Positions 1 to 64,000 of a stretch of 64,000 nt of DNA are shown one piece after another. The notes under the pieces are model-generated. The model saw only the letters and a list, made by a program, of their open reading frames with translations. It was not told the DNA's origin and did no database searches. How positions within the stretch are numbered: position 1 is the stretch's first letter; each line of letters starts with the position of its first letter. The DNA is taken from positions 68,164 to 132,163 of the forward strand of contig JBCCVZ010000018.1 of the NCBI GenBank assembly GCA_039194425.1. Direction: 5' to 3'. The translations under genes were made by a program, and so were the position numbers. This DNA is from Acidobacteriota bacterium (GTDB lineage: Bacteria > Acidobacteriota > Thermoanaerobaculia > Multivoradales > J023).

Positions 1-173
1 AAGCGATCGAGCAACTCGCAGAGACTGGCCGCGGAGACCTCAAGCGGCTTCGAGGTCGTAGCCCAGAAGACTACCGCCTGCGGGTCGGCGGGTGGCGTGT
101 CTTGCTCTCGAGGATCGAGCCGGATCGGATCCTCGTGATCCGTTCCGTGCTGTCGCGCGGCGACGCGTACTGA
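1..173 (+). CDS. RelE/ParE-family type II toxin, 3' fragment (5' end lies outside the window)
   Basis: Frame 3 from nt 3 translates to AIEQLAETGRGDLKRLRGRSPEDYRLRVGGWRVLLSRIEPDRILVIRSVLSRGDAY, ending at TGA 171-173. This is the characteristic ParE/RelE C-terminal core (YRLRVGdWRvl...I.V.RV.HR.DAY). It is absent from the ORF track because no start codon lies inside the window. Confidence 0.55.
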   Translation, partial: AIEQLAETGRGDLKRLRGRSPEDYRLRVGGWRVLLSRIEPDRILVIRSVLSRGDAY

Positions 174-177
174 CCTG

Positions 178-1515
178 CTACGAAAGCACGTGGAGCAACG
201 GAGCGCGCGCACTCGGTGCCGAGCTGTTGGCGACCTTCGGCGCGCGCCGCTCGACGGTGACTCCTCGCGCGTCCGCGTCGCGGACGACGACGCGCTCGAG
301 GCGGCCGGTGAGGTCGGCCGCGTCGTCGAGGTCGGCGAAGACGCGCACGTAGTTGTCGCTCAAGCCGCGCCAGCGGTCCCGGCGGCGGTCTTCCCACACC
401 ACCTCGAGCGTCGCTCCGACCTGGGCGCGGTGGAAGGCCTCTTCGCTGGCCGCGGCGACCGCCAGCATGGCGGCCATGCGTGCCTTCTTCTCCGGCGGTG
501 GCACCTGGTCGGGCAGCGTCGCGGCGTGGGTGCCCTCGCGCTGCGAATAGGCGAAGATGTGGGGATTGGCGAACGCCATGCGTTCGACGAAGGAAAGACT
601 CTCGGCGAACTCTTCCGTCGTCTCGCCGGGAAAGCCGACGATCACGTCGGTGGTCAACGCCAGGCCTGGAATCGCGGCGCGCAGCCGCTCCGCCAGCGCC
701 TCGTACTGCGGCGCCGAGTACGGCCGACGCATGCGCCGCAGCGTCGCCGTCGAGCCGCTCTGCAGTGACATGTGGATGTGACGGCACAGACGCGGATCGC
801 GCCACAAGGCGAGCAGGCGGTCGTCGAACTTCCACGGCGCGATCGAAGTCAGGCGCAGGCGCGGCACGTCGGTGTGCTCGAGCAGCGCGGCGACCAGATC
901 GTAGAGCCGGTGGCCGTCGTCGTCGTATTCGGAAATCTGCACCCCGGTGACGACGACCTCGGGATAGCCGCCGACGGCGAGTGCCTGCACCTCGGCGACC
1001 ACTTCGTCGACCGTGCGGCTACGCTGGCGCCCGCGCGTCGACGGGATGATGCAGAAGGCGCAGCGCATGTTGCAGCCGTCCTCCACCTTCACCAGAGCGC
1101 GGGCGTTGCCGTACTGGAGCGGCACGAAGCCGGGCGGGCCGTGCTCGCCCTCGGGCTGCTCCTCCGGAGATGCGTCTGGAAACCTCTCGTGCACCAGCTC
1201 GAGCAGGCGCTCCTTCGCGTCGTTCGGCACCACCAGGTCGACACCGGCGAGGCGCGCCGCCTCCTCCGGCGAGTCGGTGGCATAGCAGCCGGTGAGCACC
1301 GTCCGCACCGGGCGCTCGAGACGCCCTCCCCGACGCGCGATCTTGCGCGAGTCGCGCGCCGCGACATGAGTCACCGTGCACGAGTTGATGACGTGTAGGT
1401 CGGCGTCCTCGAGCCGCGGCGCCAGGCGATGGCCGGCGGCGACGAAGCGCCGGGACAGGGCGTCGACCTCGGCCTGATTCAGCTTGCAGCCGAGATTGGT
1501 GAAGAACACGTGCAT
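178..1515 (-). CDS. MiaB/MtaB-family tRNA methylthiotransferase (radical SAM)
   Basis: 445 aa. The N-terminal MTTase domain begins MHVFFTNLGCKLNQAEVD and contains a CTVT cysteine. The radical-SAM cluster motif is CNMRCAFC, followed by a TRAM-like C-terminus. GCKLNQAE resembles MtaB more than MiaB or RimO. Confidence 0.75.
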   Translation of the reverse strand: MHVFFTNLGCKLNQAEVDALSRRFVAAGHRLAPRLEDADLHVINSCTVTHVAARDSRKIARRGGRLERPVRTVLTGCYATDSPEEAARLAGVDLVVPNDAKERLLELVHERFPDASPEEQPEGEHGPPGFVPLQYGNARALVKVEDGCNMRCAFCIIPSTRGRQRSRTVDEVVAEVQALAVGGYPEVVVTGVQISEYDDDGHRLYDLVAALLEHTDVPRLRLTSIAPWKFDDRLLALWRDPRLCRHIHMSLQSGSTATLRRMRRPYSAPQYEALAERLRAAIPGLALTTDVIVGFPGETTEEFAESLSFVERMAFANPHIFAYSQREGTHAATLPDQVPPPEKKARMAAMLAVAAASEEAFHRAQVGATLEVVWEDRRRDRWRGLSDNYVRVFADLDDAADLTGRLERVVVRDADARGVTVERRAPKVANSSAPSARAPLLHVLS

Positions 1516-1539
1516 GGCGCGGTCGATTCTAGCCCTACC

Positions 1540-2313
1540 TCAGGCGCCATCCGGCACCGCCGCCGGCACCCGCCGCGGCATCGGCAGCAGGTCGACCTGG
1601 CCGACCTCGAACTCGAACGGGATCTCGGGACAGAGCCAGGCCGAGTGCGGACGCGTCCAGCATTCCGGATCGACCTGGGGGAAGAGGTGCTCGAGCAGGC
1701 CGTGCCGCGACACCTGGGCGTCGAGCGGCCAGACATCGACCGTCGGATGCGAGCGCTTGATCGCGCGGAGACGCCCCTCGAAGGTGACGTAGCCGCGCGG
1801 CCGACGACGGAAATAGTCGACCGTACGGCGCCAGTCGCCGAGGGTCGGTCCGTCGCCGTGCCGCGGCGAGGCGAGCTCGGCATCGACCGCCAGCGACACC
1901 TGCGGCGAGAGCGCGCCGCCGCGCAGCGACCAGTGCCAAGAGCCGACGTCCGGCTCGGCGGACGGTCGCGGGAACGAGAAGAGCCCGGCGCGAGCCGGCT
2001 GGCGGCCGAGGAAGCGCGAGATCGGCACCACCCACGGCGGCACCATCACCCGCCGGAAGAGCACCGACGAGACGCTTTCCTCGTCGAGCACGTAGAGGCG
2101 CAGACTCATCTGCGGGTACGACAGCGCCGGGAACGGCAGCGACGTCGGCCGGAGGCCGGTGAGCCGGAACAGCAGCGCCGACAGGAACACGACGTCGACG
2201 TCGCGCCAACGGTGCAGCTCATAGCGCAGGGGCGCCGGCGGCGACGGCAAGGCAGCCCGAGGAACGGCCCAGTTGAGGTAGAGGCAGTCCCGGGCCTCGG
2301 TACGCAGCTGCAT
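1540..2313 (-). CDS. conserved hypothetical protein (possibly DUF2071-like)
   Basis: 257-aa ORF with coding-like composition, lying between the methylthiotransferase and coaD on the same strand. I recognise no catalytic motifs. Confidence 0.4.
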   Translation of the reverse strand: MQLRTEARDCLYLNWAVPRAALPSPPAPLRYELHRWRDVDVVFLSALLFRLTGLRPTSLPFPALSYPQMSLRLYVLDEESVSSVLFRRVMVPPWVVPISRFLGRQPARAGLFSFPRPSAEPDVGSWHWSLRGGALSPQVSLAVDAELASPRHGDGPTLGDWRRTVDYFRRRPRGYVTFEGRLRAIKRSHPTVDVWPLDAQVSRHGLLEHLFPQVDPECWTRPHSAWLCPEIPFEFEVGQVDLLPMPRRVPAAVPDGA

Positions 2314-2336
2314 TAGCGGATTCTACGCCATGCCGA

Positions 2337-2840
2337 TCAAGCGTCGGCCGGCTCGGCGCCAGCGCTGCTCTGAGGCATGCGACGCAGAACCTCGGGCGGC
2401 ACGAGCTCCGAGCAGTCGCCGCCGAGGAGATGAACCTCCTTCACCAGACGGCTCGAGACATAGCTGTACTCTTCCTTCGGCGTCAGGAAGACGGTCTCGA
2501 TGTCGGACGACAGGCGGCGGTTCATCAGCGCCATCTGAAACTCGGACTCGAAGTCCGACACGGCGCGCAGGCCGCGCACGATGGTGCGCGCGCCGAGATC
2601 CGCCATGTAGTGCACAAGCAGACCGGAAAAGGTGTCGACCCGGCAGCCCTCGAGGTCGGCGACCACTTCGCGGATCAAGTCGACTCGCTCGTCGACCGTG
2701 AACAGCGGGTTCCTCTTCGCCGTGTTCACCAGGACCGCCACCACCACCTCGTCGAACAGAGGCCGGCAGCGCCGGATGATATCGAGGTGCCCGTTGTGCA
2801 GCGGATCGAACGAGCCGGGATAGACGCCGATGCGGTTCAT
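2337..2840 (-). CDS. coaD: phosphopantetheine adenylyltransferase
   Basis: The true start is the internal Met MNRIGVYPGSFDPLHNGHLDII (HxGH nucleotidyltransferase motif), at 2840 rather than the track start 2984. Its ATG overlaps the upstream gene's stop in an ATGA at 2837-2840. Confidence 0.9.
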   Translation of the reverse strand: MNRIGVYPGSFDPLHNGHLDIIRRCRPLFDEVVVAVLVNTAKRNPLFTVDERVDLIREVVADLEGCRVDTFSGLLVHYMADLGARTIVRGLRAVSDFESEFQMALMNRRLSSDIETVFLTPKEEYSYVSSRLVKEVHLLGGDCSELVPPEVLRRMPQSSAGAEPADA

Positions 2841-5272
2841 GGTGCTTCGAGCGTGAAGGTTAGCACGTTGAACGCGGCGTCCGTGGCACGCAGGATGGCG
2901 ACCGAGGCGTCGGACGGAACATCGAGCTCGAGGTTCTCGCGCCGGCTGTCGAGCAGGCCGTCGGCCGCCGGCACGCTGCGCCACGGGCCGGCGTCGACCG
3001 ACAGCTCGACCTCGCGGATCGGGCTGCGCTCGTCCTGGATGACGACGATCAGCCGCTCGCCCTCACGCTGATTGAGGCCGACACGCGGCGGTGTATGGTC
3101 GAGCAGCACCGGCTCGGAGAGCTGCACTGCCGTGCGCGCGTCGCCGAGCGGCTGGGACGCACCGTCGCTGGCCTGCAGGCGGAAACGGTAGAGGCCGTCG
3201 GGCAGGGCCGTGGAGTCGAACGAGAACCACGTCCTGTCGAGCCCGTCGACGACCGGCAGCCAGCGGACGCCGTCCACGGCGACGATGCCAGATGCCGCGA
3301 GCGGCGCGACCTCGAGCCGGTACTGAAGCGTGTCGCCGTTGGCGTCGTCGGCGTCCCAGCGCAACGTCCGCCAGCCCTTCTTGTAGAGCGTCTTGAGGCG
3401 CGCCTCGTCGGTCGTCTGTTCCTTGCGCAGCGTGTCGAAGATTCCATCGCGGTTGGGCGACCAGGGCTCGAACGTGGTCGAGCTCGGATTGAAGCTCTGC
3501 TCGACCAGGATCGCCCCCGGATCCAGCGCCTCGAACGAGGTGACCCGCGGCGGCAGATTGCGCTGGCGATAGGTGAGCTCGACCGCGTCGACCCGCGGAC
3601 CGGCGTCGCTGCCGCCACGCTCGAGGTGGAGGCGCCACTGCAGGTAGCGGCCGTTGGGCAACGCCGCCAGCGGCGCCTCGGCGGTGACCAGCCCGCCGGC
3701 CGCGTCGCCCGGCTGCAGGTCGAGCTGCACGTCCGTCCACGGCGTCCAGGTGGCGTCGGGCTCTGCACTGGTCCCAGAGCGCACCGCGGCGCGTACCGCG
3801 GCACCCCGCGGCAGCAGGCCACGCCAGCGCAACGCGCCGAAGCGGGCGACCTGCGCCGCGTCGAGGCGATCCGATGTGTAGGTTCCATCGGTCGACGGAC
3901 CGTCGTCGAGGCGATGCAGCGCCGCGCCGTTGGTGGTGACGATTCCGACCCCGTCGTCACCGCGCACCAGGCCGACGATCTGTCGGCCCTCGAGCTCGGC
4001 CTCGCGAAGCACCTGGCCCACCCCGCCCTGTCCGTCGGCGCCGATCAGCGGATCGTGCATCCAGCGATAGAGGCGTCCCTCCTGGCCGGTACCGATCCAC
4101 AGGGCGTCGTCGTGCCAGAGCAGCGAGTGGATCGTCTCGTCGGCGAAGCTGGCGACATCCTCCGGCATGCCGCCGTCGGGCGGCAGGCGCACGACCAGCG
4201 CGCGCGGTCCCTGGGCGCCGCCGGCGCGCGAACCGATGGTCGGATTCTGCGGCGCCGACGCGTCGGCCTCCGCCTCGCCGCCCTGCGCGCCGTTGTTCTG
4301 CGACAGGTCGACGAAGCTCGCCTCGGACGCCAGGGCGGCGGCGAAGATCTCACCCTGCGGCCCGACGGCGAAGGCAGCGATCTCGGGTTGCGCGGCATCG
4401 TAGAGCGTCGAGGCGGCGACCGTGCCGGAGCCGGACTCGAGATCGAGGCGCTGAACCAGGCCCTGCCCGGCAGTACCGACCAGCACGTCGCCATCAGGCA
4501 GCACCGCCAGCGCGCGCAGATGGGCGTCGTTCGACTCGAACAGCAGCTCGGCGTCGCGCTCTCCCTCGGGATCGACCCGCCAGAGCCGCGCCGGCAGGCC
4601 GGTCGCGACCAGCAGATCGCCGTCGGCGGTCTCGGCCAGGCCCCAAACGTAGGTCGCCTCGGGATCGAAGATCACCTCACCCGAGGCGTCTTCTGACCCT
4701 TCGGGGTCGAGCCGCACCACCGCGCCGTCGGGCGAACCGGCGGCGTAGAGGCCGCTCGCGGCGCCGAGCACGGCGTAGACCTCGGGCGCCTCAAGCGTCG
4801 CCAGCACCTCGACGACACCGTCGCCAGCGACGCGTACTACCTTGCCCGAGCTGCCGGTGCCGAGCAGCCAGCCTCCGCCGCGGCGCACCGGCACCGCGTC
4901 GGCGGCGAAGACGAAGGGCTCATCGATCCCGGCGACGTGCTCGATAGCGCGCGACAGCGTCAGGGCGCCGCGCGCGTCGATCGACACACGCTCGACGTCG
5001 CCGGCGAGCGCCGCCTCCCGCGAGTCGACAACGAAGGTGCGCGCCGGCGAGGCCTCGGCGGGCAGCGCCGCGAAGCCGACGGCTGTGGCGAGTGCGAGGA
5101 TGCAGCCCGTGATGAGTCGGGGTCGATGGACGCGAGAGTGGTGACGACGGAGGGAGGGCTGGGTCGCGGACGGTCTCGGCACGATGATCCTCGACAGAGA
5201 GTGAAGAAACGATGGGGACTCGGGCACGGGCGGCGCCACCGACGGCGAGCACGGTGGCCGATGCTCAGCCAT
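2837..5272 (-). CDS. large secreted hypothetical protein (about 800 aa, beta-rich)
   Basis: 811-aa ORF with an N-terminal hydrophobic segment LITGCILALATAVGFAALPAEA that looks like a signal peptide; the real start may lie downstream of 5272. It is translationally coupled to coaD. I recognise no catalytic motif. Confidence 0.55.
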   Translation of the reverse strand: MAEHRPPCSPSVAPPVPESPSFLHSLSRIIVPRPSATQPSLRRHHSRVHRPRLITGCILALATAVGFAALPAEASPARTFVVDSREAALAGDVERVSIDARGALTLSRAIEHVAGIDEPFVFAADAVPVRRGGGWLLGTGSSGKVVRVAGDGVVEVLATLEAPEVYAVLGAASGLYAAGSPDGAVVRLDPEGSEDASGEVIFDPEATYVWGLAETADGDLLVATGLPARLWRVDPEGERDAELLFESNDAHLRALAVLPDGDVLVGTAGQGLVQRLDLESGSGTVAASTLYDAAQPEIAAFAVGPQGEIFAAALASEASFVDLSQNNGAQGGEAEADASAPQNPTIGSRAGGAQGPRALVVRLPPDGGMPEDVASFADETIHSLLWHDDALWIGTGQEGRLYRWMHDPLIGADGQGGVGQVLREAELEGRQIVGLVRGDDGVGIVTTNGAALHRLDDGPSTDGTYTSDRLDAAQVARFGALRWRGLLPRGAAVRAAVRSGTSAEPDATWTPWTDVQLDLQPGDAAGGLVTAEAPLAALPNGRYLQWRLHLERGGSDAGPRVDAVELTYRQRNLPPRVTSFEALDPGAILVEQSFNPSSTTFEPWSPNRDGIFDTLRKEQTTDEARLKTLYKKGWRTLRWDADDANGDTLQYRLEVAPLAASGIVAVDGVRWLPVVDGLDRTWFSFDSTALPDGLYRFRLQASDGASQPLGDARTAVQLSEPVLLDHTPPRVGLNQREGERLIVVIQDERSPIREVELSVDAGPWRSVPAADGLLDSRRENLELDVPSDASVAILRATDAAFNVLTFTLEAP

Positions 5273-7316
5273 CCCGGCGGACTTCGAGATCGAGGCGCAG
5301 CATGCCCTCGAGCGGACGGTCGAGCTCCTCGACGCTCTCGCCGAGAATGCGCAGATTCAGCGGCGCGGCGGCGCCCGGACCGGCGGCGCCGGCGTAGACC
5401 GAGCGCAGCGAGCCGGGCAGGTCGGGCAGCACCTCGCCGCCAAGCGACAGTCCCTGGGCTCCGACCAGGCCGACGACCTCGAGCTGTCGCCGCGACGACA
5501 GCGCACGAAGAGCCTCGAGCGACTGATCAAAGGTGGTGAGCTCACGCTTCTCCACCGACTGGCGTACGCCGTCCATGCTCGCGCCGTCGCCGATCATCAG
5601 CCAGTAGCGCCCGTCCGGCACGTTGTCCGGAATCGCCACCTGCAGGCGCCGACGCTCGGTCGGGCCGCGGTAGGGGTCGATCTCGAGCACGACGTCGAGC
5701 GTGTCCCCCGGAGCCACGCGATCGCGCGCCGGAAAGGCCCTGGCGAGAGTCATCGTGCGCGGCTCCGCGACCTGGTGGAAGCGCACGTCGACCGCTTCGA
5801 TGGTCGCGTTGCCGAGCGGATTGAGATCGAGGAAGGCGCCGATCTGGAGCAGGAAGACCACCGCCTCGGTGGCCGCGTCCGAGCCGTCGAAGCTCTGGCG
5901 CAAGACCAGGTCGTCGCGCGCGGCGAGCTGGAAGCGTGCCTCGACATCGATGCCCTGGAAGCCGGTGACGTAGCTGCCGGACGTGAGCGCGCCGAGCGCG
6001 CTGACCGCGATCAGGCTCGGGCGGAAGATCGACGAGTCGGCGACCTCCATCGCGTACTCGCGCTCGGTGAGGCCGTCGAGACGCACCGACACCGGCACCA
6101 TCGCGGGCTCGACGCCGAGCACGCCGTGAGCACCAGCCTCGCGATCCTGGTCGAAGACACCGAGCAGCGGCCCGACGTTCGACAGCTTGAACGAGCTCGA
6201 GGCGCTCGGCACCACGGCAATGACCTGCGACGCGGCCATCGGCAGGCGCGTCGGTCCGAGCGAGTAGACCGGGTGGCCGAAGGCGACGATCGAGTCGTCG
6301 CTGCGGTCGGTGACCGTGCCGTGTGCCGCCAGCGTCAGGTCGCCGCGCACCAGCACCAGCGCCACCGCGTCGCCCGGCTCGAGCTCGCCGTCGGACTCGG
6401 TGATCCGAGACGCCGAACCGGCCTCCGCGACACTCCGCGCCGCGCGCACGGGCCCGGTGGGCGCAGGAGCGGGCGCCAGCGCCGCCAGCGGCGACGGCGC
6501 CGCGCGCAGGCCGGTGCCGAGCGTGTTCTGCAGCAGGTCGGCGGCCGGCGCGCCGAAGCCCGACGCTGTCCAGCCGAGGGGCGAGGCGCCGCCGCCGAGA
6601 GCCGCCGCCGGACGCAGCAGCTCGAGGTGCCGCGTCAGCAGCTCTGGATCGACCTCGTGCCGCAGGATCGTCGCCAGCCGCGGCGCCAGCTCGGGCGCAC
6701 CGCGCGGCGCCGAGGCCACGCCGGCGGCCGGCTCCAAGGCCGGCGGCTCGAAGCGCAGCAGGCCGCCACTGGCGTCGCCCAGGCGCCGCATCGGCTCGAT
6801 CGGTGTGATGCCGGCGATCGGGTCGAGGCCGAACGAGAAGCTGAACGACACCGCGCCGACCAGCTTGCCGTCGATGTACACCGGCGAGCCGCTCATGCCC
6901 GCGGCGACACCACTGTGCTCCAGGCCCTGGCCGGACAGGCGAGCGAGCACATAGCTCAGATCGGGCGTCGAGTTGCGCCAGACGCCGAGCACTTCGACCT
7001 CGAAGCGCTCCGGCTCCGAGCCCGCGAACACGGACAGGCCGTAGCCACGCTGCCCGGGCTCGAGGGCGAAGAGGTCGAACGCCTCGGCCGACGGCAGGGC
7101 CGTCGCATCCAGTGACGGTGTCTCCATCGCCGGCGTGTCCATCGCAGGCGTCTGCGTCTTGCTCGTCACCGCGGCATCGACATCCGCATCGGCGCCACCG
7201 CGAGTCTCGCTCGCGCTCGTCGACGGCGCGAGCAGCACGAGCCCGGTGAGCGCGACGGCGGCGGCCATGTCCAGGTGGATGAGCACGGCGGCCCGCATCG
7301 AGTCGAAGAGTTTCAT
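5265..7316 (-). CDS. secreted peptidase, S55 (SpoIVB-like) serine protease family
   Basis: 683 aa with the signal peptide MKLFDSMRAAVLIHLDMAAAVALTGLVLLAPSTSA. It carries the trypsin-fold serine motif GMSGSPVYIDGKLVGAVSFSF, the same GMSGSP pattern seen in SpoIVB / S55 peptidases. Confidence 0.6.
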   Translation of the reverse strand: MKLFDSMRAAVLIHLDMAAAVALTGLVLLAPSTSASETRGGADADVDAAVTSKTQTPAMDTPAMETPSLDATALPSAEAFDLFALEPGQRGYGLSVFAGSEPERFEVEVLGVWRNSTPDLSYVLARLSGQGLEHSGVAAGMSGSPVYIDGKLVGAVSFSFSFGLDPIAGITPIEPMRRLGDASGGLLRFEPPALEPAAGVASAPRGAPELAPRLATILRHEVDPELLTRHLELLRPAAALGGGASPLGWTASGFGAPAADLLQNTLGTGLRAAPSPLAALAPAPAPTGPVRAARSVAEAGSASRITESDGELEPGDAVALVLVRGDLTLAAHGTVTDRSDDSIVAFGHPVYSLGPTRLPMAASQVIAVVPSASSSFKLSNVGPLLGVFDQDREAGAHGVLGVEPAMVPVSVRLDGLTEREYAMEVADSSIFRPSLIAVSALGALTSGSYVTGFQGIDVEARFQLAARDDLVLRQSFDGSDAATEAVVFLLQIGAFLDLNPLGNATIEAVDVRFHQVAEPRTMTLARAFPARDRVAPGDTLDVVLEIDPYRGPTERRRLQVAIPDNVPDGRYWLMIGDGASMDGVRQSVEKRELTTFDQSLEALRALSSRRQLEVVGLVGAQGLSLGGEVLPDLPGSLRSVYAGAAGPGAAAPLNLRILGESVEELDRPLEGMLRLDLEVRRDG

Positions 7317-8047
7317 CGCTTGAGATCGGGCTCCGCGGTCGTGAGGATGTGCTCGGCCGTCACACGACCCGGTCGCAGGACGTCGAAGCCGCCACGCGCT
7401 GAATTCCAGGCGACCACCGTCGAAGGCTCGCGGTGGCCGCCGAGCGGTCCTTCCACCAGCGCGACGTTGGCCGATCCGAGCGGCGAACCGTCGCCTCCGA
7501 GCGAGGCGCCGACCAGAGACTCCGATTCGAGGCGAGCGAGAAGTTCTTCGACGGCGAGAGCATCGACGAGCGGAGGCTCGCCGGAGAGGTTGGCGCTCGT
7601 CGCCGTCAGGCCGAATCCTAGAGCGTGCAGCACCGCGCGCAGCGGCTCGTGGGCCGGAACGCGGACCGCAAGGGTCGTGCCGCCGGCCGCCGCGGGCGGT
7701 GACCCAAAGCCCGCGCGCAGCGGCGAGACTACAGTGAGCGGCGCCGGCCAGAGGCGCGCGGCGGCGGCCAGCTCCGGCGCGGCTGGATCGAGGCCGAGAG
7801 CGGCGACCTGCTCGAGATCAGCGACGACCAGCGGCAGCGGCTTGCCGCGCTCGCGTTCCTTCAGCCGGTAAATCCGCTCGACGCCCTCGGCGCTGTGCGG
7901 ATCGGCGGCGAGGCCGTAGCTCGAGCCGGTGGGAATGGCGACGACGCCGCCCCGGCGGAGCAGGCGCGCGAGCGGACGCGGATCGTCACCCAAGCGCCAG
8001 CGCGGCACGCGCCCCCCTGCGTCAGTCGGCAAGGCTCGCTCCGGCAC
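7313..8047 (-). CDS. tsaC: L-threonylcarbamoyladenylate synthase (TsaC/YrdC/Sua5 family)
   Basis: Core YrdC motifs are present: VVAIPTGSSYGLAADP, RIYRLKERERGKPLPLVVAD and LTATSANLSGEPP. The N-terminus overlaps the recN 3' end by about 26 bp, so the true start may be downstream of 8047. Confidence 0.8.
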   Translation of the reverse strand: MPERALPTDAGGRVPRWRLGDDPRPLARLLRRGGVVAIPTGSSYGLAADPHSAEGVERIYRLKERERGKPLPLVVADLEQVAALGLDPAAPELAAAARLWPAPLTVVSPLRAGFGSPPAAAGGTTLAVRVPAHEPLRAVLHALGFGLTATSANLSGEPPLVDALAVEELLARLESESLVGASLGGDGSPLGSANVALVEGPLGGHREPSTVVAWNSARGGFDVLRPGRVTAEHILTTAEPDLKR

Positions 8048-9782
8048 CGACGATCAGCGAGCGTGCATGCTCGCGCGACGTCTCGGTGAGCTCACTGCCG
8101 GCGATCATTCGCGCGACCTCGTCGATCCGTCCGTCGGCGTCGAGCGTCTCGACGGCGGTGCGGGTACGGCCGTCGTCGACCCGCTTGCGGACGCGAAAAT
8201 GCACGTCGGCGCAGCTCGCGACCTGCGGCAGGTGGGTGACCGCCAACACCTGGCCGCCCTCGGCCAGGCGCCGCAGCTTGGCGCCGAGTGTGGCGGCCTC
8301 GGCGCCGCTGATGCCGGCGTCGACCTCGTCGAACACCAGCGTGGCGCCGGCGCGCGCGGTCTCATCGCCGACCGCCGCGACGCCGCGGCTGGCGAGCTGC
8401 ACCGCCAGATAGAGGCGCGACAGCTCGCCGCCGGAGGCGACGCGCGCCAGCGGACGCGGCTCCTCGCCCGGGTTGGGAGCGAAGAGGTAGGTCACCTGGT
8501 CGAAGCCGAGCGGCCCGAACTCGACCGGCACGGCCTCGTCGTCGACCAGCCGATGCAGCGGGCTGTCGTCGCGCCGCCGCAAACCGAAGTCGACGCGGAA
8601 GAGCGCCTTGCCGAGCGCCAGCTCGCCGAGGTGCGAGCCAACCAGCTCCTCGAGCTGCTCGGCCCAGCCGCGCCGCGCCGCCGACAGCTCCTCGGCGACG
8701 GTGCGGTAGCTCTCGAGCGCGGCCGCGGCCTGGTCGCGGAGCGCCTCGGCACCACCTTCCGCGTCCTCGAGCTCGTCGAGCTCGGCGACCAGCGAGGCAT
8801 GCTGCTCCAGCACCTCGGCCGAGGTCGCGCCGTACTTGCGGAACAACCTCTCCAGAGTCGCCAGGCGCTCCTCCACCGCGTCGAGCCGGAGCGGGTCCGA
8901 CTCCACCTCGTCGAGACGCCGTTGAACGTCGGTCTCGAGCTCGCCGAGGCGAATCGCGACGTCGTCGAGCTCGCCGGCCCAGGTCGAAGCCTGTTCCTCC
9001 CAGGCCGAGACGTCGCGCAGCGCCTGACGCGCCGACACCACCCGCTCCGTCGCCGCCTCGTCGCCGAAGAGCGCGTCGACAGCCCGCGTCAGACCGTCGC
9101 GGATCGCCTCGGCGTGACGCAGCACCTCACGCTCGCGCCGCAGCTCGTCCTCCTCACCGGTCTCGAGGTCGGCGCGGTCGATCTCGCCGATCTGGAAGCG
9201 CAGCAGGTCGATGCGCTCAGCGCGGATGCGCTCGTCGCCGGTCAGCCGCTCGAGCTTGTCGGCGAGCGCCCGCCATCCGTCGTGCGCGGCGGCCACGCGG
9301 GCCAGCAGATCGCGCGCCGGCGCGCCGCCGCAGCGATCGAGCCAGGTGCGCTGCAGCTCGGGCTCGACCAGCCCGAGCTCTTCGCGCTGGCCGTGAATGC
9401 GCAGCAGCGACGGCGCGAGGTCGGCGAGTAGTTTGAGCGTCACCGGATGATCGTCGACGAAGACACGGTTGCGCCCACTGCGCTGGATCTCACGCCTCAC
9501 CACGACCTCGTCGCCCTGCGGCTCGAGGCCCGCCTCGTGCAAGACCGCACGCCAGCGAGCACCGTCGGGCGCGAAGACACCGGTCACCACCAGTGTGTCG
9601 GCACCGGTGCGGATCAGATCGCTCGAGGCGCGCACGCCGCCGAGCAGCGCCAGCGAATCGACCACGATCGATTTGCCGGCACCGGTCTCGCCGGAGAGCA
9701 CGTTGAAGCCGTCGCCGAAGGCGATCACGGCGTTCTCGACCACGGCGAGATTTCGAATGTGGAGGTCGATCAGCATGGGCAC
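8022..9782 (-). CDS. recN: DNA repair protein RecN
   Basis: 586 aa. The N-terminal Walker A is [17 protein letters not shown], followed by a long coiled-coil centre and the C-terminal SMC-like signature [13 protein letters not shown] with Walker [13 protein letters not shown]. Confidence 0.9.
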
Positions 9783-9837
9783 GCGGCAGGCGCCGCGACA
9801 CCGGAGCTTAGCAGACGCCGCGCGCCGCGCGGCCCGC

Positions 9838-10836
<999 letters not shown>

Positions 10837-11034
10837 CGTGGCCCGCGGCGTCTCCGCTCGCTCGTCACCTGAAAAGTGGGGGATCGCGCCCGCTGCGCGA
10901 GGGCCCTGAGTCTAGTGGTCGTCCCGGCAAATGTCCAAGCAGACGGAGAGGTCGTCCGCGCCACGGCGGGGTGGTCGAGAGCGCCTGCTCAGGGTCGCCC
11001 GTGGGCCGTCAACCAGTCGTCCCTCGACCGTCGA

Positions 11035-11895
11035 TCAGCCGTCGACCAGCTCTTCGGCTCGGCGACGCGCTTCCACCACGGCTTTGATCAGAGTCACCCG
11101 CAAGCCGCCCTCTTCCAGCTCGAGAATGCCGTCCATGGTGCAGCCGGCGGGCGTCGTCACTTCGTCCTTGAGCAGCGCCGGATGATCCCCCGTCTCGACC
11201 ACCATGTGGCCGGCGCCGAGGCACGCCTGCGCCGCCAGCTCGGTCGCCACCTTGCGCGGCAGGCCGACCTTCACCCCGCCTTCGGCCAGCGCCTCGATCA
11301 CCATGTAGATGAACGCCGGGCCACTCGCCGACAGGCCGGTGACGGCGTCGAAGTACTTCTCATCGAGCACGGTCGCCCGTCCGAGGCGCGCGAACAGCGC
11401 CTCGGCGGTCGCCAGGTGCTCGGCACGCGCCGCTCGACCTCCGCAGATCGCGGTCATGCCGTGACCGATGCGCGCCGGCGTGTTCGGCATCGCGCGCACC
11501 ACCGGCACTGTGGGCTGGGCCGTGAGGTCGGCCTCGATCCCGCGCGCCAGCGCCTGCTCGGTCTGCGTCGTGGTCAATCCGGCGATGATCGACACCAGAA
11601 CCTGGTCGGCCGTGAGCTCGGGCGCGATCTGCACCAACACCGCCGGCGCCACCTGCGGCTTCACGCACAGCAGAATCCACTCCGCCCCACGCACCGCGGC
11701 GCGGTTGTCGGTCGTTGTCGTGACGCCGTAGCGCTCGGCGACCAGCCGCAGCCGCGCCTCGTGCCGCGCCGTCGCCACCACATCCTCTGGCGCGACGATC
11801 CCAGCCGCGGTGAGCGCCCCGATGAGCGTCTCCCCCATCTTGCCGGCCCCGATCACCGCCAGTCTGCCGAGTTTCGGACTCTGGGTCTCGTCCAT
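11035..11895 (-). CDS. proC: pyrroline-5-carboxylate reductase
   Basis: Carries the Rossmann motif LAVIGAGKMGETL and the P5CR signature SASGPAFIYMVIEALAEGGVKVGLPR with a TTPAGCTMDGI C-terminus. Confidence 0.85.
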   Translation of the reverse strand: MDETQSPKLGRLAVIGAGKMGETLIGALTAAGIVAPEDVVATARHEARLRLVAERYGVTTTTDNRAAVRGAEWILLCVKPQVAPAVLVQIAPELTADQVLVSIIAGLTTTQTEQALARGIEADLTAQPTVPVVRAMPNTPARIGHGMTAICGGRAARAEHLATAEALFARLGRATVLDEKYFDAVTGLSASGPAFIYMVIEALAEGGVKVGLPRKVATELAAQACLGAGHMVVETGDHPALLKDEVTTPAGCTMDGILELEEGGLRVTLIKAVVEARRRAEELVDG

Positions 11896-11901
11896 CGTGT
11901 G

Positions 11902-12801
11902 TCACTCGCCGCGCAGCATGGCGCGCATCACGTGGCCGGCGAGCTTTGGGTTCTCGCGCAGGCGACGCACCGAGTAGTGGTACCAGTCGGTGCCGTAGGG
12001 AACGTAAACGCGCAGCGGGTGGCCTCCGGCGAGCAAAATGCGGCGCAGGGCCGGCTCGACGCCGAGGAGCATCTGGAACTCGTATTGGTCGCGCGGCACG
12101 TCGAGCTTGTCGACCAGCGCGACGGCGCCGCAGATCAGGTACTCGTCGTGCGTCGCGATGCCGACGTAGACGCCCTGGCGCAGCAGCTTCTCGAGCGCCG
12201 CCAGGAAGTTCAGCCGCACCACGTCGTAGCCCTGCCAGGCGACCTCGCGCGGCTCGATGTAGATGCCCTTGCACAGGCGCACGTTGGCGCCTTCGGCCGG
12301 CATTTCGGCGATGTCGCGCAGAGTGCGCCGCATGTAGGACTGGAACACCGGACCGACGTTGCCGTAGCGATCGTGCAGCCAGCGGAAGATGCGCAGCGTC
12401 GCGTCGATCGTCGTGTGGTCTTCCATGTCGAGGCGCACGAAAAGACCCTTTTCCTTTGCCGCCGCGACCACACCGTCGTACGTGTCGCGGCAAAAGGTCT
12501 CGTCGATCTCGAGCCCCATCTGCGTCGGCTTCACCGAGATGTTGCAGTCGAGGCCGTCGGCGACGATGCGTTCGAGGATCCGGTGGTACTCCGCCGCCGC
12601 CTTCTCCGCCGTGGCGCGCTCGGTGACCTCCTCGCCGAGCAGGTCGACGGTGGCGCTGGCACCGTCCTCGTTGAGCTCGCGGATCGCCTCGACGGCAGAG
12701 TCGAGAGTCTCGCCCGCGACGTAGCGGGCGGCCACCTTGCCGACCACGAATTTCGGAACCAGGGGCAGCCCGGTGACGACGGCGCGATCGAAGAGGGACA
12801 T
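11902..12801 (-). CDS. proline dehydrogenase (monofunctional PRODH)
   Basis: Internal start MSLFDRAVV at 12801. The PRODH TIM-barrel region includes VSVKPTQMGL, LDMEDHT and YVPYGTDWYHYSVRRLRENP. It lies 7 bp upstream of proC on the same strand. Confidence 0.8.
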   Translation of the reverse strand: MSLFDRAVVTGLPLVPKFVVGKVAARYVAGETLDSAVEAIRELNEDGASATVDLLGEEVTERATAEKAAAEYHRILERIVADGLDCNISVKPTQMGLEIDETFCRDTYDGVVAAAKEKGLFVRLDMEDHTTIDATLRIFRWLHDRYGNVGPVFQSYMRRTLRDIAEMPAEGANVRLCKGIYIEPREVAWQGYDVVRLNFLAALEKLLRQGVYVGIATHDEYLICGAVALVDKLDVPRDQYEFQMLLGVEPALRRILLAGGHPLRVYVPYGTDWYHYSVRRLRENPKLAGHVMRAMLRGE

Positions 12802-12821
12802 GCGGCGGTGGCTCTCCGCGA

Positions 12822-14186
12822 TCAGGCGCCGGCGGCGGCCGGTGTCGTGAGGGTCGACGCGTCGTCGGCGACGGGCTCGTCGCGCACCCAGCGCACCGAT
12901 TTCGAACACGGACAGCTGCCGGCCACGCGCCGCAGCTGCGGCATGCGGCGCGCCGCGTCGTCGGCCTCGAGCTCGCCATCGGCCACCTGGCGTAGCGTCT
13001 TGGCGTAGTCGAGGAAGTCGCGGTTGGCGAGGTACGACTCGGGCAGCGTACGGCGCAGGTGCGCCATGTACGCCTGATACGGATCGTCCTCGGTGTCGAA
13101 GCTCTCGCCAGCGACGCCGACCAGGCGGAACGCGGGCACGCCGCGGCGCCGGAAGTAGTCGGCATGCGGCATGGTCAGCAGGTCGTCGGCGTCGATGCCG
13201 CGCTTCTTGCCGCCGTCGCGCTTCAGCCGATCGACCAGATCGCGCGCCTCACCGATCGACAGCGACTCGTCCTTGGCGCGGACGTAGCGCATGTTCAGGT
13301 CGTTGACCAGCTTCGCCACCTCGTCGAAGTACTGCGACTGCGCCTCGGCGTTCTTCATCGGCTTCAGACCCATGCGCACGTTGGAGCCACCGCCACGCTC
13401 GTCGCCGAACATCTCGAGGCCGCGCGGAAGCCACTTGTTGATCGCCTTCTGCAGCATGTCCATGGTGACGTAGATCTCGCCCTGGGCGGCCTGGGTCACC
13501 CAGCGGCGCATCGGCACCACGCCGGTCGCCAGGTGGAAAGCTTCCTCGCGCAGCATCTGTGGCATCGACTCGGCCATCGGCTTGTAGGCCGAAATGCGCT
13601 GCATCGCCAGCTGGTACTTGCCGACGCGGTCGATCAAGGCACAGAAGACGACGTTGTCGACGAACGAGTCGAAGTCGATGTTGAAGGCACCGAGCACGTG
13701 CGACCCGGTCTGCATCGACAGGATCTCTTCGACCATGTCGGCGCTCGACTGCTGAGTCTGGCACGACCAATCATCGTCGACCAGCAGATGCAGCATCTGG
13801 TAGCCGTGACGCAGCTCTTCGGCCATCATGCGCAGCACCCAGACCTGCTCTTCCTCGTTCTGCGCGCGGGCGAGCGTCAGACGGTGCTGCTGGATCGAGC
13901 CGAACTCGGTCGACGCCTGGGCGCGAATCGCGCCGAGCAGGTAGTGCGCCTGGTCGTCGTCGAGCTCGGCCGGCATCGTCGCCTTCGCCTCACCCTGGCG
14001 GGCGCCGCATTCGATCTGGTCGCACACGCCCTTCTCGCGGTAGGCGCAGAGCTTGAACATCGGCTCCTTGGGAAAATGCTTCTCCCAGGCCTCGAGCAGA
14101 AAGCCGTAGTCGGGCAAGAACGTGTCGCGCCAGTCTTCAACGGCTTGGTGGTATTTCTTCGGCAGGTGAGTTTCGCGAACTGCCAT
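12822..14186 (-). CDS. ferritin-like di-iron oxygenase, benzoyl-CoA oxygenase component B (BoxB) family
   Basis: 454 aa. Candidate di-iron ligands E94 (STEFGS), E125/H128 (AEELRHG), D187 (ALIDR), E216/H219 (REEAFH) show E-30-ExxH-59-D-29-ExxH spacing. This matches the BoxB ligand spacing as I recall it (Glu120/Glu150/His153/Asp211/Glu240/His243), and the length fits BoxB at about 470 aa. Confidence 0.55.
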   Translation of the reverse strand: MAVRETHLPKKYHQAVEDWRDTFLPDYGFLLEAWEKHFPKEPMFKLCAYREKGVCDQIECGARQGEAKATMPAELDDDQAHYLLGAIRAQASTEFGSIQQHRLTLARAQNEEEQVWVLRMMAEELRHGYQMLHLLVDDDWSCQTQQSSADMVEEILSMQTGSHVLGAFNIDFDSFVDNVVFCALIDRVGKYQLAMQRISAYKPMAESMPQMLREEAFHLATGVVPMRRWVTQAAQGEIYVTMDMLQKAINKWLPRGLEMFGDERGGGSNVRMGLKPMKNAEAQSQYFDEVAKLVNDLNMRYVRAKDESLSIGEARDLVDRLKRDGGKKRGIDADDLLTMPHADYFRRRGVPAFRLVGVAGESFDTEDDPYQAYMAHLRRTLPESYLANRDFLDYAKTLRQVADGELEADDAARRMPQLRRVAGSCPCSKSVRWVRDEPVADDASTLTTPAAAGA

Positions 14187-14278
14187 GCGGGGTCTCCTTC
14201 AAGTCGATCGGCCCCAGGGAGCGCGAGAGGTCCGTCTTCGGGAAAGGGAGTTGGGGGAGGGAAAGAAGGGAGACGCGG

Positions 14279-14761
14279 TCAGAGGCTCAGAGCGTACGGG
14301 CGCAGCGTCGACGGCTCGAAGCCGAGCGAGCCGAAGAAGCTCGCGATGCCGGCCATGTCTTCATCGACCAGAGTGCGCACCGTCGTCGCCCCGGAGGCGC
14401 GGAAGTGGGCGAGGATCGCCTCGGCCAGACGACGGCCGACGGCGCGCCCGCGGAATTCGGGGTCGACGCCCAACACCTCGATCCAGCCGGTCGGCTCTTC
14501 GAGGCCGAACTCGCCAGAGCGAACCTCGCCGAGCATGAAACCGACCACCTGGCCATCGACAACCGCGACCTGGGCCGCCTCTGGGTCGCGCCGCAGGTAG
14601 TAGCCACAGCGTGTCTCCCAGATGTCGGGACGGTACTGACCGGTGATCTGCTCGTCGATCCGCACCACGTCACCGATGTCGACGGTGTCGAGCTGGCGAA
14701 TCGTCACGCCAGTCGGTTCTGCGGACGCATGGTCTTGGGACGATCGATTGTCGGAGCTCAT
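14279..14761 (-). CDS. GNAT-family N-acetyltransferase
   Basis: The acetyl-CoA binding region reads VVGFMLGE...IEVLGVDPEFRGRAVGRRLAEAI (Q/RxxGxG/A-like). The start is probably the internal Met MSSDN at 14761. Confidence 0.7.
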   Translation of the reverse strand: MSSDNRSSQDHASAEPTGVTIRQLDTVDIGDVVRIDEQITGQYRPDIWETRCGYYLRRDPEAAQVAVVDGQVVGFMLGEVRSGEFGLEEPTGWIEVLGVDPEFRGRAVGRRLAEAILAHFRASGATTVRTLVDEDMAGIASFFGSLGFEPSTLRPYALSL

Positions 14762-14870
14762 TGCACGATGATATCGCCGCGGCCCCGCCGAGGCCAGCAC
14801 CAACGGGCGGGCGAGGCCGCGGCCTCACCTACCTCTTCGCGTCGGCGGCGTCGACGGATTGGGCCCGCCC

Positions 14871-15860
14871 TCAGACCGCGATTCCGGACGGCGCCCGCTC
14901 GCTCTCGAGCCGTCCGCCGGCGCGCAGCTCGTGGCCGACGTGCTCGTGCGCATGGTACGACGAGCGCACCAACGGCCCCGACTCGCAGTGCGCGAAGCCG
15001 AGCTCCAGCGCGAAGCGCTTGAACTCCGCAAACTCCTCGGGCGTGACGAAGCGGTCGACCGGCAGGTGCTGCGCCGTCGGCTGGAGGTACTGGCCGAGGG
15101 TGACGACGTCGACCCCCGCCCCGCGGATGTCGCGCAGCGTCTCGTGCACCTCGTCGGGCGTCTCACTGAGACCGACCATGATGCCGGTCTTCACCCGTCC
15201 GGCGTACTCGCCCGCATCGCGTCGGCGCGACGCCTCGGCGAGCAGCTCCAGGCTGCGCTCGTAGCGGCTGCCGGGGCGCGCCTTGCGGTACATCCGCGGC
15301 ACCGTCTCCATGTTGTGACTGAAGATCTCGGGCCGCGCGCCGAGCACGATGTCGAGCGCGTCGGGCACGGCGCGGAAATCGGGCGTCAGCACTTCGACCG
15401 CGGTCTGCGGGCAGCGCGCATGCACCGCCTCGATCACCTCCGCCCAATGGCGCGCGCCGCCGTCGGGCAGGTCGTCGCGATCGACTGAGGTGATCACCGC
15501 GTGGCGCAGTCCCATCACCTCGACCGCCTCGGCGACATGTGCCGGCTCGTCGGGATCGGGCCCGGCGGGCGGACGCCCCGAGGTCACCGCGCAGAAGCCA
15601 CAGCGGCGGGTGCAGACGTCACCGAGGATCATCAGCGTCGCCGTGCCGTGCTCACCCCAGCACTCGTAGATGTTCGGGCAGCGCGCCTCGGCGCAGACGG
15701 TATTGAGATTCAGGCGTTCGACCAGGTCCTTGACCTGGCGATAGCGCTCCGGCGTGGCGATGCGGATGCGCAGCCAGTCCGGGCGCCGGGAACGGGAACG
15801 GGCCGCCGCGTCGCTGGTCGGCTTGTTGCGGTGGGCCCCGAGTTGGACGAGTTTGCTCAT
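14871..15860 (-). CDS. lipA: lipoyl synthase
   Basis: Two cysteine clusters are present: CEARCPNIYEC (auxiliary cluster) and CTRRCGFCAV (radical SAM CxxxCxxC). The C-terminal SSY motif is also there. Confidence 0.9.
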   Translation of the reverse strand: MSKLVQLGAHRNKPTSDAAARSRSRRPDWLRIRIATPERYRQVKDLVERLNLNTVCAEARCPNIYECWGEHGTATLMILGDVCTRRCGFCAVTSGRPPAGPDPDEPAHVAEAVEVMGLRHAVITSVDRDDLPDGGARHWAEVIEAVHARCPQTAVEVLTPDFRAVPDALDIVLGARPEIFSHNMETVPRMYRKARPGSRYERSLELLAEASRRRDAGEYAGRVKTGIMVGLSETPDEVHETLRDIRGAGVDVVTLGQYLQPTAQHLPVDRFVTPEEFAEFKRFALELGFAHCESGPLVRSSYHAHEHVGHELRAGGRLESERAPSGIAV

Positions 15861-15983
15861 GACCCGCCCAGTCTATCGAAGCCGCGCGGTCGACCGCAGA
15901 CGGCTCCACATTGCACGCCCCCACGCGGCATGGCAGCATGCGCCGATGGCACGCAGCACCGCAACGACCGAGAGATCCCGCGC

Positions 15984-16763
15984 ATGAACGACCGCACCTC
16001 GGAGCTCCTGGCGAGCAAGCAGAAGGCACACTACGAAGCGATCCACGACGACTACGAGGCGCACTACTACGACGCCACGTCGGCCGAGTATCGTCGTCGC
16101 TTCATCCACGATCCGCTCTTCGAGGGACTCGATCTCAACGGCAAGACGGTCGCCGACCTGGCCAGCGGCAGCGGTCTCAACTCGGTGCTGCTGCGCGAGC
16201 GTTTTCCGGGTGCCGAAGTCGTCGGCTTCGACATCTCGGAGCCCGCCTGCGAGGCCTACCGCCAGCGCACCGGCAGCACGTCGTACGAGCTCGACCTGAT
16301 GGCCGGAAGCGACCCGGGCGTGCGCGTCGACGCCGCGATGGTGATCGGCGGCCTGCACCACTGCGTCAGCAATCTCAAGGGCACCTTCCGCACCATCGCC
16401 AACCTGCTCGAGCCGGGCGGCCTGCTGCTGATGATGGAGCCGAACAAGAAGTACCTGCTCGAAGCGCCGCGCAACTTCTGGTACTCCCAGGATCCCTACT
16501 TCGAGGCCGACACCGAGGCGGCGCTGTCGCACGAAGAGATCGCCGGTCTCGCCGCCGGCTGGTTTCGGCCGCGCCGCGTGCGCCATCTCGGCGGCCCGGC
16601 CTACTTCCTCATCTTCAACAGCCTGATCTTCCGCGTGCCGATCGCGCTCAAGCCGGTGATCGCGCCGGCCCTCTTCCTCAGCGAGAGTCTCTGCAACCTG
16701 CTGCCGGGCCGCTTCCTCTTCCCCTACTTCATCGCCGTCTGGGAACGCACCGACGAGCCGTAG
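15984..16763 (+). CDS. class I SAM-dependent methyltransferase
   Basis: Internal ATG at 15984 (MNDRTSELL). SAM motif I is VADLASGSGLNSV and the post-I acidic residue is in VVGFDISE. The track's upstream extension is antisense to lipA. Confidence 0.7.
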   Translation: MNDRTSELLASKQKAHYEAIHDDYEAHYYDATSAEYRRRFIHDPLFEGLDLNGKTVADLASGSGLNSVLLRERFPGAEVVGFDISEPACEAYRQRTGSTSYELDLMAGSDPGVRVDAAMVIGGLHHCVSNLKGTFRTIANLLEPGGLLLMMEPNKKYLLEAPRNFWYSQDPYFEADTEAALSHEEIAGLAAGWFRPRRVRHLGGPAYFLIFNSLIFRVPIALKPVIAPALFLSESLCNLLPGRFLFPYFIAVWERTDEP

Positions 16764-16785
16764 GCGAGGGCGTCGCCGGCGCCGG

Positions 16786-19269
16786 CTACTCCCGCAGCGC
16801 CTCGGACGGATCGACGCGGGCGGCGCGAAGACCGGGAATCGCGCAGGCCAGGAACGCGGCGACCGCGAGCGTGAAGACGGCGGTCGAGAGCACCAGTGGA
16901 TCGAGCGCACCGACACCGTAGAGCTGGCCGGCGAGCGCGTTGCGCAGCGCCACGGCCCCGCCCAGGCCGATGCCGAGACCGAACAGCACGATGACGAAGC
17001 CCTCGCGCAGAATCAGCCGGAAGAGGCCGCGCGTGGTGGAGCCGAGCGCCATGCGGATGCCGAGCTCGCGGCTGCGGCGCGCCACTAGGTACGCCAGGAC
17101 TCCGTAGATGCCGATCGACGCCAGCAGGAGGGCCACTACGCCAAATCCGACGGCGAGAATCATCGGAGTGCGCCGTGACACCAGCGAACGATCGAGCCGC
17201 TGGCGCAGTGTCGCCTGATCGAAGACCGGCAGCTCCGGGTCGACCGCCGCGACCTCACGACGCACCGACTCGCCGAGGCTCAGCGGATCGAGCCCGGTCT
17301 CCACGGCGAACGCCAGGCTCCTGCGCGGGAACTGTGCGTACGGGAAGTAGACGACTCCGACCGCGTCGCCCTCGGTCTCGCTCAGCTGGCGCAGGCGCGT
17401 GTCGCCGACCACGCCCACCACCGTGATCCACTCGGGATCCGGCCCGGGGTCGAGCAGGTTCTCGGTGCTCTGTGGCCGGAACAGCCGACGCCCGAGCACC
17501 GACTGCGGCGATGTCACCGCCTCCTCGCCCCAGAACCGGCGCGCCAGGCGCGGGTCGACGAGGGCGACTCGCGTCGCCTCCCCAGTATCGGCGTCGGTGA
17601 ACGCGCGGCCGGCGAGTAGCTCGATGTCGAGCGCCTCGAGATAGCCCGCCGACGCCGAGACATGCGTCGGCGCAAAGAGCGACTCGCCAGGCGCCGGCTG
17701 CCAGCCCTCGGCGACGATCACGCTCGAGTCGAAGGCACCGCTCATCGGCGTGCCGTAGGCCAGGCCGGCGGCGTCGACCCCGGGCAGCGCGCGCAGTCGC
17801 TCGACCGTGCGCTGGGCGAAGTGCGCCAGGTCCTCGGCCTCCTCGTAGCGCGCCGGCGGCAGCGCCACGCTCGCCAGCAGCACGTCGTCGGCGTGGTAGC
17901 CAGGGTCGACCGCGACGAGGCGCTGGAAGCTGGCCAGCAGCAATCCGGCGCCGGCGATCAGCACGAAGGCGAAGGCGACCTGGGCCGCTACCAGCCCCTG
18001 GCGCAGGCGGCGCGCGCCGCGCGAGGCGGTGCCCGAGCGCCCCTCTTCGCGCAGCACCGCCGCCATGTTGGCGCGCAGCACCGAGAGCACCGGCACCACC
18101 GCCAACACCAGGCCAATTCCCGCGGCGAGCACGAAGGTCACCGCGATCACTCCGCCGTCGAGCGCGATCTCGGAGCCGCGCGGCATCTGGTCCATGCCCA
18201 GGCGACCGAGCGCGAGCAGGCCGAGCCGTCCGCAGACGATGCCGAGCACTCCGCCGAGCGCCGCCAGCGCCAGGCTCTCGATCGCCAGCTGGCGCACCAG
18301 GCCGGCGCCGCCGGCGCCGAGCGTGTAGCGAGTCACCAGATCCTTGAGCCGCACCGAGGTGCGTGCCAGCGACAGGTTGGTCAGGTTGACGACCGCGATC
18401 AGCAGGACCGCCAACACGCCTCCCCACAGCAGGTAGAGCGTCGAGTCGATGTCGCCCAGCACCACGTCGCGCAGCGGCCGAACGGCGGCGCCGAAGCCGA
18501 CATCCTCCATCATCTGCCGCATGCCACCGGCGTTCTCGTACTCCACGCGCACCTGCGCGTCGATCTGCTGCTGCGCCAGCTCGCGCGTCGCACCTGGCGC
18601 CAGGCGCGCGATCATCATCCAATTGTTCGAGTGCCGGCGATCGAAGGCGCGGTCCTCGGCGTCGAAAGCCACAGGCGTGTAAAGACGCACGTCCGGCTCG
18701 TAGAGCATGTGCCCGGGCGGCAAGATTCCGATCACCTCGTGCGGCACGTCGTCGACGCGCAGCATCGAGCCGATCGCGTCGGGAGCGCCGCCCAGCGTGT
18801 CGCGCCAGGCCTCGTGCGTGAGCACCACGACCCGGTTCGCTCCGACCTCACCGTCCTCGGCGCGGAAGGTGCGCCCCGTGGCCGCCTCGGTGCGCACCAT
18901 GTCGAAGTAGTCGACGGTGACGGTGTAGCGCTGCATCTGCTGCGCCCGACCGCCCTCCCCCACCGCCGCCGCGTCGGTGCGCGCCAGCGCCGCCACCCCG
19001 AGCGCGTCGATCTCCTGGCGCTCGTAGAAGTGCGGCACCGACGAGCCCGCGTACGGCACACCGGCGCCCGGATACTGGTTCGAGACCGTCACTAGCCGCT
19101 CGGACTCCGGCACCGGCAGCGGCTTCCAGAGCACCGAGTCGACCACCGCCAACATCGCCGCGTTGGCGCCCAGGGCGATGGCGAGGGTGAGAATGCAGGT
19201 GAGGCCGAAGCCGCGGTCGTGCGCGAGGCGGCGCAGCGCGAGGCGGAGGTCGCGGACGATGAAGAGCAT
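16786..19269 (-). CDS. ABC transporter permease, duplicated FtsX / MacB-periplasmic-domain type (ADOP-like)
   Basis: 827 aa with two repeats, each a MacB-like periplasmic domain plus an FtsX 4-TM bundle. There is no Walker A motif and no adjacent ATPase gene. Confidence 0.75.
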   Translation of the reverse strand: MLFIVRDLRLALRRLAHDRGFGLTCILTLAIALGANAAMLAVVDSVLWKPLPVPESERLVTVSNQYPGAGVPYAGSSVPHFYERQEIDALGVAALARTDAAAVGEGGRAQQMQRYTVTVDYFDMVRTEAATGRTFRAEDGEVGANRVVVLTHEAWRDTLGGAPDAIGSMLRVDDVPHEVIGILPPGHMLYEPDVRLYTPVAFDAEDRAFDRRHSNNWMMIARLAPGATRELAQQQIDAQVRVEYENAGGMRQMMEDVGFGAAVRPLRDVVLGDIDSTLYLLWGGVLAVLLIAVVNLTNLSLARTSVRLKDLVTRYTLGAGGAGLVRQLAIESLALAALGGVLGIVCGRLGLLALGRLGMDQMPRGSEIALDGGVIAVTFVLAAGIGLVLAVVPVLSVLRANMAAVLREEGRSGTASRGARRLRQGLVAAQVAFAFVLIAGAGLLLASFQRLVAVDPGYHADDVLLASVALPPARYEEAEDLAHFAQRTVERLRALPGVDAAGLAYGTPMSGAFDSSVIVAEGWQPAPGESLFAPTHVSASAGYLEALDIELLAGRAFTDADTGEATRVALVDPRLARRFWGEEAVTSPQSVLGRRLFRPQSTENLLDPGPDPEWITVVGVVGDTRLRQLSETEGDAVGVVYFPYAQFPRRSLAFAVETGLDPLSLGESVRREVAAVDPELPVFDQATLRQRLDRSLVSRRTPMILAVGFGVVALLLASIGIYGVLAYLVARRSRELGIRMALGSTTRGLFRLILREGFVIVLFGLGIGLGGAVALRNALAGQLYGVGALDPLVLSTAVFTLAVAAFLACAIPGLRAARVDPSEALRE

Positions 19270-19372
19270 CGTGAAGGTCTCCAGAGGATCGTCAGGGGCT
19301 GTCCCGTTGGAGAGGCCTACGGCCGACTCTCCGGCTTGTTACACCCCCGCTCCGCCGCCACGCCGTGCGGTT

Positions 19373-20209
19373 TCAGCTCGCCGGCCGGCCGGCGAGCACT
19401 CCGCCGTCGACCGGCAGGACGGCGCCGGTAATCCAGGCGGCGTCCTGGCCAGCCAAGAACACGACGGCGCGCGCCACATCCTCGGGCTGACCGTTGCGGC
19501 CGAGCGGATGCAGGCCGTGGAAGCTCGGCAGGACCTCGGCCGCCTGCTCGGGGGTCAGGAAGGTCTCGTAGACGGGGGTCTCGACCACCGCGGGCGCCAC
19601 CGTGTTGACTCGGATGCCGGCGTCGGCGAGCTCGATCGCGAGGTTGCGGGTCAGAGCGTGCACGCCCGCCTTCGCCGCCGAGTACGCGCTCGACGGCGTG
19701 TCGCCGATCGCTTCCTCGGCCCACATGCTGCCGACGTTGACGATCGCTCCGCCCCCGCGCGCCCGAAGCGCCGGCGCGGCGGCCTGGGACGCGAAGAACG
19801 TCCCCTTGAGAATGATGCCGAGATAGTGCTCGACGTCGTCCTCCCCGTGCTCGAGGAAAGGCGTCGGTTTGAAGACACCGGCGTTGTTCACCAGCACATC
19901 GAGGCCGCCAAAGCGGTCGACCGCGGTCGCCACCAGCGCCTCGGCGGTCTCCCTGCGCGCGATGTCGCCGGCGACGACGGCGACTCTCTCTCCGCTCGGA
20001 TCCAGAGCGCGAGCGGTCTCCTCGAGCACCTCCAGGCGCCGGCCGTTGAGCACGACGCGCGCGCCTCCGGCGAGGAAGAGCTCGGCCGCCGCACGGCCGA
20101 TGCCGGTGCCGCCGCCGGTGATCGCGACGACCTGGTCGTCGCTCGCTGCGTTGTTGGCCGAGGGGCTGGACAAGCCTTCGGAAGCCTGGGTGATTTGGGA
20201 TTCGGTCAT
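19373..20209 (-). CDS. SDR-family oxidoreductase
   Basis: Carries TGGGTGIGRAAA (TGxxxGxG), NNAG and a catalytic Y-x3-K in SSAYSAAKAG. Confidence 0.85.
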   Translation of the reverse strand: MTESQITQASEGLSSPSANNAASDDQVVAITGGGTGIGRAAAELFLAGGARVVLNGRRLEVLEETARALDPSGERVAVVAGDIARRETAEALVATAVDRFGGLDVLVNNAGVFKPTPFLEHGEDDVEHYLGIILKGTFFASQAAAPALRARGGGAIVNVGSMWAEEAIGDTPSSAYSAAKAGVHALTRNLAIELADAGIRVNTVAPAVVETPVYETFLTPEQAAEVLPSFHGLHPLGRNGQPEDVARAVVFLAGQDAAWITGAVLPVDGGVLAGRPAS

Positions 20210-20250
20210 GTCGGAACCTCCTGGTTTGTTCGGGTCTGGGTGTATCGCAG

Positions 20251-20272
20251 ATCTATCTACTGATCGATAGAT
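20251..20272. promoter_or_regulatory. palindromic operator candidate (ATCTATC-N8-GATAGAT) upstream of the SDR gene
   Basis: Perfect 7-bp inverted repeat in the 134-bp gap between tetR (stop 20344) and the SDR start (20209). It shares the core TCTATCTAC with the site upstream of tetR. Confidence 0.45.
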
Positions 20273-20343
20273 TCTCGGAGCGTGGAAAGCACCGAAGCTC
20301 AGTCAGGCTCCGTGCTCGGCTGAACGATTCGATCTCGGACGGT

Positions 20344-20934
20344 TCAGGCGGCGGACTGGACAAGCGCCAGCCAGGACTCCGCGGTGCGCCGCAGGCGCCC
20401 TGGATCGGAGAACGCCCGCGCCGCCAACATCGCGCCCTCGAGCGCGGTGAAGAACGCGCCCGCGGCCTCGGCCGGCGCGCCCTCGAACGCCAGCTCACCG
20501 CGCGCGCGGCCGTCCGCCAGCACGCGAGTGAGCCAGCGCTCGTTGTCTTCGAAGTAGCCGAGCACCTCGCGCTGGATCGACTCGGGCAGCGTGTTGTAGT
20601 CGGCCGCGAAGCTTCCGCAAAGGCAGAGGCGCCCCCCGTCCTCGAAGGTGCGGACGAAGATGTCGGCGAAGCGCCGGAGCGTCTCGATCGCCCCGAGCTC
20701 CTCGCGATCGAGAGCCGCCGTCGCCTCGGCCGTTTGCTCCCGATACCCGGCCATCAGCTCACGCCCGAGATCGGCCTTCGACGGAAAGTAGTAGTGAATC
20801 GTCGCAGTCTTGATGCCCAGTCGCTCGGCCAGGTGCCGGTAGCTGAAGGCGTGGTAGCCGACCGTCTGGCACAGCTCGGCACCGACATCGAGGAGCTTCT
20901 GGTGGGTCGCGTTTGGCGTTCTCGTGCTCGGCAT
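20344..20934 (-). CDS. TetR/AcrR-family transcriptional regulator
   Basis: The N-terminal HTH reads GYHAFSYRHLAERLGIKTATIHYYFPSKADL, the typical TetR signature. Confidence 0.85.
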   Translation of the reverse strand: MPSTRTPNATHQKLLDVGAELCQTVGYHAFSYRHLAERLGIKTATIHYYFPSKADLGRELMAGYREQTAEATAALDREELGAIETLRRFADIFVRTFEDGGRLCLCGSFAADYNTLPESIQREVLGYFEDNERWLTRVLADGRARGELAFEGAPAEAAGAFFTALEGAMLAARAFSDPGRLRRTAESWLALVQSAA

Positions 20935-20943
20935 GGATTGATT

Positions 20944-20963
20944 CTATCTACCCATAGATAGAG
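20944..20963. promoter_or_regulatory. palindromic operator candidate (TCTATCTA-N4-TAGATAGA) upstream of tetR (autoregulation site)
   Basis: Perfect 8-bp inverted repeat 10 bp upstream of the tetR start codon. It has the same half-site as the 20251-20272 site. Confidence 0.45.
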
Positions 20964-21006
20964 AAAGCAAGAGTAGCCACTCGATCGAGAAACAGGTGAC
21001 GACCTG

Positions 21007-21993
21007 TCAGCGCTGCTCGCGCGCGCGCTCGAGCACCGCGGCGGCGGCGCGCCACTGGCGATCGCCGAGCTCAGGCTCGACGGCCCGCAGGTCGGGGTCT
21101 TTGCGCACCCATTGGTGCAGGTAGATGCCGGTCTCGCCCTCGAGCTCCGGTGCCAGGGCGAGGTAGACCAGCGGGCCGACCGCCTTCGCCGGCGACTGAA
21201 AGATGAGCCGGAAGACGATCTTGAGCAGCGGGCGCATCCAGCGCGGGGCGTCGCGGGCAATGCGGGTGTTGACCGCGCCCGGGCACAGCACGTGGACCGC
21301 GATGCCCTCGGGTTCGAGCCGTCGCGACAGCTCGTAAGCCAGGGTGGTGAGGGCGAGCTTGTACATGCCGTAGCGCGCCAAGACTTCGCGCCGCCCGAAG
21401 CCCTGGTATTCGTCGAACGACTCGAACGGACGCTGCTGGGCGTTGCGGTGCGTCTCGCTCGACACGACGACGAGGCGCGGACCTCGGCCGGCGGATTCGG
21501 CCGATGGGCTCGGCGCGATCAAGCCGCGTCGGTGCAGTCCGTCGGCTAGCGCCTGCTGGGCGAGGAAGTTGACGACGAACATCTGCTCGAGGCCTTGCGG
21601 AGTGCGGCGGTCGCCCACCGGTACGATCGCGGCGTTGAACACGACGAGGTCGAAGCGCAGGCCACGGGCCTCGAGCGTGTCGAGCAGGGCGTCGACGAGA
21701 TCGAGATCGGCGAAGTCGACGGGCAGCATCTCGATCGAGTCGACGCCAGCCGCGGCGCGCAAGGCAGAGGTCACGTCCGGCGTCGCGGTGCGCGCAACGC
21801 CGACCACGTGCAGGCCACGGCGCGCGAGCTCGACGGCCGCCGCGAAGCCGACGCCCGAGCTGGCGCCAGTGACCAACGCGGTACCACCGTCGAGGCGCAT
21901 GGTGTCGCGCAGGTCGCCGATCGGCTCGGCGCGTCCGAAGAGGTTGCGAATGCCGCTGAGCATCGCCAGCGCCGAGTGTTCGTAGCGACTCAT
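21007..21993 (-). CDS. SDR-family oxidoreductase
   Basis: Start at the internal Met MSRYEHS (21993), which overlaps the upstream stop in an ATGA. Motifs are TGASSGVGFAAA and NAA. The track's 597-aa version is an artefactual N-terminal extension. Confidence 0.8.
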   Translation of the reverse strand: MSRYEHSALAMLSGIRNLFGRAEPIGDLRDTMRLDGGTALVTGASSGVGFAAAVELARRGLHVVGVARTATPDVTSALRAAAGVDSIEMLPVDFADLDLVDALLDTLEARGLRFDLVVFNAAIVPVGDRRTPQGLEQMFVVNFLAQQALADGLHRRGLIAPSPSAESAGRGPRLVVVSSETHRNAQQRPFESFDEYQGFGRREVLARYGMYKLALTTLAYELSRRLEPEGIAVHVLCPGAVNTRIARDAPRWMRPLLKIVFRLIFQSPAKAVGPLVYLALAPELEGETGIYLHQWVRKDPDLRAVEPELGDRQWRAAAAVLERAREQR

Positions 21994-23225
21994 CGTGTGG
22001 GGGCGAAGCCGAATCGTTCGCGGTATGCGCCGAAGCCCTGGGCCAGCGACGCGGCGTCGAGTCCGAAGTCGTCGAGGTGGTAGCGATGAATGCCGTAGCG
22101 ATGCTGCACCTGCACGCGGAGGGCCTGCTCCATCGCAGATCGCGCCGGTGTTTCGAGCGACAGACCTGCGAAGGCGTAGATCCGCTCGATCGTGGCCAGG
22201 GGATCGTCCAGGAGGTCGTCGTACGAGATGTCGAGCACCGGGGTCTCGTGGGCGGCGCGGAAGGCCAGGCCGCGCTCGACCATTCGGGCGACCTTGGCGC
22301 TCCACTGCGCGCCGACGCTGTGCGGATCGACCGCATCGCTGAAGATTCGGCGACCGTGCGTCACCATCGAGCAGAAGCTCGGCACCGTGGTCAACGGATC
22401 GCGGTGAGTCCAGACCACGCGCGCCTCGGGAATCACCGCATGCAGCGCCTCGAGAAACTCGAGGTGATGCGGCGTCTTGAGCACCCACCAGCGCCGCGGC
22501 TGCTGCTCCTGCAAGATCACCAGGAGCAGGCGCAGCGTCTCGTACGCCTCGCGGTGGTCTTGCGCTTCGAGCCAGCGCGAAAAGCTCGGCACATGCCACA
22601 TCGCTTCGGCGGTCGTGGAATGGAAGGTCGGATCGAGCAGCAAGACATCCTCTTCCGGCGCGCGATGCTCCACCGGGTGGATGGCGAAGAACTCGGGTGC
22701 CATCCAGCGCAGCGCGCGCTCGGCGCGACGGGCGCGCGCGATGCGGCCGGCGTCGTCGCGCGACCGGCGCGGATCCGGCACCGGCTCGACGGCCTGCCAC
22801 GAAAGCAGCGCTCCGGCGTCCGGGTCGGCGGCGAGCAGGCGCTGCAGCTTGGTGGTGCCGGTGCGCTGCATGCCCGTGATCACCACCACCGGCGCTGCCA
22901 GCGTGGCGGTGCGCAGCCGCGGATGGGCCTCTAGCGTCGCCTGGAGACGCAGCCGGGTGACCAGATGGCCGATCAACTGCTCGCGGACGATCCAGCGACC
23001 GAGCGGATGGAGCCGCGCCTCGGTTTCGAGCGCGTGACAGAGACGCTCGAGACCGTCGCGCCAGGCGCCGGCGCCGAAGTCGTCGAGGCGCGCGCGGCGA
23101 CGGGCGGCGCGCAACAACGCCGCGGGCTCCAGGCGTGGCCGGCCCCCGATCGCCGCGGCGGCGCGGGCCGCGGCACGCACCGCACGCAGGCTCATCGAGG
23201 GCGACATCGACGCGAGACCCGTCAT
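21990..23225 (-). CDS. sulfotransferase-family protein
   Basis: The PAPS 5'-phosphosulfate-binding loop is VVITGMQRTGTTKLQRLL, with a 3'-PB-like region WVLKTPHHLEF. The start MTGLAS (23225) overlaps the upstream stop in an ATGA. Confidence 0.7.
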   Translation of the reverse strand: MTGLASMSPSMSLRAVRAAARAAAAIGGRPRLEPAALLRAARRRARLDDFGAGAWRDGLERLCHALETEARLHPLGRWIVREQLIGHLVTRLRLQATLEAHPRLRTATLAAPVVVITGMQRTGTTKLQRLLAADPDAGALLSWQAVEPVPDPRRSRDDAGRIARARRAERALRWMAPEFFAIHPVEHRAPEEDVLLLDPTFHSTTAEAMWHVPSFSRWLEAQDHREAYETLRLLLVILQEQQPRRWWVLKTPHHLEFLEALHAVIPEARVVWTHRDPLTTVPSFCSMVTHGRRIFSDAVDPHSVGAQWSAKVARMVERGLAFRAAHETPVLDISYDDLLDDPLATIERIYAFAGLSLETPARSAMEQALRVQVQHRYGIHRYHLDDFGLDAASLAQGFGAYRERFGFAPTR

Positions 23226-24535
23226 GTTGGCAACTCCGCCAGCTCCGCGAACGGCAGCACGCGACAGCGCGGCGTCGGCGGGTCGTCGACGCGCGGGCGC
23301 TGCCAGCGCCAGCACATCGTGCCGCGGTCGTGGCCGGCGGTGTCGATCCAGTGGTCGCGCCCCGGATCGCGGTGGGCGACGATCACGCGCACCCCACCGC
23401 CGGGGCGATAGACCGCCGTGTGGCGGTTCACATGGATCTGGAAGTAGCGATAGTCGAGCGACTCCATCCACCAGTTGTTGAGCTGGAAGTTCCAGCTCTC
23501 GCACGGCGGCGGTTCGGCTTCGATCACCAGCGCCTCGTCGGGGCCGAGCTGCCAGTACGAGTGGTAATAGGCGATGTCGGGCACACCGCCGGCGGCGTCG
23601 CTACGTTCCTGGTCGAAGCGCGGTAGCCGGTTCGGATGCTCCGACTTGAATTCGTTCGCCCAGCGCGCGAAGAGCATCGACGTCGCGGCGACCAGACCCG
23701 CCGCCTTGCCGAGGCCGACGTCCAGAGCACGGGCGCTGAGGGGGGTCGGCGTCGCCGGACCGTCGAGCGCTTCGATCGTGAGGTCGGCCTCGGTCTCGGA
23801 GTCACGGTCGAGGAAGGTCTGGCGGACGATCAACAGGCTCGTGTCGGCGTGCATCTGCAGCCAGTTGCGCGCCTCCGCGGGACGCTCCGGAGCGAGGATG
23901 ATCTCGAACCGGCCGCCCGAGTCGAGCACCAGGTCGGCGACATCGAGGTAGCCGCTGGTCGCCAGGCCGCCTTCGTCGAAGTAGCCGCCGCGCTGCAGGC
24001 CAAAGCCGAGCGAGTGGACGCTGCCGCGGTGACCGTGGACCCGGTAGCGATAGCGGCCGTCGAGCTGCGCGTTGAGATAGGCGTTGTCCGGGTTGTCGGC
24101 GCCCATCTTCACGGTTTCGTGGACCATCCGACGCAGCGTCGGAAAGGCCGGGTCGTCGTGCTCGAGGAAGGCCTCGAGTCCAGCGCGGGTGAGGCGCGCG
24201 AGGTAGCGGTAGCCCTCCGCTTGGCTCAAGGTGTCGCGCGGCGCGTCGCCGTGCGCCAGCGCGGCGCCCGCGGCTTTCAGCGTGTCGCAGAACTCGTCCC
24301 ACGACTGCCCCGAGACGACGCGCCCGGCGTGGACGTCGTCCTCGCTGCGCCCGCGCAGGCCGAGCATGCGCAGGCGAAACGCCCGGTAGAGACCGAAGGC
24401 ACGAATCAGCAGTCTGCGGAGCATGGCGCCGGATGATACCTCTGCTTCTGCACATTCGGCCTGCGATGAGGCAGATCGGCGACGATCTGCGCGTGTCTGC
24501 TGATCCAGGGCCTCCAGCCTGCGGTCCCGGGTCAT
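23222..24535 (-). CDS. conserved hypothetical protein (DUF1214/DUF1254-like)
   Basis: 437-aa ORF and first gene of a 3-gene translationally coupled operon. Its conserved C-terminal region reads WNFQLNNWWMESLDYRYFQIH. The start may be the internal MLRRLL at about 24424. Confidence 0.45.
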   Translation of the reverse strand: MTRDRRLEALDQQTRADRRRSASSQAECAEAEVSSGAMLRRLLIRAFGLYRAFRLRMLGLRGRSEDDVHAGRVVSGQSWDEFCDTLKAAGAALAHGDAPRDTLSQAEGYRYLARLTRAGLEAFLEHDDPAFPTLRRMVHETVKMGADNPDNAYLNAQLDGRYRYRVHGHRGSVHSLGFGLQRGGYFDEGGLATSGYLDVADLVLDSGGRFEIILAPERPAEARNWLQMHADTSLLIVRQTFLDRDSETEADLTIEALDGPATPTPLSARALDVGLGKAAGLVAATSMLFARWANEFKSEHPNRLPRFDQERSDAAGGVPDIAYYHSYWQLGPDEALVIEAEPPPCESWNFQLNNWWMESLDYRYFQIHVNRHTAVYRPGGGVRVIVAHRDPGRDHWIDTAGHDRGTMCWRWQRPRVDDPPTPRCRVLPFAELAELPT

Positions 24536-24581
24536 GCACGTTCACTGCGCCGGTCTCGGCGCACTCACCAGGAGACACGAC

Positions 24582-25385
24582 ATGCCTTCGACACGTTCTC
24601 GCCTCGTTCCTCGGATTCTCCGGCTCACCGCCTTCTGCCTGCTCGTCGTCGCCGGCACCGGCAGCGCCTCGGCCACCGACTGCTGGCGCGTCACCGGCTG
24701 GACGGGTGCCAGCGGCGGCTTCGAGCGCGCGCTGCTGGCACCGACGAGTTGCACCACCGTGCCCGACGGCACCGGCTGGACACAGCCGATCGACTCGTTC
24801 GACGACTGGCTGCGCATCGACCTCTCGGACCCGCGCGTCACCGGCTGGGACTTCGCTCCGCTGCTGATCCAGCGCGGTACCGACGGCTTCGGAGTCCCGA
24901 TCGTCGAGACGACGCTCATCGTCTGCACCGGCTGTCCCAACATCACCACCCTCCTGCCCTATCCGCCGGAGCAGGGAGTTCCGGCCGCCGGCGCGCGGGT
25001 GAAGCTGCGCCATGCCTGGACCAACAACTGCATCCTGACCAGTAGCACCAACGGCCAGCGGGCGCGCAACTCCTCGTGCCGCTTCGACGACAAGATCTTC
25101 GTGCTCGACGACGCCGGCAGCGGCACCTTCCGGCTGCGCAACGAAGAGGACAACCAGTGCCTCTACACCACCAACACGAACGGCCAGCCGCTCTTCCAAT
25201 GGGGCTGCTGGAACGATCCCAACATGCGCTTCCGGCTGACCGCCGCGAGCGGCGGCTACCGTCTTCGGAATGAGACCTTCGGACAGTGTGCGTACGGCTC
25301 GAGCTCGAACTTCGGCCTGGTGCACACCTGGGGCTGCTGGAATGATCCCAACATGGTCTACCGTGTCGACATCGTGAACTACTGA
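24582..25385 (+). CDS. secreted ricin-B-type (beta-trefoil) lectin domain protein
   Basis: Signal peptide MPSTRSRLVPRILRLTAFCLLVVAGTGSASA. The C-terminus has repeated QxW lectin repeats (QCLYTTNTNGQPLFQWGCWNDPNMRFRL and QCAYGSSSNFGLVHTWGCWNDPNMVYRV). Confidence 0.65.
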   Translation: MPSTRSRLVPRILRLTAFCLLVVAGTGSASATDCWRVTGWTGASGGFERALLAPTSCTTVPDGTGWTQPIDSFDDWLRIDLSDPRVTGWDFAPLLIQRGTDGFGVPIVETTLIVCTGCPNITTLLPYPPEQGVPAAGARVKLRHAWTNNCILTSSTNGQRARNSSCRFDDKIFVLDDAGSGTFRLRNEEDNQCLYTTNTNGQPLFQWGCWNDPNMRFRLTAASGGYRLRNETFGQCAYGSSSNFGLVHTWGCWNDPNMVYRVDIVNY

Positions 25386-25476
25386 TCGACGATTTGACAG
25401 GGCCACCCTCACGGACTGGCCGTGATGGGTGGCCTTCCTTTATGTCGACCGCCACAATCTGCTATGTTGTCCCGCC

Positions 25477-26661
25477 ATGACCCCTGCGCTGGAATCCCGC
25501 GACGCGTCGAGGGCCCTGAAGTGGTTGGGCTGGACGACGTTCACGATCTTGATCTTCCTCCTCGTCTGGATCCTCGACACGCTCGTCCCCATCATGCGCC
25601 GAGGGCTCGGCGACGATCCAGTGCGGCCGAGCGAAAAGCTCTCCGGGATGATCGCCATCAGCGTTCTCGCCCTCATCTTTCTCGTCGCCGTGATCAAGCT
25701 CGCGCCGATGCTGGTACGCCTCCATTCGCTGACGAGACCCGTCGGACGAGGCAAGGGAGATCATTCCTCGCCCCCGGACTCGCCCTGGCGGGAGCTCCGA
25801 CTGCCGCGGCTCACAGCGCCATCGTCTCTCCCTTCGCTGCGCCGGATTCCGGACTCTGCTCTGAGCGCCGGCGAGTACAGCGAATGGCCGACGATCGACG
25901 AAGCCTGGGAGAGAGGTACCCTCGAGTCGTTCTCGGTACCAACGGCATCCGAGATCGCCCTCCTCGTCCTGGCAGAGGCCGAGGTCACCGAGGAAGCGAC
26001 CGACGAGCTCGGCTCGTTTCCCCTGCTGGGCCTCGAGACGCGCGTGTGCGATGCGGACGACCGTTGGTGGTCGACGTGCACTCTCTGGTCGACCGTGGCT
26101 CTCCAGCAGGGCTTCCTGGAGGCATTGGCGGCCTCTTCCGACGCAGCGTCCGAAGCGGCAGCCTCCGAGTCGGGCGTCGTCCTATGGGACGACGCGCCGA
26201 AAACTTGGCGCCGCGCGTTTCTCTCGCATCTGTTTCTCTCGGACCTGGAGCTTACTGTCGATGTCGACCAGAGCCTCGACCTTCAGCTCGACGCAGAGCG
26301 ATGGATTGTCGAACCGGGCCGGCAGCCTCTCGTCTTCGAGATCACCTGGCTCGACGACTCGGGCGACTTCGTGGTGCGAGCGCGAGGGGTGACGCTCGAG
26401 CGTGGAAGCGGTGGCACCGTTCGCAACGTCACACTCTGCTTCAGGATGCCGCGGGAGCAGTTCTCGCCGCTCCATGCGCCTGGCGAGCACGTCTCCCTGA
26501 GACCCACTGACGACCCCGACGACTCGCTCGCCCGAACGCGCTGCGACACCGCACCGCTGCTCTTCCAGCCGGCCCACCCTCCGACGCAGCTGGAAGTCTC
26601 GCTGCGCCCGGATGGGCTCGGATTCTGGTTCGCGCTGGCCACGGCGCCCCGCACCGACTGA
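25477..26661 (+). CDS. hypothetical membrane-anchored protein (2 N-terminal TM helices, acidic soluble domain)
   Basis: The TM segments are WLGWTTFTILIFLLVWILDTLVPI and MIAISVLALIFLVAVIKLAPMLV. The gene starts 44 bp downstream of the lectin gene. I recognise no family. Confidence 0.45.
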   Translation: MTPALESRDASRALKWLGWTTFTILIFLLVWILDTLVPIMRRGLGDDPVRPSEKLSGMIAISVLALIFLVAVIKLAPMLVRLHSLTRPVGRGKGDHSSPPDSPWRELRLPRLTAPSSLPSLRRIPDSALSAGEYSEWPTIDEAWERGTLESFSVPTASEIALLVLAEAEVTEEATDELGSFPLLGLETRVCDADDRWWSTCTLWSTVALQQGFLEALAASSDAASEAAASESGVVLWDDAPKTWRRAFLSHLFLSDLELTVDVDQSLDLQLDAERWIVEPGRQPLVFEITWLDDSGDFVVRARGVTLERGSGGTVRNVTLCFRMPREQFSPLHAPGEHVSLRPTDDPDDSLARTRCDTAPLLFQPAHPPTQLEVSLRPDGLGFWFALATAPRTD

Positions 26662-26744
26662 GCCCGGCGAGGGGTCGTCGGCGCACCAGCCCCGCGAGTC
26701 ACTCGACCCGACGTCGGCGCCGGGCCGAGCATCAGCACTGGGAC

Positions 26745-29700
26745 TCAGGGGTACTGCCCTCCGGGACCGTGCGGGCTGCCGCCGGCGCCGTAGGGATCGT
26801 GCGCTCCCGGCCCGTACGGCTCGCCCCATTCGGCGGCGGCGGCGCCGCCGAGACCGGGCGGCGGCCAGTCGGCTAGGTCCTCACACGTCGGATTGAAGTC
26901 GCTGCACGGGCACGGATCGGACAGGCTGTCGACCCCGTCACCGTCGTGATCGCCCGCCTGGGTCGCCGAGTCCGGAACCAGGTCGCGCAGACAGCCGCAG
27001 ATGGAGGCCCAGTCCTCCTCGCAAGCCTCGCTGAAGTCATCGCCGTCGACGTCACGATCGCAGCCGTCGGGCTCGCCGTCGATGTCGAAATCGTCGCCGT
27101 TGTCGCCGAAGACGCAGATGTCGACTTCGTTGTCGATTCCGTCGCCGTCGATGTCCGGGTCGCACGGATCGAGTGTGCCGTCACTGTCGAAGTCGCCCGA
27201 GGCGTCGAAGGGGCAGTGGCTGGGGTCGTCGCATGCGTCACCGATCATGTCGAGGTCGGCGTCGAGTTGGTCAGGGTTCGGCACGACAGTACAGTTGTCG
27301 AAGGCGTCGAGAATGCCGTCACCATCGCGGTCGCTGCGATTCAGCCTATTGTGCGACTTGATGCAAGAGCCGTTGTCGCGGTGGCCGATGAAGTCGCCGT
27401 GGATCACTTGTCGCGCCGACGGCCAGTTACTCGTCGTCTGTGGGTCGACGGCGGGACGGTGGCGCACGACGAAGTGCAGGTGACTGGTGAAGGAGTTGCC
27501 GCTGTCGTCGATGTGGCCGATGACTCGGCCCTGCTCGACCCAGGTGCCGCGCGACGGACAGCGGCGGTTTTTTCGCAGGTGGAGATAGCGCAGCCAGTAG
27601 TCGGCCTCGGTTTCGGCCAGGAAGGTCCCCTTCGAAGCAGTGCCGGTGGGCGTCGTCTGCGCCAGACGAGCGATCGACAGCGGCTCGGCTGCGTCCCAGA
27701 CGGCCACCTCGACCCGATTGGGATCGTCGCTGTTGCCATCGTCAAACGAGCAGTCGGAATCGATCACCAGACCCTCGCGTGCCGCCAGCACAGGGTCGTC
27801 GAAGGCCGGCGTCCAGACCGGCTGGCCGATCGCCGTGCTGGCGATCGCCTGGATCACTTCCAGGAGCATGCCACCAGGCGGCGTGATGCACACTCCCCAA
27901 ACGCAGAACAGGGTGTAGCCTTGGGTGAAATCGATCGCGAAGTGGTCTTCGTTGGTGTGCGTGCCGAGGCCGTAGAGGTAGCCCGGGACGCTGTTGCCAC
28001 AGCGATCGTTGACCGGCAACACCAGATCCATCAAGAAATCGAGGCCCATCGCACCGTTCTGCACCGCGGTCAAGTCGTCCGAAAGCCCGCCGGCGCGCAT
28101 GTGGGACCCCGCAGCCCAAGGCGCCTCGACATGGAGGCGCGCGGCGGCGCCTCCTGGAGGTGTCGTGGGGTTCGGAGTCGACGGAGGCCCCTCGCAAACC
28201 GGCGCGCCGGTCGTCGGGTCCTCCGAGCAGGGATCCCAGCCACCACCATCGGCGGCATCGTCCTGGAGCATCATCAGCACCCCGCCGACACCTTTCCATT
28301 GCCAGCCGAGCGGAGTTCGTTCGGCGGTGAGCGCCACCGAGCGGGTCGGTCCGGCGCCGGCCTCGGGCGCGATTCCGCTGAGAACGACACTCTGACGCGG
28401 CCCGTAGGCAGCCTTCACTTCGAAGCCGAGGTCGGGCGAGAGCGCAAGGACGTCGGCGAAGAAGGGCCGAAGCGTCGACCAGCGAGTTCGGCTGTGCTCG
28501 CCGCCACTGACGACGAAATCGAGACCGGAGGGCGGTACCAACGCCTCGAGTCGAACCATGTCGCGGCCGACGACGGCCGCCTCGAGCTCGGCCAGCAGCG
28601 CCGCCGCGTCGGGCCGCATCCAGTCGCGTGGCGACGCGAGCAGGTCGAGCCACTCTTGGGCCCGCTCGACCTGCCACAGTGTCGGGCACACCTGCCGCCG
28701 GTCTTTGCATGTCTCTTGCGACTCGACGACTTGCTCGAAAACGGCGGTCGCTTGCACCGTGTCGCCGAGCTCGAGTGCGCTCTCGCCGAGCTGGATCTGA
28801 ACCGTCGGCCGATGGAAGCCGGGAAACTCGGTCGTCAGCTGGCGCAGCGCATCATGCACGGCCGGCCACTTCCCGACCCGACGCTGCAGACCGGCGAGAT
28901 CGTAGAGTCCGCGGGCACGGTAGGCCTCGCCGAAGAAGCTGGTGCGCGGTGACGCCTGGTCCATGAGCTCGCCGAGCAGCTGAACCGCGCCCGCGTGGTC
29001 GCCGGCATAGAGCCGATCGTCGACCGCCCAGTAGCGCAGAATGTGACCGAGCGGACGCAGCGACTCGACGTCTGCGGCGAGAGCCACCTGCTGCTCGGCC
29101 TCATGGAAAAGGCCGCGGTCACGGTAGTGATAGAGCAAGGACGACGTCGCCTTGAAGGCGGTGTCGGCGTTGCCGCTGTGGATCGCGGTCCAGTAGGCGG
29201 CGATCGCGTCGTCGCCGCGGTCGAGAACGCGCAGAGAGTCGTCGGCCGCGCTGAGGAATGCGAGCGCAGGCTCGACGTCGGCCACGATGAGGTCGACAGC
29301 TCCAGCCAGATCGGTCGGTAGCTCACTCGCCGGAGTGGCGACCACGGTGCCGCGCAGCACGTAGGAGCCGACGGGTAGGCCGAGAGCGAGCGCATCGATC
29401 TCGACCGCCGCGGCGACGTCTTGATCACCGGGTGCCAGCGCCGCTGGCGGCGACGCGAGCTCGGCCACCAGCTCGTCATCCGCATCGAAAACGCCGACCA
29501 GCAGACGAGCCTGCCAGGCGAGATGCTCGGGCACTCCGCGCATCTCGCTGGTGACCTCGTAGCGCGTCCGCGCCTCGGTCGCGCCGGCGAAGGTGAGGAC
29601 GACTCGATCCTCGTAGAAGACCCGAGGAGGTCCCACGAACGGTTTGCTGGCTGACGCGACCGGCGTCGCCGAGCAGGTCGCGGGCGATGATTCAGTGCCG

Positions 29701-30074
29701 TCTGCCGCGACCGCGCGCACTCGCCACGAGTTGCGCAGGTCCAGCGGTGCCTGGTCGTCGAAAAAGGTCGCCTCGGTCGTTTCCGAAGTCAAGAGACCGC
29801 CGGCGCCGTCGCCACGCTGAATCGTGTACTTGTCGACCCAGCGTGAGCCGCTCCAGCGCAGCGCCACGCCGCCGACGCTCGAGCGGCACTCGAGGTCGGC
29901 AGGCGCCGACGGCGGCGGAGATCCGGTAGCCGACGAAGCGGCCGCGACGGGGACAGCGAAGCCGAGCGAGACAAGGATCGGAACGAGGCGCGCCGCGAAG
30001 CACCGCGCGATGCGACAGCCGCGGCGCCCGCTCTCGCGGGTCGTCGAGAGGATGAACATGGTGAGCTCCTTCAT
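26745..30074 (-). CDS. giant secreted multidomain protein: FN3-like N-terminus, TPR-like region, M23 (LytM) peptidase, thrombospondin-type-3-like Asp-rich Ca-binding repeats
   Basis: Start MKELTMFIL (30074) or MFIL (30059) with a signal peptide. The M23 motif is GHIDDSGNSFTSHLHFVV (HxH). The C-terminal D-rich repeats read DPDQLDADLDMIGDACDD, DSDGTLDPCDPDIDGDGIDNEVD and DIDGEPDGCDRDVDGDDF. Confidence 0.65.
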   Translation of the reverse strand: MKELTMFILSTTRESGRRGCRIARCFAARLVPILVSLGFAVPVAAASSATGSPPPSAPADLECRSSVGGVALRWSGSRWVDKYTIQRGDGAGGLLTSETTEATFFDDQAPLDLRNSWRVRAVAADGTESSPATCSATPVASASKPFVGPPRVFYEDRVVLTFAGATEARTRYEVTSEMRGVPEHLAWQARLLVGVFDADDELVAELASPPAALAPGDQDVAAAVEIDALALGLPVGSYVLRGTVVATPASELPTDLAGAVDLIVADVEPALAFLSAADDSLRVLDRGDDAIAAYWTAIHSGNADTAFKATSSLLYHYRDRGLFHEAEQQVALAADVESLRPLGHILRYWAVDDRLYAGDHAGAVQLLGELMDQASPRTSFFGEAYRARGLYDLAGLQRRVGKWPAVHDALRQLTTEFPGFHRPTVQIQLGESALELGDTVQATAVFEQVVESQETCKDRRQVCPTLWQVERAQEWLDLLASPRDWMRPDAAALLAELEAAVVGRDMVRLEALVPPSGLDFVVSGGEHSRTRWSTLRPFFADVLALSPDLGFEVKAAYGPRQSVVLSGIAPEAGAGPTRSVALTAERTPLGWQWKGVGGVLMMLQDDAADGGGWDPCSEDPTTGAPVCEGPPSTPNPTTPPGGAAARLHVEAPWAAGSHMRAGGLSDDLTAVQNGAMGLDFLMDLVLPVNDRCGNSVPGYLYGLGTHTNEDHFAIDFTQGYTLFCVWGVCITPPGGMLLEVIQAIASTAIGQPVWTPAFDDPVLAAREGLVIDSDCSFDDGNSDDPNRVEVAVWDAAEPLSIARLAQTTPTGTASKGTFLAETEADYWLRYLHLRKNRRCPSRGTWVEQGRVIGHIDDSGNSFTSHLHFVVRHRPAVDPQTTSNWPSARQVIHGDFIGHRDNGSCIKSHNRLNRSDRDGDGILDAFDNCTVVPNPDQLDADLDMIGDACDDPSHCPFDASGDFDSDGTLDPCDPDIDGDGIDNEVDICVFGDNGDDFDIDGEPDGCDRDVDGDDFSEACEEDWASICGCLRDLVPDSATQAGDHDGDGVDSLSDPCPCSDFNPTCEDLADWPPPGLGGAAAAEWGEPYGPGAHDPYGAGGSPHGPGGQYP

Positions 30075-30238
30075 TGATGAACTGCAGGTTGTGGAGAGCG
30101 ACCGAGCGCACGCCTGCACACCGGCGCTGCCGGTGCACAGGCGTGTGGCCAAGCCTTGCCTGGAGCTACGAAGGAACTCGGTGCGACGCGCCACCGGTTC
30201 CGACCCAGCGCCGCTCTCCACAAAAGCTCACTGTGCGC

Positions 30239-31342
30239 TCACTGCACGCGTGTGACTCCCGAACCGTCGATCCGCACCTCGTAGACCAGGGCGGTCGGAG
30301 GCGGCGCCGGGATCGAGCCGCTGCAGGTGTCGCGGATCAGCTGCGCGGTGGTGTCGAGCCACGCCTGCGGGTTGCCGTTGCAGCGCTTCGGGCCGAGGAC
30401 GTGGATCGTGCCGTTGATGCGAGTCACGGCGTAGACCGGATCCTTGGTACCGTGCAGATTCTGCTCGAGCAAGGTGGCGAAGTTGCCGTTGGCGTAGCGC
30501 CAGATTCGCATCGTCGTGCGCGTCGTCACGCCGAGCGCGTTGAGCTTCGCGACCACCCAGTCGATCTCGCCACCGTTCAGGTAGTTGGTGAGATACCGCG
30601 ACTTGATCGTCGACGACATGTAGCCGTGGGTGAGATTCTCCGTCACACGGAACGGCCAGCCCCATTCTTTGATGTCGGCGTTGTGCGGCTTCTGAGGCAT
30701 CAGCCCGAGAGCATGCTTCAGGAAGAAGTCCTGCCCCAGAGAGGCATCGTGCGCGCCGCTGTTGGGCAGCGTGCGGACGCTCGGCGTGAGGATGCGGTCA
30801 CCGGTCGAGAACAGGCTCAGGAAGCCGACGTGCGCCTGCATCAGAGGACGCAGCGGTCCGCGCACCGACGCGTCGGTGATGTCTTCGTAGACCAGTCCCA
30901 TCGTCGGCAGCGGCCACCAGTAGAGCCAGCTCGTCAGCTCCTTGCCCCACAGGCCGTAGTCCGCATCGAGCTGATTCACCGAGTAGCCAGCGAGGCGCGA
31001 CTTGGCGACCGCGTCGCCGTTGTCGAGGGCGTTCGCCGCCCACTTCATCTGCGGCTTGTTCCACGAGCCGTTGAAGTCCTTCGAGATTTGCGACACGTTG
31101 ACAAAGTGCTGCGGGTACTCGTCCTTGATCTGTCGCAGACAGCTGACGCCGTAGCGATCGTAGCCATCGAGCGCGACGCCGAGCACTTTGGCTTCCTCAT
31201 CGTTCGAGGGTGTCGGGCACGGAGGGATGATGGCGGCACTGGCCGACATTGCGAGGCCTGTCGCGAACACTGCAGCGAGCAGGGCGGGGAGCTGAGCGGT
31301 CAAGGCCGGCGATCGGCCAATCTGAGGGGAGCGTCCAAGCAT
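30239..31342 (-). CDS. secreted hypothetical protein
   Basis: 367 aa with signal peptide ALTAQLPALLAAVFATGLAMSASA. It sits 165 bp upstream of the giant M23 gene on the same strand. I recognise no family. Confidence 0.5.
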   Translation of the reverse strand: MLGRSPQIGRSPALTAQLPALLAAVFATGLAMSASAAIIPPCPTPSNDEEAKVLGVALDGYDRYGVSCLRQIKDEYPQHFVNVSQISKDFNGSWNKPQMKWAANALDNGDAVAKSRLAGYSVNQLDADYGLWGKELTSWLYWWPLPTMGLVYEDITDASVRGPLRPLMQAHVGFLSLFSTGDRILTPSVRTLPNSGAHDASLGQDFFLKHALGLMPQKPHNADIKEWGWPFRVTENLTHGYMSSTIKSRYLTNYLNGGEIDWVVAKLNALGVTTRTTMRIWRYANGNFATLLEQNLHGTKDPVYAVTRINGTIHVLGPKRCNGNPQAWLDTTAQLIRDTCSGSIPAPPPTALVYEVRIDGSGVTRVQ

Positions 31343-31482
31343 GAGGTCTCCTTGGGTGTGGAGGCCGCCGCGAGCCGAAGGTCGCGACGGCCTGCTGTTT
31401 TTCCATCACCCTTAGAAACGTCGATTCCCCGCCGACGGATTCATCACGGGACCAGTGGTCGATCCGCCTGTCCGAGAGGCCT

Positions 31483-33900
31483 TTAGAGCGAGATCGTCCG
31501 CAGGCGCAGTGCGTTGGCGATTACCGACACCGAGCTGAGGCTCATCGCCGCCGCGGCGATCATCGGGCTCAGCAGCAAGCCGAAGACCGGGTAGAGCACG
31601 CCCGCGGCCAGAGGCACACCGAGCGCGTTGTAGGCGAAGGCGAAGACGAGGTTCTGGCGCACGTTCGCCATCGTCGCGCGGCTCAGCCGGCGCGCCCGCA
31701 CGATGGCACGCAGGTCGCCGCGCACCAAGGTGACGTCGGCCGATTCCATCGCGACATCGGTGCCGGTGCCCATCGCCAGACCGACGTCGGCCCGCGCCAG
31801 CGCCGGCGCATCGTTGATGCCGTCGCCGGCCATCGCCACCACTGCGCCCCCGGCCTGGAGACGCGCGACGACCTCGGCCTTGTCCTCCGGCCGGACCTCG
31901 GCGACCACTTCGCTCACAACACGATTCCCGAGGCGCGCGGCGACCGCCTCGGCCGTACCGCGGCTGTCGCCCGTGAGCATCAGCAGGCGCAGGCCCTCGG
32001 CGCGCAGCGCGGCGAGCGCCTCGGGCGTCGTCTCTTTGATCGGGTCGGCGACCCCGAGCAGACCGGCGAAGCGGCCGTCGACCGCGGCGAAGATCACCGT
32101 CTGCGCGTCGGCGCGCAGCGTCTCGGCCTGGGCCGCCACATCGCTGTCCGTGGAGTCGTCGAGCGCGACGCCCAGCTCGTCGAGCAGCGCGCGGTTCCCC
32201 AGGGCCACATCGAACGACCGGTCCCGCGGCCCGCCATCGGAGCCGTTGCCGATCCGGACTCGACCGCGTACGCCGCGCCCGGTGAGCGACTCGAACTCGT
32301 CGACCTCACCGAGACTCCGGCCGACAGCACCGAGGCCGCGCTCTGTCGCCGCGTCGACCAGCGCCTCGGCCAGCGGATGCTCGCTCGCGCGCTCGAGCGT
32401 CGCCGTCAGGAGCAGCAACTCGCCTTCCGTGTGTCCACTCGCGGGCTCGATCGTCACCAGGCGCGGCCGACCCTCGGTGAGCGTGCCGGTCTTGTCGAAG
32501 ATCAACGTGTCGACGGCGCGCAATCGTTCGATCGCCTCCGCGTTCTTGAACAGCACGCCGGCGCCGGCACCGCGCCCGGTGGCGACCATGATCGACATCG
32601 GTGTCGCCAAGCCGAGCGCACAAGGGCAGGCGATGATCAGCACCGACACGGCGGTGACCAGCGCATAGGCCATCGCCGGCTCGGGACCGACCAGGCTCCA
32701 GACGACGAAGGCGACGACCGCGGTCGCGAGCACCACCGGCACGAAGACGGCGGCGACGCGATCGGCCAGCCGCTGAATCGGCGCGCGGCTGCGCTGAGCC
32801 TCAGCGACCATGGCGACGATACGCTCGAGCATCGTCTCCGACCCGACATGCTCGGCGCGCAGCACCAGCGCACCCGTGCCGTTGACCGTGGCGCCGATCA
32901 CCGCGTCACCGGCCACCTTCCGCACCGGCATCGACTCGCCGGTGACCATCGACTCGTCGACGGTGCTGGAGCCCTCGAGCACTGTTCCGTCGACCGGCAC
33001 CTTCTCGCCCGGGCGCACGCGCAGACGATCGCCGACCTGCACCTGATCGAGCGGCACGTCGTGCTCGTCGCCGGCCTCGTCGAGGCGACGCGCCGTGGCC
33101 GGCGCCAGGTCGAGCAGCGCCCGCAGAGCGGCACCGGTGCGGCTGCGCGCACGCAGCTCGAGCACCTGACCCAGCAGCACCAGCGTAACGATCACCGCCG
33201 CGGCCTCGAAGTAAACGCCGACCTCTCCTCCGTCGCCGCGAAACGCCGGCGGGAAAACCTGCGGCACGAGCGCGGCGACGACGCTGTAGCCGTACGACAC
33301 GGCGACGCCAAGCCCGATCAGGGTGAACATGTTGAGCGCTCGATTCACGATCGACTGCCAGGCGCGGACGTAGAACGGCCAGGCCGACCACAGGCACACC
33401 GGCGTCGCCAGCGCCAGCTCGACCAGCACACGCCGGCGAGGCGATAGCAGGTCGGCGAAGAGCCCGCCCAGGAGCATGGGTCCCATCGCCAACACCAGGA
33501 CCGGCAACGACAGCGCCGCGGCGAAGACGAAGCGCCGCGTCATGTCGCGCAGCTCGGGGTTGTCGTCGTCGACGGCGACCGTGCGCGGCTCGAGCGCCAT
33601 GCCGCAGAGCGGGCACGCCGCGGGCCCGTCGCGCACGATCTCGGGATGCATCGGGCAGGTGTACTCGACCTTGGTCGACGCCACCGGCGCCATCGACTCC
33701 AGCGCCATCCCGCACTGTGGGCAGTCGCCGGGGGCATCTCGGTGCACATCGGGATGCATCGGGCAGGTGTAGCCGGCTCCGTCGCCGGCAGTCCCGACGG
33801 CGGACTCGGCGACGGACTGCCTGGCGGCGGAGTGCCCGGCGGCCGAATGTCCGCAGCAGCCACCACCGTCGGCGCGAGCGGGCTCGTGCGTCGAGGTCAT
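31483..33900 (-). CDS. copA: copper-translocating P1B-type ATPase
   Basis: Two N-terminal YTCPMHP...CPxCGM metal-binding modules are followed by the CPC motif [13 protein letters not shown], the phosphorylation site DKTGTLT, MLTGD, and [10 protein letters not shown]. Confidence 0.9.
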
Positions 33901-34349
33901 TGAGCGTCCTCCGCCGTCCGTGACGTCCGGTCGGCTCGCGGCTCGAGCGCCTCGAGGATCGGGCAGCCACTCATCGCCGCGTCGGCATGCTCGCTGCGCT
34001 CCTCGCAGGCCGACACCAGCCGCGCCAACACGCCCCGCATCTGCTCGAGGTCGGCGATCCGCCGCTCGATGTCGTCGATCTTGGCCGACGCGGCGGCGCG
34101 TACCCGGTCGCGGTTCTCGGTCGGCCGCGCCCGCAGCGCCAGCAACTCGCCGATCTCGTCCAGCGTGAATCCCAGCTCCTTGGCGCGCCGGATGAAGCGC
34201 AGGCGATCGGCCGCCTCGGGTTCGTACTGTCGGTAACCCGACGGCCGTCGAGGCGGCTCCGCGAGCAGGCCGCGGCGCTCGTAGAAACGAATGGTTTCGA
34301 CGCCGACGTCGGCGGCACGCGCCAGCTGTCCGATGGTCAGAGTGTCCAT
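33897..34349 (-). CDS. cueR: MerR-family metal-responsive regulator (CueR/HmrR-like)
   Basis: The HTH is [29 protein letters not shown], followed by a dimerisation helix and the C-terminal metal-binding SGCPILEAL. Its stop overlaps the copA start in an ATGA. Confidence 0.8.
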
Positions 34350-34380
34350 AGGCTGTCTCCCGGCTCGTTCGTCCGAGGGA

Positions 34381-34413
34381 AGCCTACACTCCGTACTCGA
34401 CTACAGAGTCAAG
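34381..34413 (-). promoter_or_regulatory. MerR-type promoter candidate for cueR-copA (TTGACT-20bp-TAGGCT with internal imperfect dyad CTCTGTA-N6-TACGGAG)
   Basis: Read on the minus strand. The long spacer with an operator dyad between -35 and -10 is the hallmark of MerR-regulated promoters. It sits 32 bp upstream of the cueR ATG. Confidence 0.3.
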
Positions 34414-34414
34414 C

Positions 34415-34999
34415 TCACGAGCCGATCGAGGCGAGATCGCCGAGCATGTCGTAGGCGTCGCGGATCAGATCTGCCAGGGACTCTTGGCTCTCTGGCGCCT
34501 GCCAGCGCTCGAGCGCGATCTCGAGGCCGAGGACAGCGGCGCCGGCGAGCAGCGGGGCCGCGCTCCGGTCCTTCGCGGGCAAGACGTCGGCGATGGCCTC
34601 GGCGAGATCGTGTCTGGCCTTGAGATCGTCTTCGACGGCGGCGCCGTGCAACGACTCGGTGCCGAAGATGAGGCGCAGGCGGGCGAGTTGGAAGTCTCGC
34701 TCGGCCTCGAAGCGTACGGCCAGAGTCTCGAGCAGAGCGTCGCGGATCGCCTCGTGCGGCGGTTGACGCCCGAGCCGCGCCGCCAGCGCCGCGTCGACCG
34801 CGTCCGCATGCTCGTCCCACAAGACGAGATACTCCTTGGTGCCGAAGTGTCGAAAGATCGTCGACGCGGCCATGCCAGAGTCGCGGGCGATCTCTTCGAC
34901 GGTCACCTGGTCGAATCCGCGATGCTCGAAGAGGCGCAGCGCGACGCGTTGTGCCTCGCGCATGGCTCGGATGCGGTTGCGTTGGCGCAGAGACTCCAT
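34415..34999 (-). CDS. TetR/AcrR-family transcriptional regulator
   Basis: The HTH is GFDQVTVEEIARDSGMAASTIFRHFGTKEYL. It is divergent from the DUF418 gene. Confidence 0.8.
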   Translation of the reverse strand: MESLRQRNRIRAMREAQRVALRLFEHRGFDQVTVEEIARDSGMAASTIFRHFGTKEYLVLWDEHADAVDAALAARLGRQPPHEAIRDALLETLAVRFEAERDFQLARLRLIFGTESLHGAAVEDDLKARHDLAEAIADVLPAKDRSAAPLLAGAAVLGLEIALERWQAPESQESLADLIRDAYDMLGDLASIGS

Positions 35000-35040
35000 G
35001 GCGCGAGCGTATCAAGTCACTCCGACAACCCAAATGGCCC

Positions 35041-35061
35041 TCGCTCTATTTTTAGGAGCGA
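35041..35061. promoter_or_regulatory. inverted repeat TCGCTC-N9-GAGCGA in the TetR/DUF418 divergent intergenic region
   Basis: Short dyad between the divergent starts. This is a weak operator candidate. Confidence 0.2.
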
Positions 35062-35097
35062 CTTGCAATTTGAGATCGAGCCGTGTACCTTCGATCC

Positions 35098-36369
35098 ATG
35101 GACACGACCGCACCGAGCACAACCGCACCGAGCACAACCGCACCGAGCAAGACCGCACCGAGCACAACCACCCAGCGCATCACGAGCCTCGACACCATCC
35201 GCGGTGTCGCCGTCCTCGGCATCTTGACCATGAATGTCGTGTCGTACGGCCTCGGGACGTCGGCCTACTTCAATCTCGACGCCTCGAGCCCCCAGAGCCT
35301 GCTCGATTGGACGGTCGGGGTCGCCGGCGAGATCTTCTTCGACCAGAAGTTCATGGCCCTGTTCTCGATGCTCTTCGGCACCGGCATCGTGATCTTCGCC
35401 GACCGCGCGGAGCACAAGGGACGGCATGCCGTCGGCCTCAGCCTGCGCCGCAACGCCCTCCTGCTCGGTTTCGGCCTGTGTCACGGCGCCTTCTGGGACG
35501 GCGACGTCCTCTTCATCTACGCGGTCTGCGCGCCGGCGGTGCTCGCCCTGCGCCGCCTGCCGACAGGCCTGCTCGTCGCTCTCGGCGTCGGCGTGATGCT
35601 GCTCTCGCCGCTCGGCGCGCTCGCGGCCCAGGCGGCCATCGCTCCGGAGCTCGCGGCCGATCCGTCGACCGGGCTCGGCGTCTACTGGGGGCACGACGGC
35701 CCGATGCTCGACGCCGCCGGACTGTGGCTGATCTCGGACTTCTTTCTCCGCGCCTTCGGCATGATGCTGCTCGGCATCGCCGCCCTGCGCAGTGGACTGC
35801 TCACCGGTGCGCTCGACGACTCTCGATTGCGGCGTTCCGCCGGCTGGAGCCTCGGCCTCGGCCTGCCGCTCGCCGCGCTCGGCGTCGCCGTGCTCGCGGC
35901 GCGAGACTTCGCGCCCGACATCGCGCTCGTCGCTTCGATTCCGAACACCCTGGCGACGATCCCGCTGGCCGTCGCCTACGCCAGCCTGATCATCCTGTGG
36001 ACGAAACGCACGACTCGTCGCGCGCTCGTGGCGAAGATCGACGCGGTCGGCCGCATGGCGCTCACCAACTACCTCGCACAAACCGCTCTCGGACTCCTCG
36101 TGCTGCGCGGCCTCTTCGCGCCGGGCGACCTCGGTCGCACCGCTCTGCTGGTGTTCGCGGTCGGTGTCTGGGTGCTCCAGCTCTGGTGGTCGGAGCGATG
36201 GCTGCGCTCGTTCGCCTACGGCCCACTCGAATGGCTGTGGCGCTGGGCCACCTACGGTCGGAGACCTCGGCTGCGACGCACGGAGCCCTCTGAGACAGCA
36301 CCGCAGCGAGCGGCAGCGGACTCACCCCTCAGCCTGGCGGCGAGTGATCGAGGGCGCGGCACAGACTGA
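35098..36369 (+). CDS. DUF418-family (YeiB-like) polytopic membrane protein
   Basis: About 10 TM helices. Conserved DUF418 elements include SLDTIRGVAVLGIL, MALTNYLAQT and YGPLEWLWRW. The N-terminus has a TAPST repeat. The track start (35083) is a GTG; the ATG is at 35098. Confidence 0.65.
   Translation: MDTTAPSTTAPSTTAPSKTAPSTTTQRITSLDTIRGVAVLGILTMNVVSYGLGTSAYFNLDASSPQSLLDWTVGVAGEIFFDQKFMALFSMLFGTGIVIFADRAEHKGRHAVGLSLRRNALLLGFGLCHGAFWDGDVLFIYAVCAPAVLALRRLPTGLLVALGVGVMLLSPLGALAAQAAIAPELAADPSTGLGVYWGHDGPMLDAAGLWLISDFFLRAFGMMLLGIAALRSGLLTGALDDSRLRRSAGWSLGLGLPLAALGVAVLAARDFAPDIALVASIPNTLATIPLAVAYASLIILWTKRTTRRALVAKIDAVGRMALTNYLAQTALGLLVLRGLFAPGDLGRTALLVFAVGVWVLQLWWSERWLRSFAYGPLEWLWRWATYGRRPRLRRTEPSETAPQRAAADSPLSLAASDRGRGTD
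35107..35166 (+). repeat. 4 x 15-bp perfect/near-perfect tandem repeat (ACCGCACCGAGCACA) encoding (TAPST)n at the 5' end of the DUF418 gene
   Basis: Directly visible: accgcaccgagcaca x2, accgcaccgagcaag, accgcaccgagcaca. Confidence 0.85.
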
Positions 36370-36496
36370 TCCACTGGCCGAGGTGACAGGCGCCGGAATC
36401 AGGATACGCAGTTTCCATCGATTTATTTGCATGCATCGATACAATCGCCGTAAGATTGGTCACGTTCCCTGCAACGTTCACCAACTGGAGATCATC

Positions 36497-37345
36497 ATGC
36501 ACCCCAAGGATCACCTCGGTCGCCTCTTCGGCCTTCTCATCGTGCTCTCGATGTTCGCCGTCCAGCCAGCCTTCGCAGCCGCCGAGACGTGCTTCGAAAT
36601 CTCCGACCGTGCGTTCACGGTCCGCGAATGCCTCGAGCTCGACTCTCCGTCGTCGATCGCCCCGGCGACGGCGCCGATCGCTTCGCCCGTGCTCGCAGCT
36701 GCCGCGCACGAACTGTCGTGGAATCCAGAGCTCCTGTCCCAAGTGAGCCAGCGAGCCGAAGCCTCCGGTGTCTACACGCGAACTGCCTTCCTGGACGGCG
36801 AGGCGATGGAGCTGCGCACCGACCGCTTCAGGGCCTTTCGCGAGGGCTCAGCCGACCATGTGCGCTTCGGCATCGATCTCGAAGGCCAAGAGACGGCGAG
36901 CCTACTGATCGAGACCGTCGAGGACGGGGCCCGGCGCGCTGGCGGCTCGGGAGCACTCGTCGTGGAGTCCGGAGACGGTCGGTCGGTGACTCTCCCGATC
37001 GTCGACGGTGACGTCGTCCCGTCAGCCCGTGGATCCCTCGGAGGGACCAAGAGCAGCTTCTACATGGGCTGCTACATCGACACGCCGGCGTTCGACACCT
37101 ACCAAGCAGACGCCTGCTTCCACCTCGGAACGACGCCTTCGATCGCGGCGTTCAAGGTCTTCTTGCCCTACACGCCGCAGTACGTGGTGTGGAGTCAGCC
37201 CTCCTCCAGCTGCAGCAGCGTCTTCTGCAGCGCGCCGATCTCGCCGGGTCAGACGGTTTACGGCTATGCCTACTGGGTGATCAACAACATCCCGACGGGC
37301 CCAGTTTCAGCGACCGCGCGCTACATCTTCGAGCCGGGCTTCTGA
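36497..37345 (+). CDS. secreted hypothetical protein
   Basis: An ATG at 36497 is preceded by GGAG. The signal peptide is MHPKDHLGRLFGLLIVLSMFAVQPAFAAA. An AT-rich promoter-like region (about 36400-36450, includes TACAAT) lies upstream. Confidence 0.5.
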   Translation: MHPKDHLGRLFGLLIVLSMFAVQPAFAAAETCFEISDRAFTVRECLELDSPSSIAPATAPIASPVLAAAAHELSWNPELLSQVSQRAEASGVYTRTAFLDGEAMELRTDRFRAFREGSADHVRFGIDLEGQETASLLIETVEDGARRAGGSGALVVESGDGRSVTLPIVDGDVVPSARGSLGGTKSSFYMGCYIDTPAFDTYQADACFHLGTTPSIAAFKVFLPYTPQYVVWSQPSSSCSSVFCSAPISPGQTVYGYAYWVINNIPTGPVSATARYIFEPGF

Positions 37346-37374
37346 GCCGTCTCGCGTCGACCGCACGAGGGAGC

Positions 37375-39012
37375 TCAACGCGTCTCTTGAGCCAGATGTC
37401 GGTGGACCGCCGACACGACGACAGAGCCCTCACCGACCGCCGAGGCAACGCGCTTCACCGAGCCCGAGCGGATGTCGCCGACAGCGAAGATGCCGGGGTG
37501 CGACGTGGCGTACTGACCGAGACCCGGGGCGAGATCGGGGCCGGTGCGCACGAAGCCGTGGTCGTCGAGAGCGACGAGGCCGTCGAGCCACGCGGTGTTC
37601 GGCGCCGCGCCGATCATGATGAAGAGAGCCCGGGTCTCGATCTCCTCCTCGCTGACCTTGCCATCGGCCGCGGTCCGGCGCAAAGTGATTCCCTCGAGCC
37701 GGTCCGTGCCGTGCAGCCGACTGACCTCGGTGTGCGTGTGCAGCTCGATCCGCGGGTCACGCTCGATGCGCTCCGACAGGTAGGCCGACATGGTGTCGGC
37801 GAGCCCCGCGCCACGCACCACGACCAGGGTGCAGCGCGCATGCCGCGACAAGAACATCGCCGCCTGACCGGCCGAGTTGCCGCCGCCGACGATCACCGCG
37901 TTCGTCCCGCGGCAGAAGCGTGCTTCGAGCTCCGTCGCCGCGTAGTAGACGCCCTTGCTCTCGAGCTCGGCAAGCCGCTCGAGCGGCAGGCGGCGGTACT
38001 GCACGCCGTTGGCCAGGACGACGGTGCGTCCGCGCACACAGCGCTCGTCGTCGAGCACCACGTGGAACAGGCCGTCCTTCGTCTTCAGCCGCGTGGCCCG
38101 TCGCGGCGCCGTGATGCGTGCGCCGAACTTCACCGCCTGCACCTCGCCGCGGTGCGCCAGCTCAGCGCCCGAGACGCCCCTCGGGAACCCAAGATAGTTC
38201 TCGATCCGCGACGACGTCCCGGCCTGGCCGCCGATCGCGGTGTCTTCGATCGCCAACACGGCGAGCCCCTCGGACGCGGCATAGACCGCCACCGCCAGGC
38301 CCGCGGGACCGGCGCCGACCACCAGCACGTCGAAGACTTGATCGGTGTCGGCCACCAGGTCGAGGCCGAGCGCCGCCGCCAGCTGGCGAGGAGACGGCGC
38401 CGCCAGAACCTCGAGCCGACCGACGACGGCCGCCGGGCCGGCAGCTGGCAGCGTCAGCTCGCCGAGCGAGGCCACGCCCTCGTCGTCGGCGCGATCGATC
38501 CAGCGGTGCGGGATGCGACTGCGCGAGGCGAACTCGCGCAGCCGTAGTGCGCGTGGATCGTCGTCGCCGCCAATCAGAATCAGGCCGCCCTCGTTCCACT
38601 CCATCAGCAGGCGGCGGCGGGCGACGAAGGCCGAGACGATGACATCGCCGACCTCTGGGACAGTCGCCACCAGCTCGCGCAGCGTCGCCTGCGAGACCCG
38701 CAGCACCTCGCTGTCACTGGCGGCGATGCCGGCGAGAAACGTGCCCTGCCCCATCAGCATGCCCAGCTCGCCGACGAACTGGCCGGCCTCGATGCGCACG
38801 ATCACCCGATCGTCACCGCGATCGACGATGTTCAGCGCGCCGCGCTCGATGAAGTAGAAGTCGTATCCCGGCTGGCCGACGTCCCACAGGACCTCGCCCG
38901 CGCCGACCGTGCGCCGCGTGCCGTTCTCCTCGAGAATCTCGAGGACCTCCACATCGAGCGTCGGCCACGCGACGCGCTCGAGGTCGGTCCGCGGTGTCGA
39001 TGTGCGTGTCAT
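37375..39012 (-). CDS. cyclic-nucleotide-binding domain fused to thioredoxin-reductase-like FAD/NAD(P) oxidoreductase
   Basis: The N-terminal cNMP-binding motif is FYFIERGALNIV...FVGELGML. The C-terminal part has two Rossmann motifs, VLVVGAGPAGLAVAVYAA and AVIVGGGNSAGQAAMFL, with the ending GIFAVGDIRSG. Confidence 0.75.
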   Translation of the reverse strand: MTRTSTPRTDLERVAWPTLDVEVLEILEENGTRRTVGAGEVLWDVGQPGYDFYFIERGALNIVDRGDDRVIVRIEAGQFVGELGMLMGQGTFLAGIAASDSEVLRVSQATLRELVATVPEVGDVIVSAFVARRRLLMEWNEGGLILIGGDDDPRALRLREFASRSRIPHRWIDRADDEGVASLGELTLPAAGPAAVVGRLEVLAAPSPRQLAAALGLDLVADTDQVFDVLVVGAGPAGLAVAVYAASEGLAVLAIEDTAIGGQAGTSSRIENYLGFPRGVSGAELAHRGEVQAVKFGARITAPRRATRLKTKDGLFHVVLDDERCVRGRTVVLANGVQYRRLPLERLAELESKGVYYAATELEARFCRGTNAVIVGGGNSAGQAAMFLSRHARCTLVVVRGAGLADTMSAYLSERIERDPRIELHTHTEVSRLHGTDRLEGITLRRTAADGKVSEEEIETRALFIMIGAAPNTAWLDGLVALDDHGFVRTGPDLAPGLGQYATSHPGIFAVGDIRSGSVKRVASAVGEGSVVVSAVHRHLAQETR

Positions 39013-39119
39013 GTGCCGAGTATGCCAGGTCGCACCGACGACCCGGTCGTGAGCGTCACCGCAATCGAAGCGCCCATGTCTCGTCCAGAGAACGCACCGC
39101 GCTCTGATATCGTTCAGCG

Positions 39120-39350
39120 ATGCCGAATCCGTTGAAGCGTGAGATTTCCGTAGCGCTCGATGAAGACCTGATCGCCGAGCTTGAGCGAGGGCCAGGAAGC
39201 CTCTCGAAGCAGGTCAATGAGGCAGTCCGCGAGACCCTCCGACACCAGCGACGCCAGCGGCTACTCGTCGAGTTCTTGGATGATCTTGATCGGCGCCATG
39301 GCCCCGTCGCCGAAGAACGCGTCCAGGCCTTCACCAGGCTCCTCGAATGA
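39120..39350 (+). CDS. type II antitoxin (RHH/VapB-like)
   Basis: 76 aa, translationally coupled (ATGA at 39347-39350) to a PIN-domain gene. The locus has lower GC than its surroundings. Confidence 0.5.
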   Translation: MPNPLKREISVALDEDLIAELERGPGSLSKQVNEAVRETLRHQRRQRLLVEFLDDLDRRHGPVAEERVQAFTRLLE

Positions 39351-39760
39351 CCTCTTGTGTCGTCTTGGATTCCGAGGCGATGTCGGCGCTCTCGGGGCCT
39401 AAAGGAACGCGCAATACCGAGGTGCGAGCTGCGCTTCGGGCAGCAAGTCGGCTCCGCCGAGAAGTGTTGGTGCCAGCGGTCGTGCTCGCCGAACTCTACC
39501 GAGGGCGGGGACACAATCAGCTGGTCGATGCATGCCTCTCTCGTGAGACCGGGATCGCTGCGACTCCGACCGATCGCAAGTTGGCGCGTATCGTCGGCGC
39601 CGTCTTGACAGCTGCAGGGGCCGGTTCGGAAATGCTAGCGGATGCGCACGTCGTCGCGGCAGCAGTCGAGTCCGGCGGTGGCCTGATCCTGACAGGAGAT
39701 CCGAGCGACATGGAGCAGCTGGCGGCACCGTTCCGGTCCGTCTTGGTCGCCAAAATCTGA
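39347..39760 (+). CDS. PIN-domain toxin (VapC-like)
   Basis: 137 aa with the acidic PIN residues in VVLDSEAM, ...LAELYRG..., AHVVAAAVESGG and ILTGDPSDM. Confidence 0.6.
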   Translation: MTSCVVLDSEAMSALSGPKGTRNTEVRAALRAASRLRREVLVPAVVLAELYRGRGHNQLVDACLSRETGIAATPTDRKLARIVGAVLTAAGAGSEMLADAHVVAAAVESGGGLILTGDPSDMEQLAAPFRSVLVAKI

Positions 39761-39893
39761 CTCGCTCACGAAACGATGCCCAGTTCGCGAGCGAGGCGCA
39801 TCCACCAGGATTCGAAGCGAAGGCCCGGACACGGACTGGGCAGCTCGCTGCGCGGCCAACGACCGGACGGCGACGGCGCCCTGACCGTCGGAG

Positions 39894-40895
39894 CTACGAG
39901 GCGTCGGCGGTGACGGCGACCGGCGCCGGTGTCTCCTCCTCGTCGAGGAAACCGTACTGGCGCATCCAGTCGTCGTTGACGAACTTGGTCAGGTAGTTGC
40001 GGATCGAGTCCGGCAGTAGGGCGAGCGCCCTCTTGGTCTCGGGGAAGACCTCGAGCGCCTCGAGCAGACCCCACACCGCCGAACCGGAGCTGCCACCGAC
40101 CAGCAGGCCTTCGTCGCGAATCAGCCGCCGGGCCATGGCGAAGGAGTCGTGGTCGTTGCAGTAGATCCAGTGATCGACCAGGTCGCGGTCGAGCACCTCG
40201 GGGATGAAGTCGTAGCCGATGCCTTCGACCTGGTACGTCTTGATCTCATCGCGGCCGCCGAGCACCGAGCCCTCGGGGTCGATGCCGACGATCTTGATGT
40301 TCGGATTCTTCTCTTTCAGGTAGCGCGCGGTGCCGGTGATCGTTCCACCGGTGCCGGCGGTGATCACCACGAGGTCGAGATCGTCGCCGAAGTCGTCCCA
40401 GATCTCCGGGCCGGTCGAGTGATAGTGCGCGTCCGGATTGTCGGAGTTGTCGTACTGATTGGGGATCGTGGCGTGCGGAATCTCTTGCTCGAGCCGCAGC
40501 GCGACGCCGAACAGGCTTTCCGGGTCGTCGTGTTCGGCCTCGGTCGGCGTACGGATGATCTGGGCACCGAGCGCCTCCATCACCACCTGCTTCTCCTGCG
40601 ACATCTTCTCGGGCATGGTGATGATCAGGCGATAGCCCTTGACCGCCGACACCATCGCCAGTCCGGTCCCGGTGTTGCCGCTGGTCGGCTCGATCAGCGT
40701 CGTCGTGCCCGGCTCGATGACGCCTTCTTGTTCGAGTCCGGCGACCATGCGGCGGGCGATACGGTCCTTGATCGAGCCGCCCGGATTCAGGTACTCGCAT
40801 TTGACGAAGAGCTCGGCCGGCTGCTCGGCACCGATGCGGTTCAGGCGCACCACCGGGGTGCCGCCGATGCAGTCGAGAATGTTGTCGTAGATCAT
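39894..40895 (-). CDS. PLP-dependent cysteine synthase / cystathionine beta-synthase family enzyme
   Basis: The Lys-PLP region is YLNPGGSIKDRIA. Other motifs are TSGNTGTGLAMV, GTGGTITG, and a CBS-like NQYDNSDNPDAHYHSTGPEIW. At 333 aa there are no CBS regulatory domains. Confidence 0.85.
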   Translation of the reverse strand: MIYDNILDCIGGTPVVRLNRIGAEQPAELFVKCEYLNPGGSIKDRIARRMVAGLEQEGVIEPGTTTLIEPTSGNTGTGLAMVSAVKGYRLIITMPEKMSQEKQVVMEALGAQIIRTPTEAEHDDPESLFGVALRLEQEIPHATIPNQYDNSDNPDAHYHSTGPEIWDDFGDDLDLVVITAGTGGTITGTARYLKEKNPNIKIVGIDPEGSVLGGRDEIKTYQVEGIGYDFIPEVLDRDLVDHWIYCNDHDSFAMARRLIRDEGLLVGGSSGSAVWGLLEALEVFPETKRALALLPDSIRNYLTKFVNDDWMRQYGFLDEEETPAPVAVTADAS

Positions 40896-40896
40896 G

Positions 40897-40949
40897 GTCT
40901 CTCCAGCGCTGGTTTCTCCAGCAGGGGCTCTCCAGCAGGGATCTCTCCC
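40897..40949 (-). promoter_or_regulatory. three direct repeats of CTGCTGGAGA(G/A) in the 5' leader of the cysteine-synthase gene
   Basis: On the minus strand the repeats read CCTGCTGGAGAGCC, CCTGCTGGAGAAACC and AGCGCTGGAGAGACC-ATG. The last copy supplies the Shine-Dalgarno sequence. Confidence 0.4.
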
Positions 40950-40964
40950 ACAGAAGGATCTGTC

Positions 40965-43811
40965 TCAGCGCTTCTGCCGCTGTGCGACGGCCGCCATGGC
41001 GCGTTTCGCGGTCGAGCGGACGACCGGGCTGGCCGAGGGATTCTGGGCGATCTTGTCGAGAATCTGGCGCCCCTGGCGGCTGCGCGTCATGTTGCCGATG
41101 TATTTGTTGGCGAATTCTTGCGTGCACTTCGGGTGATTCAGCGCCGCCACCAACGCCTGCTGGCGCGTGAAGAGCTCGGGACGGCGCAAGATCGTCTGCA
41201 AGACGGCCGAGTTGATCTCGCGCAGGCGCAGCACGCGCTCGACGTGCATCAGGCCGATGTGGCGTAGCGTCTCGCTGGCGACCCGCGGATCGGGGTGGGT
41301 GACGAACCAGTAGATGTAGCGCGCCGCGCCGGCGAGGCGCCGCTGAATGGTCAGTGGCAGGCTCTTGATGCCGGCGGGCGGCTTCGACGGCCCCTTGTCG
41401 CCCGACTCGCGGCGCGCCGCCTCGAGCGTCCGGCGCAGGCGCTCGAAGTAGTCGACCTTCAGGCCCTTCGACTGGGCGCGCGCCAGGAAGCGGCGCAAGA
41501 TGTCGTCGAAACGCTCAAAGTAGCCGGTCTCGACCAGGAAGCTGAAGCCGAGGAGCAGCATGATCAGCTTGGTGACGGCGTCGAACTCTTCGCGCGTGCG
41601 GAAGCCTTCGACCGCCTGCTCGATACGCGAGCGGGTGCAGTCGAAGAAGATCTTGCGCGCGTCCTCGCCTTCCTTGCGGCTCATGCGCTCGCCGATGGCG
41701 TAGATGCTGGTGATCGGAATCGACGGATGCGACACGACCTGCCACATCGCCTGCGGGCTGAGCTGCAGCGCCGCGTGATTGCGCACTTCCTGCTCGCCGT
41801 GCCCGAGCACCAGGCAGCGCCAGACGATCTGGAAGTCTTGCTCCGAAGGCCTGAGCCCGCTGCCTTCGAAGCGCTCGGCGAGCGCCGCCGCATCGGGCCG
41901 CTCGGTCGACGCCAGCAGCTCGCGCACGATGTGGAAGCGGCGATGCTCCACCGGCGGCGCCAGCAACACGTCGACAAAGCTGGTGTCGTCGGCACGCTTG
42001 TGGCCGCGGATCGAGAACAGGTCGTCGAGCAAGACGAGGTCGGCGGCCTCCCAGAGCTTCTTCAGCAGCTTGGCGTGGCGCTCCTCGCCGGGGTTGGTCT
42101 GGAGATACGCCAGGACGGCCTTCTTGTGATTGAGCAGCACTTCCGTGAGCGCGGTCTCGATGTCGAGCTCGTCGGCGCGCAGCAGCTGATCGATGGCGCG
42201 CAACACTTCGTCGTCGATTTCGGCGGTCGGCGCCGACGGCTCCTCGGCCCCGCGCGCCAGGCTGAGACAGCGATGCTCGAGCTTCTCGAGGATGACCACG
42301 GAGCGCGAGCGACGACGCGACGCGGCGCGCGCCATCGCCTCGAGACGACGCGAAACGACGAGCGGCGCCTTGGCGTCGGCCACCTGCTCACGCAGCCGCA
42401 GCCACACCGACCCCTCTTCCTTGCGCATCCTGGCGGCCGCCTCGGCGAGCTGGGCGAAGAAGCCCTGCGACCAGTTGTAGTCGATCGAGGCGTAGCTCTG
42501 GCAGAACGAGTTGAGCACCGAGTACATCTCGTCGACGGAGCCCGACAGCGCGTCGGCGGCCTGGATGTCGAGGCCCGACGCGGGGCCCTGGAGAAGGGCC
42601 AGCGCGAGCGAGGTCTGGCGCTGCATCCGCGCGACGGCGTCGTCGAGATCCGACAGGTCGCCGTCGGCGCGCGACGACGGCAGCTTGCACGAGTAGACGG
42701 GCTCGCGCTCCCAGCGCCCCTTGAAGCTGAAATGCGGCCGCAGACGCTCGTCGATGCGCTCGAGCAGGCGCCGCGTGATGGTCAGCTCGCCGGCGTCGGT
42801 ATTGCGCTTCTGCAGGTCGACGACGAAGCGCAGGTCGCTGGCCTGGATCTCCTCGATCGGCAGCTGGAAGACGATCACGGCGTCGTGCGCCGAGGCCCGC
42901 AGGTCGATGTCGCGGCCGAGCGGGTTCTGCTCCGGGTCGAGATTGAAGACCGGCAGGTTGTGCAGCACCTTGAGGCCGGTCATGATCGCGTGGTCGTAGC
43001 TGCGCCGGGCCCAGAACATCACCAGGCCGCCCTGGGAGCCCCACGCGAAGACTTCTCCACCGTAAGTCGCCGCGGTCGATTTCACCAGCTCGAGAAATCC
43101 GGCGGCTAGGCGTTGCAGCAACGCCGAGTCGTCGCCGAGCTCTTCGAGCAGCTTGTCCCAGCGCGCGATCTCAATCGACAGGAACGAGACCTCGTACGCC
43201 TTGCCGGGCTCCATCTTCTTCTCGAAGCGGGTCTGGCCCACCAGCGTCGGGCGCGGCTTGGCCTCGGCCGGTGCCGTCGGCGCCGCGGCGTCGCCCTGCA
43301 GCAGCTGGCGCAGCTCTGCGCCGAGCGTTGCCTCGAGCGACGCAGCGGTATCGAACTCGTGGTAGGCGAAGCGATTCTTCTCCGGCGAATCGAAGCGCCG
43401 ATGAAAGTGGCCGACCCGATCGAAGGCGCGGCTGTCGATCGCGGCCAGGCTCGTCGGCAAGCGCATGCAGCGCAGGAAGACGCAGCGCGGGCGGCGCAGA
43501 GTCTTCCAGTAGTTGTACGCGATCTCGAGATCACGCTCGGTGCACAGGCTCTCGCCTTTGGCGTCCGGCGCGTCGAAGCCCAGCCAGGACAGAGCGACGA
43601 AGAAGTCCTCCGGCTGCACCGGCAGATTGCGGAACGCGACGGTCTCGGGCAGGCTGGTGACCGGCGCCGCGGCCTGGTGCCAGTCGACGATCTCGATCGC
43701 CTCCGCGACACCGCTTCGCACGGATTCGTTGAGCGCAGCGACCACATTCGCCACCGCCTCGCGTTCGGCGGCGAGATCACTCGGAGCTGCCAGGTACAGT
43801 CGCATGGGCAT
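40965..43811 (-). CDS. large multidomain protein: N-terminal DUF4062-like domain, degenerate class-III nucleotide-cyclase-like core, C-terminal alpha-helical (HEAT/ARM-like) repeats
   Basis: Start taken at MPMRLYLAAPSDLAAEREAV (43811). The track's 1180-aa version extends into the divergent CRTAC1 gene. DUF4062 hallmarks are LYLAAPSDLAAEREAV..AL then DFFVALSWLGF...ESLCTERDLEIAY. The cyclase-like segment FLSIEIARW...YGGEVFAWGSQGGLVMFW lacks both metal-binding Asp residues. There is no P-loop. Confidence 0.5.
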   Translation of the reverse strand: MPMRLYLAAPSDLAAEREAVANVVAALNESVRSGVAEAIEIVDWHQAAAPVTSLPETVAFRNLPVQPEDFFVALSWLGFDAPDAKGESLCTERDLEIAYNYWKTLRRPRCVFLRCMRLPTSLAAIDSRAFDRVGHFHRRFDSPEKNRFAYHEFDTAASLEATLGAELRQLLQGDAAAPTAPAEAKPRPTLVGQTRFEKKMEPGKAYEVSFLSIEIARWDKLLEELGDDSALLQRLAAGFLELVKSTAATYGGEVFAWGSQGGLVMFWARRSYDHAIMTGLKVLHNLPVFNLDPEQNPLGRDIDLRASAHDAVIVFQLPIEEIQASDLRFVVDLQKRNTDAGELTITRRLLERIDERLRPHFSFKGRWEREPVYSCKLPSSRADGDLSDLDDAVARMQRQTSLALALLQGPASGLDIQAADALSGSVDEMYSVLNSFCQSYASIDYNWSQGFFAQLAEAAARMRKEEGSVWLRLREQVADAKAPLVVSRRLEAMARAASRRRSRSVVILEKLEHRCLSLARGAEEPSAPTAEIDDEVLRAIDQLLRADELDIETALTEVLLNHKKAVLAYLQTNPGEERHAKLLKKLWEAADLVLLDDLFSIRGHKRADDTSFVDVLLAPPVEHRRFHIVRELLASTERPDAAALAERFEGSGLRPSEQDFQIVWRCLVLGHGEQEVRNHAALQLSPQAMWQVVSHPSIPITSIYAIGERMSRKEGEDARKIFFDCTRSRIEQAVEGFRTREEFDAVTKLIMLLLGFSFLVETGYFERFDDILRRFLARAQSKGLKVDYFERLRRTLEAARRESGDKGPSKPPAGIKSLPLTIQRRLAGAARYIYWFVTHPDPRVASETLRHIGLMHVERVLRLREINSAVLQTILRRPELFTRQQALVAALNHPKCTQEFANKYIGNMTRSRQGRQILDKIAQNPSASPVVRSTAKRAMAAVAQRQKR

Positions 43812-43952
43812 CCTTCGGAGCGGATCGGACGTCGAGAGAAAACGTCGGTGCGAGAGTTCGAGCGAGGGGCTGGCGGGAACGTCCCGCGCGCTGACCGGGA
43901 GTGGCAGATCGTAGCATGCTGCCGGATCCATCGTCTCGGCTACAATCGCGCC

Positions 43953-45788
43953 ATGCGCGCCACGCACTTCGCCCCCAGATCCTTCCTTCGTTCGTCGCTC
44001 ACGACCCTTTCGAGCCCGCACCGAACGGTCGCTTTCTGCCTGTCCATGGGATCTCTGCTCGGCCTCGGCGGAGCTCCGACGAGCCTCGCCGAGCAGACCG
44101 CTCCGTGGTTGCCCGACGTGGCGGCGGAGGTCGGTCTCCGCGTCGACCACGCCAACGGCGCCGACGGCCGGCTGCGCTTCCCGGAGATGATGTCGACCGG
44201 CGCCGCGCTCTTCGACGCCGACGGCGACGGCGACCTCGACGTCTTCCTCACCCAGGGAGACGGTCCCGACCGTCTCTTCCTCAATCGCCTCGAGCGCGGC
44301 TCGCTGCGCTTCGAGGAGGCACCGCGCGCCGGATTCGCCAGCCTCGGCGACGGCGCGGCGGGTGAGGCCATGGGCGTTGCCGCGGGCGATCTCGACGGCG
44401 ACGGAGACGTCGACCTCTTCGTCGCCAACCTCGAGACCGACCACCTGTGGCGCAATCGCGGAGACGGCACCTTTGACGAGGTCGGTGCTCGCTCCGGCGT
44501 CGCGCACGACGGATGGAGCATCGGCGCCACCGTCTTCGACGCCGACCGCGACGGCGCTCTTGATCTCTTCGTCATCGACTACGTCGTCTACGACGCGTCG
44601 ATCGAGTGCTACGACGACTCGAGCCGGCGCAACTACTGCGGCCCCGATGCCTACCCGCCGGCGCCCAACCGCCTGCTGCGCGGACGCGGCGACGGCACCT
44701 TCGAAGACACCTCCGCCGCCGCCGGTCTGGCGACGCCCCCGGGACCGAGCCTGGGGGTCGTCGCCGAGGACCTCGACGACGACGGCCGGCTCGACCTCTA
44801 CGTCGCCAACGACGGGCGCGCCAACCGCCTGTGGCTGGCCGGCGACGACGGCACCTTTCGCGACGAGGCGCTGCTCGCCGGCGCCGCGGTGAATCTAGCC
44901 GGTGCCGCCGAGGCGGGCATGGGTATCGCCGTCGGCGACGTCGACGCGAACGGCACGTTCGACCTGCTGGTCACGCATCTCGACGGCGAAACGCACACTC
45001 TCTACGCGGGCGCCGGCGGTGGCCTGTTCGAAGATCGCACCGTCGCCTGGGGGCTGGCCGCAGCGTCGATGCCGTGGACCTCGTTCGGCACCGGCTTCTT
45101 CGATCTCGAGAACGACGGCGACCTCGATCTCTTCGTCGCCAGCGGCGCGGTCAAGCTGCCGACCCGACTGGCCGACGGCGCCGCGCCGAGCCTCGGCCAG
45201 CCGAATCAGCTCTACCGCAACGACGGCCGTCGCTTCGCCGAAGTCTCCGAGCGGGCGGGAGCGAGCTTCGCGCAGCGCGAGACCTCGCGCGCCGCCGCCT
45301 TCGGCGACGTCGACAACGACGGCGACGTCGACATTCTGCTGGCCAACAATGGCGGACCGATCCGTCTGCTGCGCAACGACGCCGCCAACGGCTCGCGCTG
45401 GATCGGTCTGCGCGTCGTCGAACCGGCGCCGCGGGGCGGCGACGGCGCGGTGCGCGACGCTCTCGGCGCGCGGGTCGAGGTGGCGCTCGACCAGGCCGGC
45501 ACCCGCACGGTGCTGCGCCGCGTCGCCACCGACGGCAGCTACGCCGCCGCCAGCGACCCACGCGTCCTCGTCGGCCTCGGGGACCGCGCGGGATCGACCA
45601 GCGGCGCGATCCGCGTCCGCTGGCCCGACGGCAGCTGGGAGCGCTTCCCGCCGGCACCGGCCGGACGCTACACGACCCTGCGCCGGGGTGCCGGCAGCGC
45701 CGCAACCGACGGCTCCGAAGCGCCCGAGGCGGACGCGGAGCCACGAGGTGAGGCACAAAGCCAGCGCGGCGACGGGGAGCAGCGATGA
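43953..45788 (+). CDS. CRTAC1-family protein (FG-GAP/VCBS repeats + ASPIC/UnbV C-terminal domain)
   Basis: ATG at 43953 (MRATHFAP) with a signal peptide. The repeated FG-GAP motifs are FDADGDGDLDVF, AAGDLDGDGDVDLFVAN, VFDADRDGALDLFV, AEDLDDDGRLDLYVAN and FGDVDNDGDVDILLAN. The C-terminal UnbV_ASPIC-like region is GARVEVALDQAGTRTVLRRVATDGSYAAASDPRVLVGLG...IRVRWPDGSWERF. Confidence 0.8.
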   Translation: MRATHFAPRSFLRSSLTTLSSPHRTVAFCLSMGSLLGLGGAPTSLAEQTAPWLPDVAAEVGLRVDHANGADGRLRFPEMMSTGAALFDADGDGDLDVFLTQGDGPDRLFLNRLERGSLRFEEAPRAGFASLGDGAAGEAMGVAAGDLDGDGDVDLFVANLETDHLWRNRGDGTFDEVGARSGVAHDGWSIGATVFDADRDGALDLFVIDYVVYDASIECYDDSSRRNYCGPDAYPPAPNRLLRGRGDGTFEDTSAAAGLATPPGPSLGVVAEDLDDDGRLDLYVANDGRANRLWLAGDDGTFRDEALLAGAAVNLAGAAEAGMGIAVGDVDANGTFDLLVTHLDGETHTLYAGAGGGLFEDRTVAWGLAAASMPWTSFGTGFFDLENDGDLDLFVASGAVKLPTRLADGAAPSLGQPNQLYRNDGRRFAEVSERAGASFAQRETSRAAAFGDVDNDGDVDILLANNGGPIRLLRNDAANGSRWIGLRVVEPAPRGGDGAVRDALGARVEVALDQAGTRTVLRRVATDGSYAAASDPRVLVGLGDRAGSTSGAIRVRWPDGSWERFPPAPAGRYTTLRRGAGSAATDGSEAPEADAEPRGEAQSQRGDGEQR

Positions 45789-47152
45789 AGCACCTCTGGC
45801 TGCTCGCGGCGCTCGTCTGGGGCTGCGTTTCGCTCGCGGCAGGCGCCCAGGAAATGCAGTCCCCGCCGCCCGGTCGACAGCCGCAGCTCGAGCCGGTGCC
45901 GCGCCCGAGCCTCGAGGCAGTCGAGCCACTGGTCGCCGAAGGCCTCGAGGCCGACCATGCGGCGGTCGATGCCCTCCTTGCGCAGGCCCGCGAGCCCGAG
46001 GGCATCGACGGCCTCGAGCTCGCCGACGCCTTCGTCGAGCTCGCGCTGTCGTACCATGCCCATGCCTTCTACGAGTCTGCGCTCGCCGGCTATCGCAATG
46101 CCGCGCGCCTGCTGCCCGACGACCCGCGCTGGCCTCATGCGATCGGCGTCGCCGAGGCGACGCGAAGCAACCTGGAGGCCGCCACCACCGCCTTTGAGAA
46201 CGCGCTGAGGCTCGATCCGTCGTCGCCGGCGACTCGCTTGCACCTGGCCGACGCGCACCTCGCCGCCGGGCGGCTCGACGACGCCGACGCGCTGGCCCGC
46301 TCGGTGCTCGACGAGCTTCCCGACCAGCCGGCGGCGCTCGACCTGGTCGGCCGCATCGCGCTCGAGCGACGCGAGTTCCAGACCGCCGCCGACGCCTTCG
46401 AGGCCGCGCTCGTGAAGCTGCCGGACGCCAACCGCCTGCACTACCCGCTCGCTCTCGCCTACCGTGGCCTCGGCGACCTCGACGCGGCCCGTCGACACCT
46501 CGAGCTGCGCGGAGGCGTCGGGGTGCGTCCTCCGGATCCGCTCCTCGCCGCGATCGAAGAGCGTGAGAGCGGTGTCCGGGCGATGATCCTGCGCGGCCGA
46601 CGCGCCTTCCGCTACGCGCGCTACGCCGACGCCGCCGCGGCCTTCGCCCGAGCCGTCGACGCCGATCCGACGCATCTCGCGGCACGGGTGAACCTCGGCG
46701 CGTCCCTGATCCAGGCCGGCGATCTCGACGCGGGAGAGGCCGCGCTGCGTGCGGCGCTCGAGCTCGATCCCGACAACGGCGAGACCTGGCACAACCTGGG
46801 CCGAGTCGCCCTGATGCGCGGCAAGCCGACGCGCGCCGCCAATGCTCTACGCCGCGCCGTCGCGCTCGATGGTGACGACTTCGAGAGCCGGCGCCAGCTC
46901 GCCGTCGCGCTGCAGCATCTCGGCGACAAGGCGGGCGCCGCCACGCAGCTCCAGGCCGTCGTTGGCGGCGCACCCCACGACGAGAACGCCCACCTGGCTC
47001 TGGCTCAGCTGCTCCTCGACCTGGGTCGCAACGGCGCCGCCCTTACCGCTCTGCGGCAGGCGGCCGCTGATCTGCCCAACTCGGAGCGCATCGCGGCCGC
47101 CCTCTCGGGCCTCGAGGCCGCGCTCGCCGAGTCCTCGACCGATCCTCAGTGA
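45785..47152 (+). CDS. TPR-repeat protein (secreted)
   Basis: Signal peptide MKHLWLLAALVWGCVSLAAGA, then multiple TPR-like A/L/R-rich repeats. Its start overlaps the CRTAC1 stop in an ATGA, so the two form a pair. Confidence 0.8.
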   Translation: MKHLWLLAALVWGCVSLAAGAQEMQSPPPGRQPQLEPVPRPSLEAVEPLVAEGLEADHAAVDALLAQAREPEGIDGLELADAFVELALSYHAHAFYESALAGYRNAARLLPDDPRWPHAIGVAEATRSNLEAATTAFENALRLDPSSPATRLHLADAHLAAGRLDDADALARSVLDELPDQPAALDLVGRIALERREFQTAADAFEAALVKLPDANRLHYPLALAYRGLGDLDAARRHLELRGGVGVRPPDPLLAAIEERESGVRAMILRGRRAFRYARYADAAAAFARAVDADPTHLAARVNLGASLIQAGDLDAGEAALRAALELDPDNGETWHNLGRVALMRGKPTRAANALRRAVALDGDDFESRRQLAVALQHLGDKAGAATQLQAVVGGAPHDENAHLALAQLLLDLGRNGAALTALRQAAADLPNSERIAAALSGLEAALAESSTDPQ

Positions 47153-47342
47153 GACGAATCGGCTATACTCATTCTCAAGGTCTTTTGTTGAGGTTTTCGT
47201 CTCTCTGACACGTCGTTTTGCCGACCGGCCGTCGGCCCGCTCCCAGCCTGGCACTGCGAGGTCCGCCGTGGACCTCTTGCCGTTCGACTGTCCGACCGCG
47301 GACTGGTCGAACGTTCTCTGCCCGACCGACCAGGAGCGAACC

Positions 47343-48995
47343 ATGGACCGCCGTCTGCTCTGCCTCCTCACCCTTCTCGCCTGCCTGCCCGCGCTCGCCG
47401 CGACGCCGCCCCAGATCACGCCCGCCGCCGACATGACCCGGGTCGACTGGACGATCTCCGAGCGACACGCCGGCGCCACCCTGACCGTCGCGGCGCCCGA
47501 CGGCCGCGTGTTCAGCCAGGTCGCGGCACCGGGCGAGACACTCGCATTCGTGCCCGCCGCGCTCGATTCGCAGCTGCCGGACGGGCGCTACGACTGGCAG
47601 GTCGTCCTCGCCCCGGTGCTCGATGCCGACCAGCAGCGAGACCTCGCCGCCGCGCGCCATCAGCCGGGCCGAGTCCACGCCGTCCAGACCCGAGCGGTGA
47701 GCGGCACCTTCGTGCTCGCTGGCGGCCTCGTCGTCTGGGACGCCGACGCGCTCGAGCCGACCGCGGGCAGCCCCGTTCCCGGCCCGCGGCCCAAGGACGG
47801 AGCGCCGGCGGCCAAGCAGTTCATTCCCGAAGATCTGATCGTCGAAGGCAGCACCTGCATCGGCGTCGACTGTGTCGACGGTGAGACCTTCGGCTTCGAC
47901 ACGCTGCGCCTCGACGAGTCGAATCTCCGTCTGCACTTCGACGACACCAGCACCACAGGCTTCTTTCCGCGCAATGATTGGCGCATCGTCGCCAACGACA
48001 CCGCCAACGGCGGCGGCGAGTTCTGGGCGCTCGAAGACGCCACCGCCAGCGACCAGCCGCTGCGCGTCACCGCCGGCGCCGGCCCCAACGCGCTCTACGT
48101 CGACGCCGCGGGCGATGTCGGCCTCGGCACGGCCACGCCGGTGCTCGAGCTGCACATCGCCGACGGCGACACACCCGGCCTGCGCCTCGAGCAGGACACC
48201 TCGGCCGGCCTCACCGCTCAGAGCTGGGACCTCGCCGGCGACGAGACGAGCCTCTTCGTGCGCGACGTGACCAACGCCTCGTCGCGCCCGCTGCAGATCG
48301 AGGCCGCTGCCGAGGACGACTCAGTCATCGTCGCGAGCGGTCGAGTCGGCCTGTTCACCGACAGCCCCACGGCGGCGCTGCATGTGCGGCGGAGCGACGA
48401 GACCGCGAAGATCCTGGTCGAGGAAACAAACGGTACGGCATCGGCGTCCGCTCGCACTCTGCTCCAGCTCACCAACAACGGCAAGCTCGGCCTCCGAATG
48501 GCCGACACCAACTCCGGCAATACCTGGAAGCTGGAGAACGATCCCAATGCCTTCCTCATCACGCTCGACGGGAGCGGCGCCACCGAATTCGGTCTCACGA
48601 ACTCGGGCAGTGTAGTCATCACCGGCACACTGACCGAGGGTTCCGATATCGCCCGCAAGGACAGTTTCCAGCCGATCGATCCGGGCCAGATCCTCTCCCA
48701 GGTCACGGCCCTACCACTCTCGACCTGGAGCTACATCGACGACCCGTCGGGCGCTCGCCACATCGGACCGATGGCGCAGGACTTCTTCGCGGCGTTCGGC
48801 CTCGGCGGCACCGCCACGGGAATCCAGCCGCGCAATCTGAGCGCGGTGGCGCTCGCGGCGATCCAGGGACTGCACGCCGAGCTCGAGGCCAAGGAGCGAC
48901 GGATCGAAGAGCTCGAGGCCGGGCACAGCCAGCTGGAGGAGCTCGAGCGACGGCTGAGGCAGCTGGAAGCTCACAAGATCACGCCGCAGGACTAG
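47343..48995 (+). CDS. secreted fibre-like protein with C-terminal intramolecular-chaperone (peptidase S74 / endosialidase-chaperone-like) autoproteolytic domain, paralog A
   Basis: Signal peptide MDRRLLCLLTLLACLPALAA. The conserved core FGFDTLRLDESNLRLHFDDTS...NDWRIVAN is shared with paralogs B and C. The C-terminus GTLTEGSDIARKDSFQPIDPGQILSQVTALPLSTWSYIDD...HIGPMAQDFFAAFGLGG...LSAVALAAIQGLHAELEAKERRIEELE carries an S-D-x3-K putative cleavage dyad and a coiled coil. Confidence 0.7.
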   Translation: MDRRLLCLLTLLACLPALAATPPQITPAADMTRVDWTISERHAGATLTVAAPDGRVFSQVAAPGETLAFVPAALDSQLPDGRYDWQVVLAPVLDADQQRDLAAARHQPGRVHAVQTRAVSGTFVLAGGLVVWDADALEPTAGSPVPGPRPKDGAPAAKQFIPEDLIVEGSTCIGVDCVDGETFGFDTLRLDESNLRLHFDDTSTTGFFPRNDWRIVANDTANGGGEFWALEDATASDQPLRVTAGAGPNALYVDAAGDVGLGTATPVLELHIADGDTPGLRLEQDTSAGLTAQSWDLAGDETSLFVRDVTNASSRPLQIEAAAEDDSVIVASGRVGLFTDSPTAALHVRRSDETAKILVEETNGTASASARTLLQLTNNGKLGLRMADTNSGNTWKLENDPNAFLITLDGSGATEFGLTNSGSVVITGTLTEGSDIARKDSFQPIDPGQILSQVTALPLSTWSYIDDPSGARHIGPMAQDFFAAFGLGGTATGIQPRNLSAVALAAIQGLHAELEAKERRIEELEAGHSQLEELERRLRQLEAHKITPQD

Positions 48996-49562
48996 CCAAA
49001 GACGGTGAGCCATTCTGCCTCCTGAGCCCGCTGACTCAGTGAATCAGATAACGAGTCAAGGGCTAAAGCTCTATTTCCACGGAGATCGAGTCTAGAAGCG
49101 AGAAAAACCAGAGATCTTCTCTCGACTTGGCCTTCTTCGGACTCCCAAGGCCACCGCGGCTTCTCGACAGGAACCGTATGGGCTTGACGCGGCGACGATC
49201 TCCGCCTATGATCTGAGGGTCTCTTCCCTTCCTCTTGTCCCATCAGCCAGTTGATACGCAACCAACGGACTCCTTCCGCTCGGTGCTGGTGCATCTCGAC
49301 ACTCTCGAGACACTGGCGATCTCGCAAGATCCCTGAACCGTACGCCTGGAGATCCGACGCTTTCAACGCCGACTGCTGCGACAGACCGCCGTCGGCCCGA
49401 ACCGGACCGAACTGCTTGATCTCTTCTCCGGCCCACTTCCCGGCCGGGATCCTTCAGAGGGGTACCCAACTCGTCCGCCGGCGCCGTGCCCCGGACGAAC
49501 TGAGTACCGTGGGGCCTCCCACCCCACTCACCCATCTCTCCATCACTGGAGGTCAGTCACCA

Positions 49563-51254
49563 ATGCGTTCCTACCTCACCAGCAAGCCCGCGATTCTCAT
49601 CGCTCTTCTCGCCCTCGTCCTCTCCGGCAGCTCCTTCGCCGCCACCCAGCCGAGCCTCGACATGCTCGGTGGCAGCAGCCAGCTCGTGTGGTACGTCAAC
49701 GGCCCGGCCGACGGCGCGACCCTCGTCATCTCAGTGCCCGACGGCCGCATGCTCGAGGCCGTCGCCGGCCCCGGCGAGCCGCTCTCGTTCTCGCCGTTCG
49801 ATCTCGACGCCGCCCTGCCCGACGGTGTCTACACCTGGGAAATCGTCGTCACGCCGAAGCTGAGCTCGCAGGAGCGCCAGCTGGCCGAGGCCGAGCGCGC
49901 CGCGGGCCTCAGCCCGGCAGTGCAGCTCGACCCCGCCTCGGGCGCGTTCTCGATCCTCGGCGGTTCTATCGTCTGGGACGACGCCACCATCGTCGAGGGT
50001 GACTCCGACGGCGGCTCGTCAGTCGGTGGCAAGGTCGCCGCCGGCGCCGAGGGCCTCGAGGGTCTGCCCACCAAGCAGTTCATCAGCAGCGACCTCACGG
50101 TCCACTTCAGCGCTTGCATCGGCGGTGACTGCGCGACGTCCGAGAGCTACGGTAGCGACACGCTCCGCCTGAAGGAAAACAACCTGCGCATCCACTTCGA
50201 CGACACCAGCAACTCGGCGTCGTTCCCGAACAACGACTGGCGCATCACCGCTAACAGCTCGGACAACGGCGCCGCCAGCTTCCTTTCGATTCAGGACGCC
50301 ACCGCGGGTACCACGCCCTTCTACGTCGGCGCCGGCGCCGGCAACAACGCTCTCTACGTCGAGAACAACACGGGCGACATCGGCGTCGGCACCGCGGCGC
50401 CGGTGGTCGAGGTCCATGTCGCCGACGGCGACACGCCGACGATGCGCCTTGAGCAGAACGGCTCCTCCGGCTTCGCGACGCAGACCTGGGACCTCGCCGG
50501 CAACGAGACGAACTTCTTCGTCCGCAACGTGACCAACGGCTCGCGCCTGCCGTTCCGCATTTTCCCGACCTCTGAAGACGACGCGGTGGTTCTCCGCAAC
50601 AGCGGCGTCGGCATCTTCACCGACAACCCGTCGGCCTCGCTGCACATTCGTCGCACTGACGAAACGGCGAAGATCTTTGTCGAAGAAGCGAACGGCACGG
50701 CCAGCGCCAACGCTCGGACCCTGATGCAGCTCACCAACAACGGCAAGCTCGACTTCCGACTGTCCGACACCAACTCGGGCAACACCTGGAAGTTCGAGAA
50801 CGATCCGAACGCCTTCCTCATTTCGCTCGACGGCAGCGGCGCGACAGAGTTCGGCCTCACCAACGCAGGCAGCCTCGTGATCACTGGCACGCTCACCGAA
50901 GGGTCCGACGTCAACACGAAGGAGAACTTCGAAGCGATCGAGCCGGCGCAGATTCTCGCCGAGGTCCTCGAGCTGCCGATCACCACCTGGAGCTACATCA
51001 ACGACGAGCCGACCGTGCGCCACATCGGTCCGATGGCCCAGGACTTCCACGCCGCCTTCGGCTTCGGCGGCACGGAGACCGGCATTCAGCCGCGCAACCT
51101 CAGCGCCGTCGCACTGGCCGCGATCCAGGGCCTTGACGCCGACGTCAAGGCGACGCTGACCGCGGAGCTTGAGAAGAAGCAGCAGAAGATCGACGAGCTC
51201 GAGTCTCGTCTGGCTGCTCTCGAGGCGCTGATCCAGGCGCAGGCCGCTCAGTAA
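49563..51254 (+). CDS. secreted fibre-like protein with C-terminal S74-like chaperone domain, paralog B
   Basis: ATG at 49563 preceded by GGAGG, with signal peptide MRSYLTSKPAILIALLALVLSGSSFAA. It shares the core of paralogs A and C. The C-terminus GTLTEGSDVNTKENFEAIEP...HIGPMAQDFHAAFGFGGTETGIQPRNLSAVALAAIQGL is followed by a coiled coil. Confidence 0.7.
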   Translation: MRSYLTSKPAILIALLALVLSGSSFAATQPSLDMLGGSSQLVWYVNGPADGATLVISVPDGRMLEAVAGPGEPLSFSPFDLDAALPDGVYTWEIVVTPKLSSQERQLAEAERAAGLSPAVQLDPASGAFSILGGSIVWDDATIVEGDSDGGSSVGGKVAAGAEGLEGLPTKQFISSDLTVHFSACIGGDCATSESYGSDTLRLKENNLRIHFDDTSNSASFPNNDWRITANSSDNGAASFLSIQDATAGTTPFYVGAGAGNNALYVENNTGDIGVGTAAPVVEVHVADGDTPTMRLEQNGSSGFATQTWDLAGNETNFFVRNVTNGSRLPFRIFPTSEDDAVVLRNSGVGIFTDNPSASLHIRRTDETAKIFVEEANGTASANARTLMQLTNNGKLDFRLSDTNSGNTWKFENDPNAFLISLDGSGATEFGLTNAGSLVITGTLTEGSDVNTKENFEAIEPAQILAEVLELPITTWSYINDEPTVRHIGPMAQDFHAAFGFGGTETGIQPRNLSAVALAAIQGLDADVKATLTAELEKKQQKIDELESRLAALEALIQAQAAQ

Positions 51255-51265
51255 GTAAGTCTCCC

Positions 51266-51310
51266 GAGGTGGCCGGGCGACCGGCCACCTCACCCCTCGC
51301 TTATTTTTTG
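51266..51310 (+). terminator. rho-independent terminator after paralog B
   Basis: An 11-bp perfect stem GAGGTGGCCGG-gcga-CCGGCCACCTC is followed by ...CGCTTATTTTTTGG. Confidence 0.6.
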
Positions 51311-51504
51311 GCCTTTTATATCGAAAAATTGAAACGTCAGTATGAGTTAGGCGAAATCCCTGAAAGATCGCGGGCTCAAGTCATCTTGCCGCCCGTTCTT
51401 CACCGAATTCCCTGGCGATCGATCGGTCGTGAGACCATGCAATGAAGCCACCGTTCAACTGATCGAAGATCCATCGTTCGAACCACTACCTCAGGAGGAA
51501 CTCG

Positions 51505-53166
51505 ATGCGTGTTACCCGTTGGCCCCTCTGGCTTGCTCTCGCTCTCAGCCTGGCACTTCTCGTCCCCGGATTCGCCGCGGCGGAAGACGTCGTCAAACTC
51601 GACGCGAACGGCAGAACCATCTACTGGATCCCGCTCGTCGAGCATGTGCAGCAGAATCTGACCCTCACCGGTCCCGCCGGGTTCTGCGACGAGCGCACCT
51701 ACGACGCCTACGAAACGCCGAAGCTCGACACCTCGGAGCTCCGTGACGGCGCCTACAAGTGGCGGTTGGTCTTGGCGCCCGAGATCTCGCGCGAAGTGAA
51801 AGAGATGATCGAGCATGCCCGCGCCAAGGACATCAAGAATCTCGACGACCTCCTGCTCGCCGACGGCCTGGTCAAGGAGCAGATCGCTTCGGGAGTCTTC
51901 CATATTCGGAATGGTGAGGTGATCCTTCCCGATCCGAACACCACGGAAGATCGCCTGGTCGACGCACCCGACAAGCTCGACATCGTTGATCAGCTGGCCA
52001 ACGTGCCGATGAAGCAAGTGATCTCGGGCGATCTCACCGTGTACAACAGCATCTGCGTCGGCTTCGACTGCCTGGCCAACGAGAGCTTCGGCTCGGACAC
52101 CTTCCGCCTCAAGGAGAACAATCTCCGCATCCACTTCCAGGACACCAGCACGGCGGCCTCGTTCCCGACCACCGACTGGCGCCTGGTCGCCAACTCGAAC
52201 CTGAACGGCGGCGCCTCGAAGTTCTCGATCGACGACGCGTCGGCCGGGCGCTCGGTGTTCACCGTCGAGGCCAACGCGCCGTCGAACGCGCTCTACGTCG
52301 ACGACGGCGGCCGAGTCGGCGTCGGCACCAGCACGCCGGTGACCGAGATCCACACCACCAACGGCGACAGCCCGACGCTGCGCCTCGAGCAAAACGGCAG
52401 CGCCGGCTTCGCGCCGCAGACCTGGGACGTCGCCGGCAACGAGACGAACTTCTTCATCCGCGACGCCACCAACGGCTCGGCGCTGCCTTTCCGTATCCGT
52501 CCCGGCGCCGACTCGAACGCGCTCTTCATTGACACCGACAACGACATCGGCATGGGCACGGCGTCCCCGGACGCCAGCCTCGAGGTCGAGCGCACCGACG
52601 CGCAAATCCTGGTCAACGATCAGAACGGGTCGGCGAGCGGCGGCGCGACGCCGCGTACGCTGCTCCGGCTGAGCAACCTCGGCAAGCTCGACTTCCGCCT
52701 CGAGGACCGCAACAGCGGCAACGAGTGGAAGTTCGAGAACGATCCGGGCGGCTTCTTCATCTCGCTCGACGGCAGCGGCGCGACCGAGTTCGCGCTCGCC
52801 AACAACGGCAACCTGACGATCGACGGCACGCTCACCGAGAACTCCGACGTGACGCGCAAGGAAGGCTTCCAGCCGGTCGACCCGAGCCAGATTCTGGCCG
52901 AAGTGGTCGAGCTGCCGATCACCACCTGGGCCTACATCGACGACCCGACGGTCCGCCACATCGGTCCGATGGCCCAGGACTTCCACACCATGTTCGGCTT
53001 CGGTGGCACCGACAAGGGCATCCAGACCCGCAACCTCAGCTCGGTCGCCCTCGCTGCCATCCAGGGCCTGAACGAGGAGCTCGAGGCCAAGGACCAGCGC
53101 ATCGACGAGCTCGAGCAGCGCCTGGCGGCCCTCGAGGCCCTGCTGCTGCAGGCGGCGGCCGACTGA
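51505..53166 (+). CDS. secreted fibre-like protein with C-terminal S74-like chaperone domain, paralog C
   Basis: RBS AGGAGG, signal peptide MRVTRWPLWLALALSLALLVPGFAAA. It shares the core of paralogs A and B. The C-terminus GTLTENSDVTRKEGFQPVDP...HIGPMAQDFHTMFGFGG...LSSVALAAIQGLNEELEAKDQRIDELE is conserved. Confidence 0.7.
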   Translation: MRVTRWPLWLALALSLALLVPGFAAAEDVVKLDANGRTIYWIPLVEHVQQNLTLTGPAGFCDERTYDAYETPKLDTSELRDGAYKWRLVLAPEISREVKEMIEHARAKDIKNLDDLLLADGLVKEQIASGVFHIRNGEVILPDPNTTEDRLVDAPDKLDIVDQLANVPMKQVISGDLTVYNSICVGFDCLANESFGSDTFRLKENNLRIHFQDTSTAASFPTTDWRLVANSNLNGGASKFSIDDASAGRSVFTVEANAPSNALYVDDGGRVGVGTSTPVTEIHTTNGDSPTLRLEQNGSAGFAPQTWDVAGNETNFFIRDATNGSALPFRIRPGADSNALFIDTDNDIGMGTASPDASLEVERTDAQILVNDQNGSASGGATPRTLLRLSNLGKLDFRLEDRNSGNEWKFENDPGGFFISLDGSGATEFALANNGNLTIDGTLTENSDVTRKEGFQPVDPSQILAEVVELPITTWAYIDDPTVRHIGPMAQDFHTMFGFGGTDKGIQTRNLSSVALAAIQGLNEELEAKDQRIDELEQRLAALEALLLQAAAD

Positions 53167-53198
53167 TCGTCGCCCGCACCGACTGAACGTTCGAGGAG

Positions 53199-53230
53199 CC
53201 CGGTCGCCGATGGCGGTGACCGGGCTTTTT
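53199..53230 (+). terminator. rho-independent terminator candidate after paralog C
   Basis: Stem CCCGGTCGCC-gatg-GCGGTGACCGGG (imperfect) followed by CTTTTT. Confidence 0.5.
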
Positions 53231-53286
53231 CGTGCCTGCTAAGCTGCGATGACTTGGAGTCGTCCTTCGTCGATGCACCCGATTCG

Positions 53287-55374
53287 ATGCGCCCGCCCCG
53301 CCCTCTGAGCTCCTGCACGTCGCCGCCGCTCGTCGTCGGTTGCCTGGTCGTGCTCCTGGCCTGCGGCTGTGGCGGCGACGACGAAGCCGCGAACGGGCGC
53401 GAGAACCAGGCCGCCGGCGCCGAGGCCCCGCGGGCCGCTCCACCGACCGCTCCACCGACCGGTCAGCCCGCGACGCCGACCGTGCGTACCACCTCGCCCG
53501 CGGTGATCGACCTGGGACGACGCCTGCGGCTGCGCGGCGTGCCGGACGACCCGACGGTCTCGATCGAGGTGTGGCGCATCGACGAGGACGAGCGCGCCGT
53601 CCTCTTCGAGCACCCGCCGCGGCAGCTGCGCTTCGGACCGTTCACCGGCCGCGGATGCAGCCTGCGCTTCGGCCTGACGATCCGGCCGGAGCACTGGCAG
53701 CAGACGGACGGTGTCGGCTTTCGCGTGGTTCTGGAAGCCGCGGTGCCCGAGCCGACCGGGCTCGAGACGACCCAACCCTCCGGCGCCGAGGAGCACCTGG
53801 TCTTCGAGGAAGCGCTGGTGCCGAGCGCCTACGACGAACCGCGCTGGTTCGATCGAGAAGTTCAGCTGCCACCGCTCGATCAGACGACGGTGCGGCTCGA
53901 GACGACTGTCGGTGCGGCCGGCGATCCGTCGTACGACCATGCCGCGTGGAGCAGCCCGCACCTGGTGTGCGACGCGGTGCCGATCGAGCGCACGGTGGAT
54001 CCTCGGCCGTCGATCCTTCTCGTGTCGATCGACACGCTGCGCCGTGACCACCTCGGCGTCTACGGCTACGCGCGCGACACGAGCCCGGCGATCGACCGCC
54101 TGGCGACGCACAGCGTGGTCTTCGACCGCGCCCTGAGCAATGCCCCCTTCACCCTGCCGACCCACGCGACGATGCTCACCGGCCTCGACGCGGCGACCCA
54201 TCGCGCCGGCTTCGAGCATCCGGAAGCACCACTCGCCGACGTCACCAGTCTCGCCGAGCGGCTGCGCGCCGCCGGCTATCGCACCGTCGCCTTGAGCGCC
54301 GGCGGCTTGATGAGCCGGCGCTACGGCCTCGACCGCGGATTTGACGAATGGCACGAGCTGCAGCGCGCCAACCTGCGCTCGACCCTACCGACCGTGCTCG
54401 ACGCCCTGCTCCATCCGGCCGACGGCGCGGCGTGCGGCCCGGTCTTCATCCTGGTCCACACCTACGACGTCCACGGCCCGTACCAGCAGCCCGTCGGCCA
54501 CCGGACGTTCCGCACGCCAGCGGGACTCGGCGGGGCGGGACACGACGGCCCGAGCCCAAGAGATCGTGCGACCGACGAAGAGACCTGGCAACGCGTGCAG
54601 GCAATGCGCTACCACCGCTACCTGCTGCTCGATCGCTTCGCCGGGCTCACCGACGTGATCGACGCCTACGACTCCGGGATCCACTTCGTCGACAGCCAGC
54701 TCGAGCTCCTCGAGCGCTTCCTCGAGCGCGCCGACTTGGCCGACACGACGGTGCGCATCGTCACCTCGGACCACGGCGAAAGTCTCTTTGACCGCGGCCG
54801 CTACCTGGGCCACAGCTACAGCTTCGACGACGCCGAGCTGCGCATCCCGCTGATCGTCCACGTCCCGGGCCAACTGCCGGCACGCCGCGACGAGCCGGTC
54901 GGCCTGCTCGATTTGGCGCCGACGATCCTCCGCCTGGCCGAGCTCGAGGTGCCGGCGACGCTCCCGGGGATCGACCTGCTGGCGCCCCCCGCCGAGCGCG
55001 CCGGCGAACGTCAGCTCGCGGGCGGCTCGCCGCACCTCGGCTCGCTCTTCGTGCGCGACGCGTCGTGGCTGGTGGCGACGCCGACGCGCGACGGCTGGCG
55101 CGGTGAGGCGCGCAAGCTCTTCGGTGCGACCAGCCAACAGTTCGACCACGTCTGGCGCATCGCCCCCGTGAGCACCGACGGCTCACTCGCGCATGCTCCG
55201 CGCGCCGAGCGTTCCTCCGTCGGCGAAGAAGTCCCGCGCGCCGTGCGGGATCTGGTGCGCCAGCTGCATCCCCGCGAGACGCCCGGCGCCCTGACGGTGG
55301 ACGGCCCCGCCGACGGAATCGAACGCGATCCGGAGGCCGAAGCGGACCTGCGCGCGCTAGGCTATCTCCAATGA
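53287..55374 (+). CDS. sulfatase-like (alkaline-phosphatase superfamily) lipoprotein, Thr-nucleophile variant, with about 230-aa N-terminal extension
   Basis: The track start 53254 is a TTG. The ATG is at 53287 (MRPPRP...) and is followed by a lipobox VVLLACGCGG. The sulfatase N-terminal motif is ILLVSIDTLRRDHLGVYGY. The signature region reads FTLPTHATMLTG, i.e. T-x-P-x-H in place of C-x-P-x-R. Confidence 0.7.
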   Translation: MRPPRPLSSCTSPPLVVGCLVVLLACGCGGDDEAANGRENQAAGAEAPRAAPPTAPPTGQPATPTVRTTSPAVIDLGRRLRLRGVPDDPTVSIEVWRIDEDERAVLFEHPPRQLRFGPFTGRGCSLRFGLTIRPEHWQQTDGVGFRVVLEAAVPEPTGLETTQPSGAEEHLVFEEALVPSAYDEPRWFDREVQLPPLDQTTVRLETTVGAAGDPSYDHAAWSSPHLVCDAVPIERTVDPRPSILLVSIDTLRRDHLGVYGYARDTSPAIDRLATHSVVFDRALSNAPFTLPTHATMLTGLDAATHRAGFEHPEAPLADVTSLAERLRAAGYRTVALSAGGLMSRRYGLDRGFDEWHELQRANLRSTLPTVLDALLHPADGAACGPVFILVHTYDVHGPYQQPVGHRTFRTPAGLGGAGHDGPSPRDRATDEETWQRVQAMRYHRYLLLDRFAGLTDVIDAYDSGIHFVDSQLELLERFLERADLADTTVRIVTSDHGESLFDRGRYLGHSYSFDDAELRIPLIVHVPGQLPARRDEPVGLLDLAPTILRLAELEVPATLPGIDLLAPPAERAGERQLAGGSPHLGSLFVRDASWLVATPTRDGWRGEARKLFGATSQQFDHVWRIAPVSTDGSLAHAPRAERSSVGEEVPRAVRDLVRQLHPRETPGALTVDGPADGIERDPEAEADLRALGYLQ

Positions 55375-56822
55375 ACAAGCTCACGTCCTTCTTTGCGCCG
55401 GCCGGCGCCCTCGTCCTCACGGCGCTCGGCCTCGGCCTGCTCACCACGGGCTGCGGCGGCTCACCCGACCGCCCCAACGTGCTCCTGATCTCGGTCGACA
55501 CGCTGCGCGCCGATCGGCTCGGCACCTACGGCTATGACCGCGGTACCAGCCCAGCCATCGACGCTCTCGGCGCCGAGGCCGCGGTCTTCGACCGTGCGAT
55601 CAGCCAGTCGCCGTGGACCACTCCGTCGCACATGTCGCTCTTCACCTCGCTGCATCCGTCGAGCCACGGCGTGAACCAGGGCTGGTTCGAGTTCCTCGCC
55701 TTCAGCCGCGGCGAGGCCGAGTACCGCGTGCTGCCGGAAGACGTGCCGACGCTGCCGCAGCTGCTCTCCGACGCCGGCTACCGCACGCGCGCGCTCACCG
55801 GCGGCGGCACCGTCGGCGCGCAGCTCGGATTCGGCCGCGGCTTCGAGGAGTATCGCCAGGACGCGCGCAAGCTGCGTCCCGAGCATTGGAGCCAGCTCGT
55901 CGACTGGCTGGAGGAGGACGACGAGCGCCCCTTCTTCCTCTTCTTCCACACCTTCGAGGTGCATGCGCCCTACACCCATGTCGACGACGCACGCGGTGTG
56001 ATCGGCGACGAAGCGGCCGATCGCCTCGAGCACTTCTACGCCGAGAACCCGGAGCTGAGCGAGAACGAGGCGCGCAAGGACCTCGAGCGCGCTGGTCTCT
56101 TCCGCGTCGAGGTCACCTCGCGTCTCTACGACGGCGGTATCCGCTTCACCGACCGCTTTCTCGGCGACTTTTTCGACCAGCTCCGGCAGCGGGACCTGTG
56201 GGACGACACGATCGTGATCTTCCTCAGCGATCACGGCGAAGAGTTCGCGGACCATCGCCCGAACAAGATCTACAACGTGCACTGCGACGCGCTGTGGGAC
56301 GTGTTCATCCACGTGCCGCTGATCCTGCGCGTCCCCGGGCGGTACGACGACGGCCGCCGGATCGACGGCCAGGTGAGCCTGGTCGATGTCGCCCCGACCT
56401 TGCTCGAGCTACTCGACCTGCCGATCCCGCCGACCATGCGCGGCGACAGCCTGGTGTCACGCCTCGACGGCGCACCGGCCGAGGCGCGCAGACCGGTGTT
56501 CAGCGAATCGCCCTGCCTCGGCCCGGAGTGGAAGGCGCTCCGCACCGAGAGCTACAAGTACATCGTCGGTTTCGAGGCGCCGCGGGGCGAACGCACCGGC
56601 ATTCCGGGCCCGCCGCTGCACGAAATGCTCTACGACCTCGAGACCGACCCGCGCGAGCAGGTCGACCTCTCGACTAGCGACATCGAGCTCCGCGACCGCA
56701 TGCGCCGTCGGCTTGTCCGCTTCTTTACCGAGGAGGCGACGCCGGTCGGCGAGGACGCGGCCTCGATCGAGATGGACGAAGAGCTCGAAGAGCAGCTGCG
56801 CTCGCTCGGCTACATCGACTGA
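55371..56822 (+). CDS. sulfatase-like (alkaline-phosphatase superfamily) lipoprotein, Thr-nucleophile variant
   Basis: Its start overlaps the upstream stop (ATGA), and the lipobox is LLTTGCGG. The sulfatase N-terminal motif is VLLISVDTLRADRLGTYGYDRGTSPAID. The signature is SPWTTPSHMSLFTS (TTPSH versus the canonical CTPSR). A metal-binding pair appears in SDHGEEF. Confidence 0.75.
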   Translation: MNKLTSFFAPAGALVLTALGLGLLTTGCGGSPDRPNVLLISVDTLRADRLGTYGYDRGTSPAIDALGAEAAVFDRAISQSPWTTPSHMSLFTSLHPSSHGVNQGWFEFLAFSRGEAEYRVLPEDVPTLPQLLSDAGYRTRALTGGGTVGAQLGFGRGFEEYRQDARKLRPEHWSQLVDWLEEDDERPFFLFFHTFEVHAPYTHVDDARGVIGDEAADRLEHFYAENPELSENEARKDLERAGLFRVEVTSRLYDGGIRFTDRFLGDFFDQLRQRDLWDDTIVIFLSDHGEEFADHRPNKIYNVHCDALWDVFIHVPLILRVPGRYDDGRRIDGQVSLVDVAPTLLELLDLPIPPTMRGDSLVSRLDGAPAEARRPVFSESPCLGPEWKALRTESYKYIVGFEAPRGERTGIPGPPLHEMLYDLETDPREQVDLSTSDIELRDRMRRRLVRFFTEEATPVGEDAASIEMDEELEEQLRSLGYID

Positions 56823-59287
56823 GGCCGGCGCCGGAGAAGCGCGAGGCCGAGCAGAACGAGCACGGTGAGGCCGGCGATCGCCAGCCCGGCGTTCCGACCA
56901 CGCGGCGTGTAAGCCAGCTCGACACGGTGATAGCCAGCGGGCACGACCACACCGCGCAGCACCTCGTCGACGCGGCCGAGATGCGCCGGCTCGCCGTCGA
57001 CCGTCACCCGCCAGCCGGGATGCCAGGTGTCGGCGATCACCAGCACCGCCGGCCGCGCGGCCCGCGTCTCGATCACGAGGCGCTCGGCGCGATCGACCAC
57101 CAGGCGCGCCGAGCCCGGTGTCTGTGGCCGACGCCGCGGCTCGAGATCGACTCCGGCAGTGCGCGCCGCGGCGAGCAGCACGCGGTCGGTGGTCGTCGCC
57201 TGACGCCGATTGTCGAGCGCCCAATCCGACGGTAGACCGGGGGCCTCGATCAAGGAGGCGAGGAACACGCGCTCTCCCGGCGCCGTCGGCGACTCGTAGA
57301 CGGTGACTCCCTGGGCGCCGAAGGCGGCGCGCCAGCCGTGACGCTCGAAGAACGTGCGGTAGGCCTCCATCTGGTGCTGCACCACAGCGAACCGACCACC
57401 GAGCAGCGCCAGCGCGTCGAGGTCGAAGCGATGGTCTTCCACCACCGACTCGACGCGCGTCACCCGGATCGCCAGAAAATGCTCGGTCTTGCCGAACCGG
57501 CGATCGAAGAACGCCCGGTACCAGCCGAGGTTGACCCCGTCGAGGCTGTCGATCTGCGGGATGCCGAACGCCGAGCCCCAGTTCGGATAGATGCCCCGCC
57601 CACCGACGTTGAGCACGCGTTCGCCCGGTCGCAGCGCCTCGGCAACGTGTGCGACGTACGGGATCGACGCCGGATCGAGCGCGGAGCGCTGGGGGCGCAG
57701 CGTGTTCATCGCGGCGAGGAGCTCGCCGACCGCGAGCAGCGCGAGCAGCAGCGCGACGCCCGATCGCCATCGAGGGCGCCAGCGCAGCACGACCACCGCC
57801 GCCAGAGCGCAGGCGGCGAACACCAACAGCCAGCGCAGCCCCGCCGCCAACATCACGTCGCGCGGCCAGCCCAAGCGCCCGTAGAGAAAGGCGAACCACA
57901 GGCCGACGATGGCGAAGAACGCCAGCGTGGGGATCCGGCGCACTGTGTTCGCCGAGATGCGATCGATGCCGAAAGCCAAGAGCACTACCGAGGGCAGCGC
58001 GATCAGCAAGCTCCAGTATTGGTGGCTGATCTTCCCGAAGACCGGCGCATGCTCGGTCAGGGTCAGCGGGAAGAGACCGAAGACGCGGGCCAGGCCACAG
58101 ACTGCGAGCAGCGCCGCCGCCCACACCACCGGCTGCTGGCGAAGCTCGCCGTCCGCTGCGCCGCGAGACGATCCACGACGCCCTGCACCCGCGCCACCGA
58201 GCGCCTGCAGCGCGAGGAACGTGGCGAGCACACCGAGATGGAAGATCCGGGTGCCTTCGATCATCGTCAAAGGCAGCACCTGGTAGTCGACCTCGACGCT
58301 GGCGCGGAAGCCGCCGTAGGAGCGCCAGAAGTGCTCCGGTGCGAGCAGCGACAGGGCCGCCACCGGCGATGCGACCTCGAAGGTGCGGGCGTCGTAGTCG
58401 CCCCAGGCAGCCAGCGGTACGCTGGCCAGAATCGGCAGCCAGAGCGGCAGCAGCAGCAGGAACGCAACAAGAATCGGCAGGACTTGTCGCACCGCACGGT
58501 ACCCGACCGCGACCGCCGAGGGCCGATCTCGCCAGGTCACCAGGCACAACGAATGGACCGCGAGGAGCGCCAGGATCGTCGTCGGCAAAAAGGTCTCGAG
58601 TAGCATCGCCACTGCCGCGGCCGTGCCCAGCGCGAAGCGAACCGCCGTCGGTCGCTCGGCGTGGCGCAGCAGAGCGAAGAGCAGAATGGGCGCCAGCAGG
58701 TACGCGTGCACCATCTGCGCGCCGAGCATGCTGGTGTGGAAGCCGGTGAGGAGGAAGGCGAAGCAGGCGGCGAGCGACGCCATCAGGCTGCGCCGCCAGT
58801 GCTCGCGCAGCGTGCGGAAGAGACAGTAGACCGCGATCCAGAAGACCAGCAGGAGCACGGCGTGCAGGGCTCCCGTGCCGGCGCCGAGCAGCGCCGTCGC
58901 CACCGTGATCACCGACAGCTGCGCCGACGCCAGACGCTCCGGACCATGCGTGCCGGCGGCCGACCAGGGATTCCAGTCGATCCCCTCGCCCGTCGTCCAC
59001 GCGCGATGCAAAAACCGCTGCGCCGGCTCGAGCTGCCAGGCGGCGGCCCCGAGGTCGCGGTAGCCATGCCACACCTTGCGCTCCGCCGGCTCGGGCAGCC
59101 AGGCGCTGGCCTCCGGCCGCGGCTCGAAGATCTGGAGCACGCGCGAATTGCGAATCGACGCGCCGCCGAACACCAGGTCAGGGAAGACCGCGACAACCAC
59201 CAGCGCGGCAGCCAGCCACGAGACCAGCCATCTCTCACGCCACCAGACGCTTCGCCGGCGCCGCGCCCGGCCGGTCGCCGTGGTCAC
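56810..59287 (-). CDS. YfhO-like / GT-C-like polytopic membrane protein (putative polymer glycosyl- or phospho-transferase)
   Basis: About 825 aa if started at the GTG (59287) that overlaps the upstream FAD-oxidoreductase stop in a GTGA. It has at least 12 predicted TM helices in the N-terminal two-thirds, a large extracytoplasmic domain, and a single C-terminal TM (LAIAGLTVLVLLGLALLRR) typical of the YfhO family. The competing frame 56457-59072 is RG-rich low complexity. Confidence 0.5.
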   Translation of the reverse strand: MTTATGRARRRRSVWWRERWLVSWLAAALVVVAVFPDLVFGGASIRNSRVLQIFEPRPEASAWLPEPAERKVWHGYRDLGAAAWQLEPAQRFLHRAWTTGEGIDWNPWSAAGTHGPERLASAQLSVITVATALLGAGTGALHAVLLLVFWIAVYCLFRTLREHWRRSLMASLAACFAFLLTGFHTSMLGAQMVHAYLLAPILLFALLRHAERPTAVRFALGTAAAVAMLLETFLPTTILALLAVHSLCLVTWRDRPSAVAVGYRAVRQVLPILVAFLLLLPLWLPILASVPLAAWGDYDARTFEVASPVAALSLLAPEHFWRSYGGFRASVEVDYQVLPLTMIEGTRIFHLGVLATFLALQALGGAGAGRRGSSRGAADGELRQQPVVWAAALLAVCGLARVFGLFPLTLTEHAPVFGKISHQYWSLLIALPSVVLLAFGIDRISANTVRRIPTLAFFAIVGLWFAFLYGRLGWPRDVMLAAGLRWLLVFAACALAAVVVLRWRPRWRSGVALLLALLAVGELLAAMNTLRPQRSALDPASIPYVAHVAEALRPGERVLNVGGRGIYPNWGSAFGIPQIDSLDGVNLGWYRAFFDRRFGKTEHFLAIRVTRVESVVEDHRFDLDALALLGGRFAVVQHQMEAYRTFFERHGWRAAFGAQGVTVYESPTAPGERVFLASLIEAPGLPSDWALDNRRQATTTDRVLLAAARTAGVDLEPRRRPQTPGSARLVVDRAERLVIETRAARPAVLVIADTWHPGWRVTVDGEPAHLGRVDEVLRGVVVPAGYHRVELAYTPRGRNAGLAIAGLTVLVLLGLALLRRRPQSM

Positions 59288-60615
59288 GGCGTGGCCTCGC
59301 TCCGTGTCTCCGCCGCGAGCACCCGCTCGACGGCGGCGTGTGCGAGGTCGATGGTGCCACTGATCGTGCGGTCGGACGGGTAGAGCTGGCTCGACTCGAC
59401 CAGGTAGAGACCGCGGAACGGCGTCTCGTGGCCCGGCACGCGCTCGGCAAAGCCGGCCGGGCACACGACCTGCGCGAACGGATCGCGCGACACCGCCGCG
59501 GAGAGCACGTCGTCGTCGGCGAGCGCCGGCTGGATCAGGCGCAGCGCCTCGACGCATTCGGCGATCAAGGAGTCGTCGTCGCGCCGGTAGCGAGGATCCT
59601 CGCGCGGCAAGTAGTAGGGCACGTAGACGATGCTCGAGCCGTCGGGCGTGATCTCGGGATTCAGGTTGGTGTACTCGATCACCCCGTTGAACGAGATCCG
59701 CGGGTCGTCGACATTCGTCCAGAAGTTCTCGCTGATCGGCCGGCGCAGGCGCAGCACGACGCACACCACGGCGAGGAACTCGTGGGTCGCCAGCTCGTCG
59801 AGCCAGGGATCGTCGACATGCTCCAGGAGGCGATGGAACACCGGCAGCGGCACGGCCGAGAGCATGTGGTCGAACCGGCGCGGCGACGAGTCACCGGCGA
59901 GCGACACTCCGACGGCGCGCCGGTCCTCGATCAGAATCCGCTCGGCCGGCGTTTCGCGGTGGACGGTGACGTCGAGCGCGCCGAGCCGCGCTTCGAGCGC
60001 ATCGACCAAGGTCTGCGTGCCGCCGACCAGGTGGCCGAGTCGTTCCTTGTGGAAGAGCGTCTTGCGCGAGCGGGCGACGCGGTGGATGCGATGCCAGACC
60101 CAGGCGGCCGAGATCTGGTCGTGGACGCCGGGAAACTTGCGGCTGAGCAGCGGGTACCACGTGGCGCGGTAGGCGCTCTCGCCCATCATCGAGATCAGCC
60201 ACGGCTCCGCGCGCCGCGCGTCGAGAGGCCGCCAATCTTCGATCCACGAGGCATAGAGAGCCGACAGCCCGTAGCGGATGCGGCCGAGCAGCGAGGTGCC
60301 GCCGAATCGCAGCAGATCGAGGCTGCTCGAGAACGGATAGAGCCGACCGTGAAAGTAGTAGCCCATGCGCGTCGTGCGCCAGCGCAAGGACTCGCTCAGG
60401 TCGAGCTCTTCGAGCAGATCGAAATAGCCTTGGTCGACGCCACACAGAAAATGGTAGTAGCGCTCGATGGTGACGTCGTCGAGCTCGAACGAACGCGCCA
60501 GCCCACCAAGCTCCGGCGCCGCCTCGAACAGGTGCACGGAGAGCCCGGAGCGCGCCAGACGAAGTGCGGCGGCCAGGCCCGCCGGGCCCGCGCCGAGAAT
60601 GCCGATGGATGCCAT
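59284..60615 (-). CDS. FAD-dependent oxidoreductase (amine-oxidase / PPOX / UDP-galactopyranose-mutase-like Rossmann fold)
   Basis: Start at the internal Met MASIGILGAGPAGLAAALRLARSGLSVHLFEAAPELGGLARSF (GxGxxG + EA...GG dinucleotide motif). Its stop is coupled to the YfhO-like start. Confidence 0.7.
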   Translation of the reverse strand: MASIGILGAGPAGLAAALRLARSGLSVHLFEAAPELGGLARSFELDDVTIERYYHFLCGVDQGYFDLLEELDLSESLRWRTTRMGYYFHGRLYPFSSSLDLLRFGGTSLLGRIRYGLSALYASWIEDWRPLDARRAEPWLISMMGESAYRATWYPLLSRKFPGVHDQISAAWVWHRIHRVARSRKTLFHKERLGHLVGGTQTLVDALEARLGALDVTVHRETPAERILIEDRRAVGVSLAGDSSPRRFDHMLSAVPLPVFHRLLEHVDDPWLDELATHEFLAVVCVVLRLRRPISENFWTNVDDPRISFNGVIEYTNLNPEITPDGSSIVYVPYYLPREDPRYRRDDDSLIAECVEALRLIQPALADDDVLSAAVSRDPFAQVVCPAGFAERVPGHETPFRGLYLVESSQLYPSDRTISGTIDLAHAAVERVLAAETRSEATP

Positions 60616-60695
60616 GGATAGGTTGCGGAACGGTGTGTCGCGTCGCGGCAAGATATCGCACCCCTCTCACATTCCCAAGCCGATATGCTCGACGC

Positions 60696-61700
60696 ATGAG
60701 CACGCCGACGCCCCCAGGATCCGGCACCGAGGCCCCGGCGGTCACCGTCTTCATCCCGACCTGGAACGGCGGCCACGAGCTGCACGAAACGCTCGAGGCG
60801 GTGCGTGCGCAAGAGCTCGATCGACCGTTCGAGATCTTCGTCATCGACTCGAGCTCGAACGACGGGAGCTGGCAGCTGCTCGACCGACTCGACGTGCGCC
60901 GCCAGCGGATCGCGCAGCGCGACTTCGATCACGGCGCGACGCGCAACCAGGCGATCCGCGAGGCGCGCGGCGAGATCGTCGCGCTGCTGTCGCAAGACGC
61001 CACGCCGGCCGACGCGCACTGGCTGCAGCCTCTGGTCGACGCCTTCGACGATCCGCGGGTCGCCGGCGCCTACAGCCGGCAGCTGCCGCGCGCCGACGCC
61101 AGCCCGCTGATCAAGAGCCGGCTCGAGGCCTGGGCGGCGTCGCGCACTGAGCGCGCCGAGCAGCACATCGCTTCGGCCGAAGCGCTGGAGGCCCTGCCGC
61201 CGCTCGAGCGCATGCAGCGCTCGATCTTCGACAACGTCTCCTCCGCCGTCCGCCGTAGCGTCGCGCTCGAGCTACCGTTCGAGCGTCGGCGCTTCGGCGA
61301 AGACATCGCCTGGGGGCGCCGCGCCATTCTCGCCGGCCACACCCTGGTCTTCGAGCCGCGCTCGCGCGTCGTCCACTCGCACAATCGCTCGAGCCTCTAC
61401 GCGCTGCGCCGCACCTATCTCGACCATCAGAACTTGCACGGCCTGTTCGACATCCGCACCGTGCCCGACGGCGCGACGCTCCGCCACAGCGTCCGCTGGG
61501 AGCTGCGCACCGGCCTCGACGCGGTGCGCGAGGATCCGCGCCTCGGACCCGTCGGCCGGCTCGCCTGGTCGGCGCGCGCGTTGCCCCACGCAGTCGCCGC
61601 CAGCCTCGGGCAGTACCTTGGCGGCCGATCGGCCGACGCGCTCGCGCGCCGCGCGCGCGCAGCGCGCTGGATCGACGCCTGGATGGCGCGCGGCGTGTAG
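60696..61700 (+). CDS. family-2 glycosyltransferase
   Basis: ATG at 60696 (MSTPTPP). GT-A motifs are VTVFIPTWNGGHELHETLEAVRAQ, the DxD-like FVIDSSSNDGS, and LSQDATP. It is divergent from the FAD oxidoreductase. Confidence 0.8.
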   Translation: MSTPTPPGSGTEAPAVTVFIPTWNGGHELHETLEAVRAQELDRPFEIFVIDSSSNDGSWQLLDRLDVRRQRIAQRDFDHGATRNQAIREARGEIVALLSQDATPADAHWLQPLVDAFDDPRVAGAYSRQLPRADASPLIKSRLEAWAASRTERAEQHIASAEALEALPPLERMQRSIFDNVSSAVRRSVALELPFERRRFGEDIAWGRRAILAGHTLVFEPRSRVVHSHNRSSLYALRRTYLDHQNLHGLFDIRTVPDGATLRHSVRWELRTGLDAVREDPRLGPVGRLAWSARALPHAVAASLGQYLGGRSADALARRARAARWIDAWMARGV

Positions 61701-61710
61701 CGGGTCCTGA

Positions 61711-63849
61711 CTAGTCCGCCGCGGCGGCGAGCTCCTCGAGCAGCCGACCGTGGCGTTTGCTGAACAGCCACCGATTGTAGAGCGCGGTCCAGTCGTTGCG
61801 CCGCCAACCCCAGCCGTCGTTGCGCGTTTGGCCCTCGAGGTGCACCATGTCGACCTCGGCACACAGCAAGGTGCCGTGCCCCGCAGCGCGCGCGCGCAGG
61901 CAGAGGTCGTAGTCCTCGAAGTCGCCGACGGCGTAGCGGCGAGCGTAGCCACCGAGCTCCTCATAGAGCGCACGATCGATCATCAGGCAGGCGGCCGAGG
62001 CGGCGATCACCTCGCCGCTCTGCCGAGCACCCGCCCACGACGGCGGCAGGCCCTTCATCGGTTCGATCGCCTGCCACAGGTCGAACGCTCCGCCGTCGCG
62101 CCGGAAGCGAGCCCCGCGGCTCTGGATCGAGCCGTCTTCGTAGAGCAGACGCGGCGCGGTCAGGCCACCGTGCTCCCGGTGCGCGGCGACCAGCCGCGGC
62201 AACCAGCCCGCCTCCAGGGGCACCACGTCGTCGTGCAGGAAGAGCAGCAGCTCTCCACGCGCCGTCTGAGCCGCGGCATGTGACGACGCCGCGATGCCGG
62301 CGCCCTGCGGTAGGGAAACAATGCGCAGCGCCGGCGTGTAGTAGAGCCGGCTCAGGTCGTCGAGAAGCGTCTCGAGCTCGCGCGCCTGCCGCGGCTCGTC
62401 GATGGCGAAGACGATCTCGGTCTCGTCGAGCGCTCGATCATCCGAGAGCACCGCCAGAAAGGGCTCGACCATCTCGAACGTCCCCAGAGGCACGATCAGG
62501 CTCACCTCGGGATCGCTCGATCCGTCGACTCCGATGTCGTGGACCCGAGGCTCTCCGCAGGCCGCGACACAGCGCGTGGCGAGTGCCTCGAGCGCCGGCG
62601 CGAGAATCGTCTCGACCAGCTCGAGCGGCCTCTCCGCCTCGGCCGGCAGCGAGAAGAGCAGGAAGTGACGCGCCAAGAACGGATCGTGCACGGCGGGCCC
62701 AGGAGCCGCGAGCAACGGCTGTCGGCGATCGCGGAAGTGCAGCTCGAAGCGCGGCTGCCGCGCCGCGGCCGCGCCTGTGCCGGTGGCGAACGGCAACAGG
62801 GCGATGAAGCCGAAGTCGACACTCTCGGCCAGCTCACCGAAGTGCTGGCGGTAGACCTCGCGCACGTCGGGCCGCGACAGCATGCGCCAATGATCGCGGA
62901 TCTCGATCGACTCGCCGACCGCGGGCACCAGCTCGAACGACTCGACCTGGTGATCGAAGTCGACGCACCAGCCCTGGAGAAAGACCCACGAGTCATCGAG
63001 CACGAGGAAGCGATCGAGGCACAGGCCGAAGGGCAGCGCCGGATCGCCGATGTAGGCGGGCAGCGGCCGGCGCCACGATGGATCCGGGCTCGGTGCGAGC
63101 TCCGACCGCGGCGCTGCCGGTGCGGCCTTTGTCCGACCGAGCGCGGAGCCGGCGCTCACCGGCTCGGGCGCGGGCTCGGAACTTCGAACGCCGAGCGGCA
63201 GCGCCTCCGCCGCGGACGTGGCCACTACAGACCCGTCGCGCGCATCCGCTCCTGCCGTGCCCTCCGGCTCGGGGTCGAGGGAGATCTCCCGGTGCGCCGC
63301 GAGACGATGCGCAGCGGCAAGGGCGCGCTCGGCGATCGGATCGCCCTCCGCCGCCGGCTCGGCCACTTGCTCGACGACGAACCGGCACAGGTCGCTGAAC
63401 GCCTCGACCGAGGTGCATCCGGCCAGGTACTCGAGGTGCTCGACGACATCGGGCGCGATGCCGGCACCGCCGCGGCGGGTCCAGCGGTACCAGGTGCTCT
63501 CCGGGCGCACCCAAAGTTCCAGATCGTGCGGCGCCGACTCGTCCGTGTCGGACGGGCCGATGGGCACGACGAGCACCTGCGCGGCAGCTCCGGCAAAGCC
63601 GACCAGGTCGAAGCGCGACCAATAAACGCGCGCCGCCGACGCTTCGCCGCTCCGTTCGCCGGCGGTCCAGCGAACCGCCAGCTCGTCACCGGGACTGGTG
63701 GTCAACCAGCCCGACACCCAAATCATCGAGCGCGACAACCAAGTACAGATCTCGACCGCCCCCTCGGGCGCCGAGGCCGACCGCCACAGAGGAACTCCGC
63801 CCGACGACAGGCGATAGCGATAGCGGGCGGGCAGCAGAAGTCCGAGCAT
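61711..63849 (-). CDS. large glycosyltransferase: about 400-aa N-terminal domain of unknown function + C-terminal GT2 (GT-A) domain
   Basis: The start at Met MLGLLLP (63849) overlaps the stop of an upstream gene (TGATG). The C-terminal region has SLIVPLGTFEMVEPFLAVL, LFLHDDVVP (DxD) and a CLMIDRALYEELGGY-type acceptor loop. Confidence 0.7.
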   Translation of the reverse strand: MLGLLLPARYRYRLSSGGVPLWRSASAPEGAVEICTWLSRSMIWVSGWLTTSPGDELAVRWTAGERSGEASAARVYWSRFDLVGFAGAAAQVLVVPIGPSDTDESAPHDLELWVRPESTWYRWTRRGGAGIAPDVVEHLEYLAGCTSVEAFSDLCRFVVEQVAEPAAEGDPIAERALAAAHRLAAHREISLDPEPEGTAGADARDGSVVATSAAEALPLGVRSSEPAPEPVSAGSALGRTKAAPAAPRSELAPSPDPSWRRPLPAYIGDPALPFGLCLDRFLVLDDSWVFLQGWCVDFDHQVESFELVPAVGESIEIRDHWRMLSRPDVREVYRQHFGELAESVDFGFIALLPFATGTGAAAARQPRFELHFRDRRQPLLAAPGPAVHDPFLARHFLLFSLPAEAERPLELVETILAPALEALATRCVAACGEPRVHDIGVDGSSDPEVSLIVPLGTFEMVEPFLAVLSDDRALDETEIVFAIDEPRQARELETLLDDLSRLYYTPALRIVSLPQGAGIAASSHAAAQTARGELLLFLHDDVVPLEAGWLPRLVAAHREHGGLTAPRLLYEDGSIQSRGARFRRDGGAFDLWQAIEPMKGLPPSWAGARQSGEVIAASAACLMIDRALYEELGGYARRYAVGDFEDYDLCLRARAAGHGTLLCAEVDMVHLEGQTRNDGWGWRRNDWTALYNRWLFSKRHGRLLEELAAAAD

Positions 63850-64000
63850 CACGCCACCTTGCGCCGCGCCGCCAGCTCTCGGTAGAGCTCGGCGTGGAAG
63901 TCGACCGTCTCGGCCATGGTGTAGACCGGGCGGATGCCGTCGCGCAGCCGGCGCCACAGCTCCGGCGAACCGGCCGCGGTGCGCATGGTGGCGGCCAGGC
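63849..64000 (-). CDS. 3' end of an upstream gene running off the window (C-terminal about 50 aa)
   Basis: The minus-strand frame reads ...LAATMRTAAGSPELWRRLRDGIRPVYTMAETVDFHAELYRELAARRKVA-stop, and the stop overlaps the start of the GT2 gene. The family is not identifiable from the fragment. Confidence 0.35.
   Translation of the reverse strand, partial: LAATMRTAAGSPELWRRLRDGIRPVYTMAETVDFHAELYRELAARRKVA

Follow-up and report, generated by a model that had tools for sequence, protein, structure and literature searches.

A lineage-restricted locus in uncultured Acidobacteriota joining Thr-type sulfatase-like lipoproteins to a YfhO-like GT-C protein, with a possible role in making and modifying an extracytoplasmic glycoconjugate

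The window analysed here, a 64,000-nucleotide stretch of DNA from an Acidobacteriota bacterium, carries at 53254-63849 two sulfatase-like lipoprotein genes (sulf1 and sulf2), a gene for a YfhO-like membrane protein, an FAD oxidoreductase gene and two family-2 glycosyltransferase genes (GT2a and GT2N). Each part is a member of a known protein superfamily, and the cluster is kept together within a limited set of uncultured Acidobacteria. We tentatively propose that the locus is a conserved, lineage-restricted module which may make and modify an extracytoplasmic glycoconjugate in uncultured Acidobacteriota, using a glycan built by GT2 and GT4 enzymes, a donor tailored by the FAD enzyme, transfer by the YfhO-like protein, and Thr-type phosphoesterases. 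The catalytic roles suggested throughout are drawn from homology and gene context.

All six genes were found on the strands and at the coordinates given by an earlier note on this DNA, except that the start of sulf1 was moved. The plus-strand sulf1 gene (53287-55374, a 695-aa gene call) more likely begins at the ATG at 53287 than at the TTG at 53254, and passes into sulf2 (55371-56822, plus strand) through an ATGA overlap. The lipoprotein genes are indeed convergent with the YfhO-like gene (56810-59287, minus strand, 825 aa), the 3' ends of sulf2 and the latter overlapping by 13 nt. At 59284-59287 the GTG start of the YfhO-like gene overlaps, as had been observed, the TGA stop of the FAD gene (59284-60615, minus strand, 443 aa); this GTGA overlap points to translational coupling of the two. 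GT2a (60696-61700, plus strand, 334 aa) and GT2N (61711-63849, minus strand, 712 aa) follow, and the start of GT2N overlaps the stop of a GT4 glycosyltransferase gene in a TGATG junction; only the 3' end of this gene lies in the window (63849-64000, minus strand, from the gene call of the window's own locus, L001).

Both lipoproteins match Pfam Sulfatase (sulf1, 4.7e-38, also aligned with PDB entries; sulf2, 5.3e-43), and in both the formylglycine motif C/S-x-P-x-R is replaced by T-x-P-x-H. The replacement reads T-L-P-T-H in sulf1 (54151-54165, plus strand; translated context PFTLPTHAT) and T-T-P-S-H in sulf2 (55617-55631, plus strand; PWTTPSHMS). In phmmer and profile alignments with solved S1 sulfatases, the Thr aligns with the formylglycine Cys/Ser and the His with the motif Arg, the TTPSH of sulf2 falling on STPAR of 7oz8 by phmmer, so the substitution proposed from the sequence is upheld and a canonical motif appears in neither protein. 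All of the relatives aligned (121/121) have Thr in this column (T83), and the conservation of T-x-P-x-H across these relatives indicates that the substitution is not due to chance; since it is real, a formylglycine sulfatase mechanism is excluded. The lipoprotein paralogues of the clade keep the S1-sulfatase architecture, with an invariant W-T-x-P-x-H at this place except in sulf1, whose variant is given above. P85, D43, H288 and H304 are also invariant across the 121 aligned relatives, as are H99 and H198, with D287 (120/121), H87 (119/121) and H193 (118/121) nearly so; sulf1 retains every family-invariant residue. T83, D43, D287 and H288 are ligands of the metal site of sulfatases and phosphonate monoester hydrolases (PMH), and the claim that alkaline-phosphatase-superfamily metal-site residues are kept stands. 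H304 lies at or adjoining the sulfate-binding Lys of S1 sulfatases. Judged from the conserved His residues alone, a second metal site may be present.

The membrane protein is a divergent YfhO-family GT-C glycosyltransferase, as had been suggested. It passes the Pfam YfhO cut-off narrowly (28.8 against 28.5 bits), and its homologues in the clade match the same model in 18/18 cases. The protein has some 12-13 TM helices, then a beta-rich C-terminal domain in the periplasm, and ends in a TM helix. The AF2 model (pTM 0.86) has the GT-C-like fold: its best 26 Foldseek matches in the PDB are GT-C enzymes without exception, namely AftD, ArnT, DPY19, STT3, Emb, PglB, AftA, Pmt4 and ALG9.

The FAD protein is a cytoplasmic enzyme of amine-oxidase/phytoene-desaturase type in the uncharacterised PRK07233 family (NCBIfam NF005560, 452 bits against a cut-off of 252; Pfam Amino_oxidase, 1.9e-26), with no TM helix or signal peptide. 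It is neither of the enzymes that the earlier note had asked about, a UDP-galactopyranose mutase or a DprE1-like protein. DprE1 has a VAO fold. The bonds oxidised by PF01593 enzymes are usually C-N or C-C and not those of sugar hydroxyls, so the fold found here does not imply chemistry like that of DprE1. Homologues of the FAD gene adjoin GT-C genes of several families (YfhO, PMT_2 and GT87): a YfhO gene is the neighbour in three further loci (L061, L064 and L070), and in L066 the FAD homologue is surrounded by PMT_2, GT87 and TMEM260 genes. Of 70 metagenome loci that centre on an FAD homologue and have sufficient flank, 39 carry a polytopic ORF (400 aa or more, with 7 or more TM helices by a crude hydropathy scan) within 2.5 kb. 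Such ORFs occur at 1.55 per 10 kb close to the FAD gene against 0.45 per 10 kb far from it (Poisson P ~1e-12). The 20 nearest polytopic ORFs comprise eight PMT_2/PMT proteins, one GT87, two membrane proteins with TPR and nine with no Pfam match.

GT2 domains were found by Pfam in both glycosyltransferases for which they had been claimed. GT2a is a soluble family-2 enzyme with no TM helix (Glycos_transf_2, 1.4e-21). GT2N has its GT2 domain at residues ~470-700 of 712, preceded by a rare extra N-terminal region (~1-440) for which 48 cluster representatives were found in 1.84 billion; the protein has no sequence match in the PDB. The 400-aa N-terminal domain of the earlier description is two modules with a low-complexity linker and not one domain. 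In L003, the counterparts of GT2a and GT2N are fused in a single protein.

The arrangement persists in six diverged loci (that of the window, L001, with L002, L003, L004, L005 and L067), where the FAD gene stands directly upstream of the YfhO gene and is accompanied by a sulf2-type gene, at 43-65% protein identity, and the genes form a functionally linked unit. There are one to four sulfatase-like copies per locus, never zero, and the convergent 3' overlap of sulf2 and YfhO genes is kept in four of the six (13 nt in three, 18 nt in one). A GT4 orthologue occurs in 5/6 loci (~50% identical in L002, L003, L005 and L067) and trimeric-fibre genes in 4/6, and sister loci also have a pyruvyl transferase or MBOAT gene. 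The pairing of sulfatase-like genes with FAD and YfhO genes is confined to one narrow clade: sulfatase-like genes are absent beside the FAD-YfhO pairs of L061, L064 and L070, and from 55 loci around other YfhO genes. The earlier note's surface-polymer modification system is borne out as a linked gene unit, and is unsupported or weakened in its teichoic-acid and LtaS/EptA parts. Decoration of a teichoic-acid-like polymer from undecaprenyl-P-sugar finds no backing at the locus, which has no CsbB/GtrB-type GT2 (polyprenyl-phosphate glycosyltransferase), no GtrA/Wzx flippase and no glycerol- or ribitol-phosphate gene. An initiating phosphoglycosyltransferase is likewise absent.

Outside 53254-63849, upstream, lie three associated fibre genes, all on the plus strand: paralogues a (47343-48995; PF13884, 3.9e-08), b (49563-51254; 7.5e-10) and c (51505-53166; 1.1e-07). 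Each product ends in a Peptidase_S74 (endosialidase intramolecular chaperone) domain, and that of a, with its signal peptide, is secreted. Paralogue c is 48% identical to its L002 homologue.

What the lipoproteins do admits several readings. They might be phosphoglycerol or phosphoethanolamine transferases akin to LtaS, GacH and EptA, decorating a teichoic-acid-like polymer that YfhO also glycosylates; they share the Thr nucleophile and alkaline-phosphatase-superfamily metal ligands, and the EptA, CptA, MCR and LtaS models match them weakly and locally around the DHG motif. To our knowledge, every characterised LtaS/EptA-type transferase, EptA included, has an N-terminal polytopic membrane domain for access to its lipid donor. 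GacH (11 TM helices) and LtaS (5) have such a domain and take GroP from phosphatidylglycerol, and GacH, a sulfatase-fold GroP transferase of Thr type, shares one cluster with the GT-C protein GacL (10.1101/337519). In contrast, sulf1 and sulf2 carry a signal peptide with a lipobox Cys (read by eye as LLAC before G and TTGC before G) and no membrane domain, sulf1 with an extension of ~230 aa before its S1-sulfatase-fold domain. Their scores against EptA/LtaS-type NCBIfam models are 25-37 bits for cut-offs of 500-970, and glycerol-phosphate, CDP-alcohol and LicD/TagF-type genes are found in none of the six loci. Their closest kin in both sequence and fold are the S1 sulfatases and phosphonate monoester hydrolases, not LtaS/EptA: the AF2 model of sulf2 (pLDDT 92.3) has S1 sulfatases and one phosphonate monoester hydrolase as its top 50 Foldseek matches, with no LtaS or EptA entry among them, and residues 37-293 match the Pfam Phosphodiest (NPP) model at 1.2e-13. 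We consider such a lipid-dependent transferase role distinctly unlikely, and this kinship, with the lack of a membrane domain, makes periplasmic phosphoesterases the more likely assignment over lipid-dependent phospho-alcohol transferases. Of the earlier proposal of phospho-alcohol transferases or hydrolases rather than sulfatases, the exclusion of a formylglycine sulfatase survives and the LtaS/EptA-type transferase is not supported. True sulfatases using Thr and metal chemistry would agree with the overall S1 architecture, SGSH_C subdomain included (sulf2, 1.3e-09), and yet are extremely improbable: Thr cannot be converted to formylglycine (PMC5066984), His replaces the motif Arg, an invariant His occupies the position of the second sulfate-binding Lys, no locus has sulfotransferase or PAPS genes, and, by motif register, the Lys-x-His region, a stretch which S1 alignments skip, reads as a conserved T-G-G. 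Recycling of carrier lipid, with periplasmic cleavage of polyprenyl-P-sugar or polyprenyl-PP-glycan to polyprenyl phosphate, would suit a membrane-tethered phosphodiesterase adjoining a GT-C gene, and in B. subtilis UshA and UpsH free UndP from YfhO-pathway donors, which matters when donors accumulate; however, both have unrelated folds, UshA being one of the alpha/beta hydrolases and UpsH one of the metallophosphoesterases (PMC11898649). That a locus can have as many as four paralogues, some of them carrying large additional domains, also suggests several glycan substrates and not one lipid, and we hold this role to be very unlikely.

Two further readings, both unlikely in our judgement, concern the locus as a whole. 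In one, the module would act on proteins and not on a polysaccharide: the YfhO-type protein may O-glycosylate the neighbouring fibres, with the sulfatase-like proteins processing the fibres or their glycans. The fibre genes stand directly upstream on the strand of sulf1 and sulf2, homologues are co-located in L002, L003 and L004, and genes for polysaccharide export are lacking at the locus. PgfM1 and PgfM2 O-glycosylate streptococcal adhesins, and the YfhO-like protein matches no NCBIfam models but these two, weakly and over only its last 60 residues, at 20-23 bits for cut-offs of 1400-1500. Within the reach of their contigs, L005 and L067 also lack fibre genes, and the soluble GT2 and GT4 enzymes, with the pyruvyl transferase or MBOAT of sister loci, point to polysaccharide. 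Alternatively, the sulfatase-like proteins would be general secreted phosphodiesterases or phosphatases scavenging phosphorus, sharing no pathway with the GT-C protein and co-located by gene order inherited in a single lineage. Their family is huge (5688 matches at E<=1e-10) and mostly located away from such loci, a relative outside the clade (L147) adjoins Exo_endo_phos phosphoesterase and PPK2 genes, and the other YfhO genes and FAD-YfhO pairs described above have no such neighbour. Against this, the association persists through the divergence of the six loci despite rearrangement of other genes, with the copy number never zero and the convergent overlap kept in four.

In the glycoconjugate module that we tentatively favour, the GT2 and GT4 enzymes would assemble a cytoplasmic glycan, and the FAD enzyme would tailor a polyprenyl-phosphate-linked donor, at the sugar or at the isoprenoid chain. 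The YfhO-type GT-C enzyme would then move the sugar to an acceptor beyond the inner membrane, and the lipoproteins may act as metal-dependent phosphoesterases via a covalent phospho-threonine intermediate, on a phosphate ester that belongs either to the product or to a lipid-linked intermediate. The lipoproteins would be hydrolases or at most glycan-to-glycan transferases, neither lipid-dependent enzymes of LtaS/EptA type nor sulfatases. Successive action of GT-C and Thr-type enzymes has a parallel in GacL and the alkaline-phosphatase-superfamily GacH, which act one after the other on one polysaccharide (10.1101/337519). The predicted part of the FAD enzyme can be likened to that of DprE1/DprE2 and of the SDR epimerase of pentofuranose three-component systems, which tailor the donors of GT-C enzymes (PMC11127046).

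Six genes make up the cluster, and all of them are recovered alike by ORF listing, by filtering on GC3 and by independent gene calling on the same contig (locus L001). Two sulfatase-like lipoproteins, sulf1 (53287-55374, + strand, 695 aa) and sulf2 (55371-56822, + strand, 483 aa), are joined by an ATGA coupling, and sulf2 is convergent, with a 13-nt overlap, with the gene of a YfhO-like membrane protein (56810-59287, - strand, 825 aa). The FAD oxidoreductase gene (59284-60615, - strand, 443 aa) precedes the latter, and the GTGA described in the earlier note, where the FAD stop overlaps the YfhO start, is present in the sequence. Two glycosyltransferase genes, GT2a (60696-61700, + strand, 334 aa) and GT2N (61711-63849, - strand, 712 aa), complete the set, followed beyond the window end by a GT4 gene, its stop overlapping the start of GT2N, and a second GT1/GT4-like gene. 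The window has a G+C content of ~70%, and its remainder holds unrelated housekeeping and regulatory genes. GenBank has a protein identical to sulf2, from a metagenome-assembled Acidobacteriota bacterium. Long ORFs with coding-type GC3 but zero Pfam matches lie at 40965-44894 (-), 2837-5356 (-), 23222-24541 (-), 25426-26661 (+) and 30239-31405 (-), one of them encoding 1309 aa. A fusion of cNMP-binding and pyridine-nucleotide-disulphide-oxidoreductase domains is encoded 14 kb upstream of the cluster (37375-39213, -), and a related, larger fusion lies 4 kb from the FAD-YfhO pair of a Thermoanaerobaculia genome (L061, 1530-3926).

The same arrangement recurs in five further metagenome loci (L002, L003, L004, L005 and L067), where the FAD gene lies directly upstream of YfhO and is accompanied by one to four Thr-type sulfatase-like genes. 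Protein identity to the window is 43-54% for YfhO, 59-64% for FAD and 55-58% for sulf2; the convergent overlap is again 13 nt in L002 and L003, and 18 nt in L004; and a GT4 orthologue (~50% identical) is found in L002, L003, L005 and L067. The FAD-YfhO-sulfatase module is conserved as a unit and does not reflect chance proximity; its spread is narrow. In sister loci the set is enlarged by a polysaccharide pyruvyl transferase (L003) or by an MBOAT protein with accessory proteins (L004, L005). In L005 the FAD gene is broken into three ORFs (8644-9990) on a contig of 2x coverage, which is probably a sequencing error and not a pseudogene.

Both lipoproteins match the Pfam Sulfatase model (1e-38 to 1e-43), with further matches to Phosphodiest (NPP) and SGSH_C in sulf2. 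The earlier note had read a Thr/His substitution in their active-site motifs, and alignment to solved S1 sulfatases (phmmer and profile) confirms this: the Thr of TLPTH in sulf1 (54151-54165) and of TTPSH in sulf2 (55617-55631) aligns to the formylglycine Cys/Ser, the His aligns to the motif Arg, and the C/S-x-P/A-x-R motif is absent. Among 121 sequences (120 relatives and sulf1, numbered as in sulf2), Thr83, Pro85, Asp43, His288, His99, His198 and His304 are invariant (121/121), and Asp287 (120/121), His87 (119/121) and His193 (118/121) nearly so. In the TxPxH family, Thr replaces the second Asp of the sulfatase "DD". The sulfatase Lys-x-His region is unalignable in every profile or phmmer alignment of the sulfatase-like proteins, and by motif register this stretch reads as corresponding to a conserved T-G-G. 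Residue mapping from sequence only places His304 at or beside the second sulfate-binding Lys of S1 sulfatases, and on the same mapping the sulfate-binding residues (K113/H115 and K375 of PAS) are not retained. E196, H198 and H304 are conserved candidate ligands of a second metal site, and the abundance of invariant His suggests a rebuilt second site that would resemble the Asp/His/His site in the binuclear zinc centre of NPP. The AF2 model of sulf2 (pLDDT 92.3) has the two-subdomain sulfatase fold, and of its best 50 Foldseek matches in the PDB one is a phosphonate monoester hydrolase (PMH) and the rest are S1 sulfatases, with no LtaS or EptA among them. Both proteins end in a near-invariant L-x-x-L-G-Y-x-x tail (~55348-55371 and ~56796-56819; G and Y each 120/121 in the family alignment), which may be a sorting or docking signal. 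Another fetched locus (L147, 10001-13610) encodes a Thr-type relative of 798 aa that shares 47% identity with sulf2; its gene overlaps one for an Exo_endo_phos phosphoesterase on the downstream side, with PPK2 nearby, a neighbourhood that hints at phosphate metabolism for the wider TxPxH family.

In our reading, sulf1 and sulf2 are not sulfatases and perform Thr- and metal-dependent chemistry on phosphate esters. Formylglycine cannot be made from Thr, as the SulfAtlas authors state for other Thr-containing members of PF00884 (PMC5066984). The proposal that they are phospho-alcohol transferases draws on a feature common with LtaS/GacH/EptA-type enzymes, namely a Thr nucleophile (Thr or Ser in those enzymes) in a sulfatase-fold extracytoplasmic domain. 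Transfer from phospholipids in the manner of those enzymes is argued against because sulf1 and sulf2 are without a membrane domain; in a hydropathy scan of both, the N-terminal polytopic domain (5-11 TM helices) is absent and the signal peptide, with its lipobox Cys, is the only hydrophobic segment. The EptA, CptA, MCR and LtaS models give only local matches, far under cut-off (EptA 37 bits vs 561, CptA 36 vs 404, LtaS 26 vs 970). The Phosphodiest model (PF01663, cut-off 23) is exceeded by sulf2 (51.8 bits) and sulf1 (24.1 bits), in both cases overlapping a stronger Sulfatase match, which in sulf2 reaches 147.9 bits, well above its Phosphodiest score. The manganese-dependent arylsulfatase EfAS was considered as a Thr-type precedent and rejected, as it uses Cys61/formylglycine. 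The family is very large, with 5688 of the candidates scored reaching E<=1e-10, and no characterised member was found in the PDB, NCBIfam or the literature searched; literature searches on Thr-type S1 sulfatases gave nothing specific. A single-protein scan of GTDB genomes returned no close relatives of sulf2.

The proposal that the membrane protein is a GT-C enzyme was borne out by its fold. The AF2 model (pTM 0.86) shows ~12-13 TM helices together with a periplasmic C-terminal domain rich in beta structure, and it ends in a TM helix; its 26 best Foldseek matches in the PDB are all GT-C enzymes (AftD, ArnT, DPY19, STT3, EmbA/B/C, PglB, AftA, Pmt4 and ALG9; E 2e-7 to 5e-2). Its own match to Pfam YfhO (PF09586) is marginal, at 28.8 bits vs a cut-off of 28.5, and covers the last 50 residues only; all 18 clade members match YfhO, the best at 3.4e-12. 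D78 and E87, at least 90% conserved and located in the first periplasmic loop between TM1 and TM2, where pLDDT is low, are candidates for the catalytic acid. The clade is small: 5.8 billion proteins yielded 17 relatives at E<=1e-64, and in a scan with the YfhO alignment the nearest relatives in GTDB species representatives are at most 31% identical (Solibacteraceae, Melainabacteria/Obscuribacterales, Pseudomonadales and Bdellovibrionales). In 55 YfhO-centred loci, sulfatase-like genes are absent within 10 kb, and only L026 has a strong FAD-family match (5.8e-26); in four others the match is weak (E 4e-8 to 2e-7).

The FAD protein falls within NCBIfam PRK07233 (NF005560), whose entry bears the name "hypothetical protein", at 452.3 bits vs a cut-off of 252; the match is full-length, over residues 15-448 of a scanned ORF of 455 aa. 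The protein belongs with the amine-oxidase/phytoene-desaturase enzymes; HpnE is the next-best named relative and 3KA7, an unannotated oxidoreductase, the best PDB match. The earlier suggestion of a DprE1- or UGM-like enzyme did not hold, as Pfam reports neither FAD_binding_4 nor GLF and Amino_oxidase spans residues 24-417. UGM identity was rejected: in the PDB a UGM is matched over the N-terminal Rossmann motif alone (E 4e-4). The protein has no signal peptide and no TM helix and is therefore cytoplasmic. Literature searches on PRK07233 and on bacterial FAD polyprenol reductases gave nothing specific.

The genomic context of the FAD gene is the most informative new result. We assessed 80 fetched FAD-centred metagenome loci together with L061-L066, of which 70 had sufficient flank, counting as polytopic any ORF with at least 7 TM helices and at least 400 aa. 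Such an ORF lies within 2.5 kb of the FAD gene in 39/70 loci, and these ORFs number 1.55 per 10 kb close to it vs 0.45 per 10 kb at distances above 4 kb (Poisson P ~1e-12). By Pfam, the 20 nearest polytopic ORFs comprise eight PMT_2/PMT, one GT87, two membrane+TPR proteins and nine without a match. Where FAD is ~60% identical to the window's (L061, L064, L070), the neighbour is a YfhO gene 25-29% identical to that of the window; at 49% identity (L066) the neighbours are GT87, PMT_2 and TMEM260, so that three different GT-C families surround one flavoenzyme gene; and at 44-47% identity (L062, L063) there is no GT-C gene. The L066 homologue is flanked by GT87, DUF362 and PMT_2 genes (7415-13241), with the TMEM260-like gene at the contig edge (20915-21371). 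Since GT-C enzymes of different families share a polyprenyl-phosphate-linked donor, we infer from gene context that the flavoenzyme would tailor this lipid-linked donor or the donor's lipid. SAM-methyltransferase domains are fused to a YfhO homologue (P0132, 1140 aa) and to a FAD homologue (P0201, 764 aa), and in L064 (11251-12147) and L065 (11305-12189) the FAD gene is followed by a coupled methyltransferase gene; the window has no gene of this kind.

Both GT2 proteins exceed the Pfam Glycos_transf_2 cut-off of 23.3 (GT2a 77.6 bits, GT2N 29.9 bits), are soluble, with no TM helices, and match MftF/EpsD-type models, not GtrB or ArnC. Residues ~1-440 of GT2N (62530-63849, -) form a rare region, present in 48 of 1.84 billion cluster representatives; its second module (~residues 260-430) occurs elsewhere alone or repeated up to five times. 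An internal repeat within the region is not significant (E 1.1), and GT2N has no match among PDB sequences. In L003 a 798-aa fusion (1735-4131, -) combines a GT2N-like N-terminal module, a GT2 domain and a GT2a-like domain (48% identical to GT2a), and because of this fusion the GT2a and GT2N of the window probably act as a pair. Canonical multi-component glycosylation requires a membrane-linked GT-A making C55-P-sugar, a GtrA-type or other flippase, and a GT-C (PMC8035078). An adjacent polyprenyl-P-sugar GT-A and a GtrA/Wzx/MATE flippase are absent from the locus, and no other ORF with at least three TM helices lies in 44-64 kb, in L001 or in the 4 kb past the window. The donor synthase, flippase and export route must be encoded elsewhere. 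None of the six loci carries glycerol- or ribitol-phosphate genes, leaving the "teichoic-acid-like" polymer of the earlier note with no direct support, nor do they carry sulfotransferase genes.

Directly upstream of sulf1 and sulf2 and on the same strand are three tandem paralogues, each with a signal peptide and a C-terminal Peptidase_S74 domain (47343-48995, 49563-51254 and 51505-53166, all +), preceded by a TPR protein. Proteins with this endosialidase-type intramolecular-chaperone domain form trimeric, self-cleaving fibres, as in phage tailspikes; no other phage genes lie near these. Fibre homologues are encoded in L002 (5516-7195), L003 (7385-8086 and 17386-18000) and L004 (14585-15145). 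In a rival, less likely explanation, the fibres may be the acceptor of the GT-C, or they may share the same surface layer. A counterpart of the PMT_2+TPR protein of L002 was sought in the window, where only the soluble TPR protein upstream was found.

All components belong to known superfamilies, and it is the subfamilies and their combination that are uncharacterised. What stands of the original proposal is a linked surface-glycoconjugate modification system with a GT-C enzyme and non-sulfatase Thr enzymes; its phospho-alcohol transferases, teichoic-acid-like polymers and DprE1/UGM-like flavoenzyme went too far into specifics. A wider reading, which we consider rather unlikely, joins three statements: that the PRK07233 flavoenzyme is a widespread, unrecognised accessory of GT-C enzymes that makes a dedicated lipid-linked donor, that W-T-x-P-x-H proteins are a new functional class of the AP superfamily, and that jointly they provide Acidobacteriota with a surface glycan containing phosphate or with a coat of glycosylated fibres. 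The donor would then be, for instance, a dolichol-like polyprenyl phosphate with some of its double bonds saturated, or a polyprenyl-P-sugar that has been oxidised or epimerised, and the W-T-x-P-x-H proteins would be S1-sulfatase scaffolds rebuilt as Thr- and metal-dependent glycan phosphodiesterases or phosphotransferases. The superfamily of sulfatases and NPP-type phosphodiesterases is a model for enzyme promiscuity, and these proteins would supply an evolutionary intermediate between the two. The label "arylsulfatase A-like" is carried by thousands of proteins; members with the invariant W-T-x-P-x-H cannot be formylglycine sulfatases, and learning what they really act on would put right a large error of annotation. 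One flavoenzyme family found repeatedly beside YfhO, PMT_2, GT87 and TMEM260 points to an uncharacterised step in the making of lipid-linked donors. Acidobacteriota are abundant in soil and sediment and their surface biology is barely known; the leads most worth testing are the FAD-GT-C linkage and the large W-T-x-P-x-H clade.

Among known systems, S1 sulfatases and PMH (SulfAtlas S1_0) are the best sequence and fold matches of the lipoproteins (Foldseek TM-scores 0.60-0.67, query-normalised). The metal ligands D...(nucleophile)...D-H of PMH and EfAS are also found here, as Asp43, Asp287 and His288, and the His of the H-x-P motif is retained as H198. The lipoproteins differ in their Thr nucleophile (not Cys/Ser), motif His (not Arg), Thr for the second Asp, unalignable Lys-x-His and invariant His in place of Lys, and formylglycine is impossible. 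NPP enzymes (PF01663), whose motif is T-F-P-N-H, share the Thr nucleophile in a T-x-P-x-H...H-G context, and Phosphodiest covers sulf2 residues 37-293, whereas the overall architecture and C-terminal subdomain here are of sulfatase type. The GacL/GacH pair of the streptococcal group A carbohydrate likewise places a GT-C and a Thr-nucleophile, sulfatase-fold AP-superfamily enzyme in one polysaccharide locus, the two acting sequentially outside the membrane (10.1101/337519). GacH, with its 11 TM helices and LtaS-like catalytic domain, uses phosphatidylglycerol as its source of glycerol phosphate (10.1101/337519), in contrast to the soluble lipoproteins here with their two-subdomain S1-sulfatase architecture and T-x-P-x-H motif.

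The CsbB/GtcA/YfhO and GtlA/GtlB systems resemble this locus in a YfhO-family GT-C with ~12-13 TM helices, an extracytoplasmic C-terminal domain and a glycan-synthesis gene setting (PMC8035078). Unlike in those Gram-positive systems, the host is a diderm Acidobacterium, the locus has neither a CsbB/GtrB-type GT-A nor a GtrA-type flippase, and YfhO is coupled to an FAD oxidoreductase; the YfhO-like protein is ~25-30% identical even to other Gram-negative homologues. Redox enzymes that tailor GT-C donors have precedents in DprE1/DprE2, which serve Emb/Aft, and in the SDR epimerase (ORF13) of pentofuranose three-component systems (PMC11127046). The FAD protein is of the PF01593/PRK07233 type, unlike DprE1 (VAO-type FAD fold) and ORF13 (SDR), and no UbiA-like polyprenyl phosphoribose synthase or MATE flippase accompanies it. 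It shares with them a genetic tie between a redox enzyme of the cytoplasm and a GT-C and, by analogy, may likewise tailor the polyprenyl-phosphate-sugar donor of its GT-C.
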